A program made the position numbers and the translations under genes. This document shows, piece by piece, positions 1-64,000 of a stretch of DNA of 64,000 nucleotides. The notes under the pieces were generated by a model. It did no database searches, was not told the DNA's origin, and was given only the letters and a program-made list of their open reading frames with translations. The DNA comes from Negativicutes bacterium (GTDB taxonomy: Bacteria > Bacillota > Negativicutes > UBA1444). The stretch covers positions 32,001 to 96,000 of the forward strand of contig CAXXIN010000013.1 of the NCBI GenBank assembly GCA_963665275.2, written 5' to 3'. How positions within the stretch are numbered: the stretch's first letter is position 1; each line of letters opens with the position of its first letter.

Positions 1-1233
1 GTTCCAACCCAATACCTTCACAAACAGATATACCAACGGCATGCGGAAAACCCAGACCCCAAGAATGGTGACATACATCGGCCAGCGAGTATCTCCCGCG
101 CCGCGCATCGCCCCCGCCAAAACATAGGTCAGGGCAATCGTCGGTTGCTCGAAGGCGGCGATCATGACGCAGTAAGTTCCCCAATAAATAACGTCTGGAT
201 CCGTAATGAACAGGGCTGTCAGAGGTTCGGCAAATATCAGGAAAATTGCCGCCATGATGGTCATCGTGGTCACAGCCAACCAGCCGGTGACGCGTACGAG
301 CCGCTCCGCCAAGCGGGAGCGGTTGCGTCCGAGCGACCGAGCCACCAGCGTCATCACGGCCACCGAAAAGCCGAATCCCGGCAAAAACGACAACGACTCC
401 ACCTGCAGCGCGATCTGGTGAGCCGCGAACTGAACCGCGCCAACGCCGGTGAGCATGAAGGTAAACGTTATGCGCCCCCCTTGGAGAGCCGCCTGTTCCA
501 TTGCCGCCGGCAGGCTGATACGCAATATTTTTTTGACCGAATCCACCCGCCACTCCAGCAGGTCCTGCCACCGCAGCGCGATCTGCGGATTCAGCTTCAA
601 GACCGCCAAGGCTACCAAACCGCCCAATAGCTGCGCCAACCCCGTACTCCAGGCGACACCCATGACTCCGAGGCGCGGCAGTCCCACGCCAAAAATCAGC
701 AGATAAGAAAGCACTAGGGCGACGAGGTTGCTGAACGTGCCGATAAAAAAAGCGGTACGCGTCTTGGCAAGCCCGCGAAGCACCGCATTGCCGATCGACA
801 TCATCAAAAAAACCGGCGTGAATAAAAATAGGATCTCCAATAACCGCCCGGCAGTTTCAGCTACCGCCGGTTCCGCTCCGATGATCCGAAACAGGGGGCG
901 TGCGCCAAAAAATCCGGCTGCGGCAACCAGACTGCCCAGCAGGGCTCCCAGAGAAAGCGCCTGGCCCGTTGTCCGCCGCACTTCCCCCCATTGACCGGCG
1001 CCGCTCTCGCGTCCGACAATTGCGGAAGCGCCGGTTCCAAAAGCCGAGACGACCATTGCGCTCGCCAGCTGTACCATCGTGGCAATGCCGACCGACGCCA
1101 GAGCGACGGCGCCCAACCTGCCCACCATCGCGGTCGTCAGTACCCCTGTCAGCATTACACCGGACATTTCCAGGATAACCGGCCAGGAAAGCCCCAACAC
1201 TCGTTGCATCATAATTTTGTCATATTTTTTCAT
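1..1233 (-). CDS. MATE family efflux transporter (3' end runs off the window)
   Basis: Not in the ORF track because it has no stop in the window. Manual translation from ATG 1233 (RBS AGGAG): MKKYDKIMMQRVLGLSWPVILEMSGVMLTGVLTTAMVGRLGAVALASVGIA..., later GAVQFAAHQIALQVES and GAMRGAGDTRWPM, all typical MATE segments. Confidence 0.9.
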   Translation of the reverse strand, partial: MKKYDKIMMQRVLGLSWPVILEMSGVMLTGVLTTAMVGRLGAVALASVGIATMVQLASAMVVSAFGTGASAIVGRESGAGQWGEVRRTTGQALSLGALLGSLVAAAGFFGARPLFRIIGAEPAVAETAGRLLEILFLFTPVFLMMSIGNAVLRGLAKTRTAFFIGTFSNLVALVLSYLLIFGVGLPRLGVMGVAWSTGLAQLLGGLVALAVLKLNPQIALRWQDLLEWRVDSVKKILRISLPAAMEQAALQGGRITFTFMLTGVGAVQFAAHQIALQVESLSFLPGFGFSVAVMTLVARSLGRNRSRLAERLVRVTGWLAVTTMTIMAAIFLIFAEPLTALFITDPDVIYWGTYCVMIAAFEQPTIALTYVLAGAMRGAGDTRWPMYVTILGVWVFRMPLVYLFVKVLGWN

Positions 1234-1336
1234 GATCTGCTGCTCCTGTACCGAATTCCAAGAAAATTACTGCATCTATTATACACCCTACGATTTTTCG
1301 AAAGGAAATCTGGCATCGACAGCGAAACAAACTGAT

Positions 1337-3478
1337 ATGGAAAAGAAATTATTGTTCGCTCTGGATATAGGAACCCGCAGCATCGTCGCACTGATCGGAG
1401 AAAAAACCGAGGCGGGAATCCGCGTGCTTGCCGCCGAACGCTACGAACACACGACCCGGGCCATGCTCGACGGTCAGATTCATGACGTGCCGGAAGTGGC
1501 CAAAGTGATCCGCAGCCTTAAATTGAAACTAGAAAAAGACTTCGGCCCGCTCCGGCAAGTCGCCATCGCGGCGGCCGGTCGTTCTCTTTCGACTCTCAAC
1601 GCCACTGCCGAATTGGATGTGCACAGCCGCGGTTACCTGACGCAACAGGAGGAGCGTACGCTGGAGCTGACGGCGATTCAGTCCGCCCAGAAACAGCTGG
1701 CCACCTCCCGGGTAGTCAACGATCCTGCCAGCTATTATTGCGTGGGACATAGCATCGTGAATTTCTCACTGGACGGAACCATTATGAAAACCCTGGTGGG
1801 ACAGCGCGGACACAACGCTTCGGTGGAGATCATCTCCACGTTCCTGCCCCGGCAGGTCATCGACTCCCTCCAAGCGGCCGTTCAAACTGCCGGTCTGGAG
1901 ATCGGCACCCTGACACTGGAGCCCATTGCCGCCATCAATGTCCTGATCCCGCCGACGATGCGTCATCTGAATCTGGTGCTGGTGGATGTCGGCGCCGGCA
2001 CTTCAGACGTTGCCGTAACCCGGAACGGATCAGTCGTCGGCTACGGCATGGTTCCAATCGCCGGGGATGAGATTACCGAGGAACTATCGGGTCAGCATCT
2101 ACTCGATTTCAAAGTGGCGGAAGTTCTGAAACGCCGCTTGAATCGCAACGTAAAACACGTAAACTATGTTGACATCCTGGGACTGAAGCACAGCGTCCCA
2201 CCAGATGAAATCATCCGCGGCATCACTCCGGCCGTAACTGATCTGGCGCAGGCCATCGCCGCCCAGATCATGCTGCTGAACAACGCCGTCCCGCAGGCGA
2301 TCCTGCTGGTTGGCGGAGGAGCGCTGACCCCCTTGCTGCCGGAAATTCTGGCCCAAGTTATGGAGATGCCCCGGGAACGGGTCGCGGTCCGACGGCCAGA
2401 TGCCATCGAAGATATCCAGGGCGTCAGCGCCGAATTTTGTACGCCGGACGCGGTAACTCCGCTGGGAATCCTCAAAATCGCCGGCGCCGAAACGCTGAAT
2501 TTTTTAAATGTCGTGCTGAATGGCCAGCCCCTGCGACTGTTTAATCTGGGCGGACTCACTGTCGGCGATGCTCTATTGGCCGCCGGCATCGACGCTCGTA
2601 GCTTGGCCGGGCGACCCGGTCTGGGCATCACACTCAACATCAACGGGCAGCGCCTCTTCCTTCCCGGATCACACGGTCAACCAGGCCAGTTGACTACGAA
2701 TGAAAAGCCCGCCAATTTCAGTGACCCGGTCGCCGAAGGCGACGTCATCCTCGTCGAAAAGGGAGTGGACGGGCAAAGCCCTCAACCCTCTCTGGCAGCT
2801 CTGGCAGACTTGCCTGCGCCGTTCACTATGATACTGGAAGGAATTCAGCGCCAGGTCTCCCCCCTGATCTTCATTAATGAAAAGCCTGCATCCGCAGCCG
2901 AGAAGCTTCAGGACCGCGACACAGTCCTCTGGAGTCCGGCGGATACCGTAGAACGGGTTTTCCGTTCTGCCCAGATCCCGCTGGAACCACAACGTTTCAC
3001 TTATATCATCAACAACACGGAGCGGGTTCACTCAGTCTGGCCGGGTTTTTCCGTCAATGGCCGGTCGGCCGCAGCGGGATCGGCCATTTCGGCGGATGAT
3101 GACCTGCGCCTGGTTTCCCCCGCCCCTCCTTCAGTCAGTGATGTCATCGGCTTCCGCCAGGAAGATGTCGAACCGATTGAGGTCTTCTTCAACGGCGTTT
3201 CCTGTGCCGTTCCCACACGTCGCTTCAGTCTGAGCCTTAATGGCGCCGAAGCCGGTCTGGCGGATACGGCGCCGGACAACAGCGTCATCGAGTTTGTCCT
3301 ATCGCCCCCAACGCAGCCGACACTGGCCGATGTCCTGCTCGCCGCCGAATTCAATCCTGGCGAAGTGCCGACAACCAGCGGACTCACTGTAGTCGTCAAC
3401 AGTAAAGTGACCGAATATACGGCCTGCGTCAAAAACGGGGACCGAATCGATATCGTAACGCGGAATCCACAGCGATAA
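1337..3478 (+). CDS. FtsA-like actin-fold ATPase with long C-terminal extension of repeated ThiS/MoaD-like (beta-grasp) segments
   Basis: Start re-set to ATG 1337 (MEKKLLFALDIGTRS). Actin-fold motifs ALDIGT, LVDVGAGTSD, LVGGGA and TLEPIAA; C-terminus ends VKNGDRIDIV. Confidence 0.85.
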   Translation: MEKKLLFALDIGTRSIVALIGEKTEAGIRVLAAERYEHTTRAMLDGQIHDVPEVAKVIRSLKLKLEKDFGPLRQVAIAAAGRSLSTLNATAELDVHSRGYLTQQEERTLELTAIQSAQKQLATSRVVNDPASYYCVGHSIVNFSLDGTIMKTLVGQRGHNASVEIISTFLPRQVIDSLQAAVQTAGLEIGTLTLEPIAAINVLIPPTMRHLNLVLVDVGAGTSDVAVTRNGSVVGYGMVPIAGDEITEELSGQHLLDFKVAEVLKRRLNRNVKHVNYVDILGLKHSVPPDEIIRGITPAVTDLAQAIAAQIMLLNNAVPQAILLVGGGALTPLLPEILAQVMEMPRERVAVRRPDAIEDIQGVSAEFCTPDAVTPLGILKIAGAETLNFLNVVLNGQPLRLFNLGGLTVGDALLAAGIDARSLAGRPGLGITLNINGQRLFLPGSHGQPGQLTTNEKPANFSDPVAEGDVILVEKGVDGQSPQPSLAALADLPAPFTMILEGIQRQVSPLIFINEKPASAAEKLQDRDTVLWSPADTVERVFRSAQIPLEPQRFTYIINNTERVHSVWPGFSVNGRSAAAGSAISADDDLRLVSPAPPSVSDVIGFRQEDVEPIEVFFNGVSCAVPTRRFSLSLNGAEAGLADTAPDNSVIEFVLSPPTQPTLADVLLAAEFNPGEVPTTSGLTVVVNSKVTEYTACVKNGDRIDIVTRNPQR

Positions 3479-3483
3479 TCCAT

Positions 3484-3518
3484 AAAAAAAAGCAGACCTT
3501 TTATTGGCCTGCTTTTTT
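3484..3518 (+). terminator. Rho-independent terminator after ftsA-like gene
   Basis: AAAAAAAGCAGACC-TTTTATT-GGCCTGCTTTTTT: imperfect stem followed by a T run. Confidence 0.65.
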
Positions 3519-3776
3519 CGCCCGGTAATCCGGGTCAGGTTGCAGCGATGACAATGGGAGGCCAAGCGCAGGGTCTTCCCGAAAATCATGATCGCATGCA
3601 CCCTATCTGAAGATATTATAACACATAGCATTTTAATTTTGTAAATCGATTGCAAATAATTGTTTTTTCTTATCTATTATGTAACGCCCAGCAAGTGATT
3701 TGTCGCAAATCAGAAAGCGTGCACTTTTTTTCTTGAGTAATCAGTCTACTGCGTGAATGTCGATGGAGGATAGCCA

Positions 3777-6377
3777 ATGCCGGATCAAACCCCTGGAAAC
3801 AGACTGGGCAAATTGCTACGGACACAATCCCCTGTATTCTTTTTACTGCTGCTGGCTTTCTGTCTGACGATAGTCGGAGCTGCCTGGTATGAAGCGAATA
3901 CCCGCATCGATCGTGAATATCGTATCGAAATGGATGCCGTGTACCTGGAAGGCAGCAACTTGGCACGGTCTTTTGAAGATCACGTCCAACGCTCCCTTCG
4001 CGAAGTGGATGACACTCTTCTATCGCTCAAATTTAGTTACGAATCTCTAAATCAAATTTCCCGGCAGCAAATAACCCCGGATATCGTAGACTATATGCAG
4101 AAACGGCGCAATCTCCTGCTCGAACGGGTCTTCCTGCTCGACGTCGACGGCAATGTCCTGGCGGGAACGACCGCATTGACGCAGATCTCTGATGCCACAT
4201 TCAGAGAATTATACGACGCTTATGCAAAATCCAGCAATAGCCAGCTTTTTATCGGCAAACCGATTTACAACCATTCATTGGAGCGGTGGGCGCTCCCGGT
4301 TGGACGACGCCTGAACCATGCGGATGGCTCTTTCGCCGGCCTGGCCTGCGCGTTGCTCAACCCCTATTATTTTTCCGACTATTATCGGCAGATGGTTCTC
4401 GGGCATGACAAACAAGTTGCACTGATCGGCCACGACGGCATCGTGCGCGCCTGGCAGCACACGACTCGGGACAACGTCGGGAACGACCTCAGCGCCAACC
4501 CCGTCTTTCCTCCATGGGAAAAAGCTCCGTTAGGCCAGTTTGAAGCAACTGACCCCCAGGATGGGTTGCATCGTTTCTATATCTATCGTTCCTTGCTTGA
4601 ATTCCCCCTGATCGTCTCGGTCGGCATATCATCCGAAGACGCGTTGGCTAATTTCGATGAACGCCGGAGGTCATATTATACGGATGCGCGTATCTTCACC
4701 TTCTTTGTTGCTGGCTTCTTCTGTCTCTTCCTGTTTCAATTGCACCGAAAAAACTGCGCAGCTCAGGATCTGGAGAGGCGCAACAAGTTGCTGTCTTCCC
4801 TGCATGAGACTTCACTTGGAATCATGAACCGCCGGGACGTCGTTGATTTGCTCGAGGCTATCATCAACAAGGCCTGTGAAATCACCGGAGCTTCGACCGG
4901 CAGTGTCCTCCTGTTCAACGAGGAACGTACCGAGCGGGTCCGTGTGGTCGCAACCGGTCCAGCCAAGGAACTGCTAGGGTCCCGTCACGCCATCGACGAA
5001 GGCGCGGCCGGCCAGGTTTGGAAAACAGGCCATACCGTCCTGATCAACGACTATAAGAACTGGGAGCACCGCGTGTCTGCCGCGGCCAGTCTGGCGGAAG
5101 CCGTCGCCTACTTTCCCCTGAAAAGCACCGGAGAAATCGTTGGGATCATCGGCTTGTGGCATACGGAGCCGGGGCGTCGTTTTCTGGAAAGTGACATGGC
5201 AATGCTGGACCAGATCGCCAATCTGGCCTCCATCGCTTACGAGAATGCGTTCCTCTACCGCGAAGCGCAACGTGAAATCACCGACCGCAGACAAACGGAG
5301 GAACTGCTGCTGTTTCAAAACTTTCACGACTCCTTGACCAGTCTTTACAACCGCGCATATTTTGAGGAAGAACTCCAACGCATGGACAAGAGGCTTAGCG
5401 GCTCGGTCGGTTTGATTATGCTGGATCTGGACGGACTGAAATTAATCAACGATACCCTGGGACATGATCAAGGCGATGTTCTCCTGGCCTGTGCCGCCCG
5501 TATTCTATCTGTCAGTTTTCGCAGCGCTGATGTCGTGGCCCGGATTGGCGGTGATGAATTCGCCGTTTTGCTGAACCCGGCGGATGACGCAACCATGCAG
5601 GCGGCTTGCATCCGGGTTCGCCAAAAAATCGAGGAGTTCAACTCCAGGCAAAAACAAGCCCCCATCAGCCTCTCGATCGGCTATGCCGTTGCGGATGATC
5701 CTGCCGTCCCGATGCGTGAACTATTCCAACGAGCGGACAACAACATGTACCGTGAGAAATTGCATCGACGACAAAGCACCCGCAGCGCCATCGTCCAGAC
5801 GGTGATGAAACTGCTTGAGGCGCGCGACTATATCACCGAAGGGCATGCAGACCGCCTGCAGGCCATCGTAGCCAGGATGGGAACCGATCTGTTTTTTTCA
5901 GCGGAAAAATTATCGGATATGCGACTGCTGGCCCAATTCCATGATATCGGCAAAGTCGGCATCCCTGACAGCATCCTGTTGAAGCCGGGCCCGCTGACCA
6001 CTGGAGAAAAAACCGAGATGCAGCGCCATTCCGAGATCGGTCACCGTATAGCCCAGTCAGCGCCTGATCTCATCCCGATCGCGGACTGGGTGCTGAAACA
6101 CCACGAGTGGTGGGATGGCAACGGCTACCCGCTGGGTCTGTCCGGCGAAGAGATTCCTCTGGAAAGCAGGATATTGGCGATTGCGGATGCTTATGACGCC
6201 ATGACCAGTGATCGGCCTTACCGACAAGCTCTCTCACATACCGTAGCCTTGGCTGAAATCCGCAAGTGCGCCGGTACGCAGTTTGATCCCGAGTTGGTGA
6301 ACAAATTCATCATGCTCTATGAAAAAACCGGCCCCGACAAAGATTCCGGTGAAACCGATACGAAAGGAGAAGCATAA
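3777..6377 (+). CDS. Membrane-anchored Cache-GAF-GGDEF-HD-GYP c-di-GMP cyclase/phosphodiesterase
   Basis: Two TM segments flank a Cache-like region; GAF; RSAD I-site and intact GGDEF; HDIGK and HHEWWDGNGYP. Confidence 0.92.
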   Translation: MPDQTPGNRLGKLLRTQSPVFFLLLLAFCLTIVGAAWYEANTRIDREYRIEMDAVYLEGSNLARSFEDHVQRSLREVDDTLLSLKFSYESLNQISRQQITPDIVDYMQKRRNLLLERVFLLDVDGNVLAGTTALTQISDATFRELYDAYAKSSNSQLFIGKPIYNHSLERWALPVGRRLNHADGSFAGLACALLNPYYFSDYYRQMVLGHDKQVALIGHDGIVRAWQHTTRDNVGNDLSANPVFPPWEKAPLGQFEATDPQDGLHRFYIYRSLLEFPLIVSVGISSEDALANFDERRRSYYTDARIFTFFVAGFFCLFLFQLHRKNCAAQDLERRNKLLSSLHETSLGIMNRRDVVDLLEAIINKACEITGASTGSVLLFNEERTERVRVVATGPAKELLGSRHAIDEGAAGQVWKTGHTVLINDYKNWEHRVSAAASLAEAVAYFPLKSTGEIVGIIGLWHTEPGRRFLESDMAMLDQIANLASIAYENAFLYREAQREITDRRQTEELLLFQNFHDSLTSLYNRAYFEEELQRMDKRLSGSVGLIMLDLDGLKLINDTLGHDQGDVLLACAARILSVSFRSADVVARIGGDEFAVLLNPADDATMQAACIRVRQKIEEFNSRQKQAPISLSIGYAVADDPAVPMRELFQRADNNMYREKLHRRQSTRSAIVQTVMKLLEARDYITEGHADRLQAIVARMGTDLFFSAEKLSDMRLLAQFHDIGKVGIPDSILLKPGPLTTGEKTEMQRHSEIGHRIAQSAPDLIPIADWVLKHHEWWDGNGYPLGLSGEEIPLESRILAIADAYDAMTSDRPYRQALSHTVALAEIRKCAGTQFDPELVNKFIMLYEKTGPDKDSGETDTKGEA

Positions 6378-7126
6378 TGTTGCAGCAAGCCCAGCCTCAT
6401 AAAATCGCCCTTGTAACCGGTGGAGGCACGGGAATCGGTCGCGCCGTTTCCCTCGCCCTGGCAGCTCTGTCGATAGATGTAGCCGTAAACTATTCCCATT
6501 CGGAAGCAGAAGCCCGAGCTACCGTCAAAGATATCGAAGCCTGTGGCGCCCGCGGCTGGATCGTGCGCGCCGATGTCGCAGACGATGCGGCGGTCCGCGA
6601 GATGGTGCAGGCGGTCATCGGGCATTTCGGCCGTCTTGACTATCTGGTGAATTGCGCCGGCAAAACTGTTTATGTGGACATGGATGATCTGGAAGGACTC
6701 AAGTCCGAATACTGGGATCAGATCATGGATGTCAACGTCAAGGGTCTGTTCTCTGTCTGCCGGGCAGCAGCACCTCATCTGAAAGCTACCCAAGGCAGCA
6801 TCGTGAATATCACTTCCGTCGGCGGCATCACCGGCATGGGCAGTTCCATTGCCTACGCAGCTTCCAAGGCCGCCGCCATCAGCGTGACCAAATCCCTGGC
6901 GCGGGTATTGGCGCCGGAAGTCAGGGTCAACAGCGTCGCCCCGGGGATCGTCCTGACTCGCTGGGTGGATGGACGGGAAGAACATGTGAGAAAGCTTGGC
7001 GAACACACGCCGCTTGGACGCTGCTGTAGAGCGGAAGATGTGGCGGATGTCGTCGTTCCCCTGTTAGTCTCAGCTTCGATGATGACGGGGCAGACGGTCG
7101 TCGTCGACGGCGGCGCGTTTATGTAA
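6377..7126 (+). CDS. SDR family NAD(P)-dependent oxidoreductase
   Basis: TGGGTGIG, NCAG and YAASK motifs; TAATG stop/start overlap with the upstream gene. Confidence 0.92.
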   Translation: MLQQAQPHKIALVTGGGTGIGRAVSLALAALSIDVAVNYSHSEAEARATVKDIEACGARGWIVRADVADDAAVREMVQAVIGHFGRLDYLVNCAGKTVYVDMDDLEGLKSEYWDQIMDVNVKGLFSVCRAAAPHLKATQGSIVNITSVGGITGMGSSIAYAASKAAAISVTKSLARVLAPEVRVNSVAPGIVLTRWVDGREEHVRKLGEHTPLGRCCRAEDVADVVVPLLVSASMMTGQTVVVDGGAFM

Positions 7127-7136
7127 AAACCGTCGT

Positions 7137-7186
7137 AAAAAGAAAGCGCGGCATTGACATATAAATTGTCGATGCCGCGCTTTTTA
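7137..7186. terminator. Bidirectional intrinsic terminator between SDR and trpB2
   Basis: AAAGCGCGGCATTGACA-TATAAAT-TGTCGATGCCGCGCTTT, flanked by A and T runs, between convergent genes. Confidence 0.85.
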
Positions 7187-7199
7187 CTTACGCTAAATC

Positions 7200-8555
7200 T
7201 CAAATTTTCGGGAGGCAGGTCAGACTGTCAGCTAGGTCTTGCTCCGCACAAGGCACATCGACCATTTTTCCGGCCAGATAGTTGTCGTAGGAGGCCAGAT
7301 CCAGCAGTCCATGACCAGACAGGTTAAACAATATCGTGCGGGATTTCCCCTCTTCACGGGCAGCCAGCGCTTCGTCTATCGCGCCCTTGATCGCATGAGA
7401 GGACTCGGGCGCGGGCAGAATTCCTTCCGACCGTGCGAACAAGACCGCAGCCTCGAAGACTTCTTTCTGATTATAGGATTTGGCTTCGATATGGCCGTGA
7501 TGATACAAAGCGCTCACTAGCGGCGAGTCTCCGTGATAACGCAGGCCGCCGGAATGAATACCCGCAGGCATGAAGGCATGCCCCAAGGTATACATTTTCA
7601 TGATGGGCGTCAATTTTGCCAAGTCACCGAAGTCATACGCGTAAACGCCGCGGGTCAGCGTTGGGCAAGCCGAAGGTTCCACCGCGACCGCCCTGACTTT
7701 ATTCCCCTTTAACCGATCCGCTACAAAAGGAAATGCCGCTCCCCCGAAGTTGCTTCCGCCGCCATTGCAAGCAACCACAACATCGGGATAGTCACCGGCC
7801 TTTTCCATTTGCGCTTTTGCTTCCAGCCCGATGATCGTCTGATGTAATATGACATGGTTCAGCACGCTGCCCAGTGCATAGTTGGTATCGCTGCGCCCTG
7901 CCGCATCTTCGACTGCTTCCGAAATGGCAATCGCCAGACTGCCGATAGAATCCGGATTCTGGGCCAACACAGCTCGCCCGGCCGCCGTACGATCCGAAGG
8001 ACTGGGAATGACCGAACCGTTGAAAACCTCCATGAAGGATCGGCGATACGGTTTTTGCTGATAACTGACCTTTACCATGTACACCATGCATTCCATGCCG
8101 AAATAGTTGCAGGCCATGCTGAGGGCGCAGCCCCATTGTCCGGCGCCGGTCTCGGTCGCCAGGCGCTTGATCCCCGCCTGTTTGTTGTAGTAGGCCTGAG
8201 CCAGGGCGGTATTCAGCTTGTGACTGCCGACCGGGCTGGCGCCTTCATATTTAAAATATATTTTCGCCGGCGTATCCAGCGCTTTTTCCAATTCATAAGC
8301 CCGAACCAGCGGAGACGGACGCCATAGCGTATATTTTTCACGTACTTCATCCGGAATCTCGATCCAGCGTTCCTTGCTCATTTCCTGTTCGATGAGAGCC
8401 ATCGGGAAAATCGGGGACAGATCGGCGGGTCCGACCGGTTGCAAGGTCCCGGGGTGCAACGGTGGATCCAGCGGTTCCAACAGGTCAGCCTGAATATTGT
8501 ACCAAGCCTGTGGCATTTCACTTTCACTCAAATGGATCTTGCGGATTCTCGACAT
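7200..8555 (-). CDS. trpB2: TrpB2-type tryptophan synthase beta chain (PLP enzyme)
   Basis: [12 protein letters not shown] (PLP Lys), [24 protein letters not shown] and NLSGHG; about 450 aa, typical of TrpB2; no trpA in the window. Confidence 0.92.
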
Positions 8556-8589
8556 CACTTCATCCCCCTCAATTTTTTATTCGAAAACA

Positions 8590-9258
8590 TTACCGGTATC
8601 GAATCACCACAGCGGTAACCGCGACAATCAGCGTGAGCACCAGGTAGTCCTGGCTGCGAAATGCGATCTGTTGGGTGAAAGTGCGTTTGGCACTGCCAAA
8701 TCCGCGCAGCTCCAAGCTCATTGCCATGGTTTCCGAACGGGTGATGGCCCTGAGCACCATTGGTTCCACCAATGCGGCATACGCTACGATGCGTTTCAGC
8801 GGGTTGCTGCTCTGCACATACCCACGGCAAATCTGTGCTTCCCGCACCGCGTGACTTTCCGCGATAAAGTCCGGCATAAAACGCAAAGCTGAGGTAAACA
8901 TAAAAGCATATTCATAAGGAATCTTCACCTGACTGACCAACGCCGCCGTCAGGTTGGGCAGTCGGGTCGTGCCCAACATCAATAGCACCGCCACCGTCAT
9001 AACCATCATTTTCAGGCCACTGGCCACAGCGATAGAAACTGCAACGTCAAAGGGCAGCTGAATGACGGAAAAAAACGCCGCCACCATCAACAAGCCAAAG
9101 AGTCCCTTCGCCAATTTGCGCAGTTGCCCGGCATAGGCAAGCAAAGCGATTTCAACGACCAACATGACTGCCAGCGGCGCTGGGTCCCAGATCAAAACGG
9201 TCCAGACCGATACGGCAATCGTCAGTAATAGATTACACAGAGGCGCCAGCGTCTTCAT
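8590..9258 (-). CDS. ecfT: ECF transporter transmembrane T component
   Basis: Hydrophobic protein with ALRFMP, AQICRG and SLELRGF motifs; start re-set to ATG 9258. Confidence 0.88.
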   Translation of the reverse strand: MKTLAPLCNLLLTIAVSVWTVLIWDPAPLAVMLVVEIALLAYAGQLRKLAKGLFGLLMVAAFFSVIQLPFDVAVSIAVASGLKMMVMTVAVLLMLGTTRLPNLTAALVSQVKIPYEYAFMFTSALRFMPDFIAESHAVREAQICRGYVQSSNPLKRIVAYAALVEPMVLRAITRSETMAMSLELRGFGSAKRTFTQQIAFRSQDYLVLTLIVAVTAVVIRYR

Positions 9259-10075
9259 CCGTTTTCCCTCCCAGCCGGTATTGTATGCGAACAGCCAATT
9301 CCTCCACGGAACGAACCGCACCTATAACTTGGGCAAGTTTGGCGGCGATAGCCGCCGCATCAGGAACCCGCAGGCCCCAGGTTCCCACATCGTGCGCAGG
9401 ATCAGCGAACAAATCCACCGTTGGTCCATCATAGACCTTCTCTCCCTGATGCAGAACCACGGTGCGCCGGGTATGCTCCAGCAACATTTCCATGTCATGT
9501 GTTACAAGGATCACACCGATTCCCTGCTGATTCAGTTTCCCCAGCAGCTCCATCAGTTGCATTTTTTCATTGGCATCCTGTCCGCTGGTAGGCTCATCAA
9601 GAATCAAGAGTCTTGGTTTCAGCGCCAATGCCGAGGCAATAGCGATCCTCTGACGGAAGCTGCGGGCCAAAGCGCGCGGATAGGCATCAGCAACCTCTGT
9701 CAATCCGGTCATGGCCAGAGCGTCATCCACCGCCGACTGCCGCTCGGCATCGCTCCAATCCATTTGCTCCGGTCCATACGCAACTTCAGAGGCCACAGTA
9801 TCCCGAAAAATCTGGCGATCCGGGTTCTGGAACACGTAGCCGACGGATCTCGCCATCACCGCAGGCCCACCCTCTTTGGCCGGTTTTCCGTCCAGCATTA
9901 CCTGACCTGCTGCCGGTTTTTCCAACCCCACCATCAGGCGGGTCAACGTTGTTTTTCCACTGCCGTTTCGACCGGCCAATCCTATGAACTCCCCGGCCTC
10001 AATGGACAGGGTAACGTTTTTTACTACCGGCGCGTGGCCGGGATAAGCAAAAGAAATCTGTTGAATTTCAAGCAC
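9233..10075 (-). CDS. ecfA: ECF transporter ATPase
   Basis: GRNGSGKTT, VFQNPDRQ and LILDEPT; signature motif deviant (LARSFRQR). Confidence 0.9.
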   Translation of the reverse strand: MLEIQQISFAYPGHAPVVKNVTLSIEAGEFIGLAGRNGSGKTTLTRLMVGLEKPAAGQVMLDGKPAKEGGPAVMARSVGYVFQNPDRQIFRDTVASEVAYGPEQMDWSDAERQSAVDDALAMTGLTEVADAYPRALARSFRQRIAIASALALKPRLLILDEPTSGQDANEKMQLMELLGKLNQQGIGVILVTHDMEMLLEHTRRTVVLHQGEKVYDGPTVDLFADPAHDVGTWGLRVPDAAAIAAKLAQVIGAVRSVEELAVRIQYRLGGKTDEDAGASV

Positions 10076-10934
10076 TAAGTGAAAGCCTCCTCATTGGCGG
10101 AAGACTAGCGTTGATTTCTACGGCTGCCTCATCGGCTGAAGTCCAGGACGAAAACTTTCTTGTTTCGGTCTCCAGCGCAGCCTTCAGTCGCCTTAGCGCA
10201 GGAACTGCCGATGCATAAACCTGTTCAGACAACATTCGGGCCAGAACCTCGTCCAGCGTTCCTGTGAGCGCGACCCGCCCCGCTTCCATGACCACCATCC
10301 GGTCTGCATGCGGCAGCGCCTGGGCCAGATCATGATCCGCCACTACCACCGTAATTCCTTTTTCCTTATTCAGTCGGGCCAACAAAGCATACAAGTCTTC
10401 GGAACCCTCCGGATCCAAAGCGGAGGTCGGCTCGTCCAGCACCAAAATCTTCGGCTGCGACGCCAGTACCGACGCCACCGCCAACCGTTGCTTCTGTCCG
10501 CCGGACAACGCGGATAATTCACGTTCCTCGAGTCCAGTCAGTCCGACCGCCGCCAAGGCTTCAGCTACCTGTACACGGATCAGTTCTGCAGGAACCGCCG
10601 TGTTTTCCAAGGCAAACGCCACTTCATCAAATACAGTCAAAGCCACCAATTGACTCTCGTAGTCCTCCATGACAAACCCCACCCCAGCGGCAATATCCGA
10701 CACCGGCCGATCGGTCGTTACCTGCCCGTCCACCCGCACCTGCCCCGACATGCTGCCCCCGAAAAAATGCGGCACCAGCCCGGTCATCGCCATGCACAGC
10801 GTCGTTTTTCCGCTGCCGTTGGCGCCCGCCAGAATCGTGAACGACCCGACAGGGATCGACAAAGTCACCTGATCCAGTCCGGTTCCCGTCTTGGGATAAT
10901 GATAAGAAAAATCTTCAAACTGGACTGCATCCAT
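10068..10934 (-). CDS. ecfA: ECF transporter ATPase
   Basis: GANGSGKTT, LSGGQKQR and LVLDEPTSALD. Confidence 0.9.
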   Translation of the reverse strand: MDAVQFEDFSYHYPKTGTGLDQVTLSIPVGSFTILAGANGSGKTTLCMAMTGLVPHFFGGSMSGQVRVDGQVTTDRPVSDIAAGVGFVMEDYESQLVALTVFDEVAFALENTAVPAELIRVQVAEALAAVGLTGLEERELSALSGGQKQRLAVASVLASQPKILVLDEPTSALDPEGSEDLYALLARLNKEKGITVVVADHDLAQALPHADRMVVMEAGRVALTGTLDEVLARMLSEQVYASAVPALRRLKAALETETRKFSSWTSADEAAVEINASLPPMRRLSLSA

Positions 10935-11494
10935 TATTTATCCTCCATCCCCAGCAATTTACGGGCCGGATAGTACAACAACTGGGCAATGACCGTATTG
11001 GCGATGGCTGTGAATACAACCACCGGCAACATCCCGTAAATATAAATCTGAGTCGGCACGTTCATCAGAACTTTAAAGGTGGTGATAAAAGTTAATCCAC
11101 TGGCCACTGTGGTGAGAAAAGTAATCACAGCCGGGCGAATGCTGACGGCTTTAATTTTCAGTTCAAACGGCAACGACATCAAGAGCACGCAGGCCAAAGC
11201 GCCGATCGGCTCCGACAGCAGGTTGATATGAGGCATCGGTGACTTGGAAGTGATCGTGTTGATGGCTCCGGCCACGATCCCGATGGCTACCGCTTTGGGC
11301 ACACTGGGATGAATCACGAGAATCGTAATGCAATACATGGTAATGATCCAGTTGATGCTGACTCCGGCAAAACTGGGACTGACCAACCGCATAATCGCCC
11401 CAATGGCGAGCAGCAAAGCAGACACAGCCACCCAACGGAATTTGCCCCCTTGCGACGCTACTTGTTTCATTTCTACCGGTTTGTTGTTTTCCAT
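10934..11494 (-). CDS. ECF S component, probable tryptophan transporter (TrpP-like)
   Basis: About 186-aa multi-TM protein with SALLLAIGAI and NLLSEPIGA; first gene behind a Trp T-box; ATG 11494 with RBS AAGGAGGAG. Confidence 0.75.
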   Translation of the reverse strand: MENNKPVEMKQVASQGGKFRWVAVSALLLAIGAIMRLVSPSFAGVSINWIITMYCITILVIHPSVPKAVAIGIVAGAINTITSKSPMPHINLLSEPIGALACVLLMSLPFELKIKAVSIRPAVITFLTTVASGLTFITTFKVLMNVPTQIYIYGMLPVVVFTAIANTVIAQLLYYPARKLLGMEDK

Positions 11495-11521
11495 CGTTGA
11501 CTCCTCCTTCTGCAATTTAAA

Positions 11522-11815
11522 AATATAAAACCCCTCGCCTCTACTAAATGTAGGGACGAGGGGTTAACCCGCGGTACCACCCTGCTTGGCTCTTGTCGAG
11601 CCCGACTTGGTCAAAGTACGGGACAATTCTGTCCGATACCCGCTTCCCATGTTAACGGAGGAAGTTTGCCGGCAGCGCCTACCCCGCTATTAGCGGATCG
11701 GACTGCATCTCTCAGGCCCATTCGTCGTGTTGAGTCACGCTGGTCTTCCACTGACACCAGCTCGCTGAGGCTCTCTCGCACGAGTACTCTTCCTGATCAT
11801 TGACGTTAAAAATGT
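11522..11815 (-). ncRNA. T-box riboswitch, tryptophan specifier (UGG)
   Basis: Minus strand: stem I with AGGAAGAGTA and AGCGAGCTGGTGTCAGTGGAAG; GAA-TGG specifier at 11718-11720; T-box AGGGTGGTACCGCG (11570-11583); terminator CCCCTCGTCCCTAC...GTAGAGGCGAGGGG-TTTT. Confidence 0.95.
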
Positions 11816-11827
11816 TTTATTGAATGT

Positions 11828-11856
11828 AGTGTAACAGCCGCCGGATTTCTTGTCAA
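11828..11856 (-). promoter_or_regulatory. Sigma-A promoter of the T-box leader
   Basis: TTGACA-17 nt-TACACT on the minus strand, immediately upstream of T-box stem I. Confidence 0.85.
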
Positions 11857-11873
11857 GCACAATTGTCGAAATT

Positions 11874-14411
11874 TCATCGTTGCCACAGGATCTGCGATGA
11901 CTCAAGCGGCACTGCTGCTTCAGGGTGGTACGGAATAATCCGCGCTGTGTAATCGGATGCCGGTCGGGCATCAGAAACCGCCGCACCATAAACGAAAGCG
12001 CCGATTGTCCCCGTCAGTTTCCGAAGTCGCTGCATTTCCACCGCGACGGGTACGCCGCTATCGACTCCCTGAGCATAAAGTTCCACGCGGACCGCAGCCG
12101 GGTCGAGTACGTTCAGGTATAGCTGGATCTCGAATATATGGCTGCCCGAATCGTGCATCACGCTCATTTCACCAAAATGCAACGCATGCCAATTTTCTTT
12201 TATGGCGGACAGCCAGTTGGCAATACCCGCGCCGCCTTGCGCAACTCGTTTGTGGTATGCAGAAGCCGCGGGGAGGTAGCGCTGTTCGGTATATTCCCGC
12301 ACGGTCCTATTGGCGGAAAATTGAGGCGTCAGCCGGGCCATGCTTTCCCGAATCTTTGCCAGCCAGGCGATTGGCATGCCGTTCTTGTCGCGGGTATAAA
12401 ATGCAGGAACGACCTCGTTCTCAAGCAAATTATAAAGTTCTTCGGCTTCAATCGCATCCCATGCCGGCGTGTCATCATGTTCCCGCCCGTCTCCCAGCGC
12501 CCACCCCACTTCCGGAGCGTAGGCTTCCGCCCACCATCCGTCTAGTTCCGACAAATTGAGCCCGCCATTAACCAGCACCTTCATCCCGCTGGTACCGCTG
12601 GCTTCCCATGGTCGCCGCGGCGTATTCAGCCAGACATCCACTCCCTGCACCAATTGTTCCGTCAACAGCATGTCATAATCACTCAAGAACATTACATGGG
12701 AACGGGCCTCGGGTCGCCGGACAAACTGGACCCATTCCCGCAACAGGGCCTGCCCCGCTTGATCCGCAGGGTGCGCCTTGCCTGCCAGAATCAGCTGGAC
12801 GGGACGCTGCGGATCAGTTAGCAGACGCAGCAGCCTTTCCGGGTCATGCAGCAACAAGTTTGGTCTCTTGTAGGTGGCGAACCGTCGCGCAAAGCCCAGC
12901 GTCAAAACGTCAGGGTCAAACAGCAGTCTCGTCCTGGCGCATTCTTCAAGAGGTTCACCCGTCACGGCCCATTGGCGGGCCAACCTTTCACGGGCAAAAT
13001 TGATGAGAGTTTTACGGGCTTCTGTACGCAATTGCCACAACTGGGCATCAGTGACACCGTGCATATCCTGTTCCAATGTTTCGATCGTCCCCAGCCAGCG
13101 GTCCTTGCCGCAGGCCCCGGTCCAAAAATCATCGGCCAGTTTCGAGTCCCAGCTCGGGGTATGAACTCCGTTGGTAACATACCCGACAGGCACTTCCGCT
13201 TCCGGCCAGCGCGGGAATAGCGGAGCAAAGATGTGACGGCTCACTTCACCATGCAAACGACTGACCCCATTAACCGCCCCGCTCCCACGGATTGCCAGAT
13301 AGGCCGTGTTGAAACTTTCCGAAGGGTCGTTCGGGTTTTGTTGCCCCAGAGCCAACAACTCAGGCAGAGTGATTCCGAGCTCTCGTTCGGCATACCCGCC
13401 AAGGTATTTTTGAATGAGAATGGGGTCAAAACGATCAAACCCTGCAGCCACCGCGGTATGGGTTGTAAAGATATTGCCCGCCCGTGTAATTGCCAGCGCC
13501 GTTTCAAAAGGCAGTCCTGATCCTTGCATGAAACTTCCGGCACGTTCCAACACGGCAAAAGCGGCATGCCCTTCGTTCAGGTGGCACACTTCCGGTTGGA
13601 TGCCCAGCACAGCAAGCAGCCGCCAGCCGCCGATTCCTAGAATCAGTTCCTGCGTGAGGCGCAGTTCCTGGCCGCCGCCATAGAGTTCACTGGTAATCCC
13701 GCGATGAGCCGGGAAATTCGCCGCATCATTACTGTCCAACAGAAACAGCTTTACTCGGCCGACCTGGGCCTGCCAAGCTCGCAGCCACACAGAATAGCCC
13801 GGCAAGGAAATTTCCAGCCGCAGCCACTCGCCGTTCGATTGGCGCAAGGGCGTGATCGGCAGTTGGCCGGGGTCGTTATAAGGGAAGAGCGCTTGCTGCG
13901 CTCCCTCCTTGTCAATCACTTGGCGAAAATAGCCTTGTTGGTACAGCAGCCCGACGCCGACTACCGGCACACCCAAATCACTGGCGGCTTTAAGTTGATC
14001 CCCTGCCACATTGCCGAGTCCGCCGGAGTAAATCGGCAGCGCCTCGCTCAACATGAATTCCATGCTGAAATAAGCAACGCCGCTCAAGGGGGACTGCGAA
14101 TGATTTTGTTGAAACCAAGTCATTGATTCGGCTACAGTTCGTTTGACCTTCACCAGCTTGTCCACTGTTTTCCTGAACGCGGCATCGGCCATCAGGCGCT
14201 CGATTTGGTCCCGCGAGACGGTTTGCAGGACAACCCAGGGGTTATGCGTGAGATCCCACAACTTGGGATCGAGTTGCCGCCAAACTTCGTCAGTTGCGTG
14301 ATTCCATGTCCAGCGCAGATCGAGCGCCAGTTCTGCCAGCAAATCGAAGCCCTCAACTTCCGTAGGAAGCAGACTGTGCAATGGGTGAATGAAACGCAGT
14401 GGTTTACTCAT
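11874..14411 (-). CDS. glgP: Alpha-glucan (glycogen/maltodextrin) phosphorylase
   Basis: YFSMEF, YSGGLG, HLNEGH, FARRFATYKR and EASGTSGMK (PLP site); start re-set to ATG 14411 (RBS GGGAGGG). Confidence 0.95.
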   Translation of the reverse strand: MSKPLRFIHPLHSLLPTEVEGFDLLAELALDLRWTWNHATDEVWRQLDPKLWDLTHNPWVVLQTVSRDQIERLMADAAFRKTVDKLVKVKRTVAESMTWFQQNHSQSPLSGVAYFSMEFMLSEALPIYSGGLGNVAGDQLKAASDLGVPVVGVGLLYQQGYFRQVIDKEGAQQALFPYNDPGQLPITPLRQSNGEWLRLEISLPGYSVWLRAWQAQVGRVKLFLLDSNDAANFPAHRGITSELYGGGQELRLTQELILGIGGWRLLAVLGIQPEVCHLNEGHAAFAVLERAGSFMQGSGLPFETALAITRAGNIFTTHTAVAAGFDRFDPILIQKYLGGYAERELGITLPELLALGQQNPNDPSESFNTAYLAIRGSGAVNGVSRLHGEVSRHIFAPLFPRWPEAEVPVGYVTNGVHTPSWDSKLADDFWTGACGKDRWLGTIETLEQDMHGVTDAQLWQLRTEARKTLINFARERLARQWAVTGEPLEECARTRLLFDPDVLTLGFARRFATYKRPNLLLHDPERLLRLLTDPQRPVQLILAGKAHPADQAGQALLREWVQFVRRPEARSHVMFLSDYDMLLTEQLVQGVDVWLNTPRRPWEASGTSGMKVLVNGGLNLSELDGWWAEAYAPEVGWALGDGREHDDTPAWDAIEAEELYNLLENEVVPAFYTRDKNGMPIAWLAKIRESMARLTPQFSANRTVREYTEQRYLPAASAYHKRVAQGGAGIANWLSAIKENWHALHFGEMSVMHDSGSHIFEIQLYLNVLDPAAVRVELYAQGVDSGVPVAVEMQRLRKLTGTIGAFVYGAAVSDARPASDYTARIIPYHPEAAVPLESSQILWQR

Positions 14412-14753
14412 GCTATTCCCTCCCAAAGCGACTCTGCACCAAAATGGAAAATGTAATCTTCCATACAATGCCGTGCCGTTAATGCGCATGCTATTGGTTG
14501 TCACTAGTTACTTTCTGATTTTCTTCAATAAATCCTGCCGTCTTATCCGTATTCCTCCTCGCCACTTTGAGGGTTAGATTCTGCATGCCGACCCTATTGG
14601 ACTTCAGCCCGTCAGCTACTTCTGGCCACAACGTCGGTACTCGGCAACCTTCCCAGTCAAAATTCCACTTCCTCGTAAGAGGAGGCGTGGCAAACCACGT
14701 CGAAACAAATATACATATCACATCATCTTATTTTGTTCAGGGAGGTCCCCCGA

Positions 14754-17237
14754 ATGAATTTTAATCTCGTCTCCGGTTCCGACAATGCCGAGCTTCAGAC
14801 CCGAATCTTATGGAATGGGCTATCCGAGTCGCTGCCGTATGTCCTTTTGGATGACCTGCCCCATCTGATATGGGTCAAGGACCCGCAGGGACGTTATGTT
14901 TACATCAACGCCGCTTATCGCCGCTTTCACGGCCTCTGCGATTTCAATGAACGGATCGGTTTAACCGATGCGGATATCTATCCGGAATCAGCCGCGTCAA
15001 GATATCGACAGGAAGATCTCCAAGTTTTCACAACCCGCCTGCCCCTCAACATCGAGGACCGGCACGTGCAAGAAAGCCCCCATTCCCCAGCTATATATGA
15101 TACCAGCAAGCGCCCCATTTTTTCGCCGGATGGCAGTGTCGTAGGCGTTTACGGAATATCGCGAGATATCACCGCCAGCAGAGCGCAAGACGAACAAACC
15201 GCCCACCAGAACAGGCTGCTGGCCGCGTTGCACGAAGTTTCATTAGAACTAATGCAGCAGCACGATTTGCAGGTTTTGCTGCCGATCATTCTGCAGCGCT
15301 CGGCGGAAGTCGTTGGCGCTCCAGTCGCCCTTATGCATTTCTTTGACCCAGAGAGCGATTCCCTGAAGATACTACACGCCTGGGGAGCCGAAGTCGCGGC
15401 TTCGTCGAGTTATCATGTCAAAAAAGGCCAAGCTTTGGCAGGTCGGGTCTGGCAACTCGAAAGCGTCGTCGTGTTGGAAGACTATCAAACCTGGGAACAC
15501 CAACATCCCACTCCGTACCTGCAAAATGTCCGGGCGGCGGTCGGGGTTCCCATTCGTTCCAACAATCAAATCGCCGGTGTTGTCACCCTCATTCACACCG
15601 ATCCGAAGCAACGTTTTTCGTCTCTGGACGTGGCCACGCTCGAACAATTCAGCGCGCTGGCTTCAGTCGCCCTCGAAAATGCCAGACTGTTCGAGGACGC
15701 TTCCGCCGAACTTCGCCAGCGGCGGGCGAGCGACGAACGCTATCGCGCACTCGTCCAGCAGTCTTCGGAGGCGATTCTGCTGATTGACCCCCCCACTCGC
15801 AATCTGTTGCAGGCCAACGAACGTTTTCTGGTGCTCACCGGTTATTCGGCAAGCGAGATCCTGTCGCTCACCCTCTACGACGTCATCGCCGACCAAAAAC
15901 GCTGGATTGACCACAACATCGATGTCGTCCTGCCCCGCGACCGCAAACTCCCACCGCAGACGTTAAGCTTCCTTTGCAAGGATGGCTCGACTTTCGACCT
16001 GGAACGAAGCGCCTGCCTAGTCTCCATCGAAGACCGTGATGCAATAATGATGGTAGGTCGAGATATTTCCGATCGTCGCCATAACCGTCTCGCCGAGTTC
16101 CTGCACGAAACAACTATCGACATTCTCAGACACCGGGACCAGGATAAAATCCTTGAGGTTTTAGTTGGAAAAGCAGTGAGTCTCGCCGGAGCTCCCGCCG
16201 GCTATTGTCTGCTCCTAGATGAATACGCCGGCGAAATGCGCATTGCTACCGCCGTCGGCTTCGATGCCGGTTTTCTCTCGACCGGAATAAAAAAAGGCGA
16301 GGGGCTGTCCGGTTATGTATGGCGATCAGGTGAAGCTCTAGCCGTCGACGATTATAAACACTGGGATGGACGCCTGACCGCGTCCCGCTTCAATCGGGTT
16401 TTCTCCGCAGCAGCTTTTCCACTCAAAAATTCATCTGCTGAAGTAATCGGGGTGCTGGCCGTCATTCACTTTGATCCCGCCAAACGGATTCACAAAGACG
16501 ATTTTACTTGTCTGGACGAAGTCGCCCGCCTGACTTCCCTGGCTCTCGACAGCGCCCGCCTATACAATACAGCGCGTGTGGAAATCGCCACCCGGGCAGA
16601 AATCGAAATGCAACTACGCGGCGCTTATGAAAAATTGGACAGCACTTATGACACCACACTGGAAGGTTGGGCCCGAGCGCTGGATTTGCGTGACTGCGAA
16701 ACTGAGGGGCATAGCCGCCGAGTGGCCTCGGTAGCTGTAGCGATGGCCCGGGTCATGGAATTGCCGGAAGATCAGCTTATTCATATTTGGCGAGGCGCTC
16801 TGCTCCACGACATTGGCAAGCTCGGAGTGCCCGATTCCATCCTGCTGAAACCGGCTTCGCTCACTGAAGAAGAATGGCAAATCATGCGTCTGCACCCTGT
16901 TTATGGCTACGACTGGTTACTCCCCATCGAATACCTGCAGCCTGCGCTCGCGATTCCCCGTAGTCATCACGAGCGTTGGGACGGCGCCGGCTATCCTGAC
17001 CGGCTGCGTGGGGAAGAGATTCCTTTGCAGGCCCGTATTTTCGCCCCGATCGATGTGTGGGACGCCTTGTCCTCCAATCGTCCGTACCGCCGCAGCTGGC
17101 CGGCCGACAAGATCCGCGAACATATCCGAGCCCTCGCCGGATCCCATTTTGATCCGGCAGTCGTGGAAGTCTTTCTCTCCCTTCCGCCTTCAGCGCTGGT
17201 CCTTCAGGAGAAATCCCCTTACAAAACTCCCTTCTGA
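14754..17237 (+). CDS. Cytoplasmic PAS-GAF-PAS-GAF-HD-GYP cyclic dinucleotide phosphodiesterase
   Basis: PAS (WVKDPQGRY...GISRDIT), two GAFs, ETEGHSRRV, LLHDIGK and HHERWDGAGYP; ATG 14754 with RBS GGAGGT. Confidence 0.92.
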   Translation: MNFNLVSGSDNAELQTRILWNGLSESLPYVLLDDLPHLIWVKDPQGRYVYINAAYRRFHGLCDFNERIGLTDADIYPESAASRYRQEDLQVFTTRLPLNIEDRHVQESPHSPAIYDTSKRPIFSPDGSVVGVYGISRDITASRAQDEQTAHQNRLLAALHEVSLELMQQHDLQVLLPIILQRSAEVVGAPVALMHFFDPESDSLKILHAWGAEVAASSSYHVKKGQALAGRVWQLESVVVLEDYQTWEHQHPTPYLQNVRAAVGVPIRSNNQIAGVVTLIHTDPKQRFSSLDVATLEQFSALASVALENARLFEDASAELRQRRASDERYRALVQQSSEAILLIDPPTRNLLQANERFLVLTGYSASEILSLTLYDVIADQKRWIDHNIDVVLPRDRKLPPQTLSFLCKDGSTFDLERSACLVSIEDRDAIMMVGRDISDRRHNRLAEFLHETTIDILRHRDQDKILEVLVGKAVSLAGAPAGYCLLLDEYAGEMRIATAVGFDAGFLSTGIKKGEGLSGYVWRSGEALAVDDYKHWDGRLTASRFNRVFSAAAFPLKNSSAEVIGVLAVIHFDPAKRIHKDDFTCLDEVARLTSLALDSARLYNTARVEIATRAEIEMQLRGAYEKLDSTYDTTLEGWARALDLRDCETEGHSRRVASVAVAMARVMELPEDQLIHIWRGALLHDIGKLGVPDSILLKPASLTEEEWQIMRLHPVYGYDWLLPIEYLQPALAIPRSHHERWDGAGYPDRLRGEEIPLQARIFAPIDVWDALSSNRPYRRSWPADKIREHIRALAGSHFDPAVVEVFLSLPPSALVLQEKSPYKTPF

Positions 17238-17247
17238 ATATTCCAAG

Positions 17248-17303
17248 TTAGATAATAAGGGGAGCCCTTCTCAAAATTGAGAAGGGCTCCCCTTATTATC
17301 TAA
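17248..17303. repeat. Perfect 27-bp inverted repeat with 2-nt spacer, probable bidirectional terminator
   Basis: TTAGATAATAAGGGGAGCCCTTCTCAA-AA-TTGAGAAGGGCTCCCCTTATTATCTAA between convergent genes. Confidence 0.9.
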
Positions 17304-17315
17304 GCATTGTCAGTT

Positions 17316-18113
17316 TTATTTCACCGGCTTGCGGTAAAAGAACGGCATATAGTGTTGGAAACCGATGTCCCGGAAATTCAGGATGGCCTCCGTGCCGCCG
17401 ACGAACAGAACGCCGCCGGGGCGCAGCGCTTCCAGAAAGCGGCGATACAGTTTGTCCTTGGCTTCTTCCGTAAAGTAGATGACGACGTTACGACAGGAAA
17501 TCAAGTCGAATCCGCTGTCATACTTGTCCAGCAGCAGATTGTGATGCTGAAAAACGATCCCATCTTTCACTTCTGGATTCACGCCGTAACGATCCTTGTC
17601 AACCTGCCTAAAATGCTTCGCCAAGCGCGGCGGCGTGACATTTTTCAGTTCGTTGTTTTGGTAAATGCCTTCTTTGGCTTTGGCCAACATCTTCACATCC
17701 AGGTCACTGGCCAGAATCTGGTGCTTCACTCGCGGCGTAACATCCGACAGCATAATGGAAAAAGAATACGGTTCCGCCCCAGTCGAGCACCCTGCGCTCC
17801 ATATTTTGAGGCGCGAGCTTTGCTGCAGCAGATCCGGAATGACCTTCTGTTCCAATTCCACGAATTTTTCCGGCGTCCGAAAAAACTCCGTGACGTTGAT
17901 CGTCAAATAATCGATGAAATAACGATATAGAGCTTCATCTTTATCAATCAGCTGAAAAAACTCCATATACTTGGAAACATTATGGCGGGTCATCAGGTTG
18001 CTGATCCTTCGCTGCATCTGGGCCGGTTTGTAGTGATTCAGGTCGATTTGGGCCTTGGTGTTGAACTTCGTCTTGAATTCTTCCCAGTCACGGTCCATTA
18101 TTTCTGCTGCCAT
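17316..18113 (-). CDS. cheR: Chemotaxis protein methyltransferase CheR
   Basis: LTINVTEFFR, IWSAGCSTGAEPYS and CRNVVIYF. Confidence 0.95.
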   Translation of the reverse strand: MAAEIMDRDWEEFKTKFNTKAQIDLNHYKPAQMQRRISNLMTRHNVSKYMEFFQLIDKDEALYRYFIDYLTINVTEFFRTPEKFVELEQKVIPDLLQQSSRLKIWSAGCSTGAEPYSFSIMLSDVTPRVKHQILASDLDVKMLAKAKEGIYQNNELKNVTPPRLAKHFRQVDKDRYGVNPEVKDGIVFQHHNLLLDKYDSGFDLISCRNVVIYFTEEAKDKLYRRFLEALRPGGVLFVGGTEAILNFRDIGFQHYMPFFYRKPVK

Positions 18114-19273
18114 GCCGTCCCTCCATTATCAGCCGACAAGTCACTGACAGACCCGCCAACCCATATTTTAACTGGTCTTGAAGCCATCTCTAACGGATCG
18201 CCGCTCCAGACCACGATATCTGCATCGCGTCCTGGCGCCAGCATCCCTACACGGTCGGAAATCCCCAGAATCTCAGCGGGATCGCGAGTCACGGCCCTGA
18301 GTGCAGCCATCGGCGACAAACCGAATCGAACTGCCAGTCCTGCATAAACTGACAGGAACATATTGGGAACCACCGGATGGTCGCTGATCAGCGCGAACTG
18401 CACACCATGCGCTGCCAATACGGCTGGCGTCCGGTAGCTCTTGTCTTTCAACTCCATTTTCGCCCGGGTGATAAGCTGAGGGCCGATCACAACCTTGGCC
18501 TGGCGCTGCGCCAGTTCGGATGCGATCAGATGCCCTTCGGTGCAATGGTCGAGCACGATGTCGACGTCGAACTCGCGCGCAATTCGCAACGCCGTCATGA
18601 TATCATCCGCCCGGTGAGCATGGGCCCGCAGCGGCATTTCGTGGCGCAGCACCCGCAGCACCGCATCCATGCCGAAATCCGGCGTGAATTCTTTGGTGCC
18701 TTTTTTCTTCAGGTACTCGCGGGCTTTCTGCAGTGTCTCCCGAATCAGGTACGCCGTCGCCATCCGTGTCACCGGCGCTTTCTGTTTGTCGCCGTAAACA
18801 CGTCGCGGATTCTCGCCGAAGGCAATTTTGAGGCCGGCATGCCGTTTGAGGATCATGGACTCCACCGTTGGACGGCGAACCGTCTTTACCACGACGCACT
18901 GTCCACCAACAGCATTGGCGCTGCCGGGAGCTATCATAACCGTGGTCACGCCGCCGGCCAGAGCATCATCAAAAGCGATATCCGTCGGATTGATGGCATC
19001 CAGTGCATCCATAGCGGGAGTCACCGGTCCACTCATTTCATTGCCATCTTCCGCCGACCACTCGGTCGGCTCAGAATAGACCCCGAGATGTGTGTGTGCA
19101 TCGATCAGGCCCGGCATCACCACTTTGCCTGTCGCATCGTAAATCTCGCAGCCCTCGGGAATCGGCAGGTTCTCGCCAACAGCGACGATTTTTCCGCCTT
19201 CCACCAACACGCAGCCCGTCTCCAGAACTGCTCCGTCCATCGTATAAACTTTACCGCCAGTAATCGCCAGCAT
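18098..19273 (-). CDS. Metal-dependent amidohydrolase (imidazolonepropionase-like family)
   Basis: MPGLIDAHTHLG, KIAFGENP, HAHRADD, SDHPV and GRDADIVVW; start re-set to ATG 19273. Confidence 0.88.
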   Translation of the reverse strand: MLAITGGKVYTMDGAVLETGCVLVEGGKIVAVGENLPIPEGCEIYDATGKVVMPGLIDAHTHLGVYSEPTEWSAEDGNEMSGPVTPAMDALDAINPTDIAFDDALAGGVTTVMIAPGSANAVGGQCVVVKTVRRPTVESMILKRHAGLKIAFGENPRRVYGDKQKAPVTRMATAYLIRETLQKAREYLKKKGTKEFTPDFGMDAVLRVLRHEMPLRAHAHRADDIMTALRIAREFDVDIVLDHCTEGHLIASELAQRQAKVVIGPQLITRAKMELKDKSYRTPAVLAAHGVQFALISDHPVVPNMFLSVYAGLAVRFGLSPMAALRAVTRDPAEILGISDRVGMLAPGRDADIVVWSGDPLEMASRPVKIWVGGSVSDLSADNGGTAWQQK

Positions 19274-19287
19274 CGCGTTCTTCCTTT

Positions 19288-20124
19288 CTAATCCTGCCAT
19301 TTTCGCAGTACAGTTTCCAGCACCATCACCGTGCTGACGGTTCCGATCCCACCCGGGACCGGCGTAATAGCCGACGCCACCGCGCTGACGCTTTCATAAT
19401 CGACATCACCGACAATAGAGCCGTCCAACTCGTTGATGCCCACATCCACCACCACAGCGCCCGGTTTGATCATCTCCCCGGTAATCAGGCGGGGCTTGCC
19501 GACGGCTGCCACTACCATGTCAGCCTGCCGCAGAAAATATTCCAAATGGGGGGTTTTCGAATGGCAGACCGTTACTGTCGCATCCCGCGCCAGCAAAAGC
19601 TGAACCAACGGCTTGCCGACGACATTGCTGCGTCCGACGATCACGGCATGTTTGCCGGCGATAGGGATCCCGTAGTAATCCAGAACTGTCATGACCGCCC
19701 TCGGCGTGCATGGCGCCCAGGGGCTCTTGCCTGCCGCCACCAGTCCGACATTGAGGGGATGCATGGCATCCACATCCTTATCCGGATCGATGCTGCGGGC
19801 CACGATGTCCGCATCGATCTGCGCCGGCAACGGCATCATCGGCAAAATGCCACTGACCACTGGGTTTTGGTTAAGCTGGCCGATCAGTTCCAAAATTTCC
19901 GTCTGCGTCGTTTCCCCAGACAACGCAGCCAGGTGATAGTTGATCCCCAGACTGCTGCACAACTTGCCGAGCCATTCCGCATAAATAATGGAGGCATGAT
20001 TGTCACCCACGAGGAGCACTGCCAGTCCGCATTCGACATTTTTCGCCTGCAGGCGTTTCGCTTTTTCGGCCAGCCGGGCCCTTACGGCGGCAGCTGCCGG
20101 TTTCCCTTCCAGAATCAGAGCCAT
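19288..20124 (-). CDS. folD: Methylene-THF dehydrogenase/cyclohydrolase
   Basis: KDVDA, PCTP, GRSNVVGKP, DVGIN and TPVPGG. Confidence 0.95.
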   Translation of the reverse strand: MALILEGKPAAAAVRARLAEKAKRLQAKNVECGLAVLLVGDNHASIIYAEWLGKLCSSLGINYHLAALSGETTQTEILELIGQLNQNPVVSGILPMMPLPAQIDADIVARSIDPDKDVDAMHPLNVGLVAAGKSPWAPCTPRAVMTVLDYYGIPIAGKHAVIVGRSNVVGKPLVQLLLARDATVTVCHSKTPHLEYFLRQADMVVAAVGKPRLITGEMIKPGAVVVDVGINELDGSIVGDVDYESVSAVASAITPVPGGIGTVSTVMVLETVLRKWQD

Positions 20125-20139
20125 CGCGCGGAAACCCTC

Positions 20140-21810
20140 CTAAAACAATCCGGAAATCCGGCCTTCATTATCCACATCGATCTTCTCAGCCGCCGGCACG
20201 CGAGGCAACCCCGGCATGGTCATGATTTCACCCGTCAGCATCACCACGAAGCCTGCGCCAGCAGAAACCTTCGCTTGCCGGACCGTTATGCAAAATCCTT
20301 GTGGCCGCCCCAGCAGCGTGGGATCATCCGACAACGAATACTGGGTCTTGGCCATGCAGACAGGAAAATTCCCGTAGCCCATGGCCGTGAGTTTTTCGAT
20401 GCTTTGCTCCGCCTCTTTCGTGAACAGCGCATCCTCCGCACCGTATATTTCCCGGGCAATAGTCCGAACTTTTTCCTTGAGAGGCATTTCCAGCGGGTAA
20501 ATCGGCTGGTAGGAGCCCTGATCTTTTTCCAGCAGGGCCAGCAGTTTCTCGGCCACGGCGATGCCACCATCGCCGCCGTCGCTGAACACCTTCGACTCTG
20601 CCGCCGGCACGCCGTGCCGTTCACAGATGGACAGCACTGCGGCCAACTCAGCTGCGGTGTCCGTCGGGAACCGGTTGACGGCTACCACGATGGGCAGGCC
20701 AAACTTCTGCATGTTTTCGATATGCTTCTCCAGATTGCCGGCTCCATGCACAACAGCCTGCACATTTTCCACGCCAAGCTCAGCTTTTGGAACACCGCCG
20801 TGCATCTTGAGCGCCCGAACTGTGGCGACCAGTACGACGGCCGCCGGTTTGAGGCCGCCCATCCGACATTTGATATCGAGGAACTTTTCTGCGCCGAGAT
20901 CTGCGCCGAAGCCTGCTTCCGTCACCGCATAATCCGCCAGCTTGAGTCCCATCCGGGTCGCCGACAGGCTATTGCAGCCATGCGCGATATTCGCGAATGG
21001 ACCTCCGTGGATGATGGCCGGCACATTTTCCAGCGTCTGCACCAGATTGGGTTTGATGGCTTCCTTGAGCAGCGCCGCCATCGCGCCGTGCACCTTGAGC
21101 GCGCCTGCAGTGACCGCATCGCCGGCATAAGTATACCCGACCACGATCCGGGAAAGTTTTTCTTTCAAATCCGAAATGTCTTTTGAAAGGCAGAGCACCG
21201 CCATGACTTCCGAGGCCACGGTGATATCGAAGCCGTCTTCGCGTGGCACTCCATGGGCTTTGCCGCCCAACCCGACGACGATATTGCGCAGCGCGCGGTC
21301 ATTCATGTCCACCGCCCGCCGCCAAACGATCCGACGTGGGTCAATGCCCAGAACATTGCCCTGTTGGAGATGGTTGTCAAGCGCAGCCGAAAGCAGGGCA
21401 TGCGCTGTCGAAATCGCATGGAAATCCCCGGTAAAATGCAGGTTGATGTCTTCCATCGGCACTACCTGAGAATAACCGCCCCCTGCCGCACCGCCCTTGA
21501 GTCCCATGCAGGGGCCCAGAGAAGGTTCGCGGAGCATGATGATGGCTTTTTTGCCCAGTTTAACGAGAGCCTGGGTCACCCCGATGGTCGTTGTCGTTTT
21601 GCCTTCTCCGGCAGGCGTCGGCGTGATCGCCGTCACCAGGATCAGCTTGCCATCGGGCCGCGACCCGATGTCCTTCCATAGATCCAGCGATAGTTTGGCC
21701 TTGTAATGCCCGTAATTTTCAACGTGCCGGCTGTCTATTCCCAAAGCTGCGGCTATTTCGCCGATAGGTTTCATGTGGGCGGCCTGGGCGATTTCGATGT
21801 CACTAAGCAA
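20140..21810 (-). CDS. fhs: Formate-tetrahydrofolate ligase
   Basis: [35 protein letters not shown] and MTMPGLP; TTG start at 21810 with RBS AAGGAGG. Confidence 0.97.
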
Positions 21811-21926
21811 CGGTGATCCCTCCTTGTATCGCAATCAGAATTCCAGAATCAGACGTTTAGGAAAGTTACTTTCAGTATCTGTTTCTTTCGTGAGAATCGA
21901 TGCTTTTTCCTGCAGAACCGCCGGCA

Positions 21927-23654
21927 CTATTTCGGCCGCTTGCGCCGCAAAAGTTCCCGCACTTCTGCCACATCCCTCGTATTCAAAACATCAGCAGGTT
22001 CCAGCCAACCTTTGCGGGCAATGCCAATCCCGTAGGAAACGACGGACAGTTCTTCCGTAGAGTGCGCATCCGGATTGACGGCCAAAAGCACGCCCGCTTC
22101 TTTTGCCTGACGGCACCAGCGCCAATCAAGATCGAGGCGGTAGGGGCTCGCGTTAATCTCGATTATCGTGGCGGTTTCCGCAGCCGTCCTGAGGATCGCG
22201 TTCAGATCGACCGGGTACCCTTCTCGGGCCAGTAGCAGTCTGCCTGTGGGATGTCCCAGCATCGTCAGGTACGGACTCTGCATCGCTTTCACGATCCGCT
22301 CGGTCATGGCCCGTTCCTCCATGCCGAAAGAAGAGTGCACAGAACCGATTACAAAATCAAATCCGGACAGTACTTCGTCGGAGTAGTCCAACGAACCGTC
22401 CGGTAAAATATCACTCTCTATTCCGGCAAATATTCGAAAATCCGGATGCGCCGCATTGTACTCATCGATTTCACGGCGCTGATCCGCCACGGCTTCGTCC
22501 TTGAGCCCGCCGGCATAAAAGGCGCTCCGGCTGTGGTCGGTGATCCCGATATAGCTCCAGCCGATTTTCCGGGCGGCTGCCGCCATCTGCGCCACTGTTG
22601 CCCGGCCGTCCGACCAGGTCGTGTGCAGATGAAAGACGCCACGCAACTGGTTTTCCTTCACGAGTTCCGGTAGCGTCCCGGCCAGCGCGGCTAAAATTTC
22701 ATCGCCGCCTTCCCGTAGTTCCGGCTCGATATAGGCCATCCCCAACAACCGGTACAGAGCTGCTTCATCCTCAATCGGAACCTGTGAACCGTCAGTGCGT
22801 TCCACACCGTATTCGTTGATTTTCAAACCCATATCCCTTGCCAGACCCCGCAGGTTCACGTTGTGTTCCCGGCTTCCAGTGAAATGATGCAATGCGCAGG
22901 GGTACTCCTTCGGCGTCACCGCCCGCACATCCACATTCAGTCCGTTTCCCAGGGTGACGCTGGTTTTGGTCGGACCTTGGGCGATCACGGACAGCAGGCC
23001 GGGAAGTTCGATCACCGCCTGCATCACTGGCGTCGAATCTATTGCTCCCACCACGATGTCGATATCCCCAATGGTTTCCTTTTGCCGGCGGATGCTGCCG
23101 GCTACCGCGGCCGCGCTTACCCCCGGGATTTTCGCCAACTGCATGACGATTTTCTCCGCCACCGGCCGGGCATCGCTGATCAGATACCGGCCCTGAAAAC
23201 GTCGCAGGGATTCGATTCCTGCCAGTATCTTCGTCTGCGTTTTGGCGCCGAATCCAGGAAGTTCCACCAGTCGGTTTTCCTTGCAGGCATATTCCAGTTC
23301 GCCAATGGACGCTACTCCCAGCTTCGAATGAATGGCCAGCGCTTTTTTGGCGCCCAGGCCGGGAATCTTGACCATTTCGAACAGCACAGGGGGAATCGAC
23401 GCCTTGAGATCATCATGGTAAGCAATGCGACCGGTTGCAATAAATTCCGCTGCTTTGGCTGCGATCGCCTTGCCGACGCCCGGAATATCTTCCAGCCTGC
23501 CCTCTCGGGCCAACACTGCCGGATCTTCATCCAGCTGCTCAAAAACGCGGGCCGCAGCTTCGTAAGCGCGGATTTTAAAAGGGTTATCACCCTTCAGCTC
23601 CAACCATGCGGCAATATCCAGGAATAAACCGGCGAGTTTTTCCTTGTCACTCAT
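21927..23654 (-). CDS. polX: DNA polymerase X / PHP 3'-5' exonuclease
   Basis: NPFKIRAY, HhH repeats, GSIRR..GDID, FTGS; PHP motifs HLHTTWSDG, TDHS and DAH. Confidence 0.95.
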   Translation of the reverse strand: MSDKEKLAGLFLDIAAWLELKGDNPFKIRAYEAAARVFEQLDEDPAVLAREGRLEDIPGVGKAIAAKAAEFIATGRIAYHDDLKASIPPVLFEMVKIPGLGAKKALAIHSKLGVASIGELEYACKENRLVELPGFGAKTQTKILAGIESLRRFQGRYLISDARPVAEKIVMQLAKIPGVSAAAVAGSIRRQKETIGDIDIVVGAIDSTPVMQAVIELPGLLSVIAQGPTKTSVTLGNGLNVDVRAVTPKEYPCALHHFTGSREHNVNLRGLARDMGLKINEYGVERTDGSQVPIEDEAALYRLLGMAYIEPELREGGDEILAALAGTLPELVKENQLRGVFHLHTTWSDGRATVAQMAAAARKIGWSYIGITDHSRSAFYAGGLKDEAVADQRREIDEYNAAHPDFRIFAGIESDILPDGSLDYSDEVLSGFDFVIGSVHSSFGMEERAMTERIVKAMQSPYLTMLGHPTGRLLLAREGYPVDLNAILRTAAETATIIEINASPYRLDLDWRWCRQAKEAGVLLAVNPDAHSTEELSVVSYGIGIARKGWLEPADVLNTRDVAEVRELLRRKRPK

Positions 23655-23660
23655 TACTCG

Positions 23661-25625
23661 CTACCTCGACTCAAAATAGACCTTGACCTCCGCCCCCCAC
23701 GGCGCCGCTGAATTCGGGGGCAGGCTTTGACGAACAGCAACCCCGCTTCCTTCGGGCAGCAACGAAAAACCTGCCTGTTTTAAAAGCAACGCCGCTTCCC
23801 GAATGGTCCTGCCTCTAACATCCGGCACAAGGATTTTCCCCTGCGTCTGAACCGGCAGCGATTTCATCGGAGTTACCGGTGCGCGCTGAGCCGTTTTGGG
23901 AGGCTGGAACGCGGGAAGGGCCTGCGACGGACGCAGTCCCAGAATCCTGACGACCTGAGTCATTGCCTCGGCGAACACCGGCGCGGCGATTTCACCACCA
24001 TAGTAGAGCCCCTTCGGGCTGTCAATCACGACCATCCCTGCCAACTGAATGTCTTCCACCGGCCCGATGCCGACAAAAGAAGCGATATAGCGACCGGGAT
24101 CATAGCCGGCGCCATTGTCCCGCAACCTTTCGGCCGTCCCTGTCTTGCCGGCGAAGCGGAACCCCTCTACTCTCGCCCTTTTACCGCCGCCTTCGGTCAG
24201 CACCTTCTCCATCAGTCCGACCATTTCATTGGCCACTTCCGGCGATACGACTTGCCGAACCAACTGCGGGGCGGAGTAACTGACCAATAGACCGTCACTG
24301 TCGCGAATTTCCTTGATAATATGAGGTTTCAGCAATTTTCCCTCATTGGCCAACGCGGAGACTGCCGTGATCATCTGCAACGGAGTGACTGCGATCGCCT
24401 GCCCTATTCCCATGGTAGCGACATCGGCTGGTTGCATTGCTTTCAGGCTAATGAGGATCCCGTCCTCTTCCCCGGGGAGTTCGATTCCTGTTGCTTTGCC
24501 GAACCCGAAGGCCTCCGAATACTTCAGCATCCGGGCTCCGCCCATACGCTTCGCGACTTCAGCGAATCCGGTGTTGATGGAGTACTTCACGAAATCCGAA
24601 AAAGGCATCCGTCCGTAGCTACCGCCGTCCCAGTTCTGGATTACCCGGCCGCCGACATCGATAGCGCCGGTATCGTTGAGCACTTCATTCGCCGTAACCA
24701 CTTTTTCCTGAATAGCCGCCGCCGCCACAACGGACTTGAAGGTGGACCCCGGCTCATAGATCGATGCAATCGCCCGATTTCGCCAGATGTTCTCCGGAAA
24801 GCGGAAGAAGGAATTCGGGTTGAAAGCAGGCCGGCTGGCCATGGCTAGAATTTCGCCGGTCTTGGGGTTCATCACGATCATGGTAGCCGCCTGCGCCCCC
24901 GTGCGTGCAAGGGCATTGTCCAGCGCCTGTTCCACCGCGAACTGAACCGCATTGTCGATCGTCAAATAGATGGATTGACCGGACTTGGGCTTCTGAAAAG
25001 CGAAAATTGATTTGAAAATCGGGATTCCCTTGCTGTCGGTGTCCAGAATCTGTTTGTGGGTCTGCCCACGGATCGAATCATCCATCGCCATCTCGATACC
25101 GGTCAGCCCCTTGTCATCAGTGCCGACGAAGCCCAAAATGTGAGCAGCCAAAAAGTCATTGGGATAGACGCGCCGACTCTCTTCCAGAAATCCCAGGCCG
25201 CGAATTTTGTCCCTGGCAATCGCCTCAGCCACTCGCTGGTACTCGTCAGGTTCCAAGGTCCGTTTCAGCCAGATGAAAGCCCCCTTCACCTTCAGCCGAT
25301 CCTGCAGCAATTTTTCGTCCATGTTGAGCAGTTGCGCAAGCTGTTTCGCCAACTTGTCCGGTTCTTTTACTTCCCGTGGATCGGCATACAGAGACTTGGC
25401 CATATGGCTGATGGCCAGTTCCTTGCCCTTTCTGTCATAGATCGCCCCGCGCGGAGTTTTCAGACTGCGGCTCTCCTGCAGCTGTTCACGCGCCCGCTCG
25501 GACCATATCCGCCCGTCCACGAGCTGAACCCAGGCCAAGCGTCCTGCCAGCAGGAACAATAGGCCGACAAGCAAAAGGCATAATTTCTTAAAGCGTTTTC
25601 CTGAAGGCAAATTACTTACAGACAA
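23661..25625 (-). CDS. Class B penicillin-binding protein (FtsI/SpoVD-like) with PASTA domain
   Basis: N-terminal TM, RGAIYDR, YEPGSTFK (SxxK), SIN, KTGT and C-terminal VPDVRG PASTA; TTG 25625 start is a best guess. Confidence 0.9.
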   Translation of the reverse strand: MSVSNLPSGKRFKKLCLLLVGLLFLLAGRLAWVQLVDGRIWSERAREQLQESRSLKTPRGAIYDRKGKELAISHMAKSLYADPREVKEPDKLAKQLAQLLNMDEKLLQDRLKVKGAFIWLKRTLEPDEYQRVAEAIARDKIRGLGFLEESRRVYPNDFLAAHILGFVGTDDKGLTGIEMAMDDSIRGQTHKQILDTDSKGIPIFKSIFAFQKPKSGQSIYLTIDNAVQFAVEQALDNALARTGAQAATMIVMNPKTGEILAMASRPAFNPNSFFRFPENIWRNRAIASIYEPGSTFKSVVAAAAIQEKVVTANEVLNDTGAIDVGGRVIQNWDGGSYGRMPFSDFVKYSINTGFAEVAKRMGGARMLKYSEAFGFGKATGIELPGEEDGILISLKAMQPADVATMGIGQAIAVTPLQMITAVSALANEGKLLKPHIIKEIRDSDGLLVSYSAPQLVRQVVSPEVANEMVGLMEKVLTEGGGKRARVEGFRFAGKTGTAERLRDNGAGYDPGRYIASFVGIGPVEDIQLAGMVVIDSPKGLYYGGEIAAPVFAEAMTQVVRILGLRPSQALPAFQPPKTAQRAPVTPMKSLPVQTQGKILVPDVRGRTIREAALLLKQAGFSLLPEGSGVAVRQSLPPNSAAPWGAEVKVYFESR

Positions 25626-25630
25626 AATCT

Positions 25631-26701
25631 CTACGAACCTTTCTCCTGCAATAGTTCCCCGAATTCTTTGTCCACCCGGGCTGCCACCTTGCGATGCGGG
25701 CCGGCCCAAATCGCCGTCTGCAGCTCGTCGCGGCCCATCCATCGGGTTCCGTCAGCAGTTTTTTTCTGTATCCGCGGCGCCTTGCAATGAAAAATGCGCA
25801 TCCGCCATTCGCGGTGACTGAACGTGTGTGTCAAAGAGAACCACTCCGGTTCCAGCGACACCTCATGCCCCGTCGCCTGAAACCTTGCTTCAAGCAGTTC
25901 GATGCCCTCAGCGGAGGGAAACTCCCACATGCCGGCCAGCAAGCCTTTGGCGGGACGTTTCATGGCCAAAACCCGGCCGTCGGCGATTAAAATTCCAGTA
26001 TATACTTCCACGATCCGCACCGGAAGCGAACTCTTTTTTCGCGGCAGTGATCCCTGCACCCCGCTCTGGCGTGCACTGCAAAATTCTTTCCAAGGGCATT
26101 CCTCGCAGCAAGGATTCCTTGGCAGACAAACGATCGCGCCGAGTTCCATCAAGGCCTGGGTGATGTCCCCGTAGCGGGGGATTGTCGCCATCATGGCCCG
26201 AATCGTCGTATCAATCCGACGTCTCGCGCCTGCCTGCTCAATCAGATCCTCGATCTTCAGCAGCCGGCTGAGTACGCGGAGCACATTCCCGTCAATAGCC
26301 GGTTCCGGCTTGTTATGCGCGATGCTGAGGATCGCGCCTGCCGTGTAAGCGCCGATACCGGGCAGTGAAACCACCGCCTCGTGGGAGTCCGGCATTTGTC
26401 CGCCGTAACGCTCCACGACTTCCCGAACGCCGCGCTGCAGGTTACGGGCGCGGGAATAGTAGCCCAGTCCCTGCCAGAATGACATCAGTTCTTCTTCCGG
26501 TGCGCCGGCCAACGCCTGCATATCCGGAAACCGCTCCAGAAAACGTTGATAGTAAGGGATAACCGTTTCGACCCGGGTCTGTTGCAACATGATCTCAGAT
26601 ACCCAGATCCGGTATGGGTCGTTATCCGAGCGCCACGGCAAATTCCGCCGCGACCGGTCGTACCAGTCCAGCAGGCTCGTCGTCAGCTGTTCATCTGTCA
26701 T
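25631..26701 (-). CDS. mutY: A/G-specific adenine glycosylase
   Basis: WVSEIMLQQT, WQGLGYYSRA, LPGIGAYTA and the Fe-S Cys motif CLPRNPCCEECPWKEFC. Confidence 0.96.
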   Translation of the reverse strand: MTDEQLTTSLLDWYDRSRRNLPWRSDNDPYRIWVSEIMLQQTRVETVIPYYQRFLERFPDMQALAGAPEEELMSFWQGLGYYSRARNLQRGVREVVERYGGQMPDSHEAVVSLPGIGAYTAGAILSIAHNKPEPAIDGNVLRVLSRLLKIEDLIEQAGARRRIDTTIRAMMATIPRYGDITQALMELGAIVCLPRNPCCEECPWKEFCSARQSGVQGSLPRKKSSLPVRIVEVYTGILIADGRVLAMKRPAKGLLAGMWEFPSAEGIELLEARFQATGHEVSLEPEWFSLTHTFSHREWRMRIFHCKAPRIQKKTADGTRWMGRDELQTAIWAGPHRKVAARVDKEFGELLQEKGS

Positions 26702-27918
26702 CGTCCGTGCTGCGCCAATCGCTCTGCCAGGGTCTGTTTGGGCCGAAGGGAGGTCTGTTTTTGCGGCGCGTCACCGCCGGGCTTTTTGCCCCGCCGGGCC
26801 GACTCCACAGCTACGCTGAACAGCAGCCCCATCGCCCAGATGTTGACGAACAGGGCAGTCCCGCCGTAACTGAAAAAGGGCATAGGCACACCGGTAACCG
26901 GCAACAGGCTTAGCACCATGGCAATATTGCCGACTGCCTGCCCCACAATCATGAACACGATTCCGATCGCCAGGATGCGTCCCCGCCCGTCGGAAGACTC
27001 CAGCGCGATGCGGATGCCGTAACAGGCCATGGCTCCGATCAGCAACAACACGAGCACGGCGCCGACGAACCCTGTTTCCTGCGCCCAGATCGCGAAAGCA
27101 AAATCGGTGTGGGCCTCCGGCAGATAATAAAATTTACTTGCCCCCATGCCCAGCCCGGTTCCCTTAAGTCCGCCGGAGCCGATCGCCAGCAGGGACTGCA
27201 GCGGCTGATAGCCGCTGGTCTGCGAATATCCTTCCGGATTGAACCAGGCCAGAATACGTTCAGCTCGGTAGGCCGCGCGAAAAGTGAGCCAGAGGACCCC
27301 TGCGCTGCCGCACACAGCCAGTAGGATCTTTTCCCGGTTCGGAATGCCTGCCACCAGGTAGGGAACCAGGCACATCGCGCCGATGATCATACCGGTCCCC
27401 ATATCCGGCTGGATGGTCACCAAGGCGGCCATCGCCCCGGTCACCAACAGCGGGTATGAGAATAGCGAAACGGACCTGCGATCCAGCCGGGGTCCGATGT
27501 ATGCCGCCGCCAGCAATACAGCGACCAGCTTCGCCAGCTCGGACGGCTGAAACGTCGTAATCCTGCTCAAAGAAAGCCATCGTCGCGCCCCGTTGGCTTC
27601 GATGCCAAAAAAAAGAACGGCGATCAACAACCCGATCGTCACGATCGCGCAGATCGATATGCGTTTCAAAAACCAGTTGTAGCCCTTGCTGATGATAAAG
27701 GCCATACCGGCCAAACCGATGGCGGTAGCGGCAAAATGGCGTTTCAGAAAGTACAGGCTGTCGCCGAGCAGCTGCGATCCCAATACAAAACTGGCGCTGA
27801 ACACGTTGACCGTGCCGACCAGAAACAGCAGGATCGTCACAAAACCCAGCCCCTCGAGAGGGCTCGCCCATATCCGCGGCCAAAACCCCACGCGGACCGG
27901 CGTCTCCATCTCAGCCAA
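26698..27918 (-). CDS. ftsW: SEDS family peptidoglycan glycosyltransferase (FtsW/RodA/SpoVE)
   Basis: GARRW, FQPSELAK, QPDMGT, LPEAHTDF and PFFSYGG. Confidence 0.88.
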   Translation of the reverse strand: MAEMETPVRVGFWPRIWASPLEGLGFVTILLFLVGTVNVFSASFVLGSQLLGDSLYFLKRHFAATAIGLAGMAFIISKGYNWFLKRISICAIVTIGLLIAVLFFGIEANGARRWLSLSRITTFQPSELAKLVAVLLAAAYIGPRLDRRSVSLFSYPLLVTGAMAALVTIQPDMGTGMIIGAMCLVPYLVAGIPNREKILLAVCGSAGVLWLTFRAAYRAERILAWFNPEGYSQTSGYQPLQSLLAIGSGGLKGTGLGMGASKFYYLPEAHTDFAFAIWAQETGFVGAVLVLLLIGAMACYGIRIALESSDGRGRILAIGIVFMIVGQAVGNIAMVLSLLPVTGVPMPFFSYGGTALFVNIWAMGLLFSVAVESARRGKKPGGDAPQKQTSLRPKQTLAERLAQHGR

Positions 27919-28591
27919 TCTCAGTCGCCTCCTCCGTCACTTTGCAGAACCGCGCCTCACAAAAGTGCACAGGCAACCCCGCTGCAGAAAACTTCTCCTC
28001 ATATTCTGTCATGATGGGCTGACTCTCCAAATTACCGGCATGAAAATCATACGACACAGCCAGTAGGTCCATGCCTACTGCCTCAAACGAACCCAGTGAA
28101 TAGTCGAACAGATCCCGATTATCCGTTTTCAGACGAAGGACTCCTGTCGGCGCCAGCACCTGCCGGTAAAGAGCCAGGAAATCTTCGTGCGTCAGCCTTC
28201 TTTTATCATGGCGGTTTTTCGGCCAAGGATCACAAAAATGGATGTAGAGACCGTCGATTTCGGCCGGAGCAAACAGTTGCGTCAAAAACTGCACATCGCC
28301 CAGGATGAATTTCAAATTATCCAGCCCCAGTTCACGGGCCTTTCGTACCGCCTGCACGAGCACGCCGGGCTCCTTCTCCATGCCGATAAAACAAGCCTCT
28401 GGATGTTTTTGCGCCATCTCGCGCAGAAACTGCCCCTTGCCGGTTCCCAGTTCGACGTACAGCGGCCCCGCTACAGGAAAACTGTTCTTCCACTCACCGC
28501 GCCCGGCAAAATTTTCGTCAAAAACCACCACGGTTCCAACAAATCCCCGCAGGATTTCCTCCATGCCGGGTCTTCTTCGCAAACGTCCCAT
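27911..28591 (-). CDS. trmB: tRNA (guanine-N7)-methyltransferase
   Basis: ELGTGKG, FCDPWPK..H.KRRL, KTD and TEYEEKF; start re-set to ATG 28591. Confidence 0.95.
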   Translation of the reverse strand: MGRLRRRPGMEEILRGFVGTVVVFDENFAGRGEWKNSFPVAGPLYVELGTGKGQFLREMAQKHPEACFIGMEKEPGVLVQAVRKARELGLDNLKFILGDVQFLTQLFAPAEIDGLYIHFCDPWPKNRHDKRRLTHEDFLALYRQVLAPTGVLRLKTDNRDLFDYSLGSFEAVGMDLLAVSYDFHAGNLESQPIMTEYEEKFSAAGLPVHFCEARFCKVTEEATEIG

Positions 28592-28605
28592 CCGCCGGGA
28601 TACAC

Positions 28606-30492
28606 CTACTTTCGATTTCGTTCCAGTCCGTATTTTTCCAGATACCGATATAACGTCACTCGGCTCACTTCCAAATTGGTAGCCAGCCGGCTGATGTTGC
28701 CGCCGCAGGATTTCCACGCCTCAACAAATGCGCCCCGGTCGCGTTTCCACACTTTTCCCCAGTCACTGCCGCCCGGCAACGTCAAATCGCTCGGCTGAAT
28801 CACAGAACCATGCGCGTGGAAGAAACCCTGCTCCAGAACTCCCTGCAGTTGCTTCACATTGCCGGGCCAGTCATAATTTGACAGAAGCACGGCAGCGGCT
28901 GTCGACAATTGCTTGGCTTCCGTAGGATGCTGTTCCGACAGTTCCTTCAGGATATCTGCGGCGATCAGAGGGATATCTTTCTGGCGGCGCCGCAGGGAAG
29001 GAGTACGAATGATTGACTGTGCAACAATAAAATAAAGCTCTTCCGAAAACAGGTCCCGAGAGACCAGGCGTTTCGGATCCAAATCAGCTGCGGCAATAAC
29101 CCGCACTTCTTTTTCCTGTTTCAAAACAGCCGCCAGTTCATCGCCCAACGCGACTGTCAGCTTGTCAATTTCATCAATGAACAGGGTTCCACCCCGGGCC
29201 AGTTCAATTTTGCCTGGAATGCGGGCATCGCCGGAACCCGCCTGGCCGAATAGTTCCTGCGGCAGCAGCTCCGGCGGCGTATCGCCGCAGCGCACCGTGA
29301 TCAGCGGCCCTGCCGCATGGGGTCCCGCCTGATGAATGCCATGCGCCAGCCTTTGCTTGCCAGTGCCAGGTTCGCCGACAATCAGCAAGTGCTCCAGATG
29401 CCTGGCTGAGCGGGCTGCCTTGTCTTTCATCGCCAAAAATCGCGGCGAATCTCCCACGAGGCTGGCCAGGCTATATCGAGCCTTATACTGCGATGCGTAG
29501 GCCAAGAGCGTCTTCATGTCTTCGATCGGCGCCGACACCACCGTCACGTTCCCCACTTCACCGTCACGATAGTTGGGCCAGATGCTGGCGATATCTTCAT
29601 ACGTCTTGTTGCCGATAATCCAGACGAACTCGCGATTGAACGACGGGATTCCCAAGAAGCCCCTGGGAATCTGGGTATGACGGTAATTCAGCACGGCATC
29701 GTTCAAATCCAGCCGGCTTTCCATGCTGTGATTGCGTTTGATTCCCCGAACCAGGCGGTCGGTCCCCAGACGATTCGAGTATAAGACTTCGCCATCAGGC
29801 GCCACCTGATAGATAACCAATGGGACTTTGTCCAGAATACTTTCCCGTTCGCGGATGCGCTCTTCGAGTTCCAGCGCTTGTTCCAGCGACTGTTTCAACG
29901 TCAGCAGCAACGCCATCATGGCATCCATGGTTAGCTGACGTCCTGCCTCCCCATCCATGATCACCAGTGACAGCAAATACCGGACTTCGCCGCCTGCCAT
30001 GATCGGAGCTGTCGCCGCGTCCGAATCATGGCAGGCTTCGATCCAGATCTCCGGCCCGAATAAAACAAACGGCGTTTTATGCGTCAGGGCAATGCTGATA
30101 CTTGATGCGCCGATATCCTTTTCTCCCAGACGGGCCCCTTCCAATTCGCCCGGCGTCCGTTGATAAAAAGACATCGCATAACTTTTCAGCACATACGAAT
30201 CCCGGTCCAGCAGCAAGATGCTGATGTTGTTATGGCTGAGAAATTCACGTAGGCTCTCATAGAAACCATCGAGCTGCCTGATCAGCGGTCGAGCGGCAGC
30301 AAGTCTCTCGCCGCGCTCCGTCTCCGTCAACCTCGCCAACGGTCCGAAAGCTTTGGCGGATACTCCGGCAGCACGGCTTTTGGTCCAAGCCTCTGCCACC
30401 CACGGATGTACATTGGGATCTATGACTCCCTGCGTCATGAATTTCTGATAATACGTCTGCAACTTTTCCCGGGTTCGCTGTTCGCGGATCAT
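28606..30492 (-). CDS. AcoR/DhaR-like GAF-PAS-AAA-Fis transcriptional regulator with degenerate sigma54-interaction domain
   Basis: GEPGTGKQ, GGTLFIDEID, WPGNVKQL and C-terminal HTH GNISRLA..LEVSRVTLYR; no GAFTGA. Confidence 0.85.
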   Translation of the reverse strand: MIREQRTREKLQTYYQKFMTQGVIDPNVHPWVAEAWTKSRAAGVSAKAFGPLARLTETERGERLAAARPLIRQLDGFYESLREFLSHNNISILLLDRDSYVLKSYAMSFYQRTPGELEGARLGEKDIGASSISIALTHKTPFVLFGPEIWIEACHDSDAATAPIMAGGEVRYLLSLVIMDGEAGRQLTMDAMMALLLTLKQSLEQALELEERIRERESILDKVPLVIYQVAPDGEVLYSNRLGTDRLVRGIKRNHSMESRLDLNDAVLNYRHTQIPRGFLGIPSFNREFVWIIGNKTYEDIASIWPNYRDGEVGNVTVVSAPIEDMKTLLAYASQYKARYSLASLVGDSPRFLAMKDKAARSARHLEHLLIVGEPGTGKQRLAHGIHQAGPHAAGPLITVRCGDTPPELLPQELFGQAGSGDARIPGKIELARGGTLFIDEIDKLTVALGDELAAVLKQEKEVRVIAAADLDPKRLVSRDLFSEELYFIVAQSIIRTPSLRRRQKDIPLIAADILKELSEQHPTEAKQLSTAAAVLLSNYDWPGNVKQLQGVLEQGFFHAHGSVIQPSDLTLPGGSDWGKVWKRDRGAFVEAWKSCGGNISRLATNLEVSRVTLYRYLEKYGLERNRK

Positions 30493-30614
30493 CGTGCACC
30501 CCCTGTTCTTGTATTATTTTATAAAATAATTTTAGAAAACACCAACATGTAGAAGGAATATTGATTCTTTCGTAGAATTAAATACCCGAGAAGATCATAG
30601 CGGAGGTGCACCCC

Positions 30615-30893
30615 ATGCTCGTTGACGGTATCAAAGTTGTCGCCGATCCTACTCTGACCAACGAAGAAATTACCTATTTTGTTGCGGAAGAAAAACGCCT
30701 GTGGGAAACTCAAAATAAAAAACTCGGAGTGCTGGAGCTTGCCCTTGACGGCGAGGAAGTCATCGTGAAGGCGACTGAGAAGTCTCCCATCCGGCGCATC
30801 CGCCGTATCACCGGTTACCTGAGCGCCATCGACAACTTCAATGATGCCAAAGTGGCCGAGTGCAATGCCCGGGCCAAACACATCGCCCAGTAA
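30615..30893 (+). CDS. Small protein carrying an NrdD-type C-terminal glycyl-radical motif
   Basis: RBS GGAGGTG then ATG 30615; C-terminus RRIRRITGYLSAIDNFNDAKVAECNARAKH resembles the class III RNR C-terminus. Confidence 0.82.
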   Translation: MLVDGIKVVADPTLTNEEITYFVAEEKRLWETQNKKLGVLELALDGEEVIVKATEKSPIRRIRRITGYLSAIDNFNDAKVAECNARAKHIAQ

Positions 30894-30933
30894 AAACCCG
30901 GTCTAAGAGAAATAAACTGGCTTTGCCCGCTGT

Positions 30934-30965
30934 AGCCCGGAGAAACTCTCCCGGGCTTCTTTTAT
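30934..30965. terminator. Hairpin between convergent genes, probable terminator
   Basis: AGCCCGGAGA-AAC-TCTCCCGGGCT (one bulge) followed by TCTTTT. Confidence 0.6.
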
Positions 30966-32014
30966 TGGAGAACCAGGTGATTGTTCTGAAGCAGATCCAC
31001 CTCCAGGGGCGGATCAATGCGAGTCCCCGACGCAGCCTGGAAAATCCTGATGACCGGTCTTGTCGGAAATCCCCGGTTCTGAGCCACAACCACGCCCTGC
31101 CTGCCGTCATTCAGACGGACAGTCGCGCCAGTCTGACAAATCGGAATCAAACTGATGAATTCCCTGACGAGTTCGCCGTCAAACCAAGTTTCGGCTTTTA
31201 CGTCCAATAGTTCCATTGCCTCCTGAATATTCATCCGCAGGGAGAAAGGATGGCCACCGGACAGCGCTTCCAGGCAGTCGGCCAGTCCCACGATACGGGA
31301 AAACTCGTGAATATCACCTTTTAAAAGGCGATGCGGATACCCTGACCCATCCGAGCGCTCATGATGACAGAGGATCACCCCGCGCGAAAGCGGCGAAATC
31401 TCCCAGCTGTCTTTTACACGCTTGTAGCCAATCACGGCATGCTGCTCATAAAGAAGCTTTTCCTCTAACGTCAAAGCACTCCGTTTTGCCAGCATGGCCT
31501 TGGGCATTCCCGCCACCCCGATATCGTGAAGCAACGCGCCCATGCCCAGTTTTTTCAACTTATCGGCATCATATCCCAAATGATTCCCCAGCAATAGGGA
31601 GAGAAATGCGACATTGACCGAATGACCCAAAAAACCTCCTCCGTGGCAGCGCAGTTCGTAGATATTGACCAGAATTTCCTTGTTGGCAAGAACCTCGTCG
31701 ATAAGCGACTGCACTGTCTGCCTCACCAATAAATAGTCAGGCCGATTGTCCAGCTGGCACTGGGCATAGATCTGGTCCAACGACTGCTCGGCGCTATGAC
31801 GCATTTCGTCAGAGACGCCTGCGGGGATTTCGAGGTCGGCGGTGATGGAATCCTCAACATAAACGTAGCCGACGCCGAGGGCTTTCAGGCGTTCCACAAA
31901 CCGGGGAAGTCCAGCAGTGCCGACGCCCAGCAGAACCCTGCCGCTTTCCGGATCGATGATATCCCGGGTCAGCTTCATCTCTTCGTTCAGTTCGTCAACC
32001 GAAACAATGCGCAT
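30962..32014 (-). CDS. HD-GYP domain protein
   Basis: HSVNV, LLHDIG and HHERSDGSGYP, with the Firmicutes-type C-terminal tail (VRLNDGRQGVV...TRPVIRI). Confidence 0.9.
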   Translation of the reverse strand: MRIVSVDELNEEMKLTRDIIDPESGRVLLGVGTAGLPRFVERLKALGVGYVYVEDSITADLEIPAGVSDEMRHSAEQSLDQIYAQCQLDNRPDYLLVRQTVQSLIDEVLANKEILVNIYELRCHGGGFLGHSVNVAFLSLLLGNHLGYDADKLKKLGMGALLHDIGVAGMPKAMLAKRSALTLEEKLLYEQHAVIGYKRVKDSWEISPLSRGVILCHHERSDGSGYPHRLLKGDIHEFSRIVGLADCLEALSGGHPFSLRMNIQEAMELLDVKAETWFDGELVREFISLIPICQTGATVRLNDGRQGVVVAQNRGFPTRPVIRIFQAASGTRIDPPLEVDLLQNNHLVLQ

Positions 32015-32163
32015 AGCAGTCGGCTCCTTTGCCCTATTCGAACCACTCCACTGCTCCAGTGGGCGCGGACAATCAGTATTTAGTAAATATTAGTTCGACA
32101 TTTGCCGCATATTACCTGCCCGACAGAATGCTTATCCGATATATTGTATAATGGCCGGGGAAT

Positions 32164-32190
32164 AAAAGAAAGCCGCCAAAAAGCGGCAGG
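32164..32190 (-). terminator. Intrinsic terminator after AEC transporter
   Basis: Minus strand GCCGC-TTTTTG-GCGGC-TTTCTTTT. Confidence 0.55.
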
Positions 32191-32227
32191 CGCCCCGGAG
32201 GCTACCATTACAGGCTTTGAAAAGTCT

Positions 32228-33163
32228 TTACCACAGGAAAAGCGCCGGAAAAACCAGCAGCAGATAGACCGCTGTTGATAGGACAAAGGCGCCCACGGCT
32301 AGATGGAGATTCAATCCGAACAGCTTCATCGCGATCACCGCATTGACCGCGGTCGGCTGGGCTGCGAGCAGGATCAGCGTCCGAAAGGCCGTCATATCGT
32401 GGATGAAGAACCCAGCAAAAGCGACAATGAATACAGGCGTTATCACGCATTTGATTATTGTGATATCCAACGCATCACGCCAATAGTGCCGAACCTCGCC
32501 AAAATCCATAGAATAGCCTACCGGGACCAAAAAAGTCCAGGCGGAGAAATGAATCATCATGTCAAATGCCGGCAGAAAACTCTCCGGGCGATGCACGCCC
32601 AGCCAATTGAGCAGAATGCCGACGCACATCCCGACCAACGGTACCTGATTGCGATTGAACAGGATCTGCTTCAGATTTATGCGCAACCCGCTGCCATGAT
32701 CATACACATTCCTGTAATGCTGCGCGAGGGGATAGGCAAAGCCGAACATCAGCAGGCTGTTGAACAATAGAGTCATCTGAGTATAGGCATAACCGGTCTC
32801 ACCGTACAGAATATAGGCGGACAACGAACCGAGCGTGACATGGTTCGATAAAAATCCCGAGATGGTGTAGCTGCCATAATCCAGGCTGCTTTTGTATTTC
32901 CGGCGCCCCCATAACAGGGCCAGCCCGCCCGGGATAATATGGAGCAATATGCCGAATATCGGCAGCCATATGAGATCGAATACCGGAACCAGGCCCCAGA
33001 TGCTGAAAGCAGTGAGCCCCGGGAACAAGACAATGATGCCGAAAGAAATCATCCAGTTAAAAATACGTTCACTGCCCCGCGCCGACCTACGCAACGTATA
33101 GCCAACGATCAACGGCAGAATCATATCAATGAATAGCGTTATGAACTTGGCTGCTATATCCAT
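32228..33163 (-). CDS. AEC (auxin efflux carrier) family transporter
   Basis: About 310-aa multi-TM protein with SNHVTLG, IKCVITP and AQPTAVNA segments. Confidence 0.75.
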   Translation of the reverse strand: MDIAAKFITLFIDMILPLIVGYTLRRSARGSERIFNWMISFGIIVLFPGLTAFSIWGLVPVFDLIWLPIFGILLHIIPGGLALLWGRRKYKSSLDYGSYTISGFLSNHVTLGSLSAYILYGETGYAYTQMTLLFNSLLMFGFAYPLAQHYRNVYDHGSGLRINLKQILFNRNQVPLVGMCVGILLNWLGVHRPESFLPAFDMMIHFSAWTFLVPVGYSMDFGEVRHYWRDALDITIIKCVITPVFIVAFAGFFIHDMTAFRTLILLAAQPTAVNAVIAMKLFGLNLHLAVGAFVLSTAVYLLLVFPALFLW

Positions 33164-33297
33164 CCGGATTACACCACTTTCATCTTATAAAAGCAACAGG
33201 TCGCCGCATCGGGATTCCAGTTGCATGTTAATTATACATGCTGGATCCCAAAATGCGAAGACCTGTCGATGCCGGTTATTATCTGGATCGTCGCCAG

Positions 33298-34515
33298 TTA
33301 AAGAATCTGACTGATATGCATGGCCTTGAACTTACCGCTCGCCTTGGCCGCTTTGTTGAGCTGAATGAGGCAGCCGGGACAACCGGTCACCACGATGTCC
33401 GCTCCAGTTGCTTCTATATTCTGGCGTTTCTTGTCGATGATGCTGTCGGAGATCTCCGGATAGTCCATAAAGAACGACCCACCGCCTCCACAGCACATAT
33501 CCGCATCTTTCATTTCGCAGTAGTCGCCAGCCGCCGCCACTAGAGCCCTTGGCTCTTTTTTGATACCCTGCCCGCGCACCAGATGGCATGGATCGTGGTA
33601 GGTAATCTTTGCCCCGCTTTTTTGGCGCGGCACATAGCCGGCCTTGGCCAGGTACTCCGTCAGATCCAGAATCTTGGCGCTGAACGCCGCCGCGCGGTCT
33701 TTCCATTCAGGATCATTGGCAAAATACGAGGCCACATGTTTCAAAGTTCCGCTGCAACTCGCACAGTCGCTGACCACCAGATCAACGTCTTCAAACTGTC
33801 GGATATTCTCTTTGGCGAGTTCCAAAAATTCGCTCTCCATCGCATGCGCCAGGTGCGGAAGTCCACAACAGACATTGTCCCGGGTTACGGGCTTCGTGAC
33901 GCGCCCGAGTACTTCCATCGTCTGCGCGGCTGCCTCCGGAAACATGATCTGCATGCCGCAACCCTTGAAGTAAGCCACCCGGCTGGTTGCCGTCACTGCC
34001 GCGTTTGAAGGGGAAGTCGCCGTTCCCAGTGCGCCTGGGCCGGCAAACGCCGTCAGGAAATGTTGCCTCGTGTATTCGTCCGGCGCAGCGCCGAACGGGG
34101 CCAGGGAGTTCATGCCGAGTTTTCGCGCGACCGACAGTCCTGCGGCTCCCAACTTCACCATCCAGGGCCGACTCATCACGCCGCCCACGAAACGGTATTT
34201 CAGACTGGGGCCGTCGGCGTTGTCGGCCAGATATTGCCGGGCCAGGATCATGGCTTCGTCGGTTCTGACTTTGGCCGGACAGGCAGTGACGCACCGCTGG
34301 CACAAAATGCAGAAATCAAGGGCAGCCCGGACTTCAGGAGTTGGTTCCAGCACTCCGTCCGCCATCGCCCGCAGGATCGTGTTTTTGCCACGGGCAGCCG
34401 AAGCTTCGAGGTCTTTGCTCCCGAACAGAGGGCAGACTGTAAGGCAATTGCCGCAACGGTCGCACTGGGAAACGAGCGCCCGCGCCGCGTCGAGTTTTTC
34501 CTGAGATTTATTCAT
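33298..34515 (-). CDS. glcF: GlcF-like Fe-S subunit of a 2-hydroxyacid dehydrogenase
   Basis: Two CxxCxxCxxxCP motifs plus two CCG domains (CCGLPH; YHDPCH...CCGGGG...CPGC). Confidence 0.88.
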   Translation of the reverse strand: MNKSQEKLDAARALVSQCDRCGNCLTVCPLFGSKDLEASAARGKNTILRAMADGVLEPTPEVRAALDFCILCQRCVTACPAKVRTDEAMILARQYLADNADGPSLKYRFVGGVMSRPWMVKLGAAGLSVARKLGMNSLAPFGAAPDEYTRQHFLTAFAGPGALGTATSPSNAAVTATSRVAYFKGCGMQIMFPEAAAQTMEVLGRVTKPVTRDNVCCGLPHLAHAMESEFLELAKENIRQFEDVDLVVSDCASCSGTLKHVASYFANDPEWKDRAAAFSAKILDLTEYLAKAGYVPRQKSGAKITYHDPCHLVRGQGIKKEPRALVAAAGDYCEMKDADMCCGGGGSFFMDYPEISDSIIDKKRQNIEATGADIVVTGCPGCLIQLNKAAKASGKFKAMHISQIL

Positions 34516-34530
34516 AAGGAAAGGCCTCCA

Positions 34531-35922
34531 TTACCAGATCTTTCCGGGATTGAGAATCCCTTTGGGGTCAAGCGCCTGCTTGACGGACTTGAGGGCGGCA
34601 ACGCCGGCTTCGCCCAAAGCTTTGACGATATAAGGCCGCTTGGTGATCCCGATCCCATGCTCGCCAGACAGAGTTCCGCCGACGGAGAGCGCAACGTCGA
34701 AAATTTCGCCAACGACATGATGGGCCAGTTTTTCTTCGGCTGGATTGCTGAGATCACACAGCACCGAGGGATGCAGGTTGCCGTCTCCCGCATGACCGAA
34801 CACTGCGATAGGCAGCCCGTTCCTGAGCGAAACTTCTTTGAGCCGCCTCACGGCTTCCGGGAATGCGTCGCGAGGCACGGAGATATCTTCCCCGAGCCGG
34901 TTGGGCGCCATGGCTGCGACGGCCGAACTTAGCCCCCGCCGAATCGCCCACAGTTCATCGGCCTCTGCCTGTGACTGCGCAACTCGGAAGGAAACGGCAT
35001 GAAGGTTGGCAACAACTTTACTGATGGCGTCGGACTGCTGTTTGAGAGAGGCCTCGTCCGGTCCATCGACCTCTAAGATCAGGCAGGCTTTGGCCTCCGG
35101 ATCAAAAGGCGTTTTCTTTTGCCTGACAATGGCTTCCAAACTGACGTCATCGATCAGTTCGGCCACCGACGGCACGATATTTTGCTGCAGCATGTCATGG
35201 ACAGCGGCGCAGCCATCATCAAGGGAGCGAAAAAACACCTGCATGACGCCGCGTTTGGCCGGCATGGGGATTAGTCGCAGGATGGCTTTGGTGACGATGC
35301 CCAGTGTCCCTTCGGAACCGACCATGAGTTGGGTAAGGTTGTACCCGGTGACATTTTTAATGGACTTGCCGCCGGTTTTGATGATGGAACCGTCAGCCAT
35401 GACGACTTCGAGACCCATGACATAGTTGGCAGTGACACCGTACTTAACGGCGCGCATTCCGCCGGCGTTCTCGGCGACATTACCGCCGATGAGCGAATAG
35501 GCCCAACTGGCAGGGTCGGGCGGATAGAAGAGCCCTTCCTTCGCACAATAGTCATACAGATCCTTGGTTCGAACACCCGCTTCGGTGGTTACCATCATGT
35601 TTTTCTTATCCAGTTCCAGAATATCTGTCATACGGTCCAGCGTAAGCGCAATTCCTCCATGCAGAGGAACGCTGCCGCCGGAACGTCCGCTGGAAGCGCC
35701 GCGAGGGGTGACAGGTATGCCGTGCTCGAAAGCGATTTTCATGACCCCGGACACTTCCTCTACACTGCGGGGACGTACGACGAGATCCGGCTTATTCGCG
35801 GTCGCCAGGGCTACAGGGGACGAATCGTAGGAATAGCCAAACCGCTCCAAATCGGAGGTCAGCACATGTTCCTTGCCAACGATCTCCCGCAGTTGTCCGA
35901 CAATTTTTTCTTCAATAGCCAA
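34531..35922 (-). CDS. glcD: GlcD-like FAD-linked 2-hydroxyacid dehydrogenase (D-lactate/D-2-hydroxyglutarate/glycolate family)
   Basis: YPPDPAS, GGNVAENAGG, GSEGTLG, HAGDGNLH, GEHGIG and DPKGILNPGK. Confidence 0.9.
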   Translation of the reverse strand: MAIEEKIVGQLREIVGKEHVLTSDLERFGYSYDSSPVALATANKPDLVVRPRSVEEVSGVMKIAFEHGIPVTPRGASSGRSGGSVPLHGGIALTLDRMTDILELDKKNMMVTTEAGVRTKDLYDYCAKEGLFYPPDPASWAYSLIGGNVAENAGGMRAVKYGVTANYVMGLEVVMADGSIIKTGGKSIKNVTGYNLTQLMVGSEGTLGIVTKAILRLIPMPAKRGVMQVFFRSLDDGCAAVHDMLQQNIVPSVAELIDDVSLEAIVRQKKTPFDPEAKACLILEVDGPDEASLKQQSDAISKVVANLHAVSFRVAQSQAEADELWAIRRGLSSAVAAMAPNRLGEDISVPRDAFPEAVRRLKEVSLRNGLPIAVFGHAGDGNLHPSVLCDLSNPAEEKLAHHVVGEIFDVALSVGGTLSGEHGIGITKRPYIVKALGEAGVAALKSVKQALDPKGILNPGKIW

Positions 35923-35973
35923 AGGCTCAGCTCCTTTCGTTTTATCAAAATCACAAGCCCATACAAATAAATC

Positions 35974-37371
35974 TTACAGCACGCCGATCCATTTCCAATA
36001 AGTGAAGACAACCACGCTGAAGAATGTGGCGGCCAAAACGCTTACATACGCACCTGTCTTCATAAGCTCACTTGCCTTAACCTGATTGGTGCCGTTGATC
36101 ACCGCGTTCGGCATATTGGATACCGGCAGCAGGTATTGATGCTGCATGTTCATACCGAGAACCAGTGCAAAAATCATCGGATTGGCGCCGATTGCCGTTG
36201 CGTGAGCGATGACGATCGGAGTGAGCGCCGTTGTTTTGGGCCCGCCGCCAGTAAAGAATACTTGGAGTGCAGTCACAATCCAGATCAACAACACAATCTG
36301 AACGGAGTAATCCATAGCCGCTATCGGCTTCAGCATAGTTCCCGCCAGCCATTTGGCCGCGCCGGAAGTTGCCAGTGCGCCGCCCATCGAAAGCCCGGCG
36401 CCATACAGTACGAAAATACTCCAGGGGACTTTGGTCTGCGCTTCCTTCCAGCTCATGACGCCAATACCGGGCCATAGCAGGAGTACGACTGAAAATAAGC
36501 CAACAATGGCAACATTAATTCGATGAATGGAATCGGTGGCCCAGAGCGCCAAGGTGAGCGAGAATACCAACAAAGTATAGTATTCCACCCGTGTTACCGG
36601 GCCCATCTTATCAAGTTCCGTTTTCACATATTCCTGGCCTTGGCCGAGAGTGGCCATTTCCGGCGGCCACAGAAAACGAATCAGAAGTACTGAGATGAAG
36701 GCGAGTGTAAATGCCGGCGGTGCGCCGACTCGGAACCACTCTGCCCAGGAAATGTTTGTTCCGGTGGCTGCCTGAATCAAACCGACCGTTATGGGGTTGC
36801 CTACATGGGCGGTCAAAACGCCGATACTCATGGCCGTTCCACTCATGGCAACAATGAAGAGCAACGCTTTCACGATATTGCTCTGACCTTCTTTGGCATT
36901 GAAGGCCTGCCCGATACCGAGCACGATCGGCAACATCAACAGCGTCCGAGCGGTAATCGAAGGAACCAGGAATGTCATGACAAGCATAACCAGCGCAATC
37001 GCCCAATAAATTTTGTTTGCATTGCCACCCGCCAAATTAACCAGGTACAATGCAATGCGCTTGGACAGACCGGATTTTTCCATGGCCCCTGCCATAATGA
37101 AACCTATGACAATCAGCCATAGTGAGGTATTGGAGTAACCGGAAAATGCCCCCGCCAGAGATGTGGCCTTGAGTGCAGCCAACAGAAGTACAATGATAAG
37201 TCCGCTTAATGCATCCTCGATAGCCTGGGTCACCCAGACGATGATGGCAAATACTGATACTGCCATCGCCATTTTGGCCGCCTGCGGCAGTCCGGTCACT
37301 GCCGGCATCCCAAAGGCAATCAGTAACATGGCCGCTATGCCCCCCCAAAGACCCAGTTGCTTTTTTGTCAT
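35974..37371 (-). CDS. DASS (SLC13) family dicarboxylate/anion transporter
   Basis: SGLSKRIAL, VPSITAR, GNP, ISWAEW and SNMPNA. Confidence 0.9.
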   Translation of the reverse strand: MTKKQLGLWGGIAAMLLIAFGMPAVTGLPQAAKMAMAVSVFAIIVWVTQAIEDALSGLIIVLLLAALKATSLAGAFSGYSNTSLWLIVIGFIMAGAMEKSGLSKRIALYLVNLAGGNANKIYWAIALVMLVMTFLVPSITARTLLMLPIVLGIGQAFNAKEGQSNIVKALLFIVAMSGTAMSIGVLTAHVGNPITVGLIQAATGTNISWAEWFRVGAPPAFTLAFISVLLIRFLWPPEMATLGQGQEYVKTELDKMGPVTRVEYYTLLVFSLTLALWATDSIHRINVAIVGLFSVVLLLWPGIGVMSWKEAQTKVPWSIFVLYGAGLSMGGALATSGAAKWLAGTMLKPIAAMDYSVQIVLLIWIVTALQVFFTGGGPKTTALTPIVIAHATAIGANPMIFALVLGMNMQHQYLLPVSNMPNAVINGTNQVKASELMKTGAYVSVLAATFFSVVVFTYWKWIGVL

Positions 37372-37480
37372 TCCCGCTCCCCCTTTATATTCACAAAAAT
37401 CTGTATTTTAATATTACATAAATTATTCATTGGAACCAATGATGTGATGATGAACGACAAAAAACGACCCCCAAAATGCT

Positions 37481-37506
37481 TTGCAGCGTTACGAGCGTCG
37501 TTTGTA
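37481..37506. promoter_or_regulatory. Candidate operator, copy 1 (shared with lhgO upstream region)
   Basis: TTGCAGCGTTACGAGCGTCGTTTGTA; 19/26 identical, ungapped, to 38755-38780. Confidence 0.55.
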
Positions 37507-37531
37507 GCTATAAGTTAAAAAGAACAATTGT

Positions 37532-38668
37532 TTATAACTCAACCCAACCGGACACCATGCGGGCAATGGATATGCAGGCGGTAAGTCCTGGTGATTCAAT
37601 ACCGACCAGGTTAATGAACCCCGGCAAGCCATGATCGATTTCGTGCCTGATGACGAAGTCTTTGGTCGGGTCGGTGGGTGACTGGATTTTTGGCCGAATT
37701 CCTGCCATATCCGGCGCAATATCTTCACGCGTCAAAAACGGCAGATAACTGCCGGCCGCCTTGAAAAACTCGTCGCCATGGTCAGCATCGACATCATAAC
37801 TGATATCATCGACATAAAACGCACTGGGGCCGAGCCGAGCCCGCCCGTCCAGGCTCTTGGTCACATGGATTCCCAGGCCTTTCAGTGCTTTCAGCGGCGG
37901 TGGATATACCAGGTGGTTCAGGAGTTTGGACTTGGCCGCCGAGATTGAAAAATATTCCCCTTTGACCCAATAGATCCGCCAGCCTTCTTGCTGCGGGTTC
38001 AACCCGAGCCAGGCGCCGATCCTGTCACTCCACAGTCCGGCGCAGTTCACGAGATATCGGCAGGCCAGTTGGTCTTCCGATCCATCCGGGCCACGAAAAG
38101 TCACTTCATATTCGCCGGTAACTCCATCGCGTTCCACTGCCGTAACTTCGTTCCGGTAGACGATGCAATTTTCCGGACCTGATTCCACAATCTGTTCAAA
38201 CTTCGCCATGAGCTTATGGCTATCGACAATGCCGGTCGATGGTGAATGAATCGCAGCCACCGCCCTAATGTCGGGCTCCAGCTTCATCACGTCCGCTTTG
38301 GCCAATTCTTTCAGGTCAGTCATCCCGTTGATGGCTCCCTGTCGGGCAATGGCTTCAATATGCGGTATTTCCGATTCATCGCGGGCAATAATCAGTTTAC
38401 CGATCTTCTGGTGCGGAATCGTATATTTTTCGCAGAATTCGTAGAGTAGCGGGCGCCCTTCCAGGCAAAGCCGCGCTTTGAGTGAATCCGTAGGATAATA
38501 CATGCCGCCGTGCACCACTTCGCTGTTCCGGCTTGAAGTATGCCAGCCGAATTGCTGCTCCTTATCCATCACAACAATGCTCGCCTGCGGTTTCTGCCGC
38601 GTCAGTTCCGCCGCTACAGCCAGGCCTACAACTCCTGCGCCGATTACAATGACATCTACTTTATCCAT
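37532..38668 (-). CDS. lhgO: L-2-hydroxyglutarate oxidase/dehydrogenase-like FAD enzyme
   Basis: GAGVVG, HTSSRNSEVVHGGMYYPTDSLKARLC, KGEYF, LGIH, GIRPK and GIESPGLT (LhgO/L2HGDH family). Confidence 0.8.
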   Translation of the reverse strand: MDKVDVIVIGAGVVGLAVAAELTRQKPQASIVVMDKEQQFGWHTSSRNSEVVHGGMYYPTDSLKARLCLEGRPLLYEFCEKYTIPHQKIGKLIIARDESEIPHIEAIARQGAINGMTDLKELAKADVMKLEPDIRAVAAIHSPSTGIVDSHKLMAKFEQIVESGPENCIVYRNEVTAVERDGVTGEYEVTFRGPDGSEDQLACRYLVNCAGLWSDRIGAWLGLNPQQEGWRIYWVKGEYFSISAAKSKLLNHLVYPPPLKALKGLGIHVTKSLDGRARLGPSAFYVDDISYDVDADHGDEFFKAAGSYLPFLTREDIAPDMAGIRPKIQSPTDPTKDFVIRHEIDHGLPGFINLVGIESPGLTACISIARMVSGWVEL

Positions 38669-38754
38669 TCAAACCCCTCCTCGTTCAATTCTAATATTCG
38701 CCTAAGATGGGTCTTTTCCTTTCCCTGGCAGAAAAAATGACGCCCACGCGCAGA

Positions 38755-38780
38755 TTGCTGCAACATGAGCGCCATTTGTA
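38755..38780. promoter_or_regulatory. Candidate operator, copy 2
   Basis: TTGCTGCAACATGAGCGCCATTTGTA, in the same orientation as copy 1 relative to its gene. Confidence 0.55.
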
Positions 38781-38830
38781 ATCAACGGGGTGCGTATTTT
38801 ACGCCTATCAATTTGTTAAGAATCAAGTTC

Positions 38831-39367
38831 CTACGCATTGTCCCGCACGAGCTGGAACCCGATCTCAATCGCCTGTTTGTTCTTGGCTTCGGTTCCCTTG
38901 GGTACCCGTGCCAGCACTGCCGCGACCAGAGAATCCTGGCTCACGGTCTGCGTCAGCCCCACGATCGCACCGAGGGCGATGATGTTGGCGAACATGTCCT
39001 TACCCAGTTCATCCCGCGCCGCCTTCGTGATCGGCAGCGCCACGATCTTCGCCTTGGTCTCGCTCAGTTCCCGCACGAAGGTGGAGTCCACGACCAAGCT
39101 GGCCTCGCCGCCGACGCTGTTCCCGTATTTGTTGAAGGATTCCTGGCTCATCGCCAAGAGGATGTCTGCTTTCAGTACTTTCGGGTAGTCGATGGTCTCA
39201 TCCGAGATGATGACTTCCGCCCGGCTTGCGCCGCCTCTGGCTTCCGGTCCGTAGGACTGGGTCTGGATGGCCTGTTTGCCGTCGAGCACGGCGGCTTCGG
39301 CAAGGATGATCCCGGCCAGGATCAGGCCCTGGCCGCCGGTGCCTGTGAGTACGATCTGTTTCATCAT
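38831..39367 (-). CDS. korC: 2-oxoacid:ferredoxin oxidoreductase gamma subunit
   Basis: GTGGQGLILAG and QSYGPEARGG; start re-set to ATG 39367. Confidence 0.9.
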   Translation of the reverse strand: MMKQIVLTGTGGQGLILAGIILAEAAVLDGKQAIQTQSYGPEARGGASRAEVIISDETIDYPKVLKADILLAMSQESFNKYGNSVGGEASLVVDSTFVRELSETKAKIVALPITKAARDELGKDMFANIIALGAIVGLTQTVSQDSLVAAVLARVPKGTEAKNKQAIEIGFQLVRDNA

Positions 39368-40191
39368 GCCTCTGCGCCTCCCTTGCCCTGGAGCCGGGCG
39401 ATCAGTTTGTCGTATTCGGCGGTGTATTCCGGCGCTTCGGATTTGTGCAGCTCGCCGATGACGAATTTGCCCACGAGTTCTTCCGGTTTCATTTTGACTG
39501 CGGCCTGGATGAATACGGCGTTGTCTTTTTGCCACTGCATCATCTGCGCCGGCGAGCCCATTTTGTTCTTGCGTCCGAACGAGGTCGGGCACTGGGTGAT
39601 GCCGTCAATGACGGAAAAGCCTTTGTTGGCGATGCCTTTGGCGATGATGTCGGTGAGCTGCATCGCATGATACGCCGTGCCCCGCGCGACGTAGGTGGCG
39701 CCGGCGGCGATCGCCAGGGCCGCGATGTCGAAGGGCCGCTCTAGGCTGCCGTAGGGGGCGGTGGTGGCCATGGTGCCGTGCGGTGACAGCGGCGAGGATT
39801 GGCCGCCGGTCATGCCGTAGATGCTGTTGTTGAAGATGATGGTAGTGAGGTCGATGTTCCGCCGGCAGGCGTGAATGAAGTGGTTGCCGCCGATGGCGGT
39901 GGCATCGCCGTCGCCGGTGATGACGATGACGTTCAGTTCCGGGTTGGCCAGTTTGATGCCGGTGGCAAAGGGCAACGCCCGGCCGTGGGCGGTATGAACG
40001 GTGTTGAAGTTCATGTAGCCTGAGGCGCGCGAGGAGCAGCCGATGCCGGAGACGATGATGGTTTTCTTCTGCTCGAGCTGCTGTTTGTCGATGGCCCGCA
40101 ATATGGCGGCGAGCAAGATGCCGTGGCCGCAGCCGGGGCACCAGATATGCGGCAGTGCGCTCTGCCGGAGATATTTTTCAAGTACGGCCAT
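39364..40191 (-). CDS. korB: 2-oxoacid:ferredoxin oxidoreductase beta (TPP) subunit
   Basis: WCPGCG, SGIGCS, HGR, GDGD and YGMTGGQ; start re-set to ATG 40191. Confidence 0.92.
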   Translation of the reverse strand: MAVLEKYLRQSALPHIWCPGCGHGILLAAILRAIDKQQLEQKKTIIVSGIGCSSRASGYMNFNTVHTAHGRALPFATGIKLANPELNVIVITGDGDATAIGGNHFIHACRRNIDLTTIIFNNSIYGMTGGQSSPLSPHGTMATTAPYGSLERPFDIAALAIAAGATYVARGTAYHAMQLTDIIAKGIANKGFSVIDGITQCPTSFGRKNKMGSPAQMMQWQKDNAVFIQAAVKMKPEELVGKFVIGELHKSEAPEYTAEYDKLIARLQGKGGAEA

Positions 40192-41327
40192 TATTTGACA
40201 CCTCCCGCTTTCAGGATCGGTTCCAGGATTTCTTCCGGTTCGAACAGTTCCCCATCGACCCGGGTGACGGATACGACTTTGTCCCGGCCGACGTAGCGTT
40301 CGATTTCGCCGACGAGCTGGCCGCAGTTGAGTTCGGGAACGATGATGGTTTTGGCGTGCTTGGTTTTTTCCATGACCATCTCCGCCGGGAACGGCCAAAT
40401 GGTGATGAGTTTCAGGAGTCCGACTTTGGCGCCCTTGGCCCTGGCTTCTTTGACGGCGGCGCTGGCGGCGCGGGAAGACCCGCCGTAGGTGAGGACGATG
40501 ACGTCGGCGCCGGCCAGGCCGTCTTCGGTGTAGAGGGTGATGTCCTTTTGCGCCCGGGTGAGTTTACTCTCGAGACGGTGCACGAGTTCGTCGGTGACTT
40601 TGCCGCCGCCTGAGGGCATGCCGGCGTAGGTGTGGACCAAGCCGGTGACATGATAATAGTAGCCGGTTCCGAACGGGGCCATCGGCGGCACGCCGTCGGC
40701 GTCGGGTTTATAGGCCTGATAGGTTTCCGGGGGGTCGGTCGGGGTCTTGCGGTTCATAACGGTAATTTCGGAGTCCTCCGGCAGTTCCACGCGCTCGCGC
40801 ATGTGGCCGATGACTTCGTCTAGCAAGAGGATGACGGGGGTGCGGTATTTTTCAGAGAAGTTGACGGAGGCTACGGCGACGTCGTAGGCTTCCCGAACGG
40901 AGCCGGGAGACAGGACGATGATGCCGTGGTCGCCATGAGTGCCCCAGCGCGACTGCATGACGTCTCCCTGCGCGGGAGAGGTCGGCAGGCCGGTGGAGGG
41001 ACCCATTCGCTGGACGTTGACGATGACGCAGGGGATTTCGGTCATGCAGCCATAGCCGATGAGTTCCTGTTTGAGGGAGAAGCCGGGACCGCTGGTGGCG
41101 GTGATGGCTTTGACGCCGGTGAGCGACGCCCCGAGGACAGCGCCCATGCTGGCGATTTCGTCTTCCATCTGGATGAATTTGCCGCCGATTTTCGGCAGTT
41201 CTTCCGCCAGGATTTCGGCGACTTCGGTGCTGGGGGTGATGGGGTATCCGGCAAAGAAGCGGACGCCGGCGGCAAGCATGCCTGCGGCGCAGGCCTGGTT
41301 GCCTTGCATCAGTCGAGCTGGACTCAT
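40191..41327 (-). CDS. korA: 2-oxoacid:ferredoxin oxidoreductase alpha subunit
   Basis: YPITPS, QMEDEIAS, TSGPGFSL and RMGPSTGLPT; start re-set to ATG 41327. Confidence 0.92.
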   Translation of the reverse strand: MSPARLMQGNQACAAGMLAAGVRFFAGYPITPSTEVAEILAEELPKIGGKFIQMEDEIASMGAVLGASLTGVKAITATSGPGFSLKQELIGYGCMTEIPCVIVNVQRMGPSTGLPTSPAQGDVMQSRWGTHGDHGIIVLSPGSVREAYDVAVASVNFSEKYRTPVILLLDEVIGHMRERVELPEDSEITVMNRKTPTDPPETYQAYKPDADGVPPMAPFGTGYYYHVTGLVHTYAGMPSGGGKVTDELVHRLESKLTRAQKDITLYTEDGLAGADVIVLTYGGSSRAASAAVKEARAKGAKVGLLKLITIWPFPAEMVMEKTKHAKTIIVPELNCGQLVGEIERYVGRDKVVSVTRVDGELFEPEEILEPILKAGGVK

Positions 41328-41530
41328 TATTTCGCCGCCTCCTTCTCTTTTTTTACGACCTGAATCGCGAAGTCCGGGCAGCGTAGTTCGCACTGGCCGC
41401 ACGAGATACAGGCTTCCGGCGCTTTTTCATACACTTTGCCCAACTCATCGAGTTCGAGCACTTGTTTCGGGCAGAACGCCACGCAGATCCCACAGCCTTT
41501 GCAGAATTTCCGGTTAATGATAACTGCCAA
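41327..41530 (-). CDS. korD: 2[4Fe-4S] ferredoxin-like delta subunit
   Basis: CKGCGICVAFCP and CISCGQCELRCPDFAI; TTG 41530 lies 7 nt after RBS GGAGG. Confidence 0.9.
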   Translation of the reverse strand: MAVIINRKFCKGCGICVAFCPKQVLELDELGKVYEKAPEACISCGQCELRCPDFAIQVVKKEKEAAK

Positions 41531-41634
41531 TTTCAAGCCTCCTATTTCAATAAAAACGTAAGGGTTGGAAGTCTCTTCTACCGTAAATCTTAATAGAAAT
41601 TTTTGTATGAGACAAAGGAATATGAACGAGGTGC

Positions 41635-41674
41635 GAAAAAAAGCACCCGAGTTGCAGATATACAACACGGGTGT
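41635..41674 (-). terminator. Intrinsic terminator after LytTR regulator
   Basis: Minus strand CACCCGTGTTGTA-TATC-TGCAACTCGGGTG-CTTTTTTT. Confidence 0.75.
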
Positions 41675-41706
41675 ACAAAGTACAAACTAAATACAAACCG
41701 ATTTTC

Positions 41707-42438
41707 TTACAGCGGCAGATACATTTTTAAGCGTGCGGCATAGACCCTACCCACCGGAATTTCCTCTTTCGACGGACTCATGATGAGCAGGTAACCGCGG
41801 TTAAACCAGTTCGCCAGCTGGCCAATCTGGTTGACATTGACAATAAAGTTGCGATGGCAACGAAAAAAATCCGCCGGGTCTAATGCCTCTTCAAGCTCAT
41901 GCAAGCGGTTGCGAATTTCATAGCGTTTTCCCGCTAAAGTGCGGATGAAAATTTGCCGATTCTCCGCCTGGAAATATTCTATCTGCGCCACATCGATGAC
42001 TTCCAGCCGATCGCCTGTTTCGGCCAGTACTTTTTTTAAAAATGGGCGGGGGGGCGTGGTCGATTTTGGGGTCAGTCGAGCCCGCAGTCTCTTTAAAACC
42101 CGCTCGATATCACTTTCATCGAAGGGCTTCAGGATATAGTCCACGGCATCTACTTGAAAGGCATCAACGGCAAAATTATTGAATGCCGTAACGAATACGA
42201 TAAAAGGTTTCCGCGGGCGGGAAGAGAGGACTCTCGCCGCATCCATGCCATTCATGACCGGCATCTGGATGTCGAGAAAGACCGCATCCACTTCCAGCTT
42301 GTCCACCAGCGCGATAGCATCTTCTCCGTTGTGACCGATGCCTACGACTTCGACTTCGCCCGAGTTCTCCAGCAGGCATTTCAACTCATCGCACAGAATC
42401 GGCTCATCATCAATCAGGATAACTTTCAATAGCCCCAT
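41707..42438 (-). CDS. LytTR family response regulator
   Basis: REC domain (IDDE, FLDIQMP, FVTAF, YILKP) plus LytTR domain (FFRCHRNFIVN). Confidence 0.95.
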   Translation of the reverse strand: MGLLKVILIDDEPILCDELKCLLENSGEVEVVGIGHNGEDAIALVDKLEVDAVFLDIQMPVMNGMDAARVLSSRPRKPFIVFVTAFNNFAVDAFQVDAVDYILKPFDESDIERVLKRLRARLTPKSTTPPRPFLKKVLAETGDRLEVIDVAQIEYFQAENRQIFIRTLAGKRYEIRNRLHELEEALDPADFFRCHRNFIVNVNQIGQLANWFNRGYLLIMSPSKEEIPVGRVYAARLKMYLPL

Positions 42439-44159
42439 GAACTCTGACCCTCCTTGCGCAGAACGGGCAGCAGGACCTTAACAACCGTGCCCTGTCCTTC
42501 CCGGCTCTCAATTTCCAGACCATATTGCGGTCCAAACGTGGCCTGAATTCGTTTGTGAACATTATTGAGTCCGATCCCAGCCCCCGTTGTCTCGCGGACG
42601 GAACTGCCGTCAAACTGCCTGATTGCCTGCAACCGCGCAGCACAGATCCCGGCGCCGTCATCCGCCACCTCGATATGAAGGAGGGTTTCCGCCTCATAGA
42701 TCCGGATCACGAGAGTTCCCCCGTCACGTTTGGAGGACAGGCCATGTTTGATCGCATTCTCAACGAGCGGCTGCAGGGAAAATACCGGCAGCAGAACGTC
42801 CGACAACCCCTCGGAAACTTCTTCCCGGAGCCGAATCCGCTCGCCGAAACGCGATTGTTCCAGCCGCACATAAGAACGGGTGATTTCCAGTTCTTCATCC
42901 AGTCGGGCCAGATCCGCGCCATGCTCAAGCGTACGGCGCAAGAAATCCGACAAATCTTTGATTCGCGCCCGCGCTTGCTCCGGTGCGGTTCTCACCAAGG
43001 CCCGGATAGTCCCCAGCGTATTAAACAGGAAATGCGGGTTCACTTGCGCCTTCAGCATGTTGTATTCCGCTTGCGCCAGCATCACCTTCTGCTCGGCTAG
43101 GGAGTGCCGGTCCAATAAGAGCCCCAGGAAGTCCGCAATCCCCTGAATAATTTCTGCTTCATACGCGGTGATGACTTCGCCTTTCGTCTTGTAGAGTTTC
43201 AGAATTCCCTGCACCTGTCCATCAACGACCAGCGGGGCTTCAATCACCGAAGTAAGCGGACACTGAGGGTCCGGGCAACCGATCTCTTCGCGGCTGTTGA
43301 AAATCATGGTCCGCCGGGCGTTAACCGCCTGGTGGGTAGCCTGCGTCAAAATTGGTGAATTCACCAGATGATGGTCCGATCCAAGCCCCACGAAACTGAG
43401 CACCATTTCATTGTTGGTAATCGCCACGGCGGCCGCTTTGGTCTCCGCCCGGATGATGCCGGCAATTTTCGCGGCAGTCTTGACGTTCAGCCCCTCGTGC
43501 AACAGTTCGGTAGTTTGCTGAATCAGGCGGATCGCCTGTTGCGCCGACTGCGCCTGGACTTTTTGCTGCTCGCGGAATACGTCCCGCACAATATAGAAAA
43601 ACAACCCCACGGCTAGGGAATTGGCGATGATGGTTGGAATGCCGATAATCGATTCCAGTTCCCATGCTTTCTCAAACGGTTTCGACAAAAGCAAAATCAA
43701 AAATTTCAGATTCAGTTCGCACACGAGAGCGGTCAATAAAGCGATTTTCAACGTCAAGCGACCGGGGCCGTATTTTTTGTAGACGAAGCCACTGATCAGC
43801 CCTGCCATGACATTGGCCAGCACCGAAGCGGTCACCGTATAGCCGCCAAGCAGATAACGGGGAATTGCGCCAATAATGCCGGCTATCACTCCGACCAAAG
43901 GTCCCCCCAACAATCCACCGGCGATCGGACCGACGATCCGGGTATTGGCCAGAGCCCCGACTACCGGAATGCCAATATAATTGCCCAGGGCTGAAAATAC
44001 GCCAAATATCAGCGCCAGTATGATTTTGTCATACAGACGGTACTGCGAGTAAGTCAGGGCCCTGCGAATAGCAGGCAGACGCGTGCTGACATAGGCGCCC
44101 ACACCAATCAGCGCAACATTGCGGGCGATATCCAGGATAAGTTCCCACTGCAATTTCAT
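42426..44159 (-). CDS. LytS/YhcK-type 5TM sensor histidine kinase
   Basis: ANTRIVG..AGGLLGGP 5TM domain, GAF, AQVNPHFLFNTL, QPLVENAIKHG and GIGLNNV. Confidence 0.95.
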   Translation of the reverse strand: MKLQWELILDIARNVALIGVGAYVSTRLPAIRRALTYSQYRLYDKIILALIFGVFSALGNYIGIPVVGALANTRIVGPIAGGLLGGPLVGVIAGIIGAIPRYLLGGYTVTASVLANVMAGLISGFVYKKYGPGRLTLKIALLTALVCELNLKFLILLLSKPFEKAWELESIIGIPTIIANSLAVGLFFYIVRDVFREQQKVQAQSAQQAIRLIQQTTELLHEGLNVKTAAKIAGIIRAETKAAAVAITNNEMVLSFVGLGSDHHLVNSPILTQATHQAVNARRTMIFNSREEIGCPDPQCPLTSVIEAPLVVDGQVQGILKLYKTKGEVITAYEAEIIQGIADFLGLLLDRHSLAEQKVMLAQAEYNMLKAQVNPHFLFNTLGTIRALVRTAPEQARARIKDLSDFLRRTLEHGADLARLDEELEITRSYVRLEQSRFGERIRLREEVSEGLSDVLLPVFSLQPLVENAIKHGLSSKRDGGTLVIRIYEAETLLHIEVADDGAGICAARLQAIRQFDGSSVRETTGAGIGLNNVHKRIQATFGPQYGLEIESREGQGTVVKVLLPVLRKEGQSSWGY

Positions 44160-44219
44160 GGTTTCCTGCGGCTCCCTCTGCTATTCCGGCGTGCCTGCCT
44201 GCGCCGTGCTTGTTTCTTG

Positions 44220-44621
44220 TTAGGTATGATTGGAATCTTTCAGTACATAGAGGCAAACCGAACTATTGGGTTCTCTGCCGGCTTGGCCGAGCCTGTAAGA
44301 GAGTTCCAGCCGCAACCGAAACTCCTCGTCCTCCGTCGCAGCGCGGAACCACTCACGCAACGTCGGTTTGGGATCAAAATTGTCCAGGATTTCGGTGTGT
44401 TCGAGGTATTCAGCCACCGATAGCGGCGCCCCGTCATCGTCGTTCTGCCGAACATGCCCGATGAATTTTTCCGGCCCGAACAGTCCCAGGAGAGGAACAT
44501 AATACCAGTGCCGAAACAAGCCCAGTCGGACGGCCACCCGGCTGTCAGAGCCGAACTCCCTGCTGAAATGGAGAATGTTGTGAATCACTTCCTGCAGAGT
44601 CTGCACCGTCCGCAACTGCAC
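44220..44621 (-). CDS. Hypothetical protein
   Basis: GTG start after AAGGAGG; fills the gap between sbcC and the kinase; WYY...FGPEKFIG segment. Confidence 0.65.
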   Translation of the reverse strand: MQLRTVQTLQEVIHNILHFSREFGSDSRVAVRLGLFRHWYYVPLLGLFGPEKFIGHVRQNDDDGAPLSVAEYLEHTEILDNFDPKPTLREWFRAATEDEEFRLRLELSYRLGQAGREPNSSVCLYVLKDSNHT

Positions 44622-44684
44622 CTCACGCGCCTCCTTGATTTCCTCTCACCTTAAAACAATTCAGCCTGTGAATCAAAAACCCTT

Positions 44685-47600
44685 TTATCCCACATGAAAT
44701 TCTGCCCGACTGCCGCGCTCGATCGGGATGATTTCCAGCCTGGCATCGATCCGTTCACGCAACTCCGGCACATGGGAGATGATTCCGACCAGTCTGCCTC
44801 CCTGCTTCAACTCTACCAGTGCGTCTATTGCCAGTTCCAGCGTTTCCGGGTCCAGCGTCCCGAACCCCTCGTCCACGAATAGCGTTTCGAGATGAATGCC
44901 GCCGGACCGGGACTGTACGACATCCGCCAGCCCGAGCGCCAGGGAAAGCGAAGCCAGGAACGTTTCACCGCCGGACAAAGTCTGCACCGGACGAGCTTCG
45001 CCGGTATAGCCGTCGAGAACTTCCAGGTCCAGCCCGGCGCCCCTCCGTTTGTCTTCCCTTTCTTCTCTGCGTCTCAGTCTGTAACGGCCCCGGGTCATTT
45101 CTTTCAGGCGCAGATTCGCATAAAGGCTGACTTCATCCAGCAAAAAGCCCAGCACATATCGTTCGAAACTGACGCCGGTAAAACGTCCGGAGGCAAGTTC
45201 GTGGAGCCCTGCATAGAGGGCATGGTTCTCCTCTGCCGCCGCCCGTTCCAAGAGTAGTTCCATGAACCGGGCGATCAGGCTCCGCGCCTGTTGCAAGCGA
45301 TCTTGAAGACGCCCTTCCTCCACCCGCAATTCCTGCTCCCTCACATTCGCTGCGGCATAAGAAGCCTCCAGCGCACTCAGGTCCGGCGCTCCCGTGATCA
45401 GACGCGCCGCCAGAACGGCCCGTTCCACCCGCTCGCGAGCCGCTGCCCTCCTCCCGTCAAAATCGCGAATTACCGCATCGAGTTCCCGGCGCACTTCGGG
45501 GCTGCGCAGGGCAGCGCTGTACTCGGCATCGCCAGGCAAGCCTGCCTCGGCGATGCGCAGGACGTTTCTCGCCCTCGGCAACTTCCCATGCCTGCTCTGC
45601 CTTGTCGACAGCGGCTTTTCGTTCATCATTCTGGGTCTGGGCCTGGGCCAACGCATTGCCGGCCGCAATCGTTTTTTGACGCGATTGTTCCAGCTGGCTC
45701 TGCATTGCGGATATATGGGCTGTAACTTGAGCAATCGCCAGCTCCAGAGCCTTGATGTCACGATATTCCTCCGGAACCGACGCCTGACGATCCCGCGCCA
45801 CCGCCTCCGCCACCTGTGCCCGGGATTCAGCGCCAGTCCGGCTCTGTTCCCTGAAGGTGCGACCTGACTTCGCCGCTTCCAATTTTTGCAGCAGCATCTG
45901 CCCTTGTTGTCGCAGCGTTTCGACTTCCACTCCCGCGCTGACAGCCTCTTGCCAGCTTTGCCGGGCCGCCTTCACGGCCAGATCCAACCGCGTCAGGTCC
46001 CACCCGGCATATTCGCCAAGTTCCTCCGACAGCGCGGCCAGCGCATGCGTCAGCCGGTCGCGCTCGGACCGGGCCGCATACTCCAGCGGTCGGGCCATAT
46101 CGGACGCTTTGCGACACTCCTCCACGAGTTGTTTCTGTCGCCGCAGCGCCGCCTGATCCGGGGCATCCCCGGACGCAACCGCCGGAGCGGGATGCTCGGT
46201 CGATCCGCATACAGGGCAGGGCCGTCCGGCAGCCAGACTGCCGGCCAATAGCGCAGCCTGCTCATTTTCCCAGTGTCCCTGCAGTATTTCCAGCCGGGAC
46301 TGCTCGTTTTCTCCATGCACGCGTCCTGCTTCCAGAGCCACTGTGGCTTCGGTCAATTTTTTTTCCGCAGCCAACAGTGCGGTTGCAGTCAGGCTGAGCT
46401 TTTCGCGGCGTTCCCACAGGCCCTGCCATTGTTTGAAAGCAGCCTCGCGTCCTCCTGTTTCGGCCGAAAGAACGGCGACCCGGGCCGCCCGGGCCTGAAG
46501 CGTTTCGCTGCTTTGCTGCAAGATTGCCAGTGCCGTCTCAGATTTTTGAAGTTCTTCTGCTGCGACTGAAGCCTCCTGCCTGCAGCGGCGGGCGACGGCG
46601 AGAGTTTCCCCGAGCGCCGCGCTCTTGCTTCTGAGATCTTCCAGCCGAGTCTTTTCCTGAATCCACCCAGCCAGTTCCGGTTCCCTTGCCTGTAGTGATT
46701 CCCATTCGCGAACTGCTGTTTCCCGTCGAAGATTCGCAGCCGCCAGTTCCGCTTGTGCTTCATGCCAATGAACGACGGAGCGTTCGCGGTCGAGTTGCCG
46801 CTCCTGGGCCACAGCAACGGATTCGCCGGCTTCGGCCGCCTGCAAAGCCCGCTGCAGTTCGAGACGTTTAGCCGACACCTCGTCCGCCGTCGATTGCAAG
46901 GTTATGAGCGCCAGTTCCGCCGAATGTCGCTCATCCAGAGCCTGACGATCCCTCTGCGCTCCTGCGAGCAGTTGCCTGGCAAGAGTAACTGCCGAAGAGG
47001 CATCGGCGATCTGCTGCTGCAAACCGACGGCTGCCTGTTCGTCCGCAGCCAGACGAACTTCCAGTTCCTCCCGTGTTTCTACCCCGGCCAGGGTCTGCAG
47101 TTCCTGCCTTTTAGCCTCCAGCTCGGCGAAGCGTTCCGCCCAGATTTTCGACTCATCCTTCAGTCGTTGTTCGACGACGCTGTAATACTCCGTCTGGAAC
47201 AGCGTCTGCATGATTTCTTGCCGCTCGCCGGAATCCGCCAGCAGCAGACGGCGAAATTCACCTTGAGGCAGCAGTACGACCTGTCTGAACTGGTCCCCCC
47301 GAAAACCTAGAATCCGTTGCACTTCAGAGGTGACCTTCTGCGTTTTTTCGGCCAGCACAGCAGTTTCTTCCCCGTCAACATTAAGGCGGAACAGTGCGGC
47401 GCTCTCCCCGATCTCCGTGAATCCCACGCCCCGTTTGCGGGCGATCTTTTGTTTCGGCGCGCGCCGGACTCGGTATAGTTCCTGCCCAACAGCAAAATCG
47501 AAGCTCACTTCCGTGACATCCGTTTCCGCCGCGTAATCGCTGCGCATATTCTCGCCGCTGCGTACTTTCCCGCTCGTTTCCCCGTAAAGCGCATAGCACA

Positions 47601-47742
47601 TCGCATCAAGCAGGGAAGTTTTCCCCGAACCGGTCGGTCCATGGATCAAAAAGAAGCGGTAAGCACCCAGTTCGGAAAAATCGATCATCTGCTGACCCGC
47701 ATAGGGTCCGAACGCTCGGATGTCCAGTTTTATCGGTCTCAT
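44685..47742 (-). pseudogene. sbcC: SbcC (SMC-like exonuclease subunit) interrupted by one frameshift near 45575 (real or sequencing error)
   Basis: N-terminal ORF has GPTGSGKT, LPQGEF and the CPVC zinc hook; C-terminal ORF has LSGGE, LFVDEGFG and ISH; removing one base gives about 1018 aa. Confidence 0.85.
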
Positions 47743-48878
47743 ACGGCATCACCGCCAGCCCGGGCCGTATCGTCCAGAAGCGCGGCCATCGTCTCCCGCT
47801 GTTTCGCACCGAGCGATTTTTGCGTCGACCACTCGGCAAACGATTCGAATAGCTCCAGACCAGACAGGGAGCGATGGTCTGGTCGAAGTCCCGTTGTAAA
47901 CTGCAAGGCTTCCTGCTGATAACGGTAAGCAATCTCCATTGTCTTCGGATAAAGGGTCCGCAAACGGTGTATCGCCTGGATCACCGGCGCTTCGTCCAAA
48001 AGGGTGATGCTCAGATAATCGTTCGGATTCTCACCGGCTTTCGGTCCCTGCATCAGCTCGCTGAACAACCCCTCAACAAGGCGCATGTCTCGGTGACCAG
48101 ACAGCGGCAGAAACTCCTGTCTGCGATTGCCGGCCTCGTCGATTTCCACCAGATAGACGCCTTTTTTGTGCGCCGCCTCGTCAAAGGAATATTTCATCAA
48201 AGAGCCGCTGTACGTCACCCGGCCCCCTTCCATCTGCTGCGGCCGGTGCAAATGTCCCATGGCCACATAGTCGAATCCGCCGAAGTGTTCGGCCGAAACC
48301 GCGCCGCTGCCTCCCACACTGAGCGGCCGCTCCGATTCTGAACACTCTCCGCCGGTCAGAAATGCATGGGCCAGCGCCACGCTTCTGCCTGATTTTCCAC
48401 CCCTGCCCGCCATCCGGCGGCTGATCGCCGCATCGGCATCCGTTACCGTAGAATCCGCCAATTCCAGGCGAACAGCAGCCGTATCCGCATACGGAAGCAG
48501 TTCGAAGCGGACCGGGCCCCAAACATCTTCCAGCGTCACCGCACTGGGAGTCACCGATGAAGCGACATGCAGCCGGTTTTTGCCGAAAAAGCGGTTGCCG
48601 AAAGCAAGTCGCGGCCCACTGTCATGATTACCGGAAATCATCAGCACCGGTATGCCGGCATCCAACACCAAGGCGCCCAGCGTCTCGTCGAGCAGTTCCA
48701 CCGCCTCGGCGGGTGGAACACTCCGGTCATAGACGTCGCCTGCGATCAGGATGGCATCCGGTTTCATATCCTTCGCCATCGCGACGAACTCACCCAAAAG
48801 AGTCGCCTGCTCTTCGGTAAGCGATTCACCGAAAAACAGGCGTCCCAAATGCCAATCCGAAGTATGGATAAATCTCAT
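47739..48878 (-). CDS. sbcD: Exonuclease SbcD
   Basis: HTSDWHLG, AGDVYD, GNHD and GHLH; ATG 48878 after GGAGG. Confidence 0.95.
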   Translation of the reverse strand: MRFIHTSDWHLGRLFFGESLTEEQATLLGEFVAMAKDMKPDAILIAGDVYDRSVPPAEAVELLDETLGALVLDAGIPVLMISGNHDSGPRLAFGNRFFGKNRLHVASSVTPSAVTLEDVWGPVRFELLPYADTAAVRLELADSTVTDADAAISRRMAGRGGKSGRSVALAHAFLTGGECSESERPLSVGGSGAVSAEHFGGFDYVAMGHLHRPQQMEGGRVTYSGSLMKYSFDEAAHKKGVYLVEIDEAGNRRQEFLPLSGHRDMRLVEGLFSELMQGPKAGENPNDYLSITLLDEAPVIQAIHRLRTLYPKTMEIAYRYQQEALQFTTGLRPDHRSLSGLELFESFAEWSTQKSLGAKQRETMAALLDDTARAGGDAV

Positions 48879-48896
48879 GCCCAAGCCTCCGCATTT

Positions 48897-49595
48897 TTAT
48901 TTTTCTAATTCGCCGGAAGCCTCCGCTGCTTTTTTCGCGTCCCTCGACGCCTGCCAGGCTTCACGGGCCATCTCCAGAATACGTTTTTCGTTTTTTGCTT
49001 GCGGGTTGCCGACTACCCGGCCCAAATACGAGAGCGCCTCGTCATATCGGCCGACGCGCCGCAGCAGTTCGCCGATGATATAGGACAGGGTGACTTCCGT
49101 CAATGTTCCGATCGGCGTTTGCTCACGCATAAAAGCCGCCTCATAGTTTTTCACGGCCCGGTCCAATACGGCCTTTTCTTCAGCGACCATTGCTTTTTCC
49201 CGGTACAGCCAGGCCAAACGCAATTCCAGGCTAGCGATATGGCTGGCAGGCAACCCCACCATGCCGGCATAATAAATAGCCAGCTTATAGGACGTGACCG
49301 CTTGTTCCCAGCTCCGGGGGCCGCTGAGATCCAATTTGACCTCGCGTCCGGTCAGGAAGGTCTTCAGGTTCTGCCGGGCGCCTTCCAGCAAGGTGAAAAA
49401 TCGTTCTTCATGGGCGGCGAATCCGCAGTTGGGGCACACCCATATCGTGTAGTAATAAGGATTCAGATCCTTGAAATGCGTGCAAAAATCGGTATCCGTA
49501 GATTCCGCGACGATCTGACCCCTGGTCTTCGTCAATTTGAAATTTTGTTCGCATATGGGACAGGTCTTTTCGACCTGATATAAGGGATCCAGCAT
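48897..49595 (-). CDS. DUF2225 family protein (two CxxC pairs plus TPR-like helices)
   Basis: CPIC, DTDF, NPYYY..WVCPNCG, LRLAWLYR and YIIGELLRR. Confidence 0.85.
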   Translation of the reverse strand: MLDPLYQVEKTCPICEQNFKLTKTRGQIVAESTDTDFCTHFKDLNPYYYTIWVCPNCGFAAHEERFFTLLEGARQNLKTFLTGREVKLDLSGPRSWEQAVTSYKLAIYYAGMVGLPASHIASLELRLAWLYREKAMVAEEKAVLDRAVKNYEAAFMREQTPIGTLTEVTLSYIIGELLRRVGRYDEALSYLGRVVGNPQAKNEKRILEMAREAWQASRDAKKAAEASGELEK

Positions 49596-49615
49596 AGAAA
49601 AGTCCTCCTATCGTC

Positions 49616-52600
49616 TCAATTTCGCGCAGTTTTTATCACCAGCGCGCGAATCTCGGCTGCGAGCTCAGGCGTCAGCTCCGTACCGTTTAGTCGCCAGGAC
49701 CAGTTTCCTGCCGCGGTGCCCGGCAGGTTCATTCTCGCCTCTGTATCGAGACCCAGCCAGTCCTGCGCCGGAATCATGGCCACTCGGGCTACACTGGACA
49801 TCACGCGCTCCACGAGTGCCCTGACCAGCTCCTGCAAAGGGATATCGGGCGAAGCCTGGGCGTAGGCCAAAGCGCCGGCATACAGTTCAGGCTGTTTCAC
49901 CTGCGCGAATTTCAGCCAGCCCAATAGCGTATCATTGTCATGTGTGCCGGTATAGTAGAATGTGTTCGGTTGAGGGTTCGGCAGATGATAGCCCTTCCCG
50001 TCCGGATCGGGCCAAATCAGAAAAGGCATGATCGCCATGCCCGGCAGGAAGAACGATTCCTTCAATTTCACGACTTCCGGCGTTATAACGCCGAGGTCTT
50101 CCGCCAATATCGGAATTTCACCCAACTGGCGCAGCAGCGCGTTGAAAAAATGTGCAGCCGGCCCCTTGACCCATTTGCCGCGAATCGCAGTTTTGGCGCG
50201 GGTCGGAATTTCCCAGAACGCTTCGAACCCCCGGAAATGGTCGATGCGAATTGCATCTACAGACCGGAACAGCCACTGCAAGCGACGTATCCACCATGAA
50301 TAGTCATCTGCGGCATGCTGGGTCCAATCATAATGAGGATTGCCCCAACGCTGACCAGTCCGGCTGAAATAGTCAGGCGGTACTCCCGCACAGGTCTTGG
50401 GGCGTCCGTGTTTATCAAGCGAGCAAAGTTGTGGAAACGCCCAGACATCGGCGCTGTCATGCGCAATAAAAATTGGCAGGTCGCCGACAATTTTTATGCC
50501 TTTGGCCGTTGCATGGCGATGCAACTTGTCCCACTGGCTGAAGAATATGTACTGCACGAAACGGTGAAAGCCGATTTCCGTCTCCAGCTTGGCCTTATAT
50601 CGCTGCAGGGCTTCCGGTTCTCTATGCGCCACGCCTGCATCCCATTCCGTCCAGGCCGCTCCTGCATGGAAATCTTTCAACGCCCTGAACCAAACGTAGT
50701 CCTCTATCCAGGCGGCAGCATTCCTACAGAAGTCCAGGTAATCCTCCGGTTCCGGCTGCTGGCGGAAATTGGTGTAAGCAACTCGCAGCAAGGTATTTTT
50801 CCACGCAGACACTTTTTCATATTCCACTTTCCCGTCGCAAAGTCCTGCCGGGGGCAAAAGCTCTTGCAGCAGTCCGCGCGCGAGCAGATCCTCCGGTGAT
50901 ATCAGAAGCGGGTTGCCGGCAAAAGCCGAGGCGCTCTGATAAGGCGATCCGGTAGAGTCGACCGGCGTCAGGGGAAGAACCTGCCAGAGAGTTTGACCGG
51001 CTGCCGCCAGCCAATCGACAAAAGTATGGGCAGCTGGACCGAGATCGCCGATCCCATAAGGGCCCGGCAACGATGTCGGATGCAGCAAAATACCTGAGTG
51101 TCTGGCAGAAAACAACGGGTGCACCGCCGCCTTCAGCAGGATCGCCGACAGCGGCGGCAGGGTGATCGACAACAGCCCTTTCTCATCCGGCAGATAAAGG
51201 GCGTTTTCCTGCCCGAGGATTTCGCGAAGCGGTCCGAAACAGACCGAAGAAATGTCGACGACCCACTCGACAACAGCCTCGCTTCGATTGACAAAAACCA
51301 AAGCGGCTGCATCCGGCATCACCGACCCCAGCACATCACGACCCTCGTCCGTTCGTCGACCGAAGGCAAAGATATCAGCTCCGGCCGAAAGTGGAACCCA
51401 GCGCCCTGTGCGCAGCACTGCCTCGGAGCGGCGAATCGTTGCCAAACGCTGGTACCATTCCACCAGTTCCGCTTCCTCGTTCCCCCATGGATAGGTCCGA
51501 CGGTTCTGCGGATCACTGTGCCCTTCCAGGCCGGCTTCGTCGCCATAATAGATACAGGGCACGCCCGGTGAGGCAAACTGGATCAGCGCCGCCAGTTTCA
51601 GCCGTTCCACCGCCACGCGGCGCGCGGCGGCAGGCAGATGATAACGCGCCTGTTCCAGCTTCGTCAATTGATTTTCCGGCGCCGCGCCGCCAAGAAGCGT
51701 CAGCGCCCGCGGCACATCATGCGACCCAAGTACGTTCATGGTCGCATAAAAATAGGGCGCCGGATAGTTTTCACTCAGGCTGATCAACCGGCGCATGGAG
51801 GCATCCGCATCGCAATGTCCGGTGAAAAAGTCGATCACCGCCGATCGGAACGGATAATTGATGACTGAATCCAGTTCCCGACCCAAGAGATACTCTCGCA
51901 GAATTCCATAGCTTTCCTTGCGTGAAGCATCTTCCCACACTTCTCCGATCAGTACGGCCTCCGGATCTGTCGCTTTAAGTTCGCGGTACATCTCTTGCAC
52001 GAACTCTCCCGGCAGTTCATCTACGACATCCAGCCGCCAGCCGGCAGCGCCCCTTTTCAACCAGTGTTTGATCACGCTGTCCGGTCCGCTGATAATGAAG
52101 TCGCGGTAGGAAGGTTCCATTTCATTGACATTCGGCAGGGTAGTCACCCCCCACCAGCAATCGTACTTGTCCGGATACTCAGTAAACCGGTACCAAGGGT
52201 AGGAAGGAGAATCTTTGGACCGCAACGCAGCTTGAAAATAAGGACTGTCAGAACCGGTATGACTGAACACGCCGTCCAGAATCAGATGGATCCCGGCAGC
52301 GCTTGCTGCGGCCTGTAGCCGGGCGAAGGCCTCGTCTCCGCCGAACTGCGCGTCCACTTTTTTGTAATCGCCTGTATCGTATTTATGGTTGGATACCGAT
52401 TCGAAAATCGGATTCATGTAGAGAATCGTCACGCCCAGACTCTTCAAGTATGAAAGTTTGTCGGTAACGCCGTCCAGTGTGCCGCCAAAAAAATCATACG
52501 CGGCAATATCCCCCGTTTGCGGGTCCTTGGCATAAAACGGGGAATCATTCCAGTGAGGATGATATAGCCCTCCAGCGGGCAGTTCCGGCAGCGGGGATGG

Positions 52601-53059
52601 TTGGTCACCCCGATAAAAACGGTCGGGAAAAATCTGGTACATGATCCCATTCGTGTACCACTCCGGAACCTTAGCCTTCACGTCATACACCGTAATCTGC
52701 CAATCAGCCTCCGGCACGGCTCCGAATTCGACGCCTTCTCCGCCCATCCCGTCGCCCGGTGCACCGTATCCAAAGGAACGGTCTTCACACCTGATCTGAA
52801 AATGATACCAGAGCAACCCTGGCTCCGGCGGCGCACTTATCTGGAACCGGAAGCGGAAGCAAACCGGCGTCTCCTCAACGGTGAAGGGTTCGAGAATCAA
52901 TTCCCCGGTTGCCTTGGACCACATCCTCAGGTTGACGGATTGCGGCATGCCAACTGTACTAGCATCAATATAAAGATTGACCGTCGTTCCGCATGGAACA
53001 GCTCCGAACGGACGACGGTACTGGCTATCATGGGAGTCATGGTAAAAGGAACAACTCAT
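49616..53059 (-). CDS. malQ: Bifunctional GH13 (neo/amylopullulanase-like) - GH77 4-alpha-glucanotransferase fusion
   Basis: GH13 motifs YQIFPDRF, DGVFSH, GWRLDV, GEVW and GSHD; GH77 motifs GILLHPTSLP, RIDHFRG, AEDLG, GTHDN and MNLPG. Confidence 0.92.
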   Translation of the reverse strand: MSCSFYHDSHDSQYRRPFGAVPCGTTVNLYIDASTVGMPQSVNLRMWSKATGELILEPFTVEETPVCFRFRFQISAPPEPGLLWYHFQIRCEDRSFGYGAPGDGMGGEGVEFGAVPEADWQITVYDVKAKVPEWYTNGIMYQIFPDRFYRGDQPSPLPELPAGGLYHPHWNDSPFYAKDPQTGDIAAYDFFGGTLDGVTDKLSYLKSLGVTILYMNPIFESVSNHKYDTGDYKKVDAQFGGDEAFARLQAAASAAGIHLILDGVFSHTGSDSPYFQAALRSKDSPSYPWYRFTEYPDKYDCWWGVTTLPNVNEMEPSYRDFIISGPDSVIKHWLKRGAAGWRLDVVDELPGEFVQEMYRELKATDPEAVLIGEVWEDASRKESYGILREYLLGRELDSVINYPFRSAVIDFFTGHCDADASMRRLISLSENYPAPYFYATMNVLGSHDVPRALTLLGGAAPENQLTKLEQARYHLPAAARRVAVERLKLAALIQFASPGVPCIYYGDEAGLEGHSDPQNRRTYPWGNEEAELVEWYQRLATIRRSEAVLRTGRWVPLSAGADIFAFGRRTDEGRDVLGSVMPDAAALVFVNRSEAVVEWVVDISSVCFGPLREILGQENALYLPDEKGLLSITLPPLSAILLKAAVHPLFSARHSGILLHPTSLPGPYGIGDLGPAAHTFVDWLAAAGQTLWQVLPLTPVDSTGSPYQSASAFAGNPLLISPEDLLARGLLQELLPPAGLCDGKVEYEKVSAWKNTLLRVAYTNFRQQPEPEDYLDFCRNAAAWIEDYVWFRALKDFHAGAAWTEWDAGVAHREPEALQRYKAKLETEIGFHRFVQYIFFSQWDKLHRHATAKGIKIVGDLPIFIAHDSADVWAFPQLCSLDKHGRPKTCAGVPPDYFSRTGQRWGNPHYDWTQHAADDYSWWIRRLQWLFRSVDAIRIDHFRGFEAFWEIPTRAKTAIRGKWVKGPAAHFFNALLRQLGEIPILAEDLGVITPEVVKLKESFFLPGMAIMPFLIWPDPDGKGYHLPNPQPNTFYYTGTHDNDTLLGWLKFAQVKQPELYAGALAYAQASPDIPLQELVRALVERVMSSVARVAMIPAQDWLGLDTEARMNLPGTAAGNWSWRLNGTELTPELAAEIRALVIKTARN

Positions 53060-53084
53060 GAGGTACCCTCCCTGCAGGGATATC

Positions 53085-54110
53085 TTATATCATTTTATTC
53101 AGATCACGATTTCCGCCTAATCTCCATAAGCTTATTTTATAAATGCCCCGTTCTTTTGCTAGGCTGCTCCAATAATTCAGGGTCTTTACATCAGCATACC
53201 ACACTTGGTAATGAACCCCGTCATTTTCATATTCAAAAAACTGACTCTGGCTGTCTTTATCCCGTTGCGGCACGGCATCATAGGTCGCAGACAGCACTTG
53301 CGCTTCCGCTTCCGTCACCAGTTGCTTTTTCCCATTGGATCCCCATACACAGCCACCTGTCGCAAATGCAACCGATTTTTCTCCCGGCAGGCTGTCCATT
53401 TGGGTCAAGAGAGTTTGAATGAAAGTTTTATTCGCTTTGGGGCCTGGACCACTATGCATCCCATACAGGTTATAAAACATGACAATATACTCCGGTCCAT
53501 TGGCAAACGCCGTTGAGGCAAACGGAGTATTCGGCTCCAAAACAACCCTAACTTTCAAATTTTTGTTCCGGGCACGTGGATATAGTTTATTGACAAACCG
53601 CAAAAAAAGTTGCCCTACGGGTTCATCCTTCCATACTCTCTCATAATCAATTTCCAATCCATCATAGCCGCCTTCCAGGGTCAAGGCGATGATGTCATCG
53701 ATATGTTTATCCATGGAAGCCTCATTCGACAGCAGTCGGCGCAGGACTTCCGTATCCTTGAGCACAACGGTTCCATCGATAACCTTCTTGTCATTGACAA
53801 ACGAAAGATAAGTTTCATAGGGCATTTTCTTACGTTTATGCTCGCTTTTTATCTCGCGAATCGCCGCCGGTATGAATAGTCGATCCAATTCGTCATAATA
53901 GGCGCCGAAATAAACAAGTTTCCCGGCCTTGTTGCCCATTTTGACCAAATCTTTGCCGCCCGCGTCCAAATCCCAATAAGCCAACCAGACCGATCTATTG
54001 ATATCCTCTTTCTCCATGGATTTGGCGATCAGGTGATTGCTTTGCGAGCACCCTGCCAAAACAAGAAAAACGACCAGCAACATAACAGCTTTACCCAATT
54101 TATGCTTCAC
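53085..54110 (-). CDS. GH18-like glycoside hydrolase lipoprotein
   Basis: Lipobox LAGC; YDGLEIDYE (variant of DxxDxDxE); MFYN, VWYAD and SLWRLG. Confidence 0.8.
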   Translation of the reverse strand: MKHKLGKAVMLLVVFLVLAGCSQSNHLIAKSMEKEDINRSVWLAYWDLDAGGKDLVKMGNKAGKLVYFGAYYDELDRLFIPAAIREIKSEHKRKKMPYETYLSFVNDKKVIDGTVVLKDTEVLRRLLSNEASMDKHIDDIIALTLEGGYDGLEIDYERVWKDEPVGQLFLRFVNKLYPRARNKNLKVRVVLEPNTPFASTAFANGPEYIVMFYNLYGMHSGPGPKANKTFIQTLLTQMDSLPGEKSVAFATGGCVWGSNGKKQLVTEAEAQVLSATYDAVPQRDKDSQSQFFEYENDGVHYQVWYADVKTLNYWSSLAKERGIYKISLWRLGGNRDLNKMI

Positions 54111-54129
54111 ACAAAGCCTCCCACGGCAA

Positions 54130-55998
54130 TTACAAGTTAACGATGAACCAGTTGATCAGAGTTTCCCACCACTGTTTCAGGTTATATTTTACAGCGTCCC
54201 ATCCTTGCAGTTTTCCATCGAACAGAACGCGTTCCTTCTCTGCTCCCGTGTTCTCAGTAATAACCAGTTTTTCGAATACACCATCATAAACATCATCCGC
54301 TAAGTTTCTTTGGCTCCAGCCGGATGCTTTCCAGCCTGATTCCAAATAAACCTTGCCGCCCTGCAAAACAGTAACCGCTACATCTTGAACGGCACTCTTG
54401 CCATCCACCATCACACTCAGTTTATCACCTTTGAGTGAAATCGTCAGCATGCGGTCGCCTTTAGCGTGAACACTAATTGTCGGTATGTATTCCGGAGCAC
54501 CTTCGGCAACACTAGGAACTTTCTCCAATTCCTTGTTTTTAAGTCGTTCAGCATAAATCTTCGCTTTTTCCGCCGATGTCGCATACCTTACGAAAGTTTC
54601 CAGTTCGCGTATTTCGGCGGCTTTCTTGTCTTCAGGAATCGATATGGGAGCCTTGCCATCGTGTTTATCCAAATTCAACTTGTGCAATACTTTTTCGGCG
54701 CCGCCGGTTCTTTCCCGCACATATAAAAAGTTGTCGGTGATGTCCACAGACAGATATCGGTTTAAGCTATTATCGGCCCTGAGATAAATACCCTGAGTCC
54801 CCACTTTATTTCCCTTGAGGTGTACCGAGACTTTCGCGTCCGCGAAGTCGGCATTGTTTCGCAAGCGAACCAAGCCGTTATCTTTGGGCAAACAAGTTAA
54901 AATCATCGTTTCGTTTTGGATCTCAAAAGCGCCTTTCAACGTATCCCAGGCTTGCTGACGCGATAAATCGCCACGAACAAATTCCATTTTTTGAAGGTTG
55001 TCATATTTGATGCGCATCAGCAAATGGTTGGTATACCAATAAGCTTGCGGCTGCATCCTAGTCAAATCATACGGACTGCTGTTTTTGACATTGAAAGAAA
55101 AGCCTTCCCTGTTAAAGTTGAGCTTGAATAGTTCTTTGATCCACTGCTCGTTCACGGCGCTCACTTTGTCGTTATTCCCGAAACTGCCGGTATTGGAATG
55201 CATTAAAATATAAAGTTTGGGTACATAACCAATCGCACTATTATATTGTTTTCGCAGCGTATCATAATCATACGAAATACGATCTTTCATTTTTTCATAG
55301 CTTTCTTTGGGAACGAAGTACTCATCGCGAACATAATCCATCAAATAATGATTGTATTTCCGGCCCAAATACGACATCACGCTGCTATGTTCCAACGGTT
55401 CCAATTCGCCCAAATAATTGTCGTAGCGATCAAAAACATTGATAAACGCCAGTCGGTAACCATTGGTTCCCATTTCCCAATAAGTAGTTCTTTCAAGGTC
55501 GACTAACTCTTCCGGCATTAAAAATTTAGTATCTTTTTTTTCAAACTTTTCCGGGTAAGTCAGCATGGTTGCCTTAAAATTCAAGTCTTCCAATATTTTT
55601 TGCGAAAAGATTGCCGTATCCCGGCGCCCATCCTCAAACATCAAAAATAGTGATTTTTCGGGAAGTATTTTGCCCGTTTGGTAATAATTGATAACATCTT
55701 GCTGCGTTATTGTCACATAGCCCTGATCTTTCAGCGCCTGCAAATGTTCTTGCAACCGTCCCACGCCTATGAGATTTTGATCGCCGATACGTTCCACACC
55801 AAAATAAGAAAGCGCAACGAACCCCCTGTCGCCTGCGAACCGGGTATTGGCTCGAGACACCGGTTCATAGGCGGTTAAGGTGACAATAGAGACGACAATG
55901 ATGGCCAACAATACGAGCAGTATCAGGCCTTGGAAAACACCACGGATAATTTTGTTTCTATTTTTGCGGCTTGTGTATTTTTCATCGTATGTCTTCAT
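54130..55998 (-). CDS. Membrane-anchored IcaB/PgaB-like (degenerate CE4) polysaccharide-modifying protein with C-terminal beta-rich domain
   Basis: One N-terminal TM; HLQALKDQGYVTI...LPEKSLFLMFEDG...KATM matches the IcaB/PgaB pattern; metal His site reads EMGTNGY. Confidence 0.7.
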   Translation of the reverse strand: MKTYDEKYTSRKNRNKIIRGVFQGLILLVLLAIIVVSIVTLTAYEPVSRANTRFAGDRGFVALSYFGVERIGDQNLIGVGRLQEHLQALKDQGYVTITQQDVINYYQTGKILPEKSLFLMFEDGRRDTAIFSQKILEDLNFKATMLTYPEKFEKKDTKFLMPEELVDLERTTYWEMGTNGYRLAFINVFDRYDNYLGELEPLEHSSVMSYLGRKYNHYLMDYVRDEYFVPKESYEKMKDRISYDYDTLRKQYNSAIGYVPKLYILMHSNTGSFGNNDKVSAVNEQWIKELFKLNFNREGFSFNVKNSSPYDLTRMQPQAYWYTNHLLMRIKYDNLQKMEFVRGDLSRQQAWDTLKGAFEIQNETMILTCLPKDNGLVRLRNNADFADAKVSVHLKGNKVGTQGIYLRADNSLNRYLSVDITDNFLYVRERTGGAEKVLHKLNLDKHDGKAPISIPEDKKAAEIRELETFVRYATSAEKAKIYAERLKNKELEKVPSVAEGAPEYIPTISVHAKGDRMLTISLKGDKLSVMVDGKSAVQDVAVTVLQGGKVYLESGWKASGWSQRNLADDVYDGVFEKLVITENTGAEKERVLFDGKLQGWDAVKYNLKQWWETLINWFIVNL

Positions 55999-56001
55999 GA
56001 T

Positions 56002-57840
56002 CTACGCCTTTGCCTGTTTTACTGCAGGCTTTTTCAGCATTGAAGCAAGGTCGGCAGGTGTCATGCGGGTGCCCCAGGTTGTCTTCCAGAAAGTTACCCA
56101 GGCAATGGGCATCTGCCAGAGCAATATGACCTCATAATATAAACAAAACCAGAGACCAAAACTCCAGGTCGAGCTTTTTCTGAGAAACAATTGCGCCATA
56201 CTCATCAGCAAGGCCATTAATACAAGACCAAAAAGGAAGGTCATCGGCCAAACCCGATGGACGATCGGAATATAGATCAGATTGTATAGCACGACCACCG
56301 GCGCCAGTATCGGTATCAGCAGGCCCATATAGAACGAAAGGGCCATAAAAGGTTCCTTCCTCCACATAAATCGAGCTGCAATCAAAGACTCTCTCAACCA
56401 TGAACGTTTCCAGCGCATTTGCTGTTTCAAAAAAACACTATGAGTACTGGGCACAATCGTGGCGCATATTGCAGTATCTTGATAACAAGTACGGTTGTGG
56501 CGCAAGATGAAGTTCGTCATGCTGCGGTCATCGCCGAAGGTGGCTCTTTCACCCAAAAACTTTTGATTTCGCCAGTCTTCCAGATACTTCAAAATCAAGT
56601 CTTTGCGGTAACAGGCCAGCGGCCCGGATAAACAGGTCACTGCATCAAAGTAACTTTCGGCGGCCTTCATGATACGAAATGCAATATAATAGCGTACGGA
56701 CTGCATTTTCGTCAACGCGCTGGAAAAAGTATTGGCAACATCGGTTCTGCCGGACACCCCACCCATTTCTTCATCCTTGAAGGGCTGAACAAGATTGCGA
56801 ATCGCAAAAGGATCCAAAAAACTGTCGGAGTCAACAAACACCATCAGCTCATGCTTGGCCATTAAAGAGCCTACCGCCATCGCTTCGCGTTTCCCGGCAT
56901 TTTTTGCTTGCCGGATATAACGAATCCGGTTTTGGGTATCATAACGGCTTTCTTTTATTTTCAGTTCATCAACAATTTCTTTAATTCTTTCAAATGAGTT
57001 GTCATTGGAGCAATCATCAACAACGATGACTTCCAATTTATCCAGCGGATAATCTTGGTTAATGCAGCCTAAAATCGTTCTTTGAATCATCTGTTCTTCG
57101 TCAAAGCAAGGAATAACAATGGAAACCCCCGGCGTAAAGTCGGGATCAATTGGGACTGGACGATAAAACATCGCAACGAAATATCGACTCAACAAAAAGG
57201 TAGCCGCAATAATACTATACAGGTACAGGTATTTATTAAATTTGAAGTAAAGAATACTTTCGACCCGCATCAACATAACGCAGGCTACGATTACGAACAA
57301 GAAAAATGAAGCCGCCGATATCATATACCAGTTTTTTTTCTTGGAGGCATATTGCGCAATCGTCTCGGAAAATTGAACGGCGCATTGGACTTTCCCGTTG
57401 TTTGCGTTGCCAAGCCGCATTATTTTCGCTGCAATATTGACACTCATCTCATAACCTTCCGGCATTGTACCGGGAACTATGGTAAATTTAAGCCGGACTT
57501 GTTCCCCTGGTTGCATGTCTTTGGCGTCTTCCTGGGATATTTCCAACAACATTCCTGTCGTAGATATGTCGATACTTTTCCCGCCACAGCTACTATTTCT
57601 AAAGGCAGAAGCATAGTGGACCGCGACATCATAATTAACCAAATAACGCCGTCCGCCTTTTTCATTTTCAATAAGCGCCGCAACATCACTTGATTGTTCA
57701 TTACTTATAGCCTGACGTCGGTCAGTATTGCTCCGCACATTTTCTTTATCCGGCACTTTGGAAAGCAGCCTGCGATCGGGTTTCCCTACCGGCAACACCT
57801 CGGAAATATCTTTAAGTACTGGTTGAAAAAACTGATCCAC
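56002..57840 (-). CDS. GT2 hyaluronan-synthase/NodC-like processive synthase with N-terminal PilZ-like domain
   Basis: VDDCS, GKREAM, FVDSD, TCLSGPLACYR, FGDDRSMTN, QQMRWKRS and WGTR; N-terminus has RRYL...DISTTG. Confidence 0.88.
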   Translation of the reverse strand: MDQFFQPVLKDISEVLPVGKPDRRLLSKVPDKENVRSNTDRRQAISNEQSSDVAALIENEKGGRRYLVNYDVAVHYASAFRNSSCGGKSIDISTTGMLLEISQEDAKDMQPGEQVRLKFTIVPGTMPEGYEMSVNIAAKIMRLGNANNGKVQCAVQFSETIAQYASKKKNWYMISAASFFLFVIVACVMLMRVESILYFKFNKYLYLYSIIAATFLLSRYFVAMFYRPVPIDPDFTPGVSIVIPCFDEEQMIQRTILGCINQDYPLDKLEVIVVDDCSNDNSFERIKEIVDELKIKESRYDTQNRIRYIRQAKNAGKREAMAVGSLMAKHELMVFVDSDSFLDPFAIRNLVQPFKDEEMGGVSGRTDVANTFSSALTKMQSVRYYIAFRIMKAAESYFDAVTCLSGPLACYRKDLILKYLEDWRNQKFLGERATFGDDRSMTNFILRHNRTCYQDTAICATIVPSTHSVFLKQQMRWKRSWLRESLIAARFMWRKEPFMALSFYMGLLIPILAPVVVLYNLIYIPIVHRVWPMTFLFGLVLMALLMSMAQLFLRKSSTWSFGLWFCLYYEVILLWQMPIAWVTFWKTTWGTRMTPADLASMLKKPAVKQAKA

Positions 57841-57873
57841 ATGCCGCCCCCCTCTCCGTCATCGATAAGAAAT

Positions 57874-60504
57874 TTATCTTCCGCTATTATGTTGAGTTGT
57901 CAATTCCAATGATTTTTTACGATCGATTTGGGAATATCCCTGAATTAAATAATCCGACAATTGCCCGATTCTAAACTTGGTTGGATCCGAATCCCGTTTG
58001 TTTTCGTTGGCTGTCAACAATAGATCCAAAGCTACGGCAGTATAGATGGACGTATCCGACATGTGCATAACCAGGATCGCCCCTTTATTCACCTCACCGT
58101 TTTCAGTGTAAATCCCTTCCTTGAAGCGTTTTACAAGCTCGGCAACACTTTTCGCATCATAATCATGCGTACTATAAGAGCCTTGGACAATGAATTCAAA
58201 ACCAGCTTTGAAAACCGAGTCCACTCCATCTTTATTGATTGCCAGCTGTGGCGGTCGAAAGAAACGCGTCAATGAGTATTTACCGTTAACTGCCACGTCG
58301 CCTACCACGTCACGGAGTTTATGAAAGGAAGCTATCAGTTCCTGAACATATTCATCCCTGTTGTCCTGTGTTTTCACCTGTTTGCCGAGATTGGGATCCC
58401 GGACTGCCATGGGTTTGTGCTGATCCGAATGGTTGCCGATCTCATGTCCCTCCAACGCCATGGTCCTCAGTAGGTTGGGATTGTTCAGGACGGTTCTCGT
58501 GAGAATAAAGAACGTACCGAATACGTTATGCTTCCTGAGGACATAAAGCAGCTTGTTGATGGAAGCATCGGTTCCCCAGTCGTCAAAGGTCAGGAAAATG
58601 ACATTATCGCTAGCATGAACCAGTCCGCTCTTATCAAGGCGACGGGTTTCCATTTTAGAAAAATCGATGATTCGATCTTCGTCATTAACATCTATGTTCC
58701 CGATATAACGCTGGGACAGTTTGGTCACGAGACTTTTGTTTTCGCCTTCGAAAGCCGGAGTATCTTTCAGCAGCTGTGGCGGAACGTTCTTTAGGTCAAC
58801 GGGATAACGATAAAGAAATTTTTTGTTGCTGAGAAGGGTCCCCACAGGTTTGATCGTGTAACGGGAGTTATTGGACTTGTTATTTTCAGGGTTGTCATAA
58901 AACGTTGAATACGCGATATTATCAATTTTTTTGAGCTTGATAAGCTCTATTAAATTACCAACCAGCAAATTGTTGGTGTAATAATCCATCCGAAAATGCA
59001 CAATTTGGCCGCGGGCCAAAGAAAATAGGGACTTGGGAAAGATTTCATCAGCGACTTGGTCTGCTGTTGCATAATCTTTATGCTTGGTTTGAACCACGGT
59101 TACAGATTGCCCAATCATCACGCAACCCTGCGAGGAAACCGCCTGCATCGTCGCATCGGCAATCGCTCCGCCGGGCTGTTTCACCAGGTTGGTTTTGACT
59201 CCATATTGCGATTGCAGAACTTTGCGGCCAGAGAGTATCCGTTTTTCGACCTGATCCTGCGTTTCGCCCTCTTTAGGCCGTATCGCCAATCCAACTTCGT
59301 GCCCGCCTGCCAAGATCTGGCGAACAAGCTTCGGATACTGCTGCAATTCCAATTCTGTTACGAAGAACGTTCCAGCAACCTCCAATTGTTTCAAGCGATT
59401 CAGAACATCATTCACTACCGGTTCATTTGATAGTCCCGAAAACGAATAGGCTAATGCCGGTTCGGTTGTATAAATCATTTTGACTTCTTTATCAGGAAGG
59501 CCGATAATTTCCGCTGCGTATACTTTGCGAAGTGTAAACAAGCTCACTAACTCTTCATGGATAAAGTCAATCGCCTTGCCCACCGACCAACTTCCAGCCT
59601 TTGTTGTTGGGAATGAATCGACATAGACCGTCGCTATTTTCTCCTGAGCAAGTGCATTCAGCAGTTTTTCCACAGTCGCGACGATATCTTTTTCGCCCAC
59701 ATCCACAGGCTGCGCCAATACTTTCAAACCTGGCTGCTTGTCAATAGCCGGTTTTAAGTCGATTTTTCCTTTTTCATCGACAATCAGATCTGGATTAGGC
59801 TTCAATTTCACAGAGACAATACTGCCCGGGCGAATCTTATTGACGAAGCTTCGCGCCGCTTGGTCAGAATTCACATTTTTTGCGGTTACAAAAGTATCGC
59901 TCTTCACGACACTCTTGAAGCCGCAGGCTTTGGCCGCCTGCAATACTGGGTCTGTATATTTCGTATCGTTGGCTTTCAACAGATTAGGGCCATTATCCGA
60001 GGTCACCTTGATGATTTTTTGCGAGCGGCAAAAATCCTTTACCAAGCGTTCCGTCGGTAGCGTCTCCATTTTTGTCAACCCAATGAGGGTATAGTTTTCA
60101 ATCTTGTGGCCCGCTTTTCTGATATTCACAACGGTTTGAGGATCTTCAGCCGTTTGAATCCCATCAACAAAAAACGTAGCTTTGGCTTTATATTTGTCCA
60201 ATAAATCCAAAATTCTCTGCATCACGGCGCGATCCGTCAGTCCGTCGAACGTTAGAGCGATCTGGCGCTGATTGTCTGTGGCGCCGGTCGTAATCATTGC
60301 TTTCTCCGGATTCTTCTTCATGCGGTCCATCGCAGCAGCGATTTCGGCATCCGCATTATAGGCACTGCTCAAATCGGTTATATTTCGATATCCCCCGCCG
60401 GTCTGTTGCGTGAAATAACTTTTAAAGAAAAATACCCAACTCAAAGCCGCTACGATGAGCAGCACAACAAGCAACGAAATCACTTTTCCTCTCAAGCATA
60501 TCAC
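57874..60504 (-). CDS. Polysaccharide deacetylase with three tandem NodB/CE4 domains
   Basis: N-terminal TM; domain 1 LTFDGL/GHKIENYT; domain 2 YSFSGL/GHEVGLA; domain 3 LTFDDWG/GHEIGNHSDQH/FRPP/LVMH. Confidence 0.88.
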   Translation of the reverse strand: MICLRGKVISLLVVLLIVAALSWVFFFKSYFTQQTGGGYRNITDLSSAYNADAEIAAAMDRMKKNPEKAMITTGATDNQRQIALTFDGLTDRAVMQRILDLLDKYKAKATFFVDGIQTAEDPQTVVNIRKAGHKIENYTLIGLTKMETLPTERLVKDFCRSQKIIKVTSDNGPNLLKANDTKYTDPVLQAAKACGFKSVVKSDTFVTAKNVNSDQAARSFVNKIRPGSIVSVKLKPNPDLIVDEKGKIDLKPAIDKQPGLKVLAQPVDVGEKDIVATVEKLLNALAQEKIATVYVDSFPTTKAGSWSVGKAIDFIHEELVSLFTLRKVYAAEIIGLPDKEVKMIYTTEPALAYSFSGLSNEPVVNDVLNRLKQLEVAGTFFVTELELQQYPKLVRQILAGGHEVGLAIRPKEGETQDQVEKRILSGRKVLQSQYGVKTNLVKQPGGAIADATMQAVSSQGCVMIGQSVTVVQTKHKDYATADQVADEIFPKSLFSLARGQIVHFRMDYYTNNLLVGNLIELIKLKKIDNIAYSTFYDNPENNKSNNSRYTIKPVGTLLSNKKFLYRYPVDLKNVPPQLLKDTPAFEGENKSLVTKLSQRYIGNIDVNDEDRIIDFSKMETRRLDKSGLVHASDNVIFLTFDDWGTDASINKLLYVLRKHNVFGTFFILTRTVLNNPNLLRTMALEGHEIGNHSDQHKPMAVRDPNLGKQVKTQDNRDEYVQELIASFHKLRDVVGDVAVNGKYSLTRFFRPPQLAINKDGVDSVFKAGFEFIVQGSYSTHDYDAKSVAELVKRFKEGIYTENGEVNKGAILVMHMSDTSIYTAVALDLLLTANENKRDSDPTKFRIGQLSDYLIQGYSQIDRKKSLELTTQHNSGR

Positions 60505-60513
60505 CCCTTACAA

Positions 60514-61844
60514 TTATAGGCTCCAGTAAGAATATCCATGGTCTTCCATTGTTTGCTGGTCAAAGATATTCTTAACGTCGATAAGTACGGGTTGAGTGCT
60601 GCCGTCCTGCGGTTTAAACATCCGATCCAAATCTGCCAGCTGCAGCTCGGCAAACTGGCGATGCGCAACTAGAAACACCAAACAATCGGCGTTCACCACT
60701 TCGTGCAAGTCCACCAGCTCCGCATTCAATTCGGTGTGAAGCTCGTCGGCATCGATGAAAGGATCCGCAACTTTCACACGAAGGCCAAATGAACTGAGAT
60801 GCTTGAAAACATCTACCGCTTTGGAATTGCGCATATCGGGGACGTTTTCTTTGAATGTCAGTCCTAATATATATATATTGGCTTTACTGACATGCAGGCC
60901 CGCCAGAATCATCTTCTTGATGACTCTGTCCGCAACATAAAAGCCCATATCATCATTAATTTTACGGCCGGCTGCGATGATCTGCGAATGATATCCCAGT
61001 TTTTCAGCCTGATAGATGAAATAATAAGGATCAACGCCGATGCAGTGCCCGCCGACCAGCCCCGGATAGAACCCCAACGCATTCCATTTGGTGTTCATGG
61101 CTTCAATCACATCCAGGGTCTTTAGCCCCATCCGATCAAACACCATCGCCAATTCGTTCATAAATGCGATGTTAATATCGCGTTGGGCATTTTCAACCAG
61201 CTTAGCCGCTTCAGCCACCTTAATACTAGTGGCTTTGAAGATTCCCGCTGTAATGATTAATTCATAAATAGCAGCAATATCATTGCAGGTTTGTTCATCC
61301 ATCCCCGATACAATTTTTCGGATGTTTTCCAGCCTGTGAACTTTATCGCCGGGATTAATCCGCTCCGGCGAATAGCCAATTTTGAAGTCCTCACCACAGA
61401 CTAATTTCGACTTATTCTCCAGTATCGGAGCGCAAACTTCCTCGGTAACCCCGGATATACTGTCGATTCGAAGACAACGATGCAACCCGGGGATAGATTG
61501 GCCCCGACCATTTCACAAGCACTGATTACCGGCGCCAGATTCGGAGTTTTGTCTCCATTAACAGGCGTTGGTACAGCTACAATAATCACTTTGGCTTCTT
61601 TTAACCTGGCTGGATCTGTCGTAAACTCCAGCGTTGTTTGCTGCACTTTTTCATTACCGATTTCATTCGTCGGATCAACACCGTGCAAATACAGTTCAAT
61701 CTTTTCATGATTGACATCAAAACCAATGGTTTTTACTTTCTCAGCAAAGGCTACAGCCAGCGGCAATCCGACATAGCCTAGCCCGACCACCGCTAAATAT
61801 TCATGCCCATCCCGAACTCCAGCAAAGGTATTGACCATTTCCAT
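60514..61844 (-). pseudogene. UDP-N-acetylhexosamine 6-dehydrogenase (TviB/WbpO/CapL-like) split by a 1-nt deletion in a G run (real or sequencing error)
   Basis: GLGYVGLP and ESTVYPG in the 5' frame; VTEE, SPERINPGDK, GGHCIGVDPYY and FKENVPD in the 3' frame; adding one G at 61449-61452 gives 443 aa. Confidence 0.88.
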
Positions 61845-63730
61845 TAGAAAAAGGCTGTCAAGGAGCCCCACCAGGTTGATCCCGGCTCTCCTGTCGTTAT
61901 TTCATGCAAATTATAATATTCCAGTCCGCCAACCAGATTTTCCGCCAATGTGTAATAAATTCCAATACCCAGTCCCCTATAACCCTGCATCCACCCGCCT
62001 CTGCCATTCATACTCGGCGAAATGTAAGTATATCGCGGTTGCGAGTAATATCTGGCAAAAATGCCATAAGTCCCCGGTCTCCAGGTTTTTAACTGGCCAT
62101 AATTCAAACCAAACACATAACCAAAATTATTGCCCTGGCTATCTTTCTGGCTTGCAAGCAAAATCATCGAACCCAGGCTGAAATTGCTGAATTTGTATTC
62201 TCCGGCCAAATTCACAATTGTATTCTGTTTCTGAAGCTCCTCATTCATCTTATAGTTATAGACACCAGCTTCCAGATTATAATCCAAAGCTTCCTGCCGC
62301 GCAGTGGCGATAAAGCTCTGTGTCGTATAATCGGTGTTCCCAAAAGCAAACGTATACTTTACAGGTCCACCAAAAGTAACCCTGCCGCCTACGAACGTGC
62401 TATCATAAATATTTCCGTCGGCCATAAAATAACCAAACGACCCTGCCTGAATAGTTCCCCCTTTAATATTTCCCGTCGTACTTAAACGAAAGGTAACTGC
62501 GTCATTATAATTCAGAAAACTCTTTTCTCCTTCAAGCATCCCATTAAAACGCCAATCCTTATTAACCCATACTTCGGCTCCAACGCGGGCGCGAAGGCCG
62601 GATGTATTCTGTCCCCAGCTTTGGTACCCTTGATTGACAGCGTAATGATACCGAATGTTTCCATCGATCTTCACTTTGTTGATCGGACTCTTTTTCGCGT
62701 CTCCCACGGTCATCAAATCGTTCATGATACCTGAATAAGTGTCTGGGGTAAGGGCTTTGGGCGCACGTGCTGCAGGCGGGCTTGCCGCATAAGCATTCGG
62801 CGGCGCAGCCGGCTTAGTTGTGCCTTGCGGCGCTGCGGATTCTTTGGGTCCGGCGACATTTGTCTGACTCGGCAAGCTTGTCGCGCCACCGGTCGCTTGT
62901 CGGGTCGCGTTGACGTGGTTAACATCAACCGTGTCCATATACTTGGTCGTCAGTTTGGCAAGATCGTTTGAAAAATCAGCTTTGGCCTTTTCAATGTTCA
63001 ACTTCGGATTGCTATATATCCTACTTTTGATTTGCGCCATGTCATTGCCGAAAGCAGATCTCTGGTCTGGCAACAAAGTTGGGCTAAGGTTGGCAACGGT
63101 TTGATCAACTTCGCTATCAACAGTGACCTTGAATTTTATAACATTATTATTAGGTAAAGCCCCAATCTTCTCAGCAAGCTGTCTCATTTCAGCAGCAAAA
63201 TCAGCTTTTGCTTGCTGAGGCGTGGCTTGAACTGGAGCAGCTTTTTCGCTTGTCACCTTAGTAGCTCCGGCGCTGATCGCTGAATTTGGAGTTTTATTTT
63301 GACCTTTATCTGGAACTGTATTTTTCGCAACTACAACCTCACGCGATTCCACTTTGGGCATAAAAGCCGATGTGATTTGCGCAACATCATAAGAAAAGTC
63401 CGCTTTGGATTTTTCAATGTTCAATTTGGGATCGGCGTATATTTTATTTTTGATCCGCGTCATTTCGTTAGCAAAAATAGGGCGTTGGTCCGGCGGCAGG
63501 GTTGGGTTGAGTTTGGCAACCGTTTGATCAACTTCACTATCAAGCGTAACCTTAAATCTAATGACATTATTATTGGGCAACGCAACAATCTTCGACGTCA
63601 GTTGCGCCATTTCGTAGGCGAAATCCGCTTTATCCTGCGCATGAGCCGTCTGAATAAAAAAACCTTCAATCGATAGTCCGATTATACTTAGCATGAAAAA
63701 CAGTACTATGAGCTTTTTCCCCAACCGCAT
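61844..63730 (-). CDS. Exported protein: tandem 91-aa helical repeats, Pro/Ala/Thr linker and probable outer-membrane beta-barrel
   Basis: Signal peptide ending AHA-Q; aromatic/Gly-rich amphipathic strands from VKIDGNIRYHY; terminal Phe (WGSLTAFF). Confidence 0.72.
   Translation of the reverse strand: MRLGKKLIVLFFMLSIIGLSIEGFFIQTAHAQDKADFAYEMAQLTSKIVALPNNNVIRFKVTLDSEVDQTVAKLNPTLPPDQRPIFANEMTRIKNKIYADPKLNIEKSKADFSYDVAQITSAFMPKVESREVVVAKNTVPDKGQNKTPNSAISAGATKVTSEKAAPVQATPQQAKADFAAEMRQLAEKIGALPNNNVIKFKVTVDSEVDQTVANLSPTLLPDQRSAFGNDMAQIKSRIYSNPKLNIEKAKADFSNDLAKLTTKYMDTVDVNHVNATRQATGGATSLPSQTNVAGPKESAAPQGTTKPAAPPNAYAASPPAARAPKALTPDTYSGIMNDLMTVGDAKKSPINKVKIDGNIRYHYAVNQGYQSWGQNTSGLRARVGAEVWVNKDWRFNGMLEGEKSFLNYNDAVTFRLSTTGNIKGGTIQAGSFGYFMADGNIYDSTFVGGRVTFGGPVKYTFAFGNTDYTTQSFIATARQEALDYNLEAGVYNYKMNEELQKQNTIVNLAGEYKFSNFSLGSMILLASQKDSQGNNFGYVFGLNYGQLKTWRPGTYGIFARYYSQPRYTYISPSMNGRGGWMQGYRGLGIGIYYTLAENLVGGLEYYNLHEITTGEPGSTWWGSLTAFF
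62936..63631 (-). repeat. Intragenic duplication, two 273-nt units (63359-63631 and 62936-63208)
   Basis: KADFAYEMAQLTSKIVALPNNNVIRFKVTLDSEVDQTVA... versus KADFAAEMRQLAEKIGALPNNNVIKFKVTVDSEVDQTVA... Confidence 0.92.
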
Positions 63731-63813
63731 CGTTCGCACCGCCACCTTAATTTTACGTTAGTCATTTTGTTTTCGAATAATCGATATTCACAGCCCTGCA
63801 AAGGCTCTCATTT

Positions 63814-63999
63814 TTACCGGGTACCAGAAATGAATAGGTTTCGTCTGATAATCTTCCCTGCGTTGGCAGATTTATTGGGAATAGGTGTATTCACCGCTTC
63901 CGCAACGTCATCTGGTGACGCCATTTGGGCGGGAGTCACAATCACTTCATCAGGGATTGCCTCCGAAATGTCTGCGCATGCGTCTTTGGCGGTATCCCT
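63814..63999 (-). CDS. Probable 3' end of a gene starting beyond the window
   Basis: Open frame RDTAKDACADISEAIPDEVIVTP...RRNLFISGTR-stop at 63814; no recognisable motif. Confidence 0.4.
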   Translation of the reverse strand, partial: RDTAKDACADISEAIPDEVIVTPAQMASPDDVAEAVNTPIPNKSANAGKIIRRNLFISGTR

Positions 64000-64000
64000 C

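Follow-up and report, generated by a model that had tools for sequence, protein, structure and literature searches.

The six-gene cluster found on the minus strand at positions 53085-63745 of the window (the whole 64,000-nucleotide stretch of DNA analysed here) is real, and it would encode the machinery for synthase-dependent production and secretion of an extracellular GlcNAc-based polymer, with a six-step mechanism leading to an acidic GlcNAc/GlcNAcA product. The probability of this reading is put at about 60%. The logic proposed in the initial annotation, in which a synthase works with modifiers, a hydrolase and an outer-membrane (OM) pore, is upheld. The cluster is a variant of the synthase-dependent exopolysaccharide systems, and a literature search turned up neither a published description of it nor a characterised operon with the same part list, as had been supposed.

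Gene layout and conservation of the cluster

All six genes expected from the initial annotation are present on the minus strand, to which every coordinate below refers, as judged by open reading frames (ORFs) and domain calls. Their packing is as tight as claimed (0-33 nt), the successive gaps being about -1 (or an overlap), 9, 33, 3 and 19 nt. Two qualifications concern the dehydrogenase, which appears as two ORFs in the window, and the end of the cluster at 63745, which is doubtful given a co-directional BcsB-like gene that ends 68 nt upstream of the OM gene. Only the 3' end of this gene (63814-64000) lies in the window before it runs off; the full gene, of 975 aa, would occupy window-equivalent positions 63814-66741. 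Its product has a signal peptide, an outside domain of ~640 aa, one transmembrane (TM) helix and a cytoplasmic tandem-repeat tail, and the Pfam BcsB match (E 2.5e-13) covers only the N-terminal 135 residues. A homologue with 41% identity occupies the same place in a genome of the same genus (L083). The membership of this gene in the system is uncertain.

Conservation was scored in 80 loci related to this cluster, as partners of the GT2 gene. The CE4 and P6 genes stand beside it in 80/80 loci each and the GH18 gene in 70/80, with 9 of the 10 loci lacking GH18 located on contigs that end early. Moreover, of the 70 loci having all four core genes, 64 share the same gene order, so the arrangement is far beyond chance. 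The expected co-conservation is thus borne out, and the cluster is strongly conserved in Negativicutes and some clostridia. However, the conserved core consists of four genes, CE4-GT2-P6-GH18, and not of the six-gene unit first described, since the porin gene is found in 31/80 loci and the dehydrogenase in 41/80. This core is also present in monoderm clostridia without the porin. The porin-bearing loci are labelled Negativicutes in 29 cases, only Bacillota in one and Acholeplasmataceae in another, and the GT2 tree (support 1.0) separates a 43-tip clade with no porins from a 32-tip clade with 27. The porin is the diderm add-on to the core.

The synthase and the nature of the polymer

The synthase (612 aa, 56002-57840) carries the Pfam domains GT2, Chitin_synth_2 and PilZ. 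Its best PDB matches are class I hyaluronan synthases (HAS), from Xenopus (HAS1, PDB code: 8smm; E 5.3e-38 with the single sequence) and from Chlorella virus (PDB codes: 7sp6/7sp7; E 7.5e-30). With the family profile, HAS1 is matched at E 3.4e-46 (161 bits), BcsA at E 3.1e-6 (29.3 bits) and chitin synthase (PDB code: 7wjm) at E 0.038 (15.8 bits). The motifs SGPL, GDDR, QQMRW and WGTR are invariant among 38 GT2 family sequences and are shared with class I HAS as SGPL, GDDR, QxxRW and WGT(R/S), in an alignment that spans the C-terminal membrane helices. On the other hand, the NCBIfam models of NodC (178 bits, cut-off 550), PgaC_IcaA (114.6, cut-off 422.3) and CelA (41, cut-off 699) score below their own cut-offs. 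At the sequence level, the enzyme is predicted to be a processive glycosyltransferase closest to class I HAS, in keeping with the hyaluronan-synthase-like label it had been given.

The companion 6-dehydrogenase (60514-61871) is of the TviB/WbpO type. In the window, a G-run holds a -1 frameshift that breaks the gene into two overlapping ORFs (61401-61871 and 60514-61485), which jointly span the three UDPG_MGDP_dh domains. Contigs from three public runs (X1, X3 and X5) all have an extra C behind 61448. Because these independent read-based contigs carry the missing base, the split, a 1-nt deletion, is an assembly error; the gene is intact in the reads. Its start is likely the ATG at 61844. TviB is the best NCBIfam model (311.6 and 104.1 bits on the two pieces), and intact orthologues reach 428-469 bits with it (cut-off 592) and 204-248 bits with the UDP-ManNAc dehydrogenase model. 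The assignment as a UDP-HexNAc dehydrogenase is confirmed at this level.

The distribution of this gene follows that of the porin, being present in 30 of 31 loci with a porin and in 11 of 49 without. Its absence from 39 of the 80 loci, including Sporomusa acidovorans (L019), was counted against the reading preferred here. The dehydrogenase is accessory, given its presence in 41 loci only, and is not essential to the family polymer unless encoded elsewhere in the genome. A uronic-acid-containing product, as first proposed, is plausible at this locus by analogy with hyaluronan systems, although it does not define the system. These counts also bear on a different product, a plain chitin- or chitosan-like β-1,4-GlcNAc homopolymer, with the dehydrogenase serving another glycan or an optional decoration. 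This possibility, appreciable but clearly below even odds, is favoured by a GT2 that remains 60-73% identical across loci with or without the dehydrogenase, by GH18 and CE4 being the classic chitin-active families, and by the match of both Chitin_synth_2 and the NodC model to the synthase. Also, class I HAS enzymes given UDP-GlcNAc alone make chito-oligosaccharides. However, the dehydrogenase gene lies between the porin and CE4 genes in 30 of 31 porin loci, recalling the streptococcal operon in which hasB, a nucleotide-sugar 6-dehydrogenase gene, accompanies hasA, and the far better profile match to HAS than to chitin synthase points the same way.

The PilZ domain and putative control by c-di-GMP

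Residues 16-165 of the synthase (57346-57795) form its N-terminal regulatory region, an Arg-rich motif followed by the PilZ β-barrel. The PilZ match scores 28.5 bits (Pfam cut-off 22.5), and the sequence D-I-S-T-T-G at residues 91-96 fits [D/N]hSxxG. Invariant residues in this N terminus are D22, R23, R24, D31, R36, R41, R42, G63, R65, S93 and G96. Immediately ahead of the first PilZ strand there is no RxxxR with canonical spacing, and the family profile matches no solved PilZ structure at E ≤ 1; both observations were counted against the preferred reading. The PilZ domain of the initial annotation is thus recovered but, since the first motif is kept and the second is not, the activation by c-di-GMP proposed there is putative. 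GGDEF is matched 56 times in the genome and PilZ only twice, once in this synthase.

Control of the synthase by c-di-GMP would be lost if the PilZ-like domain no longer binds the nucleotide and acts as a structural or protein-interaction module, with regulation exerted otherwise. This is unlikely, even if the two absences just described speak for it, as do a PilZ domain weak or undetected in 8 of 38 family members (30 reach E ≤ 0.01) and the lack of any Rfam family, c-di-GMP riboswitches included, over 18 kb that start at the OM gene and run upstream. Nonetheless, [D/N]hSxxG is retained, and the invariance of R23, R24, R36, R41, R42 and R65 in both clades indicates a conserved anionic ligand. 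Moreover, GGDEF genes are enriched at the cluster flanks (7/136 immediate flanks against 7/616 other non-core ORFs, counted in related genomes that are not independent).

P6, a candidate partner of the synthase

The P6 gene (622 aa, 54130-55998) begins 3 nt past the GT2 stop, and its product has no Pfam match. In the structure model (pLDDT 88.1, pTM 0.85) a cytoplasmic tail and one TM helix are followed by a PgaB/IcaB-like CE4-fold domain, a ConA/CBM66-like β-sandwich and a C-terminal helix. Foldseek relates the model to the PgaB N-domain (PDB code: 3vus, TMt 0.74), IcaB (4wcj, 0.72) and CBM66 (4b1l, 0.76), and it also resembles the PplD deacetylase fold. The IcaB-like protein of the initial annotation is therefore recovered as a fold but is catalytically degenerate: aligned to PgaB, it has FEDG for FDDG and SYF for SWH, without the aligned catalytic His and metal His. 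A role as second deacetylase is disfavoured by these missing residues, and P6 looks instead like a binding partner of the synthase. Three runs of the predicted P6-GT2 complex give ipSAE values of 0.64, 0.64 and 0.65, whereas the best of three controls stays at 0.01; the runs share at least 67% of contacts, and the partner pLDDT is at least 78. Of 80 solved complexes 58 come up to the ipSAE mark, as do 2 of 110 mismatched pairs, rates that are a rough guide for the self-made alignments used here. The predicted contacts fall on invariant residues (F354, D356, E496, P497 and F498 of GT2; K16 of P6). From these models, P6 is proposed to be an extracytoplasmic partner that binds the synthase.

The outer-membrane protein and the diderm host

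In the OM protein (633 aa, 61844-63745), a signal peptide precedes two helical-bundle repeats, after which come a Pro/Ala-rich linker and a β-barrel (residues 358-633, 61847-62674). The predicted barrel holds up in the model (pLDDT 73.8), where its 16 strands span residues 358-632. The best structural match, also a 16-strand barrel, is Veillonella parvula OmpM1 (PDB code: 8bys, E 1.1e-15, TMt 0.77). OmpM1 uses an N-terminal SLH domain to tether the outer membrane to the wall (its PDB title reads attachment porin), whereas the protein described here has helical-bundle repeats in that place (TPR in Sporomusa) and is encoded inside a polysaccharide operon. The barrel is closest to this general porin and to OmpF-type porins, and PgaA, BcsC and AlgE are not among the 50 best Foldseek matches. 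Sporomusa orthologues are ~1100 aa long with N-terminal TPR repeats, which the copy in this genome lacks; this, together with the closeness to general porins, was counted against the preferred reading.

The diderm status of this Firmicute, as initially proposed, is supported by its Negativicutes relatives and by the presence of an Omp85 gene and a fragment of an SLH-porin. However, a search of the assembly, which is 92.6% complete, revealed no LpxC, LpxB or KdtA, an observation also counted against the main reading.

Predicted deacetylase and hydrolase as modifiers

N-terminal TM helices on the CE4 protein and P6 and the lipobox on the GH18 protein place all modifiers outside the cytoplasmic membrane. 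The membrane-anchored CE4 protein (876 aa, 57874-60504) contains three Polysacc_deac_1 stretches (E 1.1e-54), as described initially, but catalytic motifs are found in the third alone. This domain (residues ~620-830, 58015-58647) keeps TFDD, HSxxH, RPP and VMH across 58 aligned sequences, with all five CE4 motifs conserved under definitions that we take from the CE4 literature. Domain 1 lacks HSxxH, and the Asp of its TFDG is not conserved; domain 2 has SFSG. Only the third domain looks catalytic, and it is predicted to be an active de-N-acetylase. The GH18 lipoprotein (341 aa, 53085-54110) was correctly recognised: its N terminus has the lipobox LAGC and, although the single sequence (25.7 bits) is under the Pfam cut-off of 29.6, a profile of 32 orthologues matches Bacillus subtilis YdhD (PDB code: 3cz8, E 7.7e-20) and YaaH/SleL-type GH18 enzymes. 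D155 and E157 of the catalytic DxE motif are invariant, and the protein is predicted to be a hydrolase that trims or releases the polymer.

That the nearest named relatives of these modifiers are the spore-cortex enzymes YdhD, YaaH/SleL and PdaB was counted against the preferred reading. It would fit genes that remodel a cell-wall or spore-associated glycan and not a secreted biofilm polymer, as would PdaB being the best NCBIfam model of the CE4 protein (214 bits, cut-off 237) and the many carriers that form spores. This is improbable, because carriers of the cluster include loci with the labels Dialister, Megasphaera, Phascolarctobacterium, Pectinatus and Selenomonadaceae, presumably non-sporulating, and a dedicated porin, with TPR in Sporomusa, suggests export past the outer membrane. 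Least probable is a NodBC-like pathway for short, partly de-N-acetylated chito-oligosaccharide signals without a long polymer, to which the NodC and NodB model matches (178 and 129 bits) would point, since both are far under their cut-offs (240 for NodB), the CE4 domains lie behind a TM anchor outside the cytoplasm where NodB is cytoplasmic, the GT2 retains the C-terminal channel helices and WGTR motif aligning to HAS, and a pathway for oligomers would have little use for a hydrolase and a porin.

Comparison with known systems

The likeness to HAS systems extends from the synthase to the 6-dehydrogenase in the operon, although here the synthase has an N-terminal PilZ, the dehydrogenase is of UDP-HexNAc (TviB) type instead of a UDP-glucose dehydrogenase, and P6, CE4, GH18 and porin partners are added. 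With PgaABCD/IcaADBC, which make poly-β-1,6-GlcNAc, the cluster has in common a GT2, a CE4 de-N-acetylase, a small or single-pass synthase partner and a porin; the first domain of P6 has the PgaB/IcaB fold, and the Sporomusa porins reproduce the TPR-porin architecture of PgaA, BcsC and PelB. PgaCD is also c-di-GMP-dependent, but through the PgaC-PgaD interface, whereas a fused PilZ would be the sensor here. Further differences are the low PgaC_IcaA score, the His residues missing from P6 and a hydrolase of family GH18, the C-terminal domain of PgaB being GH153.

The cluster resembles BcsA-BcsB-BcsC in the fusion of PilZ with a processive GT2, in the periplasmic synthase partner with its single membrane pass, in an exporter of TPR and 16-strand porin, and, in this genus, in the adjoining BcsB-like gene. 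However, PilZ sits at the N terminus here but at the C terminus of BcsA, CelA and BcsA are remote (25-29 bits for BcsA structures), and the BcsB-like gene is not a conserved companion of the cluster (a match in 1/80 other loci). Listeria Pss, B. subtilis YdaJKLMN and E. coli NfrAB are c-di-GMP-controlled, synthase-dependent systems for HexNAc polymers, the first two from Firmicutes, where a GT2 is combined with BcsB-like and deacetylase-like proteins and a glycoside hydrolase. In these systems the c-di-GMP sensor is either a degenerate GGDEF protein separate from the synthase (PssE, YdaK) or the MshEN domain of NfrB; the hydrolase is a GH8 enzyme and the chains are ManNAc-based. By these descriptions, the fused PilZ and GH18 set the present cluster apart, and NCBIfam models of their proteins are not among the matches to the cluster proteins.

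Proposed mechanism

In the proposed mechanism, the membrane GT2 would polymerise UDP-sugars and pass the chain through its own channel, by homology with HAS, and the PilZ domain with its conserved Arg-rich extension would make synthesis dependent on c-di-GMP. P6 is predicted to grip the synthase through its cytoplasmic tail and TM helix, while its degenerate PgaB-like domain and lectin-like sandwich may receive or guide the chain outside. Then, the third CE4 domain would strip some N-acetyl groups, with domains 1 and 2 probably binding the polymer, and the GH18 lipoprotein would cleave or free chains. In diderm hosts, this one included, the OmpM-like 16-strand porin would carry the polymer over the outer membrane. 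The TviB-type dehydrogenase would supply UDP-GlcNAcA, probably the second substrate at this locus by the hasA-hasB analogy, and the product would be an acidic, partly de-N-acetylated GlcNAc/GlcNAcA polymer, the least secure step. Taken together, the most likely role of the cluster is the synthesis and export of a surface polymer based on N-acetylglucosamine in the presence of c-di-GMP.

Gene cluster and its conservation

Six co-directional genes occupy 53085-63745 on the minus strand of the window, with intergenic gaps of about -1, 9, 33, 3 and 19 nt, and the tightly packed arrangement described in the initial annotation holds for all of them. In Pfam searches, the 876-aa protein contains three Polysacc_deac_1 stretches (CE4), the 612-aa synthase matches GT2, Chitin_synth_2 and PilZ, and the dehydrogenase contains three UDP-glucose/GDP-mannose dehydrogenase domains, its best NCBIfam model being TviB. 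The GH18 protein, which bears a lipobox at its N-terminus, gives a weak GH18 match, and neither the 622-aa membrane protein (hereafter P6) nor the 633-aa outer-membrane (OM) protein matches a significant Pfam family. The G+C content is 41-47% in the cluster, 54-62% in the 9 kb downstream and 50.1% in the genome. Over 18 kb running upstream from the OM gene, on a source-genome stretch that reaches past the window end (L002), Rfam models revealed neither a riboswitch nor any other family at E <= 0.1. Promoter and terminator scans gave counts no higher than shuffles (21 versus 18.9 and 18 versus 12.8, respectively), so operon boundaries cannot be drawn from them.

By scanning one genome per species, we confirmed 173 relatives and obtained 80 loci, in which gene presence was scored by tblastn with the window's proteins. 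CE4 and P6 are found in 80/80 loci and GH18 in 70/80, nine of the misses being contigs that end early and one (L082) a real absence. The order CE4-GT2-P6-GH18 on one strand is kept in 64 of the 70 loci, the best CE4 match lying after GH18 in the other six, and this synteny bears out the expected co-conservation for a four-gene core. The porin and the dehydrogenase, which the initial annotation had counted in a six-gene set, are found in only 31/80 and 41/80 loci, the dehydrogenase being present in 30/31 porin loci versus 11/49 of the others. Sporomusa ovata (L017) and Pelosinus fermentans (L010) are among the carriers with all six genes in one block. Thus, the porin is an addition in diderm hosts and the UDP-HexNAc dehydrogenase is an addition in about half of the carriers.

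Of the 31 porin loci, 29 bear Negativicutes labels, one the label 'Bacillota bacterium' and one Acholeplasmataceae, the last probably a mis-binned contig, as it adjoins an Acidaminococcaceae locus in the GT2 tree. This FastTree phylogeny of 75 proteins, from which six loci were left out (ORF outside 590-700 aa or uncalled), splits at the midpoint root into 43 tips with 0 porins versus 32 tips with 27 porins (support 1.0). The clusters of L052, L046 and L057, on contigs of MAGs labelled Acholeplasmataceae and Bacteroides, fall within Acidaminococcaceae and Lachnospiraceae in this tree, probably through binning errors rather than transfers.

At E <= 1e-100, the GT2 is found in 88 of 401 sampled Negativicutes genomes (42 of 110 genera), and 3 of 11 further genomes from the source organism's own genus have it. 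Among 399 scored genomes from the class to which a Clostridium carrier belongs, it occurs in only 2, one being the centre genome itself. GGDEF genes occupy 7/136 immediate cluster flanks, all co-directional, versus 7/616 other non-core ORFs, a modest enrichment among related genomes. Two tandem copies of CE4-GT2-P6 occur in a Bacillota MAG (L074), and a second CE4 gene precedes the triple CE4 in two same-genus genomes (L083:10483-11313 and L084:1-2343).

The synthase and its PilZ domain

A single-sequence search of solved structures matched the synthase to Xenopus HAS1 (E 5.3e-38) and to the Chlorella virus HAS (E 7.5e-30). With a 38-member family profile, HAS1 is reached at E 3.4e-46 (161 bits), while BcsA scores 29.3 bits and an oomycete chitin synthase 15.8 bits. 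Among solved structures, class I hyaluronan synthases are, by sequence, the nearest to this GT2, in agreement with its initial description as hyaluronan-synthase-like. Moreover, SGPL, GDDR, QQMRW and the C-terminal WGTR are invariant in the family, and together with the best sequence match these fit the features of class I HAS (GDDR, QxxRW, SGPL and C-terminal WGT[RS]). Other synthase identities score far below the curated cut-offs, being 178.1 bits against 550 for the chitooligosaccharide synthase NodC (TIGR04242), 114.6 against 422.3 for PgaC/IcaA (TIGR03937) and 41.2 against 699.1 for BcsA/CelA (TIGR03030), for which the PilZ would also have to be C-terminal and here is N-terminal. Names of cluster members for ten distant GT2 relatives are all automatic, for example 'hyaluronan synthase' and 'glycosyltransferase'.

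The N-terminal 165 residues hold a PilZ domain (PF07238) at 28.5 bits, above the gathering score of 22.5, and PilZ is detected at E <= 0.01 in 30/38 family members. DISTTG (residues 91-96), with S93 and G96 invariant, fits the [D/N]hSxxG form of the PilZ motif as refined in a PilZ survey (bioRxiv 10.1101/814665). The proposed PilZ fusion therefore stands, but the canonical RxxxR is missing from its place upstream of the barrel, where only R65, adjoining strand 1, is invariant. An invariant DRR-x6-D-x4-R-x3-DRR (residues 22-42, with R36, R41 and R42 in RxxxDRR) lies 23-43 residues upstream, behind a variable linker. This atypical PilZ would bind c-di-GMP. The source genome has 56 GGDEF matches and only two PilZ matches, one of them the synthase and the other a 101-aa ORF at C4:55382-55645, 2 kb from an Omp85 gene.

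P6 and its predicted complex with the synthase

The structural model of P6 (pLDDT 88.1) consists of a short cytoplasmic tail, one TM helix, a PgaB/IcaB/PplD-fold domain, a ConA/CBM66-like beta-sandwich and a terminal helix. Its CE4 fold aligns with a TMt of 0.72-0.75 overall (0.74 for 3vus and 0.72 for 4wcj), so the IcaB-like label is right for the fold, but the aligned catalytic His and metal-binding His pair are lacking. The reference residues are the catalytic Asp/His and the Asp-His-His metal site of PgaB/IcaB. In a profile alignment with PgaB, FDDG becomes FEDG and SWH becomes SYF, and no HxxxxH equivalent or metal-binding His pair is aligned. Because the Asp pair reads E-D, the SWH His is replaced and the metal His pair is absent from the alignment, P6 looks like a pseudo-deacetylase. 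Two other invariant His residues, H267 and H325, may nonetheless leave room for an unusual active site.

Three prediction runs for a complex of GT2 residues 165-612 with P6 residues 1-345 scored 0.64, 0.64 and 0.65, whereas none of three controls exceeded 0.01. The score mark is reached by 58/80 solved complexes and 2/110 mismatched pairs, counts that hold only roughly here because our own alignments were used. Contact agreement between runs is at least 67% and partner pLDDT at least 78. The predicted contacts, several of them invariant, join P6 residues 3-27 with GT2 residues 354-358, 399 and 496-501. The models support an association of P6 with the synthase, in which its role would be that of a co-subunit; we know of no solved complex of this kind.

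Predicted polymer-modifying enzymes

The five CE4 motifs are TFDD, H[ST]xxH, RxPY, DxxD[WY] and LxH. The triple CE4 does contain three Polysacc_deac_1 stretches as first described, but only domain 3 keeps all the motifs, whereas in domains 1 and 2 neither the Asp pair nor the His pair survives in an alignment of 58 sequences; any roles of these degenerate domains are presumptive.

The single GH18 sequence scores 25.7 bits, below the Pfam cut-off of 29.6. Nevertheless, the orthologue profile reaches the B. subtilis YdhD structure at E 7.7e-20 and also matches YaaH/SleL-type enzymes, which upholds the GH18 lipoprotein assignment. At the DxxDxDxE motif the sequence is DGLEIDYE, in which D155 and E157 are invariant and Glu takes the place of the middle Asp.

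In the window, the dehydrogenase is split into two overlapping ORFs by a frame shift within a run of four G on the coding strand. Public contigs were compared over window positions 60900-62000, and one extra base behind 61448 is present in Logan contigs from three sequencing runs: X1 (depth 39.8), X3 (depth 10.1) and three contigs of X5. The X1 and X3 contigs are otherwise identical to the window across 1101 bases. Either run is possibly the source of the GCA_963665275.2 assembly, although these contigs are still independent assemblies of the reads. The deletion is therefore an assembly error of one base in the homopolymer at 61448-61452 (CCCC on the plus strand, with one more C in the contigs of the three runs), and the gene is intact in the organism. 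It is a single ORF of ~440 aa in all 30 porin-bearing relatives that have it. Further homopolymer indels may exist elsewhere in the window's assembly.

On the TviB UDP-GlcNAc 6-dehydrogenase model NF011729, intact orthologues reach 428.3 and 468.6 bits, below its cut-off of 592, but they exceed the cut-off of the subfamily model TIGR03026 (189.8). A UDP-ManNAc dehydrogenase model gives them 204-248 bits, and models for UDP-glucose dehydrogenase give about 131-161 bits. The proposed UDP-HexNAc dehydrogenase is thus retained, as a predicted UDP-HexNAc 6-dehydrogenase of the TviB/WbpO group and not as an equivalog. Whereas class I HAS build hyaluronan from UDP-GlcNAc and UDP-GlcA and are accompanied by a UDP-glucose dehydrogenase, the companion here fits the UDP-GlcNAc 6-dehydrogenase model better.

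The outer-membrane protein and the probable diderm envelope

In the OM protein model (pLDDT 73.8), a disordered Pro/Ala linker lies between two helical bundles and a 16-strand barrel, as expected for the predicted OM barrel. Veillonella OmpM1 ranks first among the structural matches of the barrel (E 1.1e-15, TMt 0.77), ahead of OmpF-type porins, and none of PgaA, BcsC or AlgE is among the 50 best structural matches. Most orthologues have one helical unit, whereas the source-genome copy carries a pair with 69% identity. A length of 1084-1136 aa is seen in 7/32 orthologues, and in the one long orthologue scanned (Sporomusa sp. KB1) TPR repeats account for the extra 650 residues. The TPR-plus-barrel architecture of PgaA, BcsC and PelB is therefore also that of the Sporomusa protein, but the source-genome copy lacks the TPR. 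As in TPR-porin exporters, a 16-strand barrel is encoded in the synthase operon; however, the nearest solved barrel among those 50 matches is OmpM1 and not PgaA or BcsC. ESM Atlas look-ups returned only 'hypothetical protein' and 'porin' as leads. The polymer would be exported through this OmpM-like barrel.

In a locus labelled 'uncultured Pelosinus' (L022), a second, TPR-bearing member of the porin family (753 aa, 14989-17247) lies just downstream of the cluster and precedes genes for a CE4 protein of 620 aa and a GT2 of 418 aa; these genes may form a second, related system.

The diderm status of the source genome rests on its relatives, on one Omp85 match (C4:52468-53172) and on an SLH-porin fragment, an SLH-domain ORF truncated where contig C18 begins. 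Searches of this 92.6%-complete assembly recovered none of the LpxC, LpxB and KdtA families, and an assembly gap may hide the usual outer-membrane gene cluster of Negativicutes.

Genomic surroundings

A gene for a BcsB-like protein of 975 aa lies 68 nt upstream of the porin gene on the minus strand (L002:1815-4742, equivalent to window positions 63814-66741). In this protein a signal peptide precedes an outside domain of ~640 aa, which matches BcsB over its first 135 residues; then come one TM helix and a cytoplasmic tail built from about six tandem repeats, each roughly 36 aa long (PLWETWIERDSAQEQSVSIPEELV...). No PDB sequence matched it at E <= 0.1. A 41% identical homologue occupies the same position in one same-genus genome, and the gene is present in 1/80 loci. 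Since it does not accompany the cluster consistently beyond the genus, we treat it as a candidate member at most and do not count it as part of the system.

A 699-aa paralogue that lacks the tail is the leading gene of a Wzx/Wzy-type polysaccharide cluster 27 kb farther along, and this second cluster and the present one make up a low-G+C stretch of about 42 kb. This stretch is flanked on one side by glgC, a glgD-like gene, glgA and glgP (window 49616-53059) and on the other by a gene for a 1147-aa GH13 alpha-amylase/GH77 4-alpha-glucanotransferase fusion (C13:127551-133659 of the source genome, or L088:13551-19659), and looks like an island inserted in a glycogen locus. The Wzx/Wzy-type cluster also contains a 311-aa D-glucuronyl C5-epimerase homologue (L002:6915-7850, minus strand; C13:100914-101849; Pfam C5-epim_C, E 1.5e-41) and, adjoining it, a WecC-like UDP-ManNAc dehydrogenase (L002:5597-6886, minus strand; C13:99596-100885), which hints at an epimerised uronic acid in that second polymer.

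Proposed identity and significance of the system

Taken together, the cluster is a predicted synthase-dependent exopolysaccharide system with a four-gene core of HAS-like PilZ-GT2, P6, CE4 and GH18. Its working logic is like that of the Pga, Bcs and has systems, but by membership tests it belongs to none of them. The initial claim that no known system uses this part list also agrees with full-text literature searches, which returned no matching operon and no description of a PilZ-fused HAS-like synthase or of the gene set. The bacterial chitin synthases of PMC5122149 are, in the part of that article considered, proteobacterial division-1 enzymes, and its text there names neither Firmicutes nor Clostridi, which excludes them as the GT2 family found here. 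Likewise, the passages considered from two PilZ surveys (bioRxiv 10.1101/814665 and 10.1101/2020.02.11.943704) mention no N-terminal PilZ on a HAS-like GT2, although their supplements may list such proteins.

The most far-reaching interpretation is tentative, with a probability of roughly 0.3. The cluster would represent an undescribed family of synthase-dependent machines, ancient in Negativicutes, in which a bacterial HAS homologue is gated by a fused atypical PilZ and has the pseudo-deacetylase P6 as co-subunit. The product would be a new glycosaminoglycan-like polymer of putative alternating GlcNAc/GlcNAcA composition, partly de-N-acetylated to a zwitterionic chain and exported by an OmpM-derived porin.

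Synthase-dependent exopolysaccharides such as cellulose, PNAG, Pel and alginate are the best understood c-di-GMP targets and the backbone of many biofilms. Negativicutes include gut, oral and rumen genera, beer spoilers and the electrosynthesis model Sporomusa, and to our knowledge almost nothing is known of their matrix polymers. As the locus for the main matrix polymer under c-di-GMP control in Negativicutes, the cluster is a prime candidate, because of its occurrence in 88/401 genomes and because it carries one of only two PilZ matches versus 56 GGDEF in the source genome. Moreover, it would provide a bacterial, regulated HAS relative with a defined partner protein. Finally, its diderm and monoderm versions form a natural pair that would reveal the part added for outer-membrane crossing.
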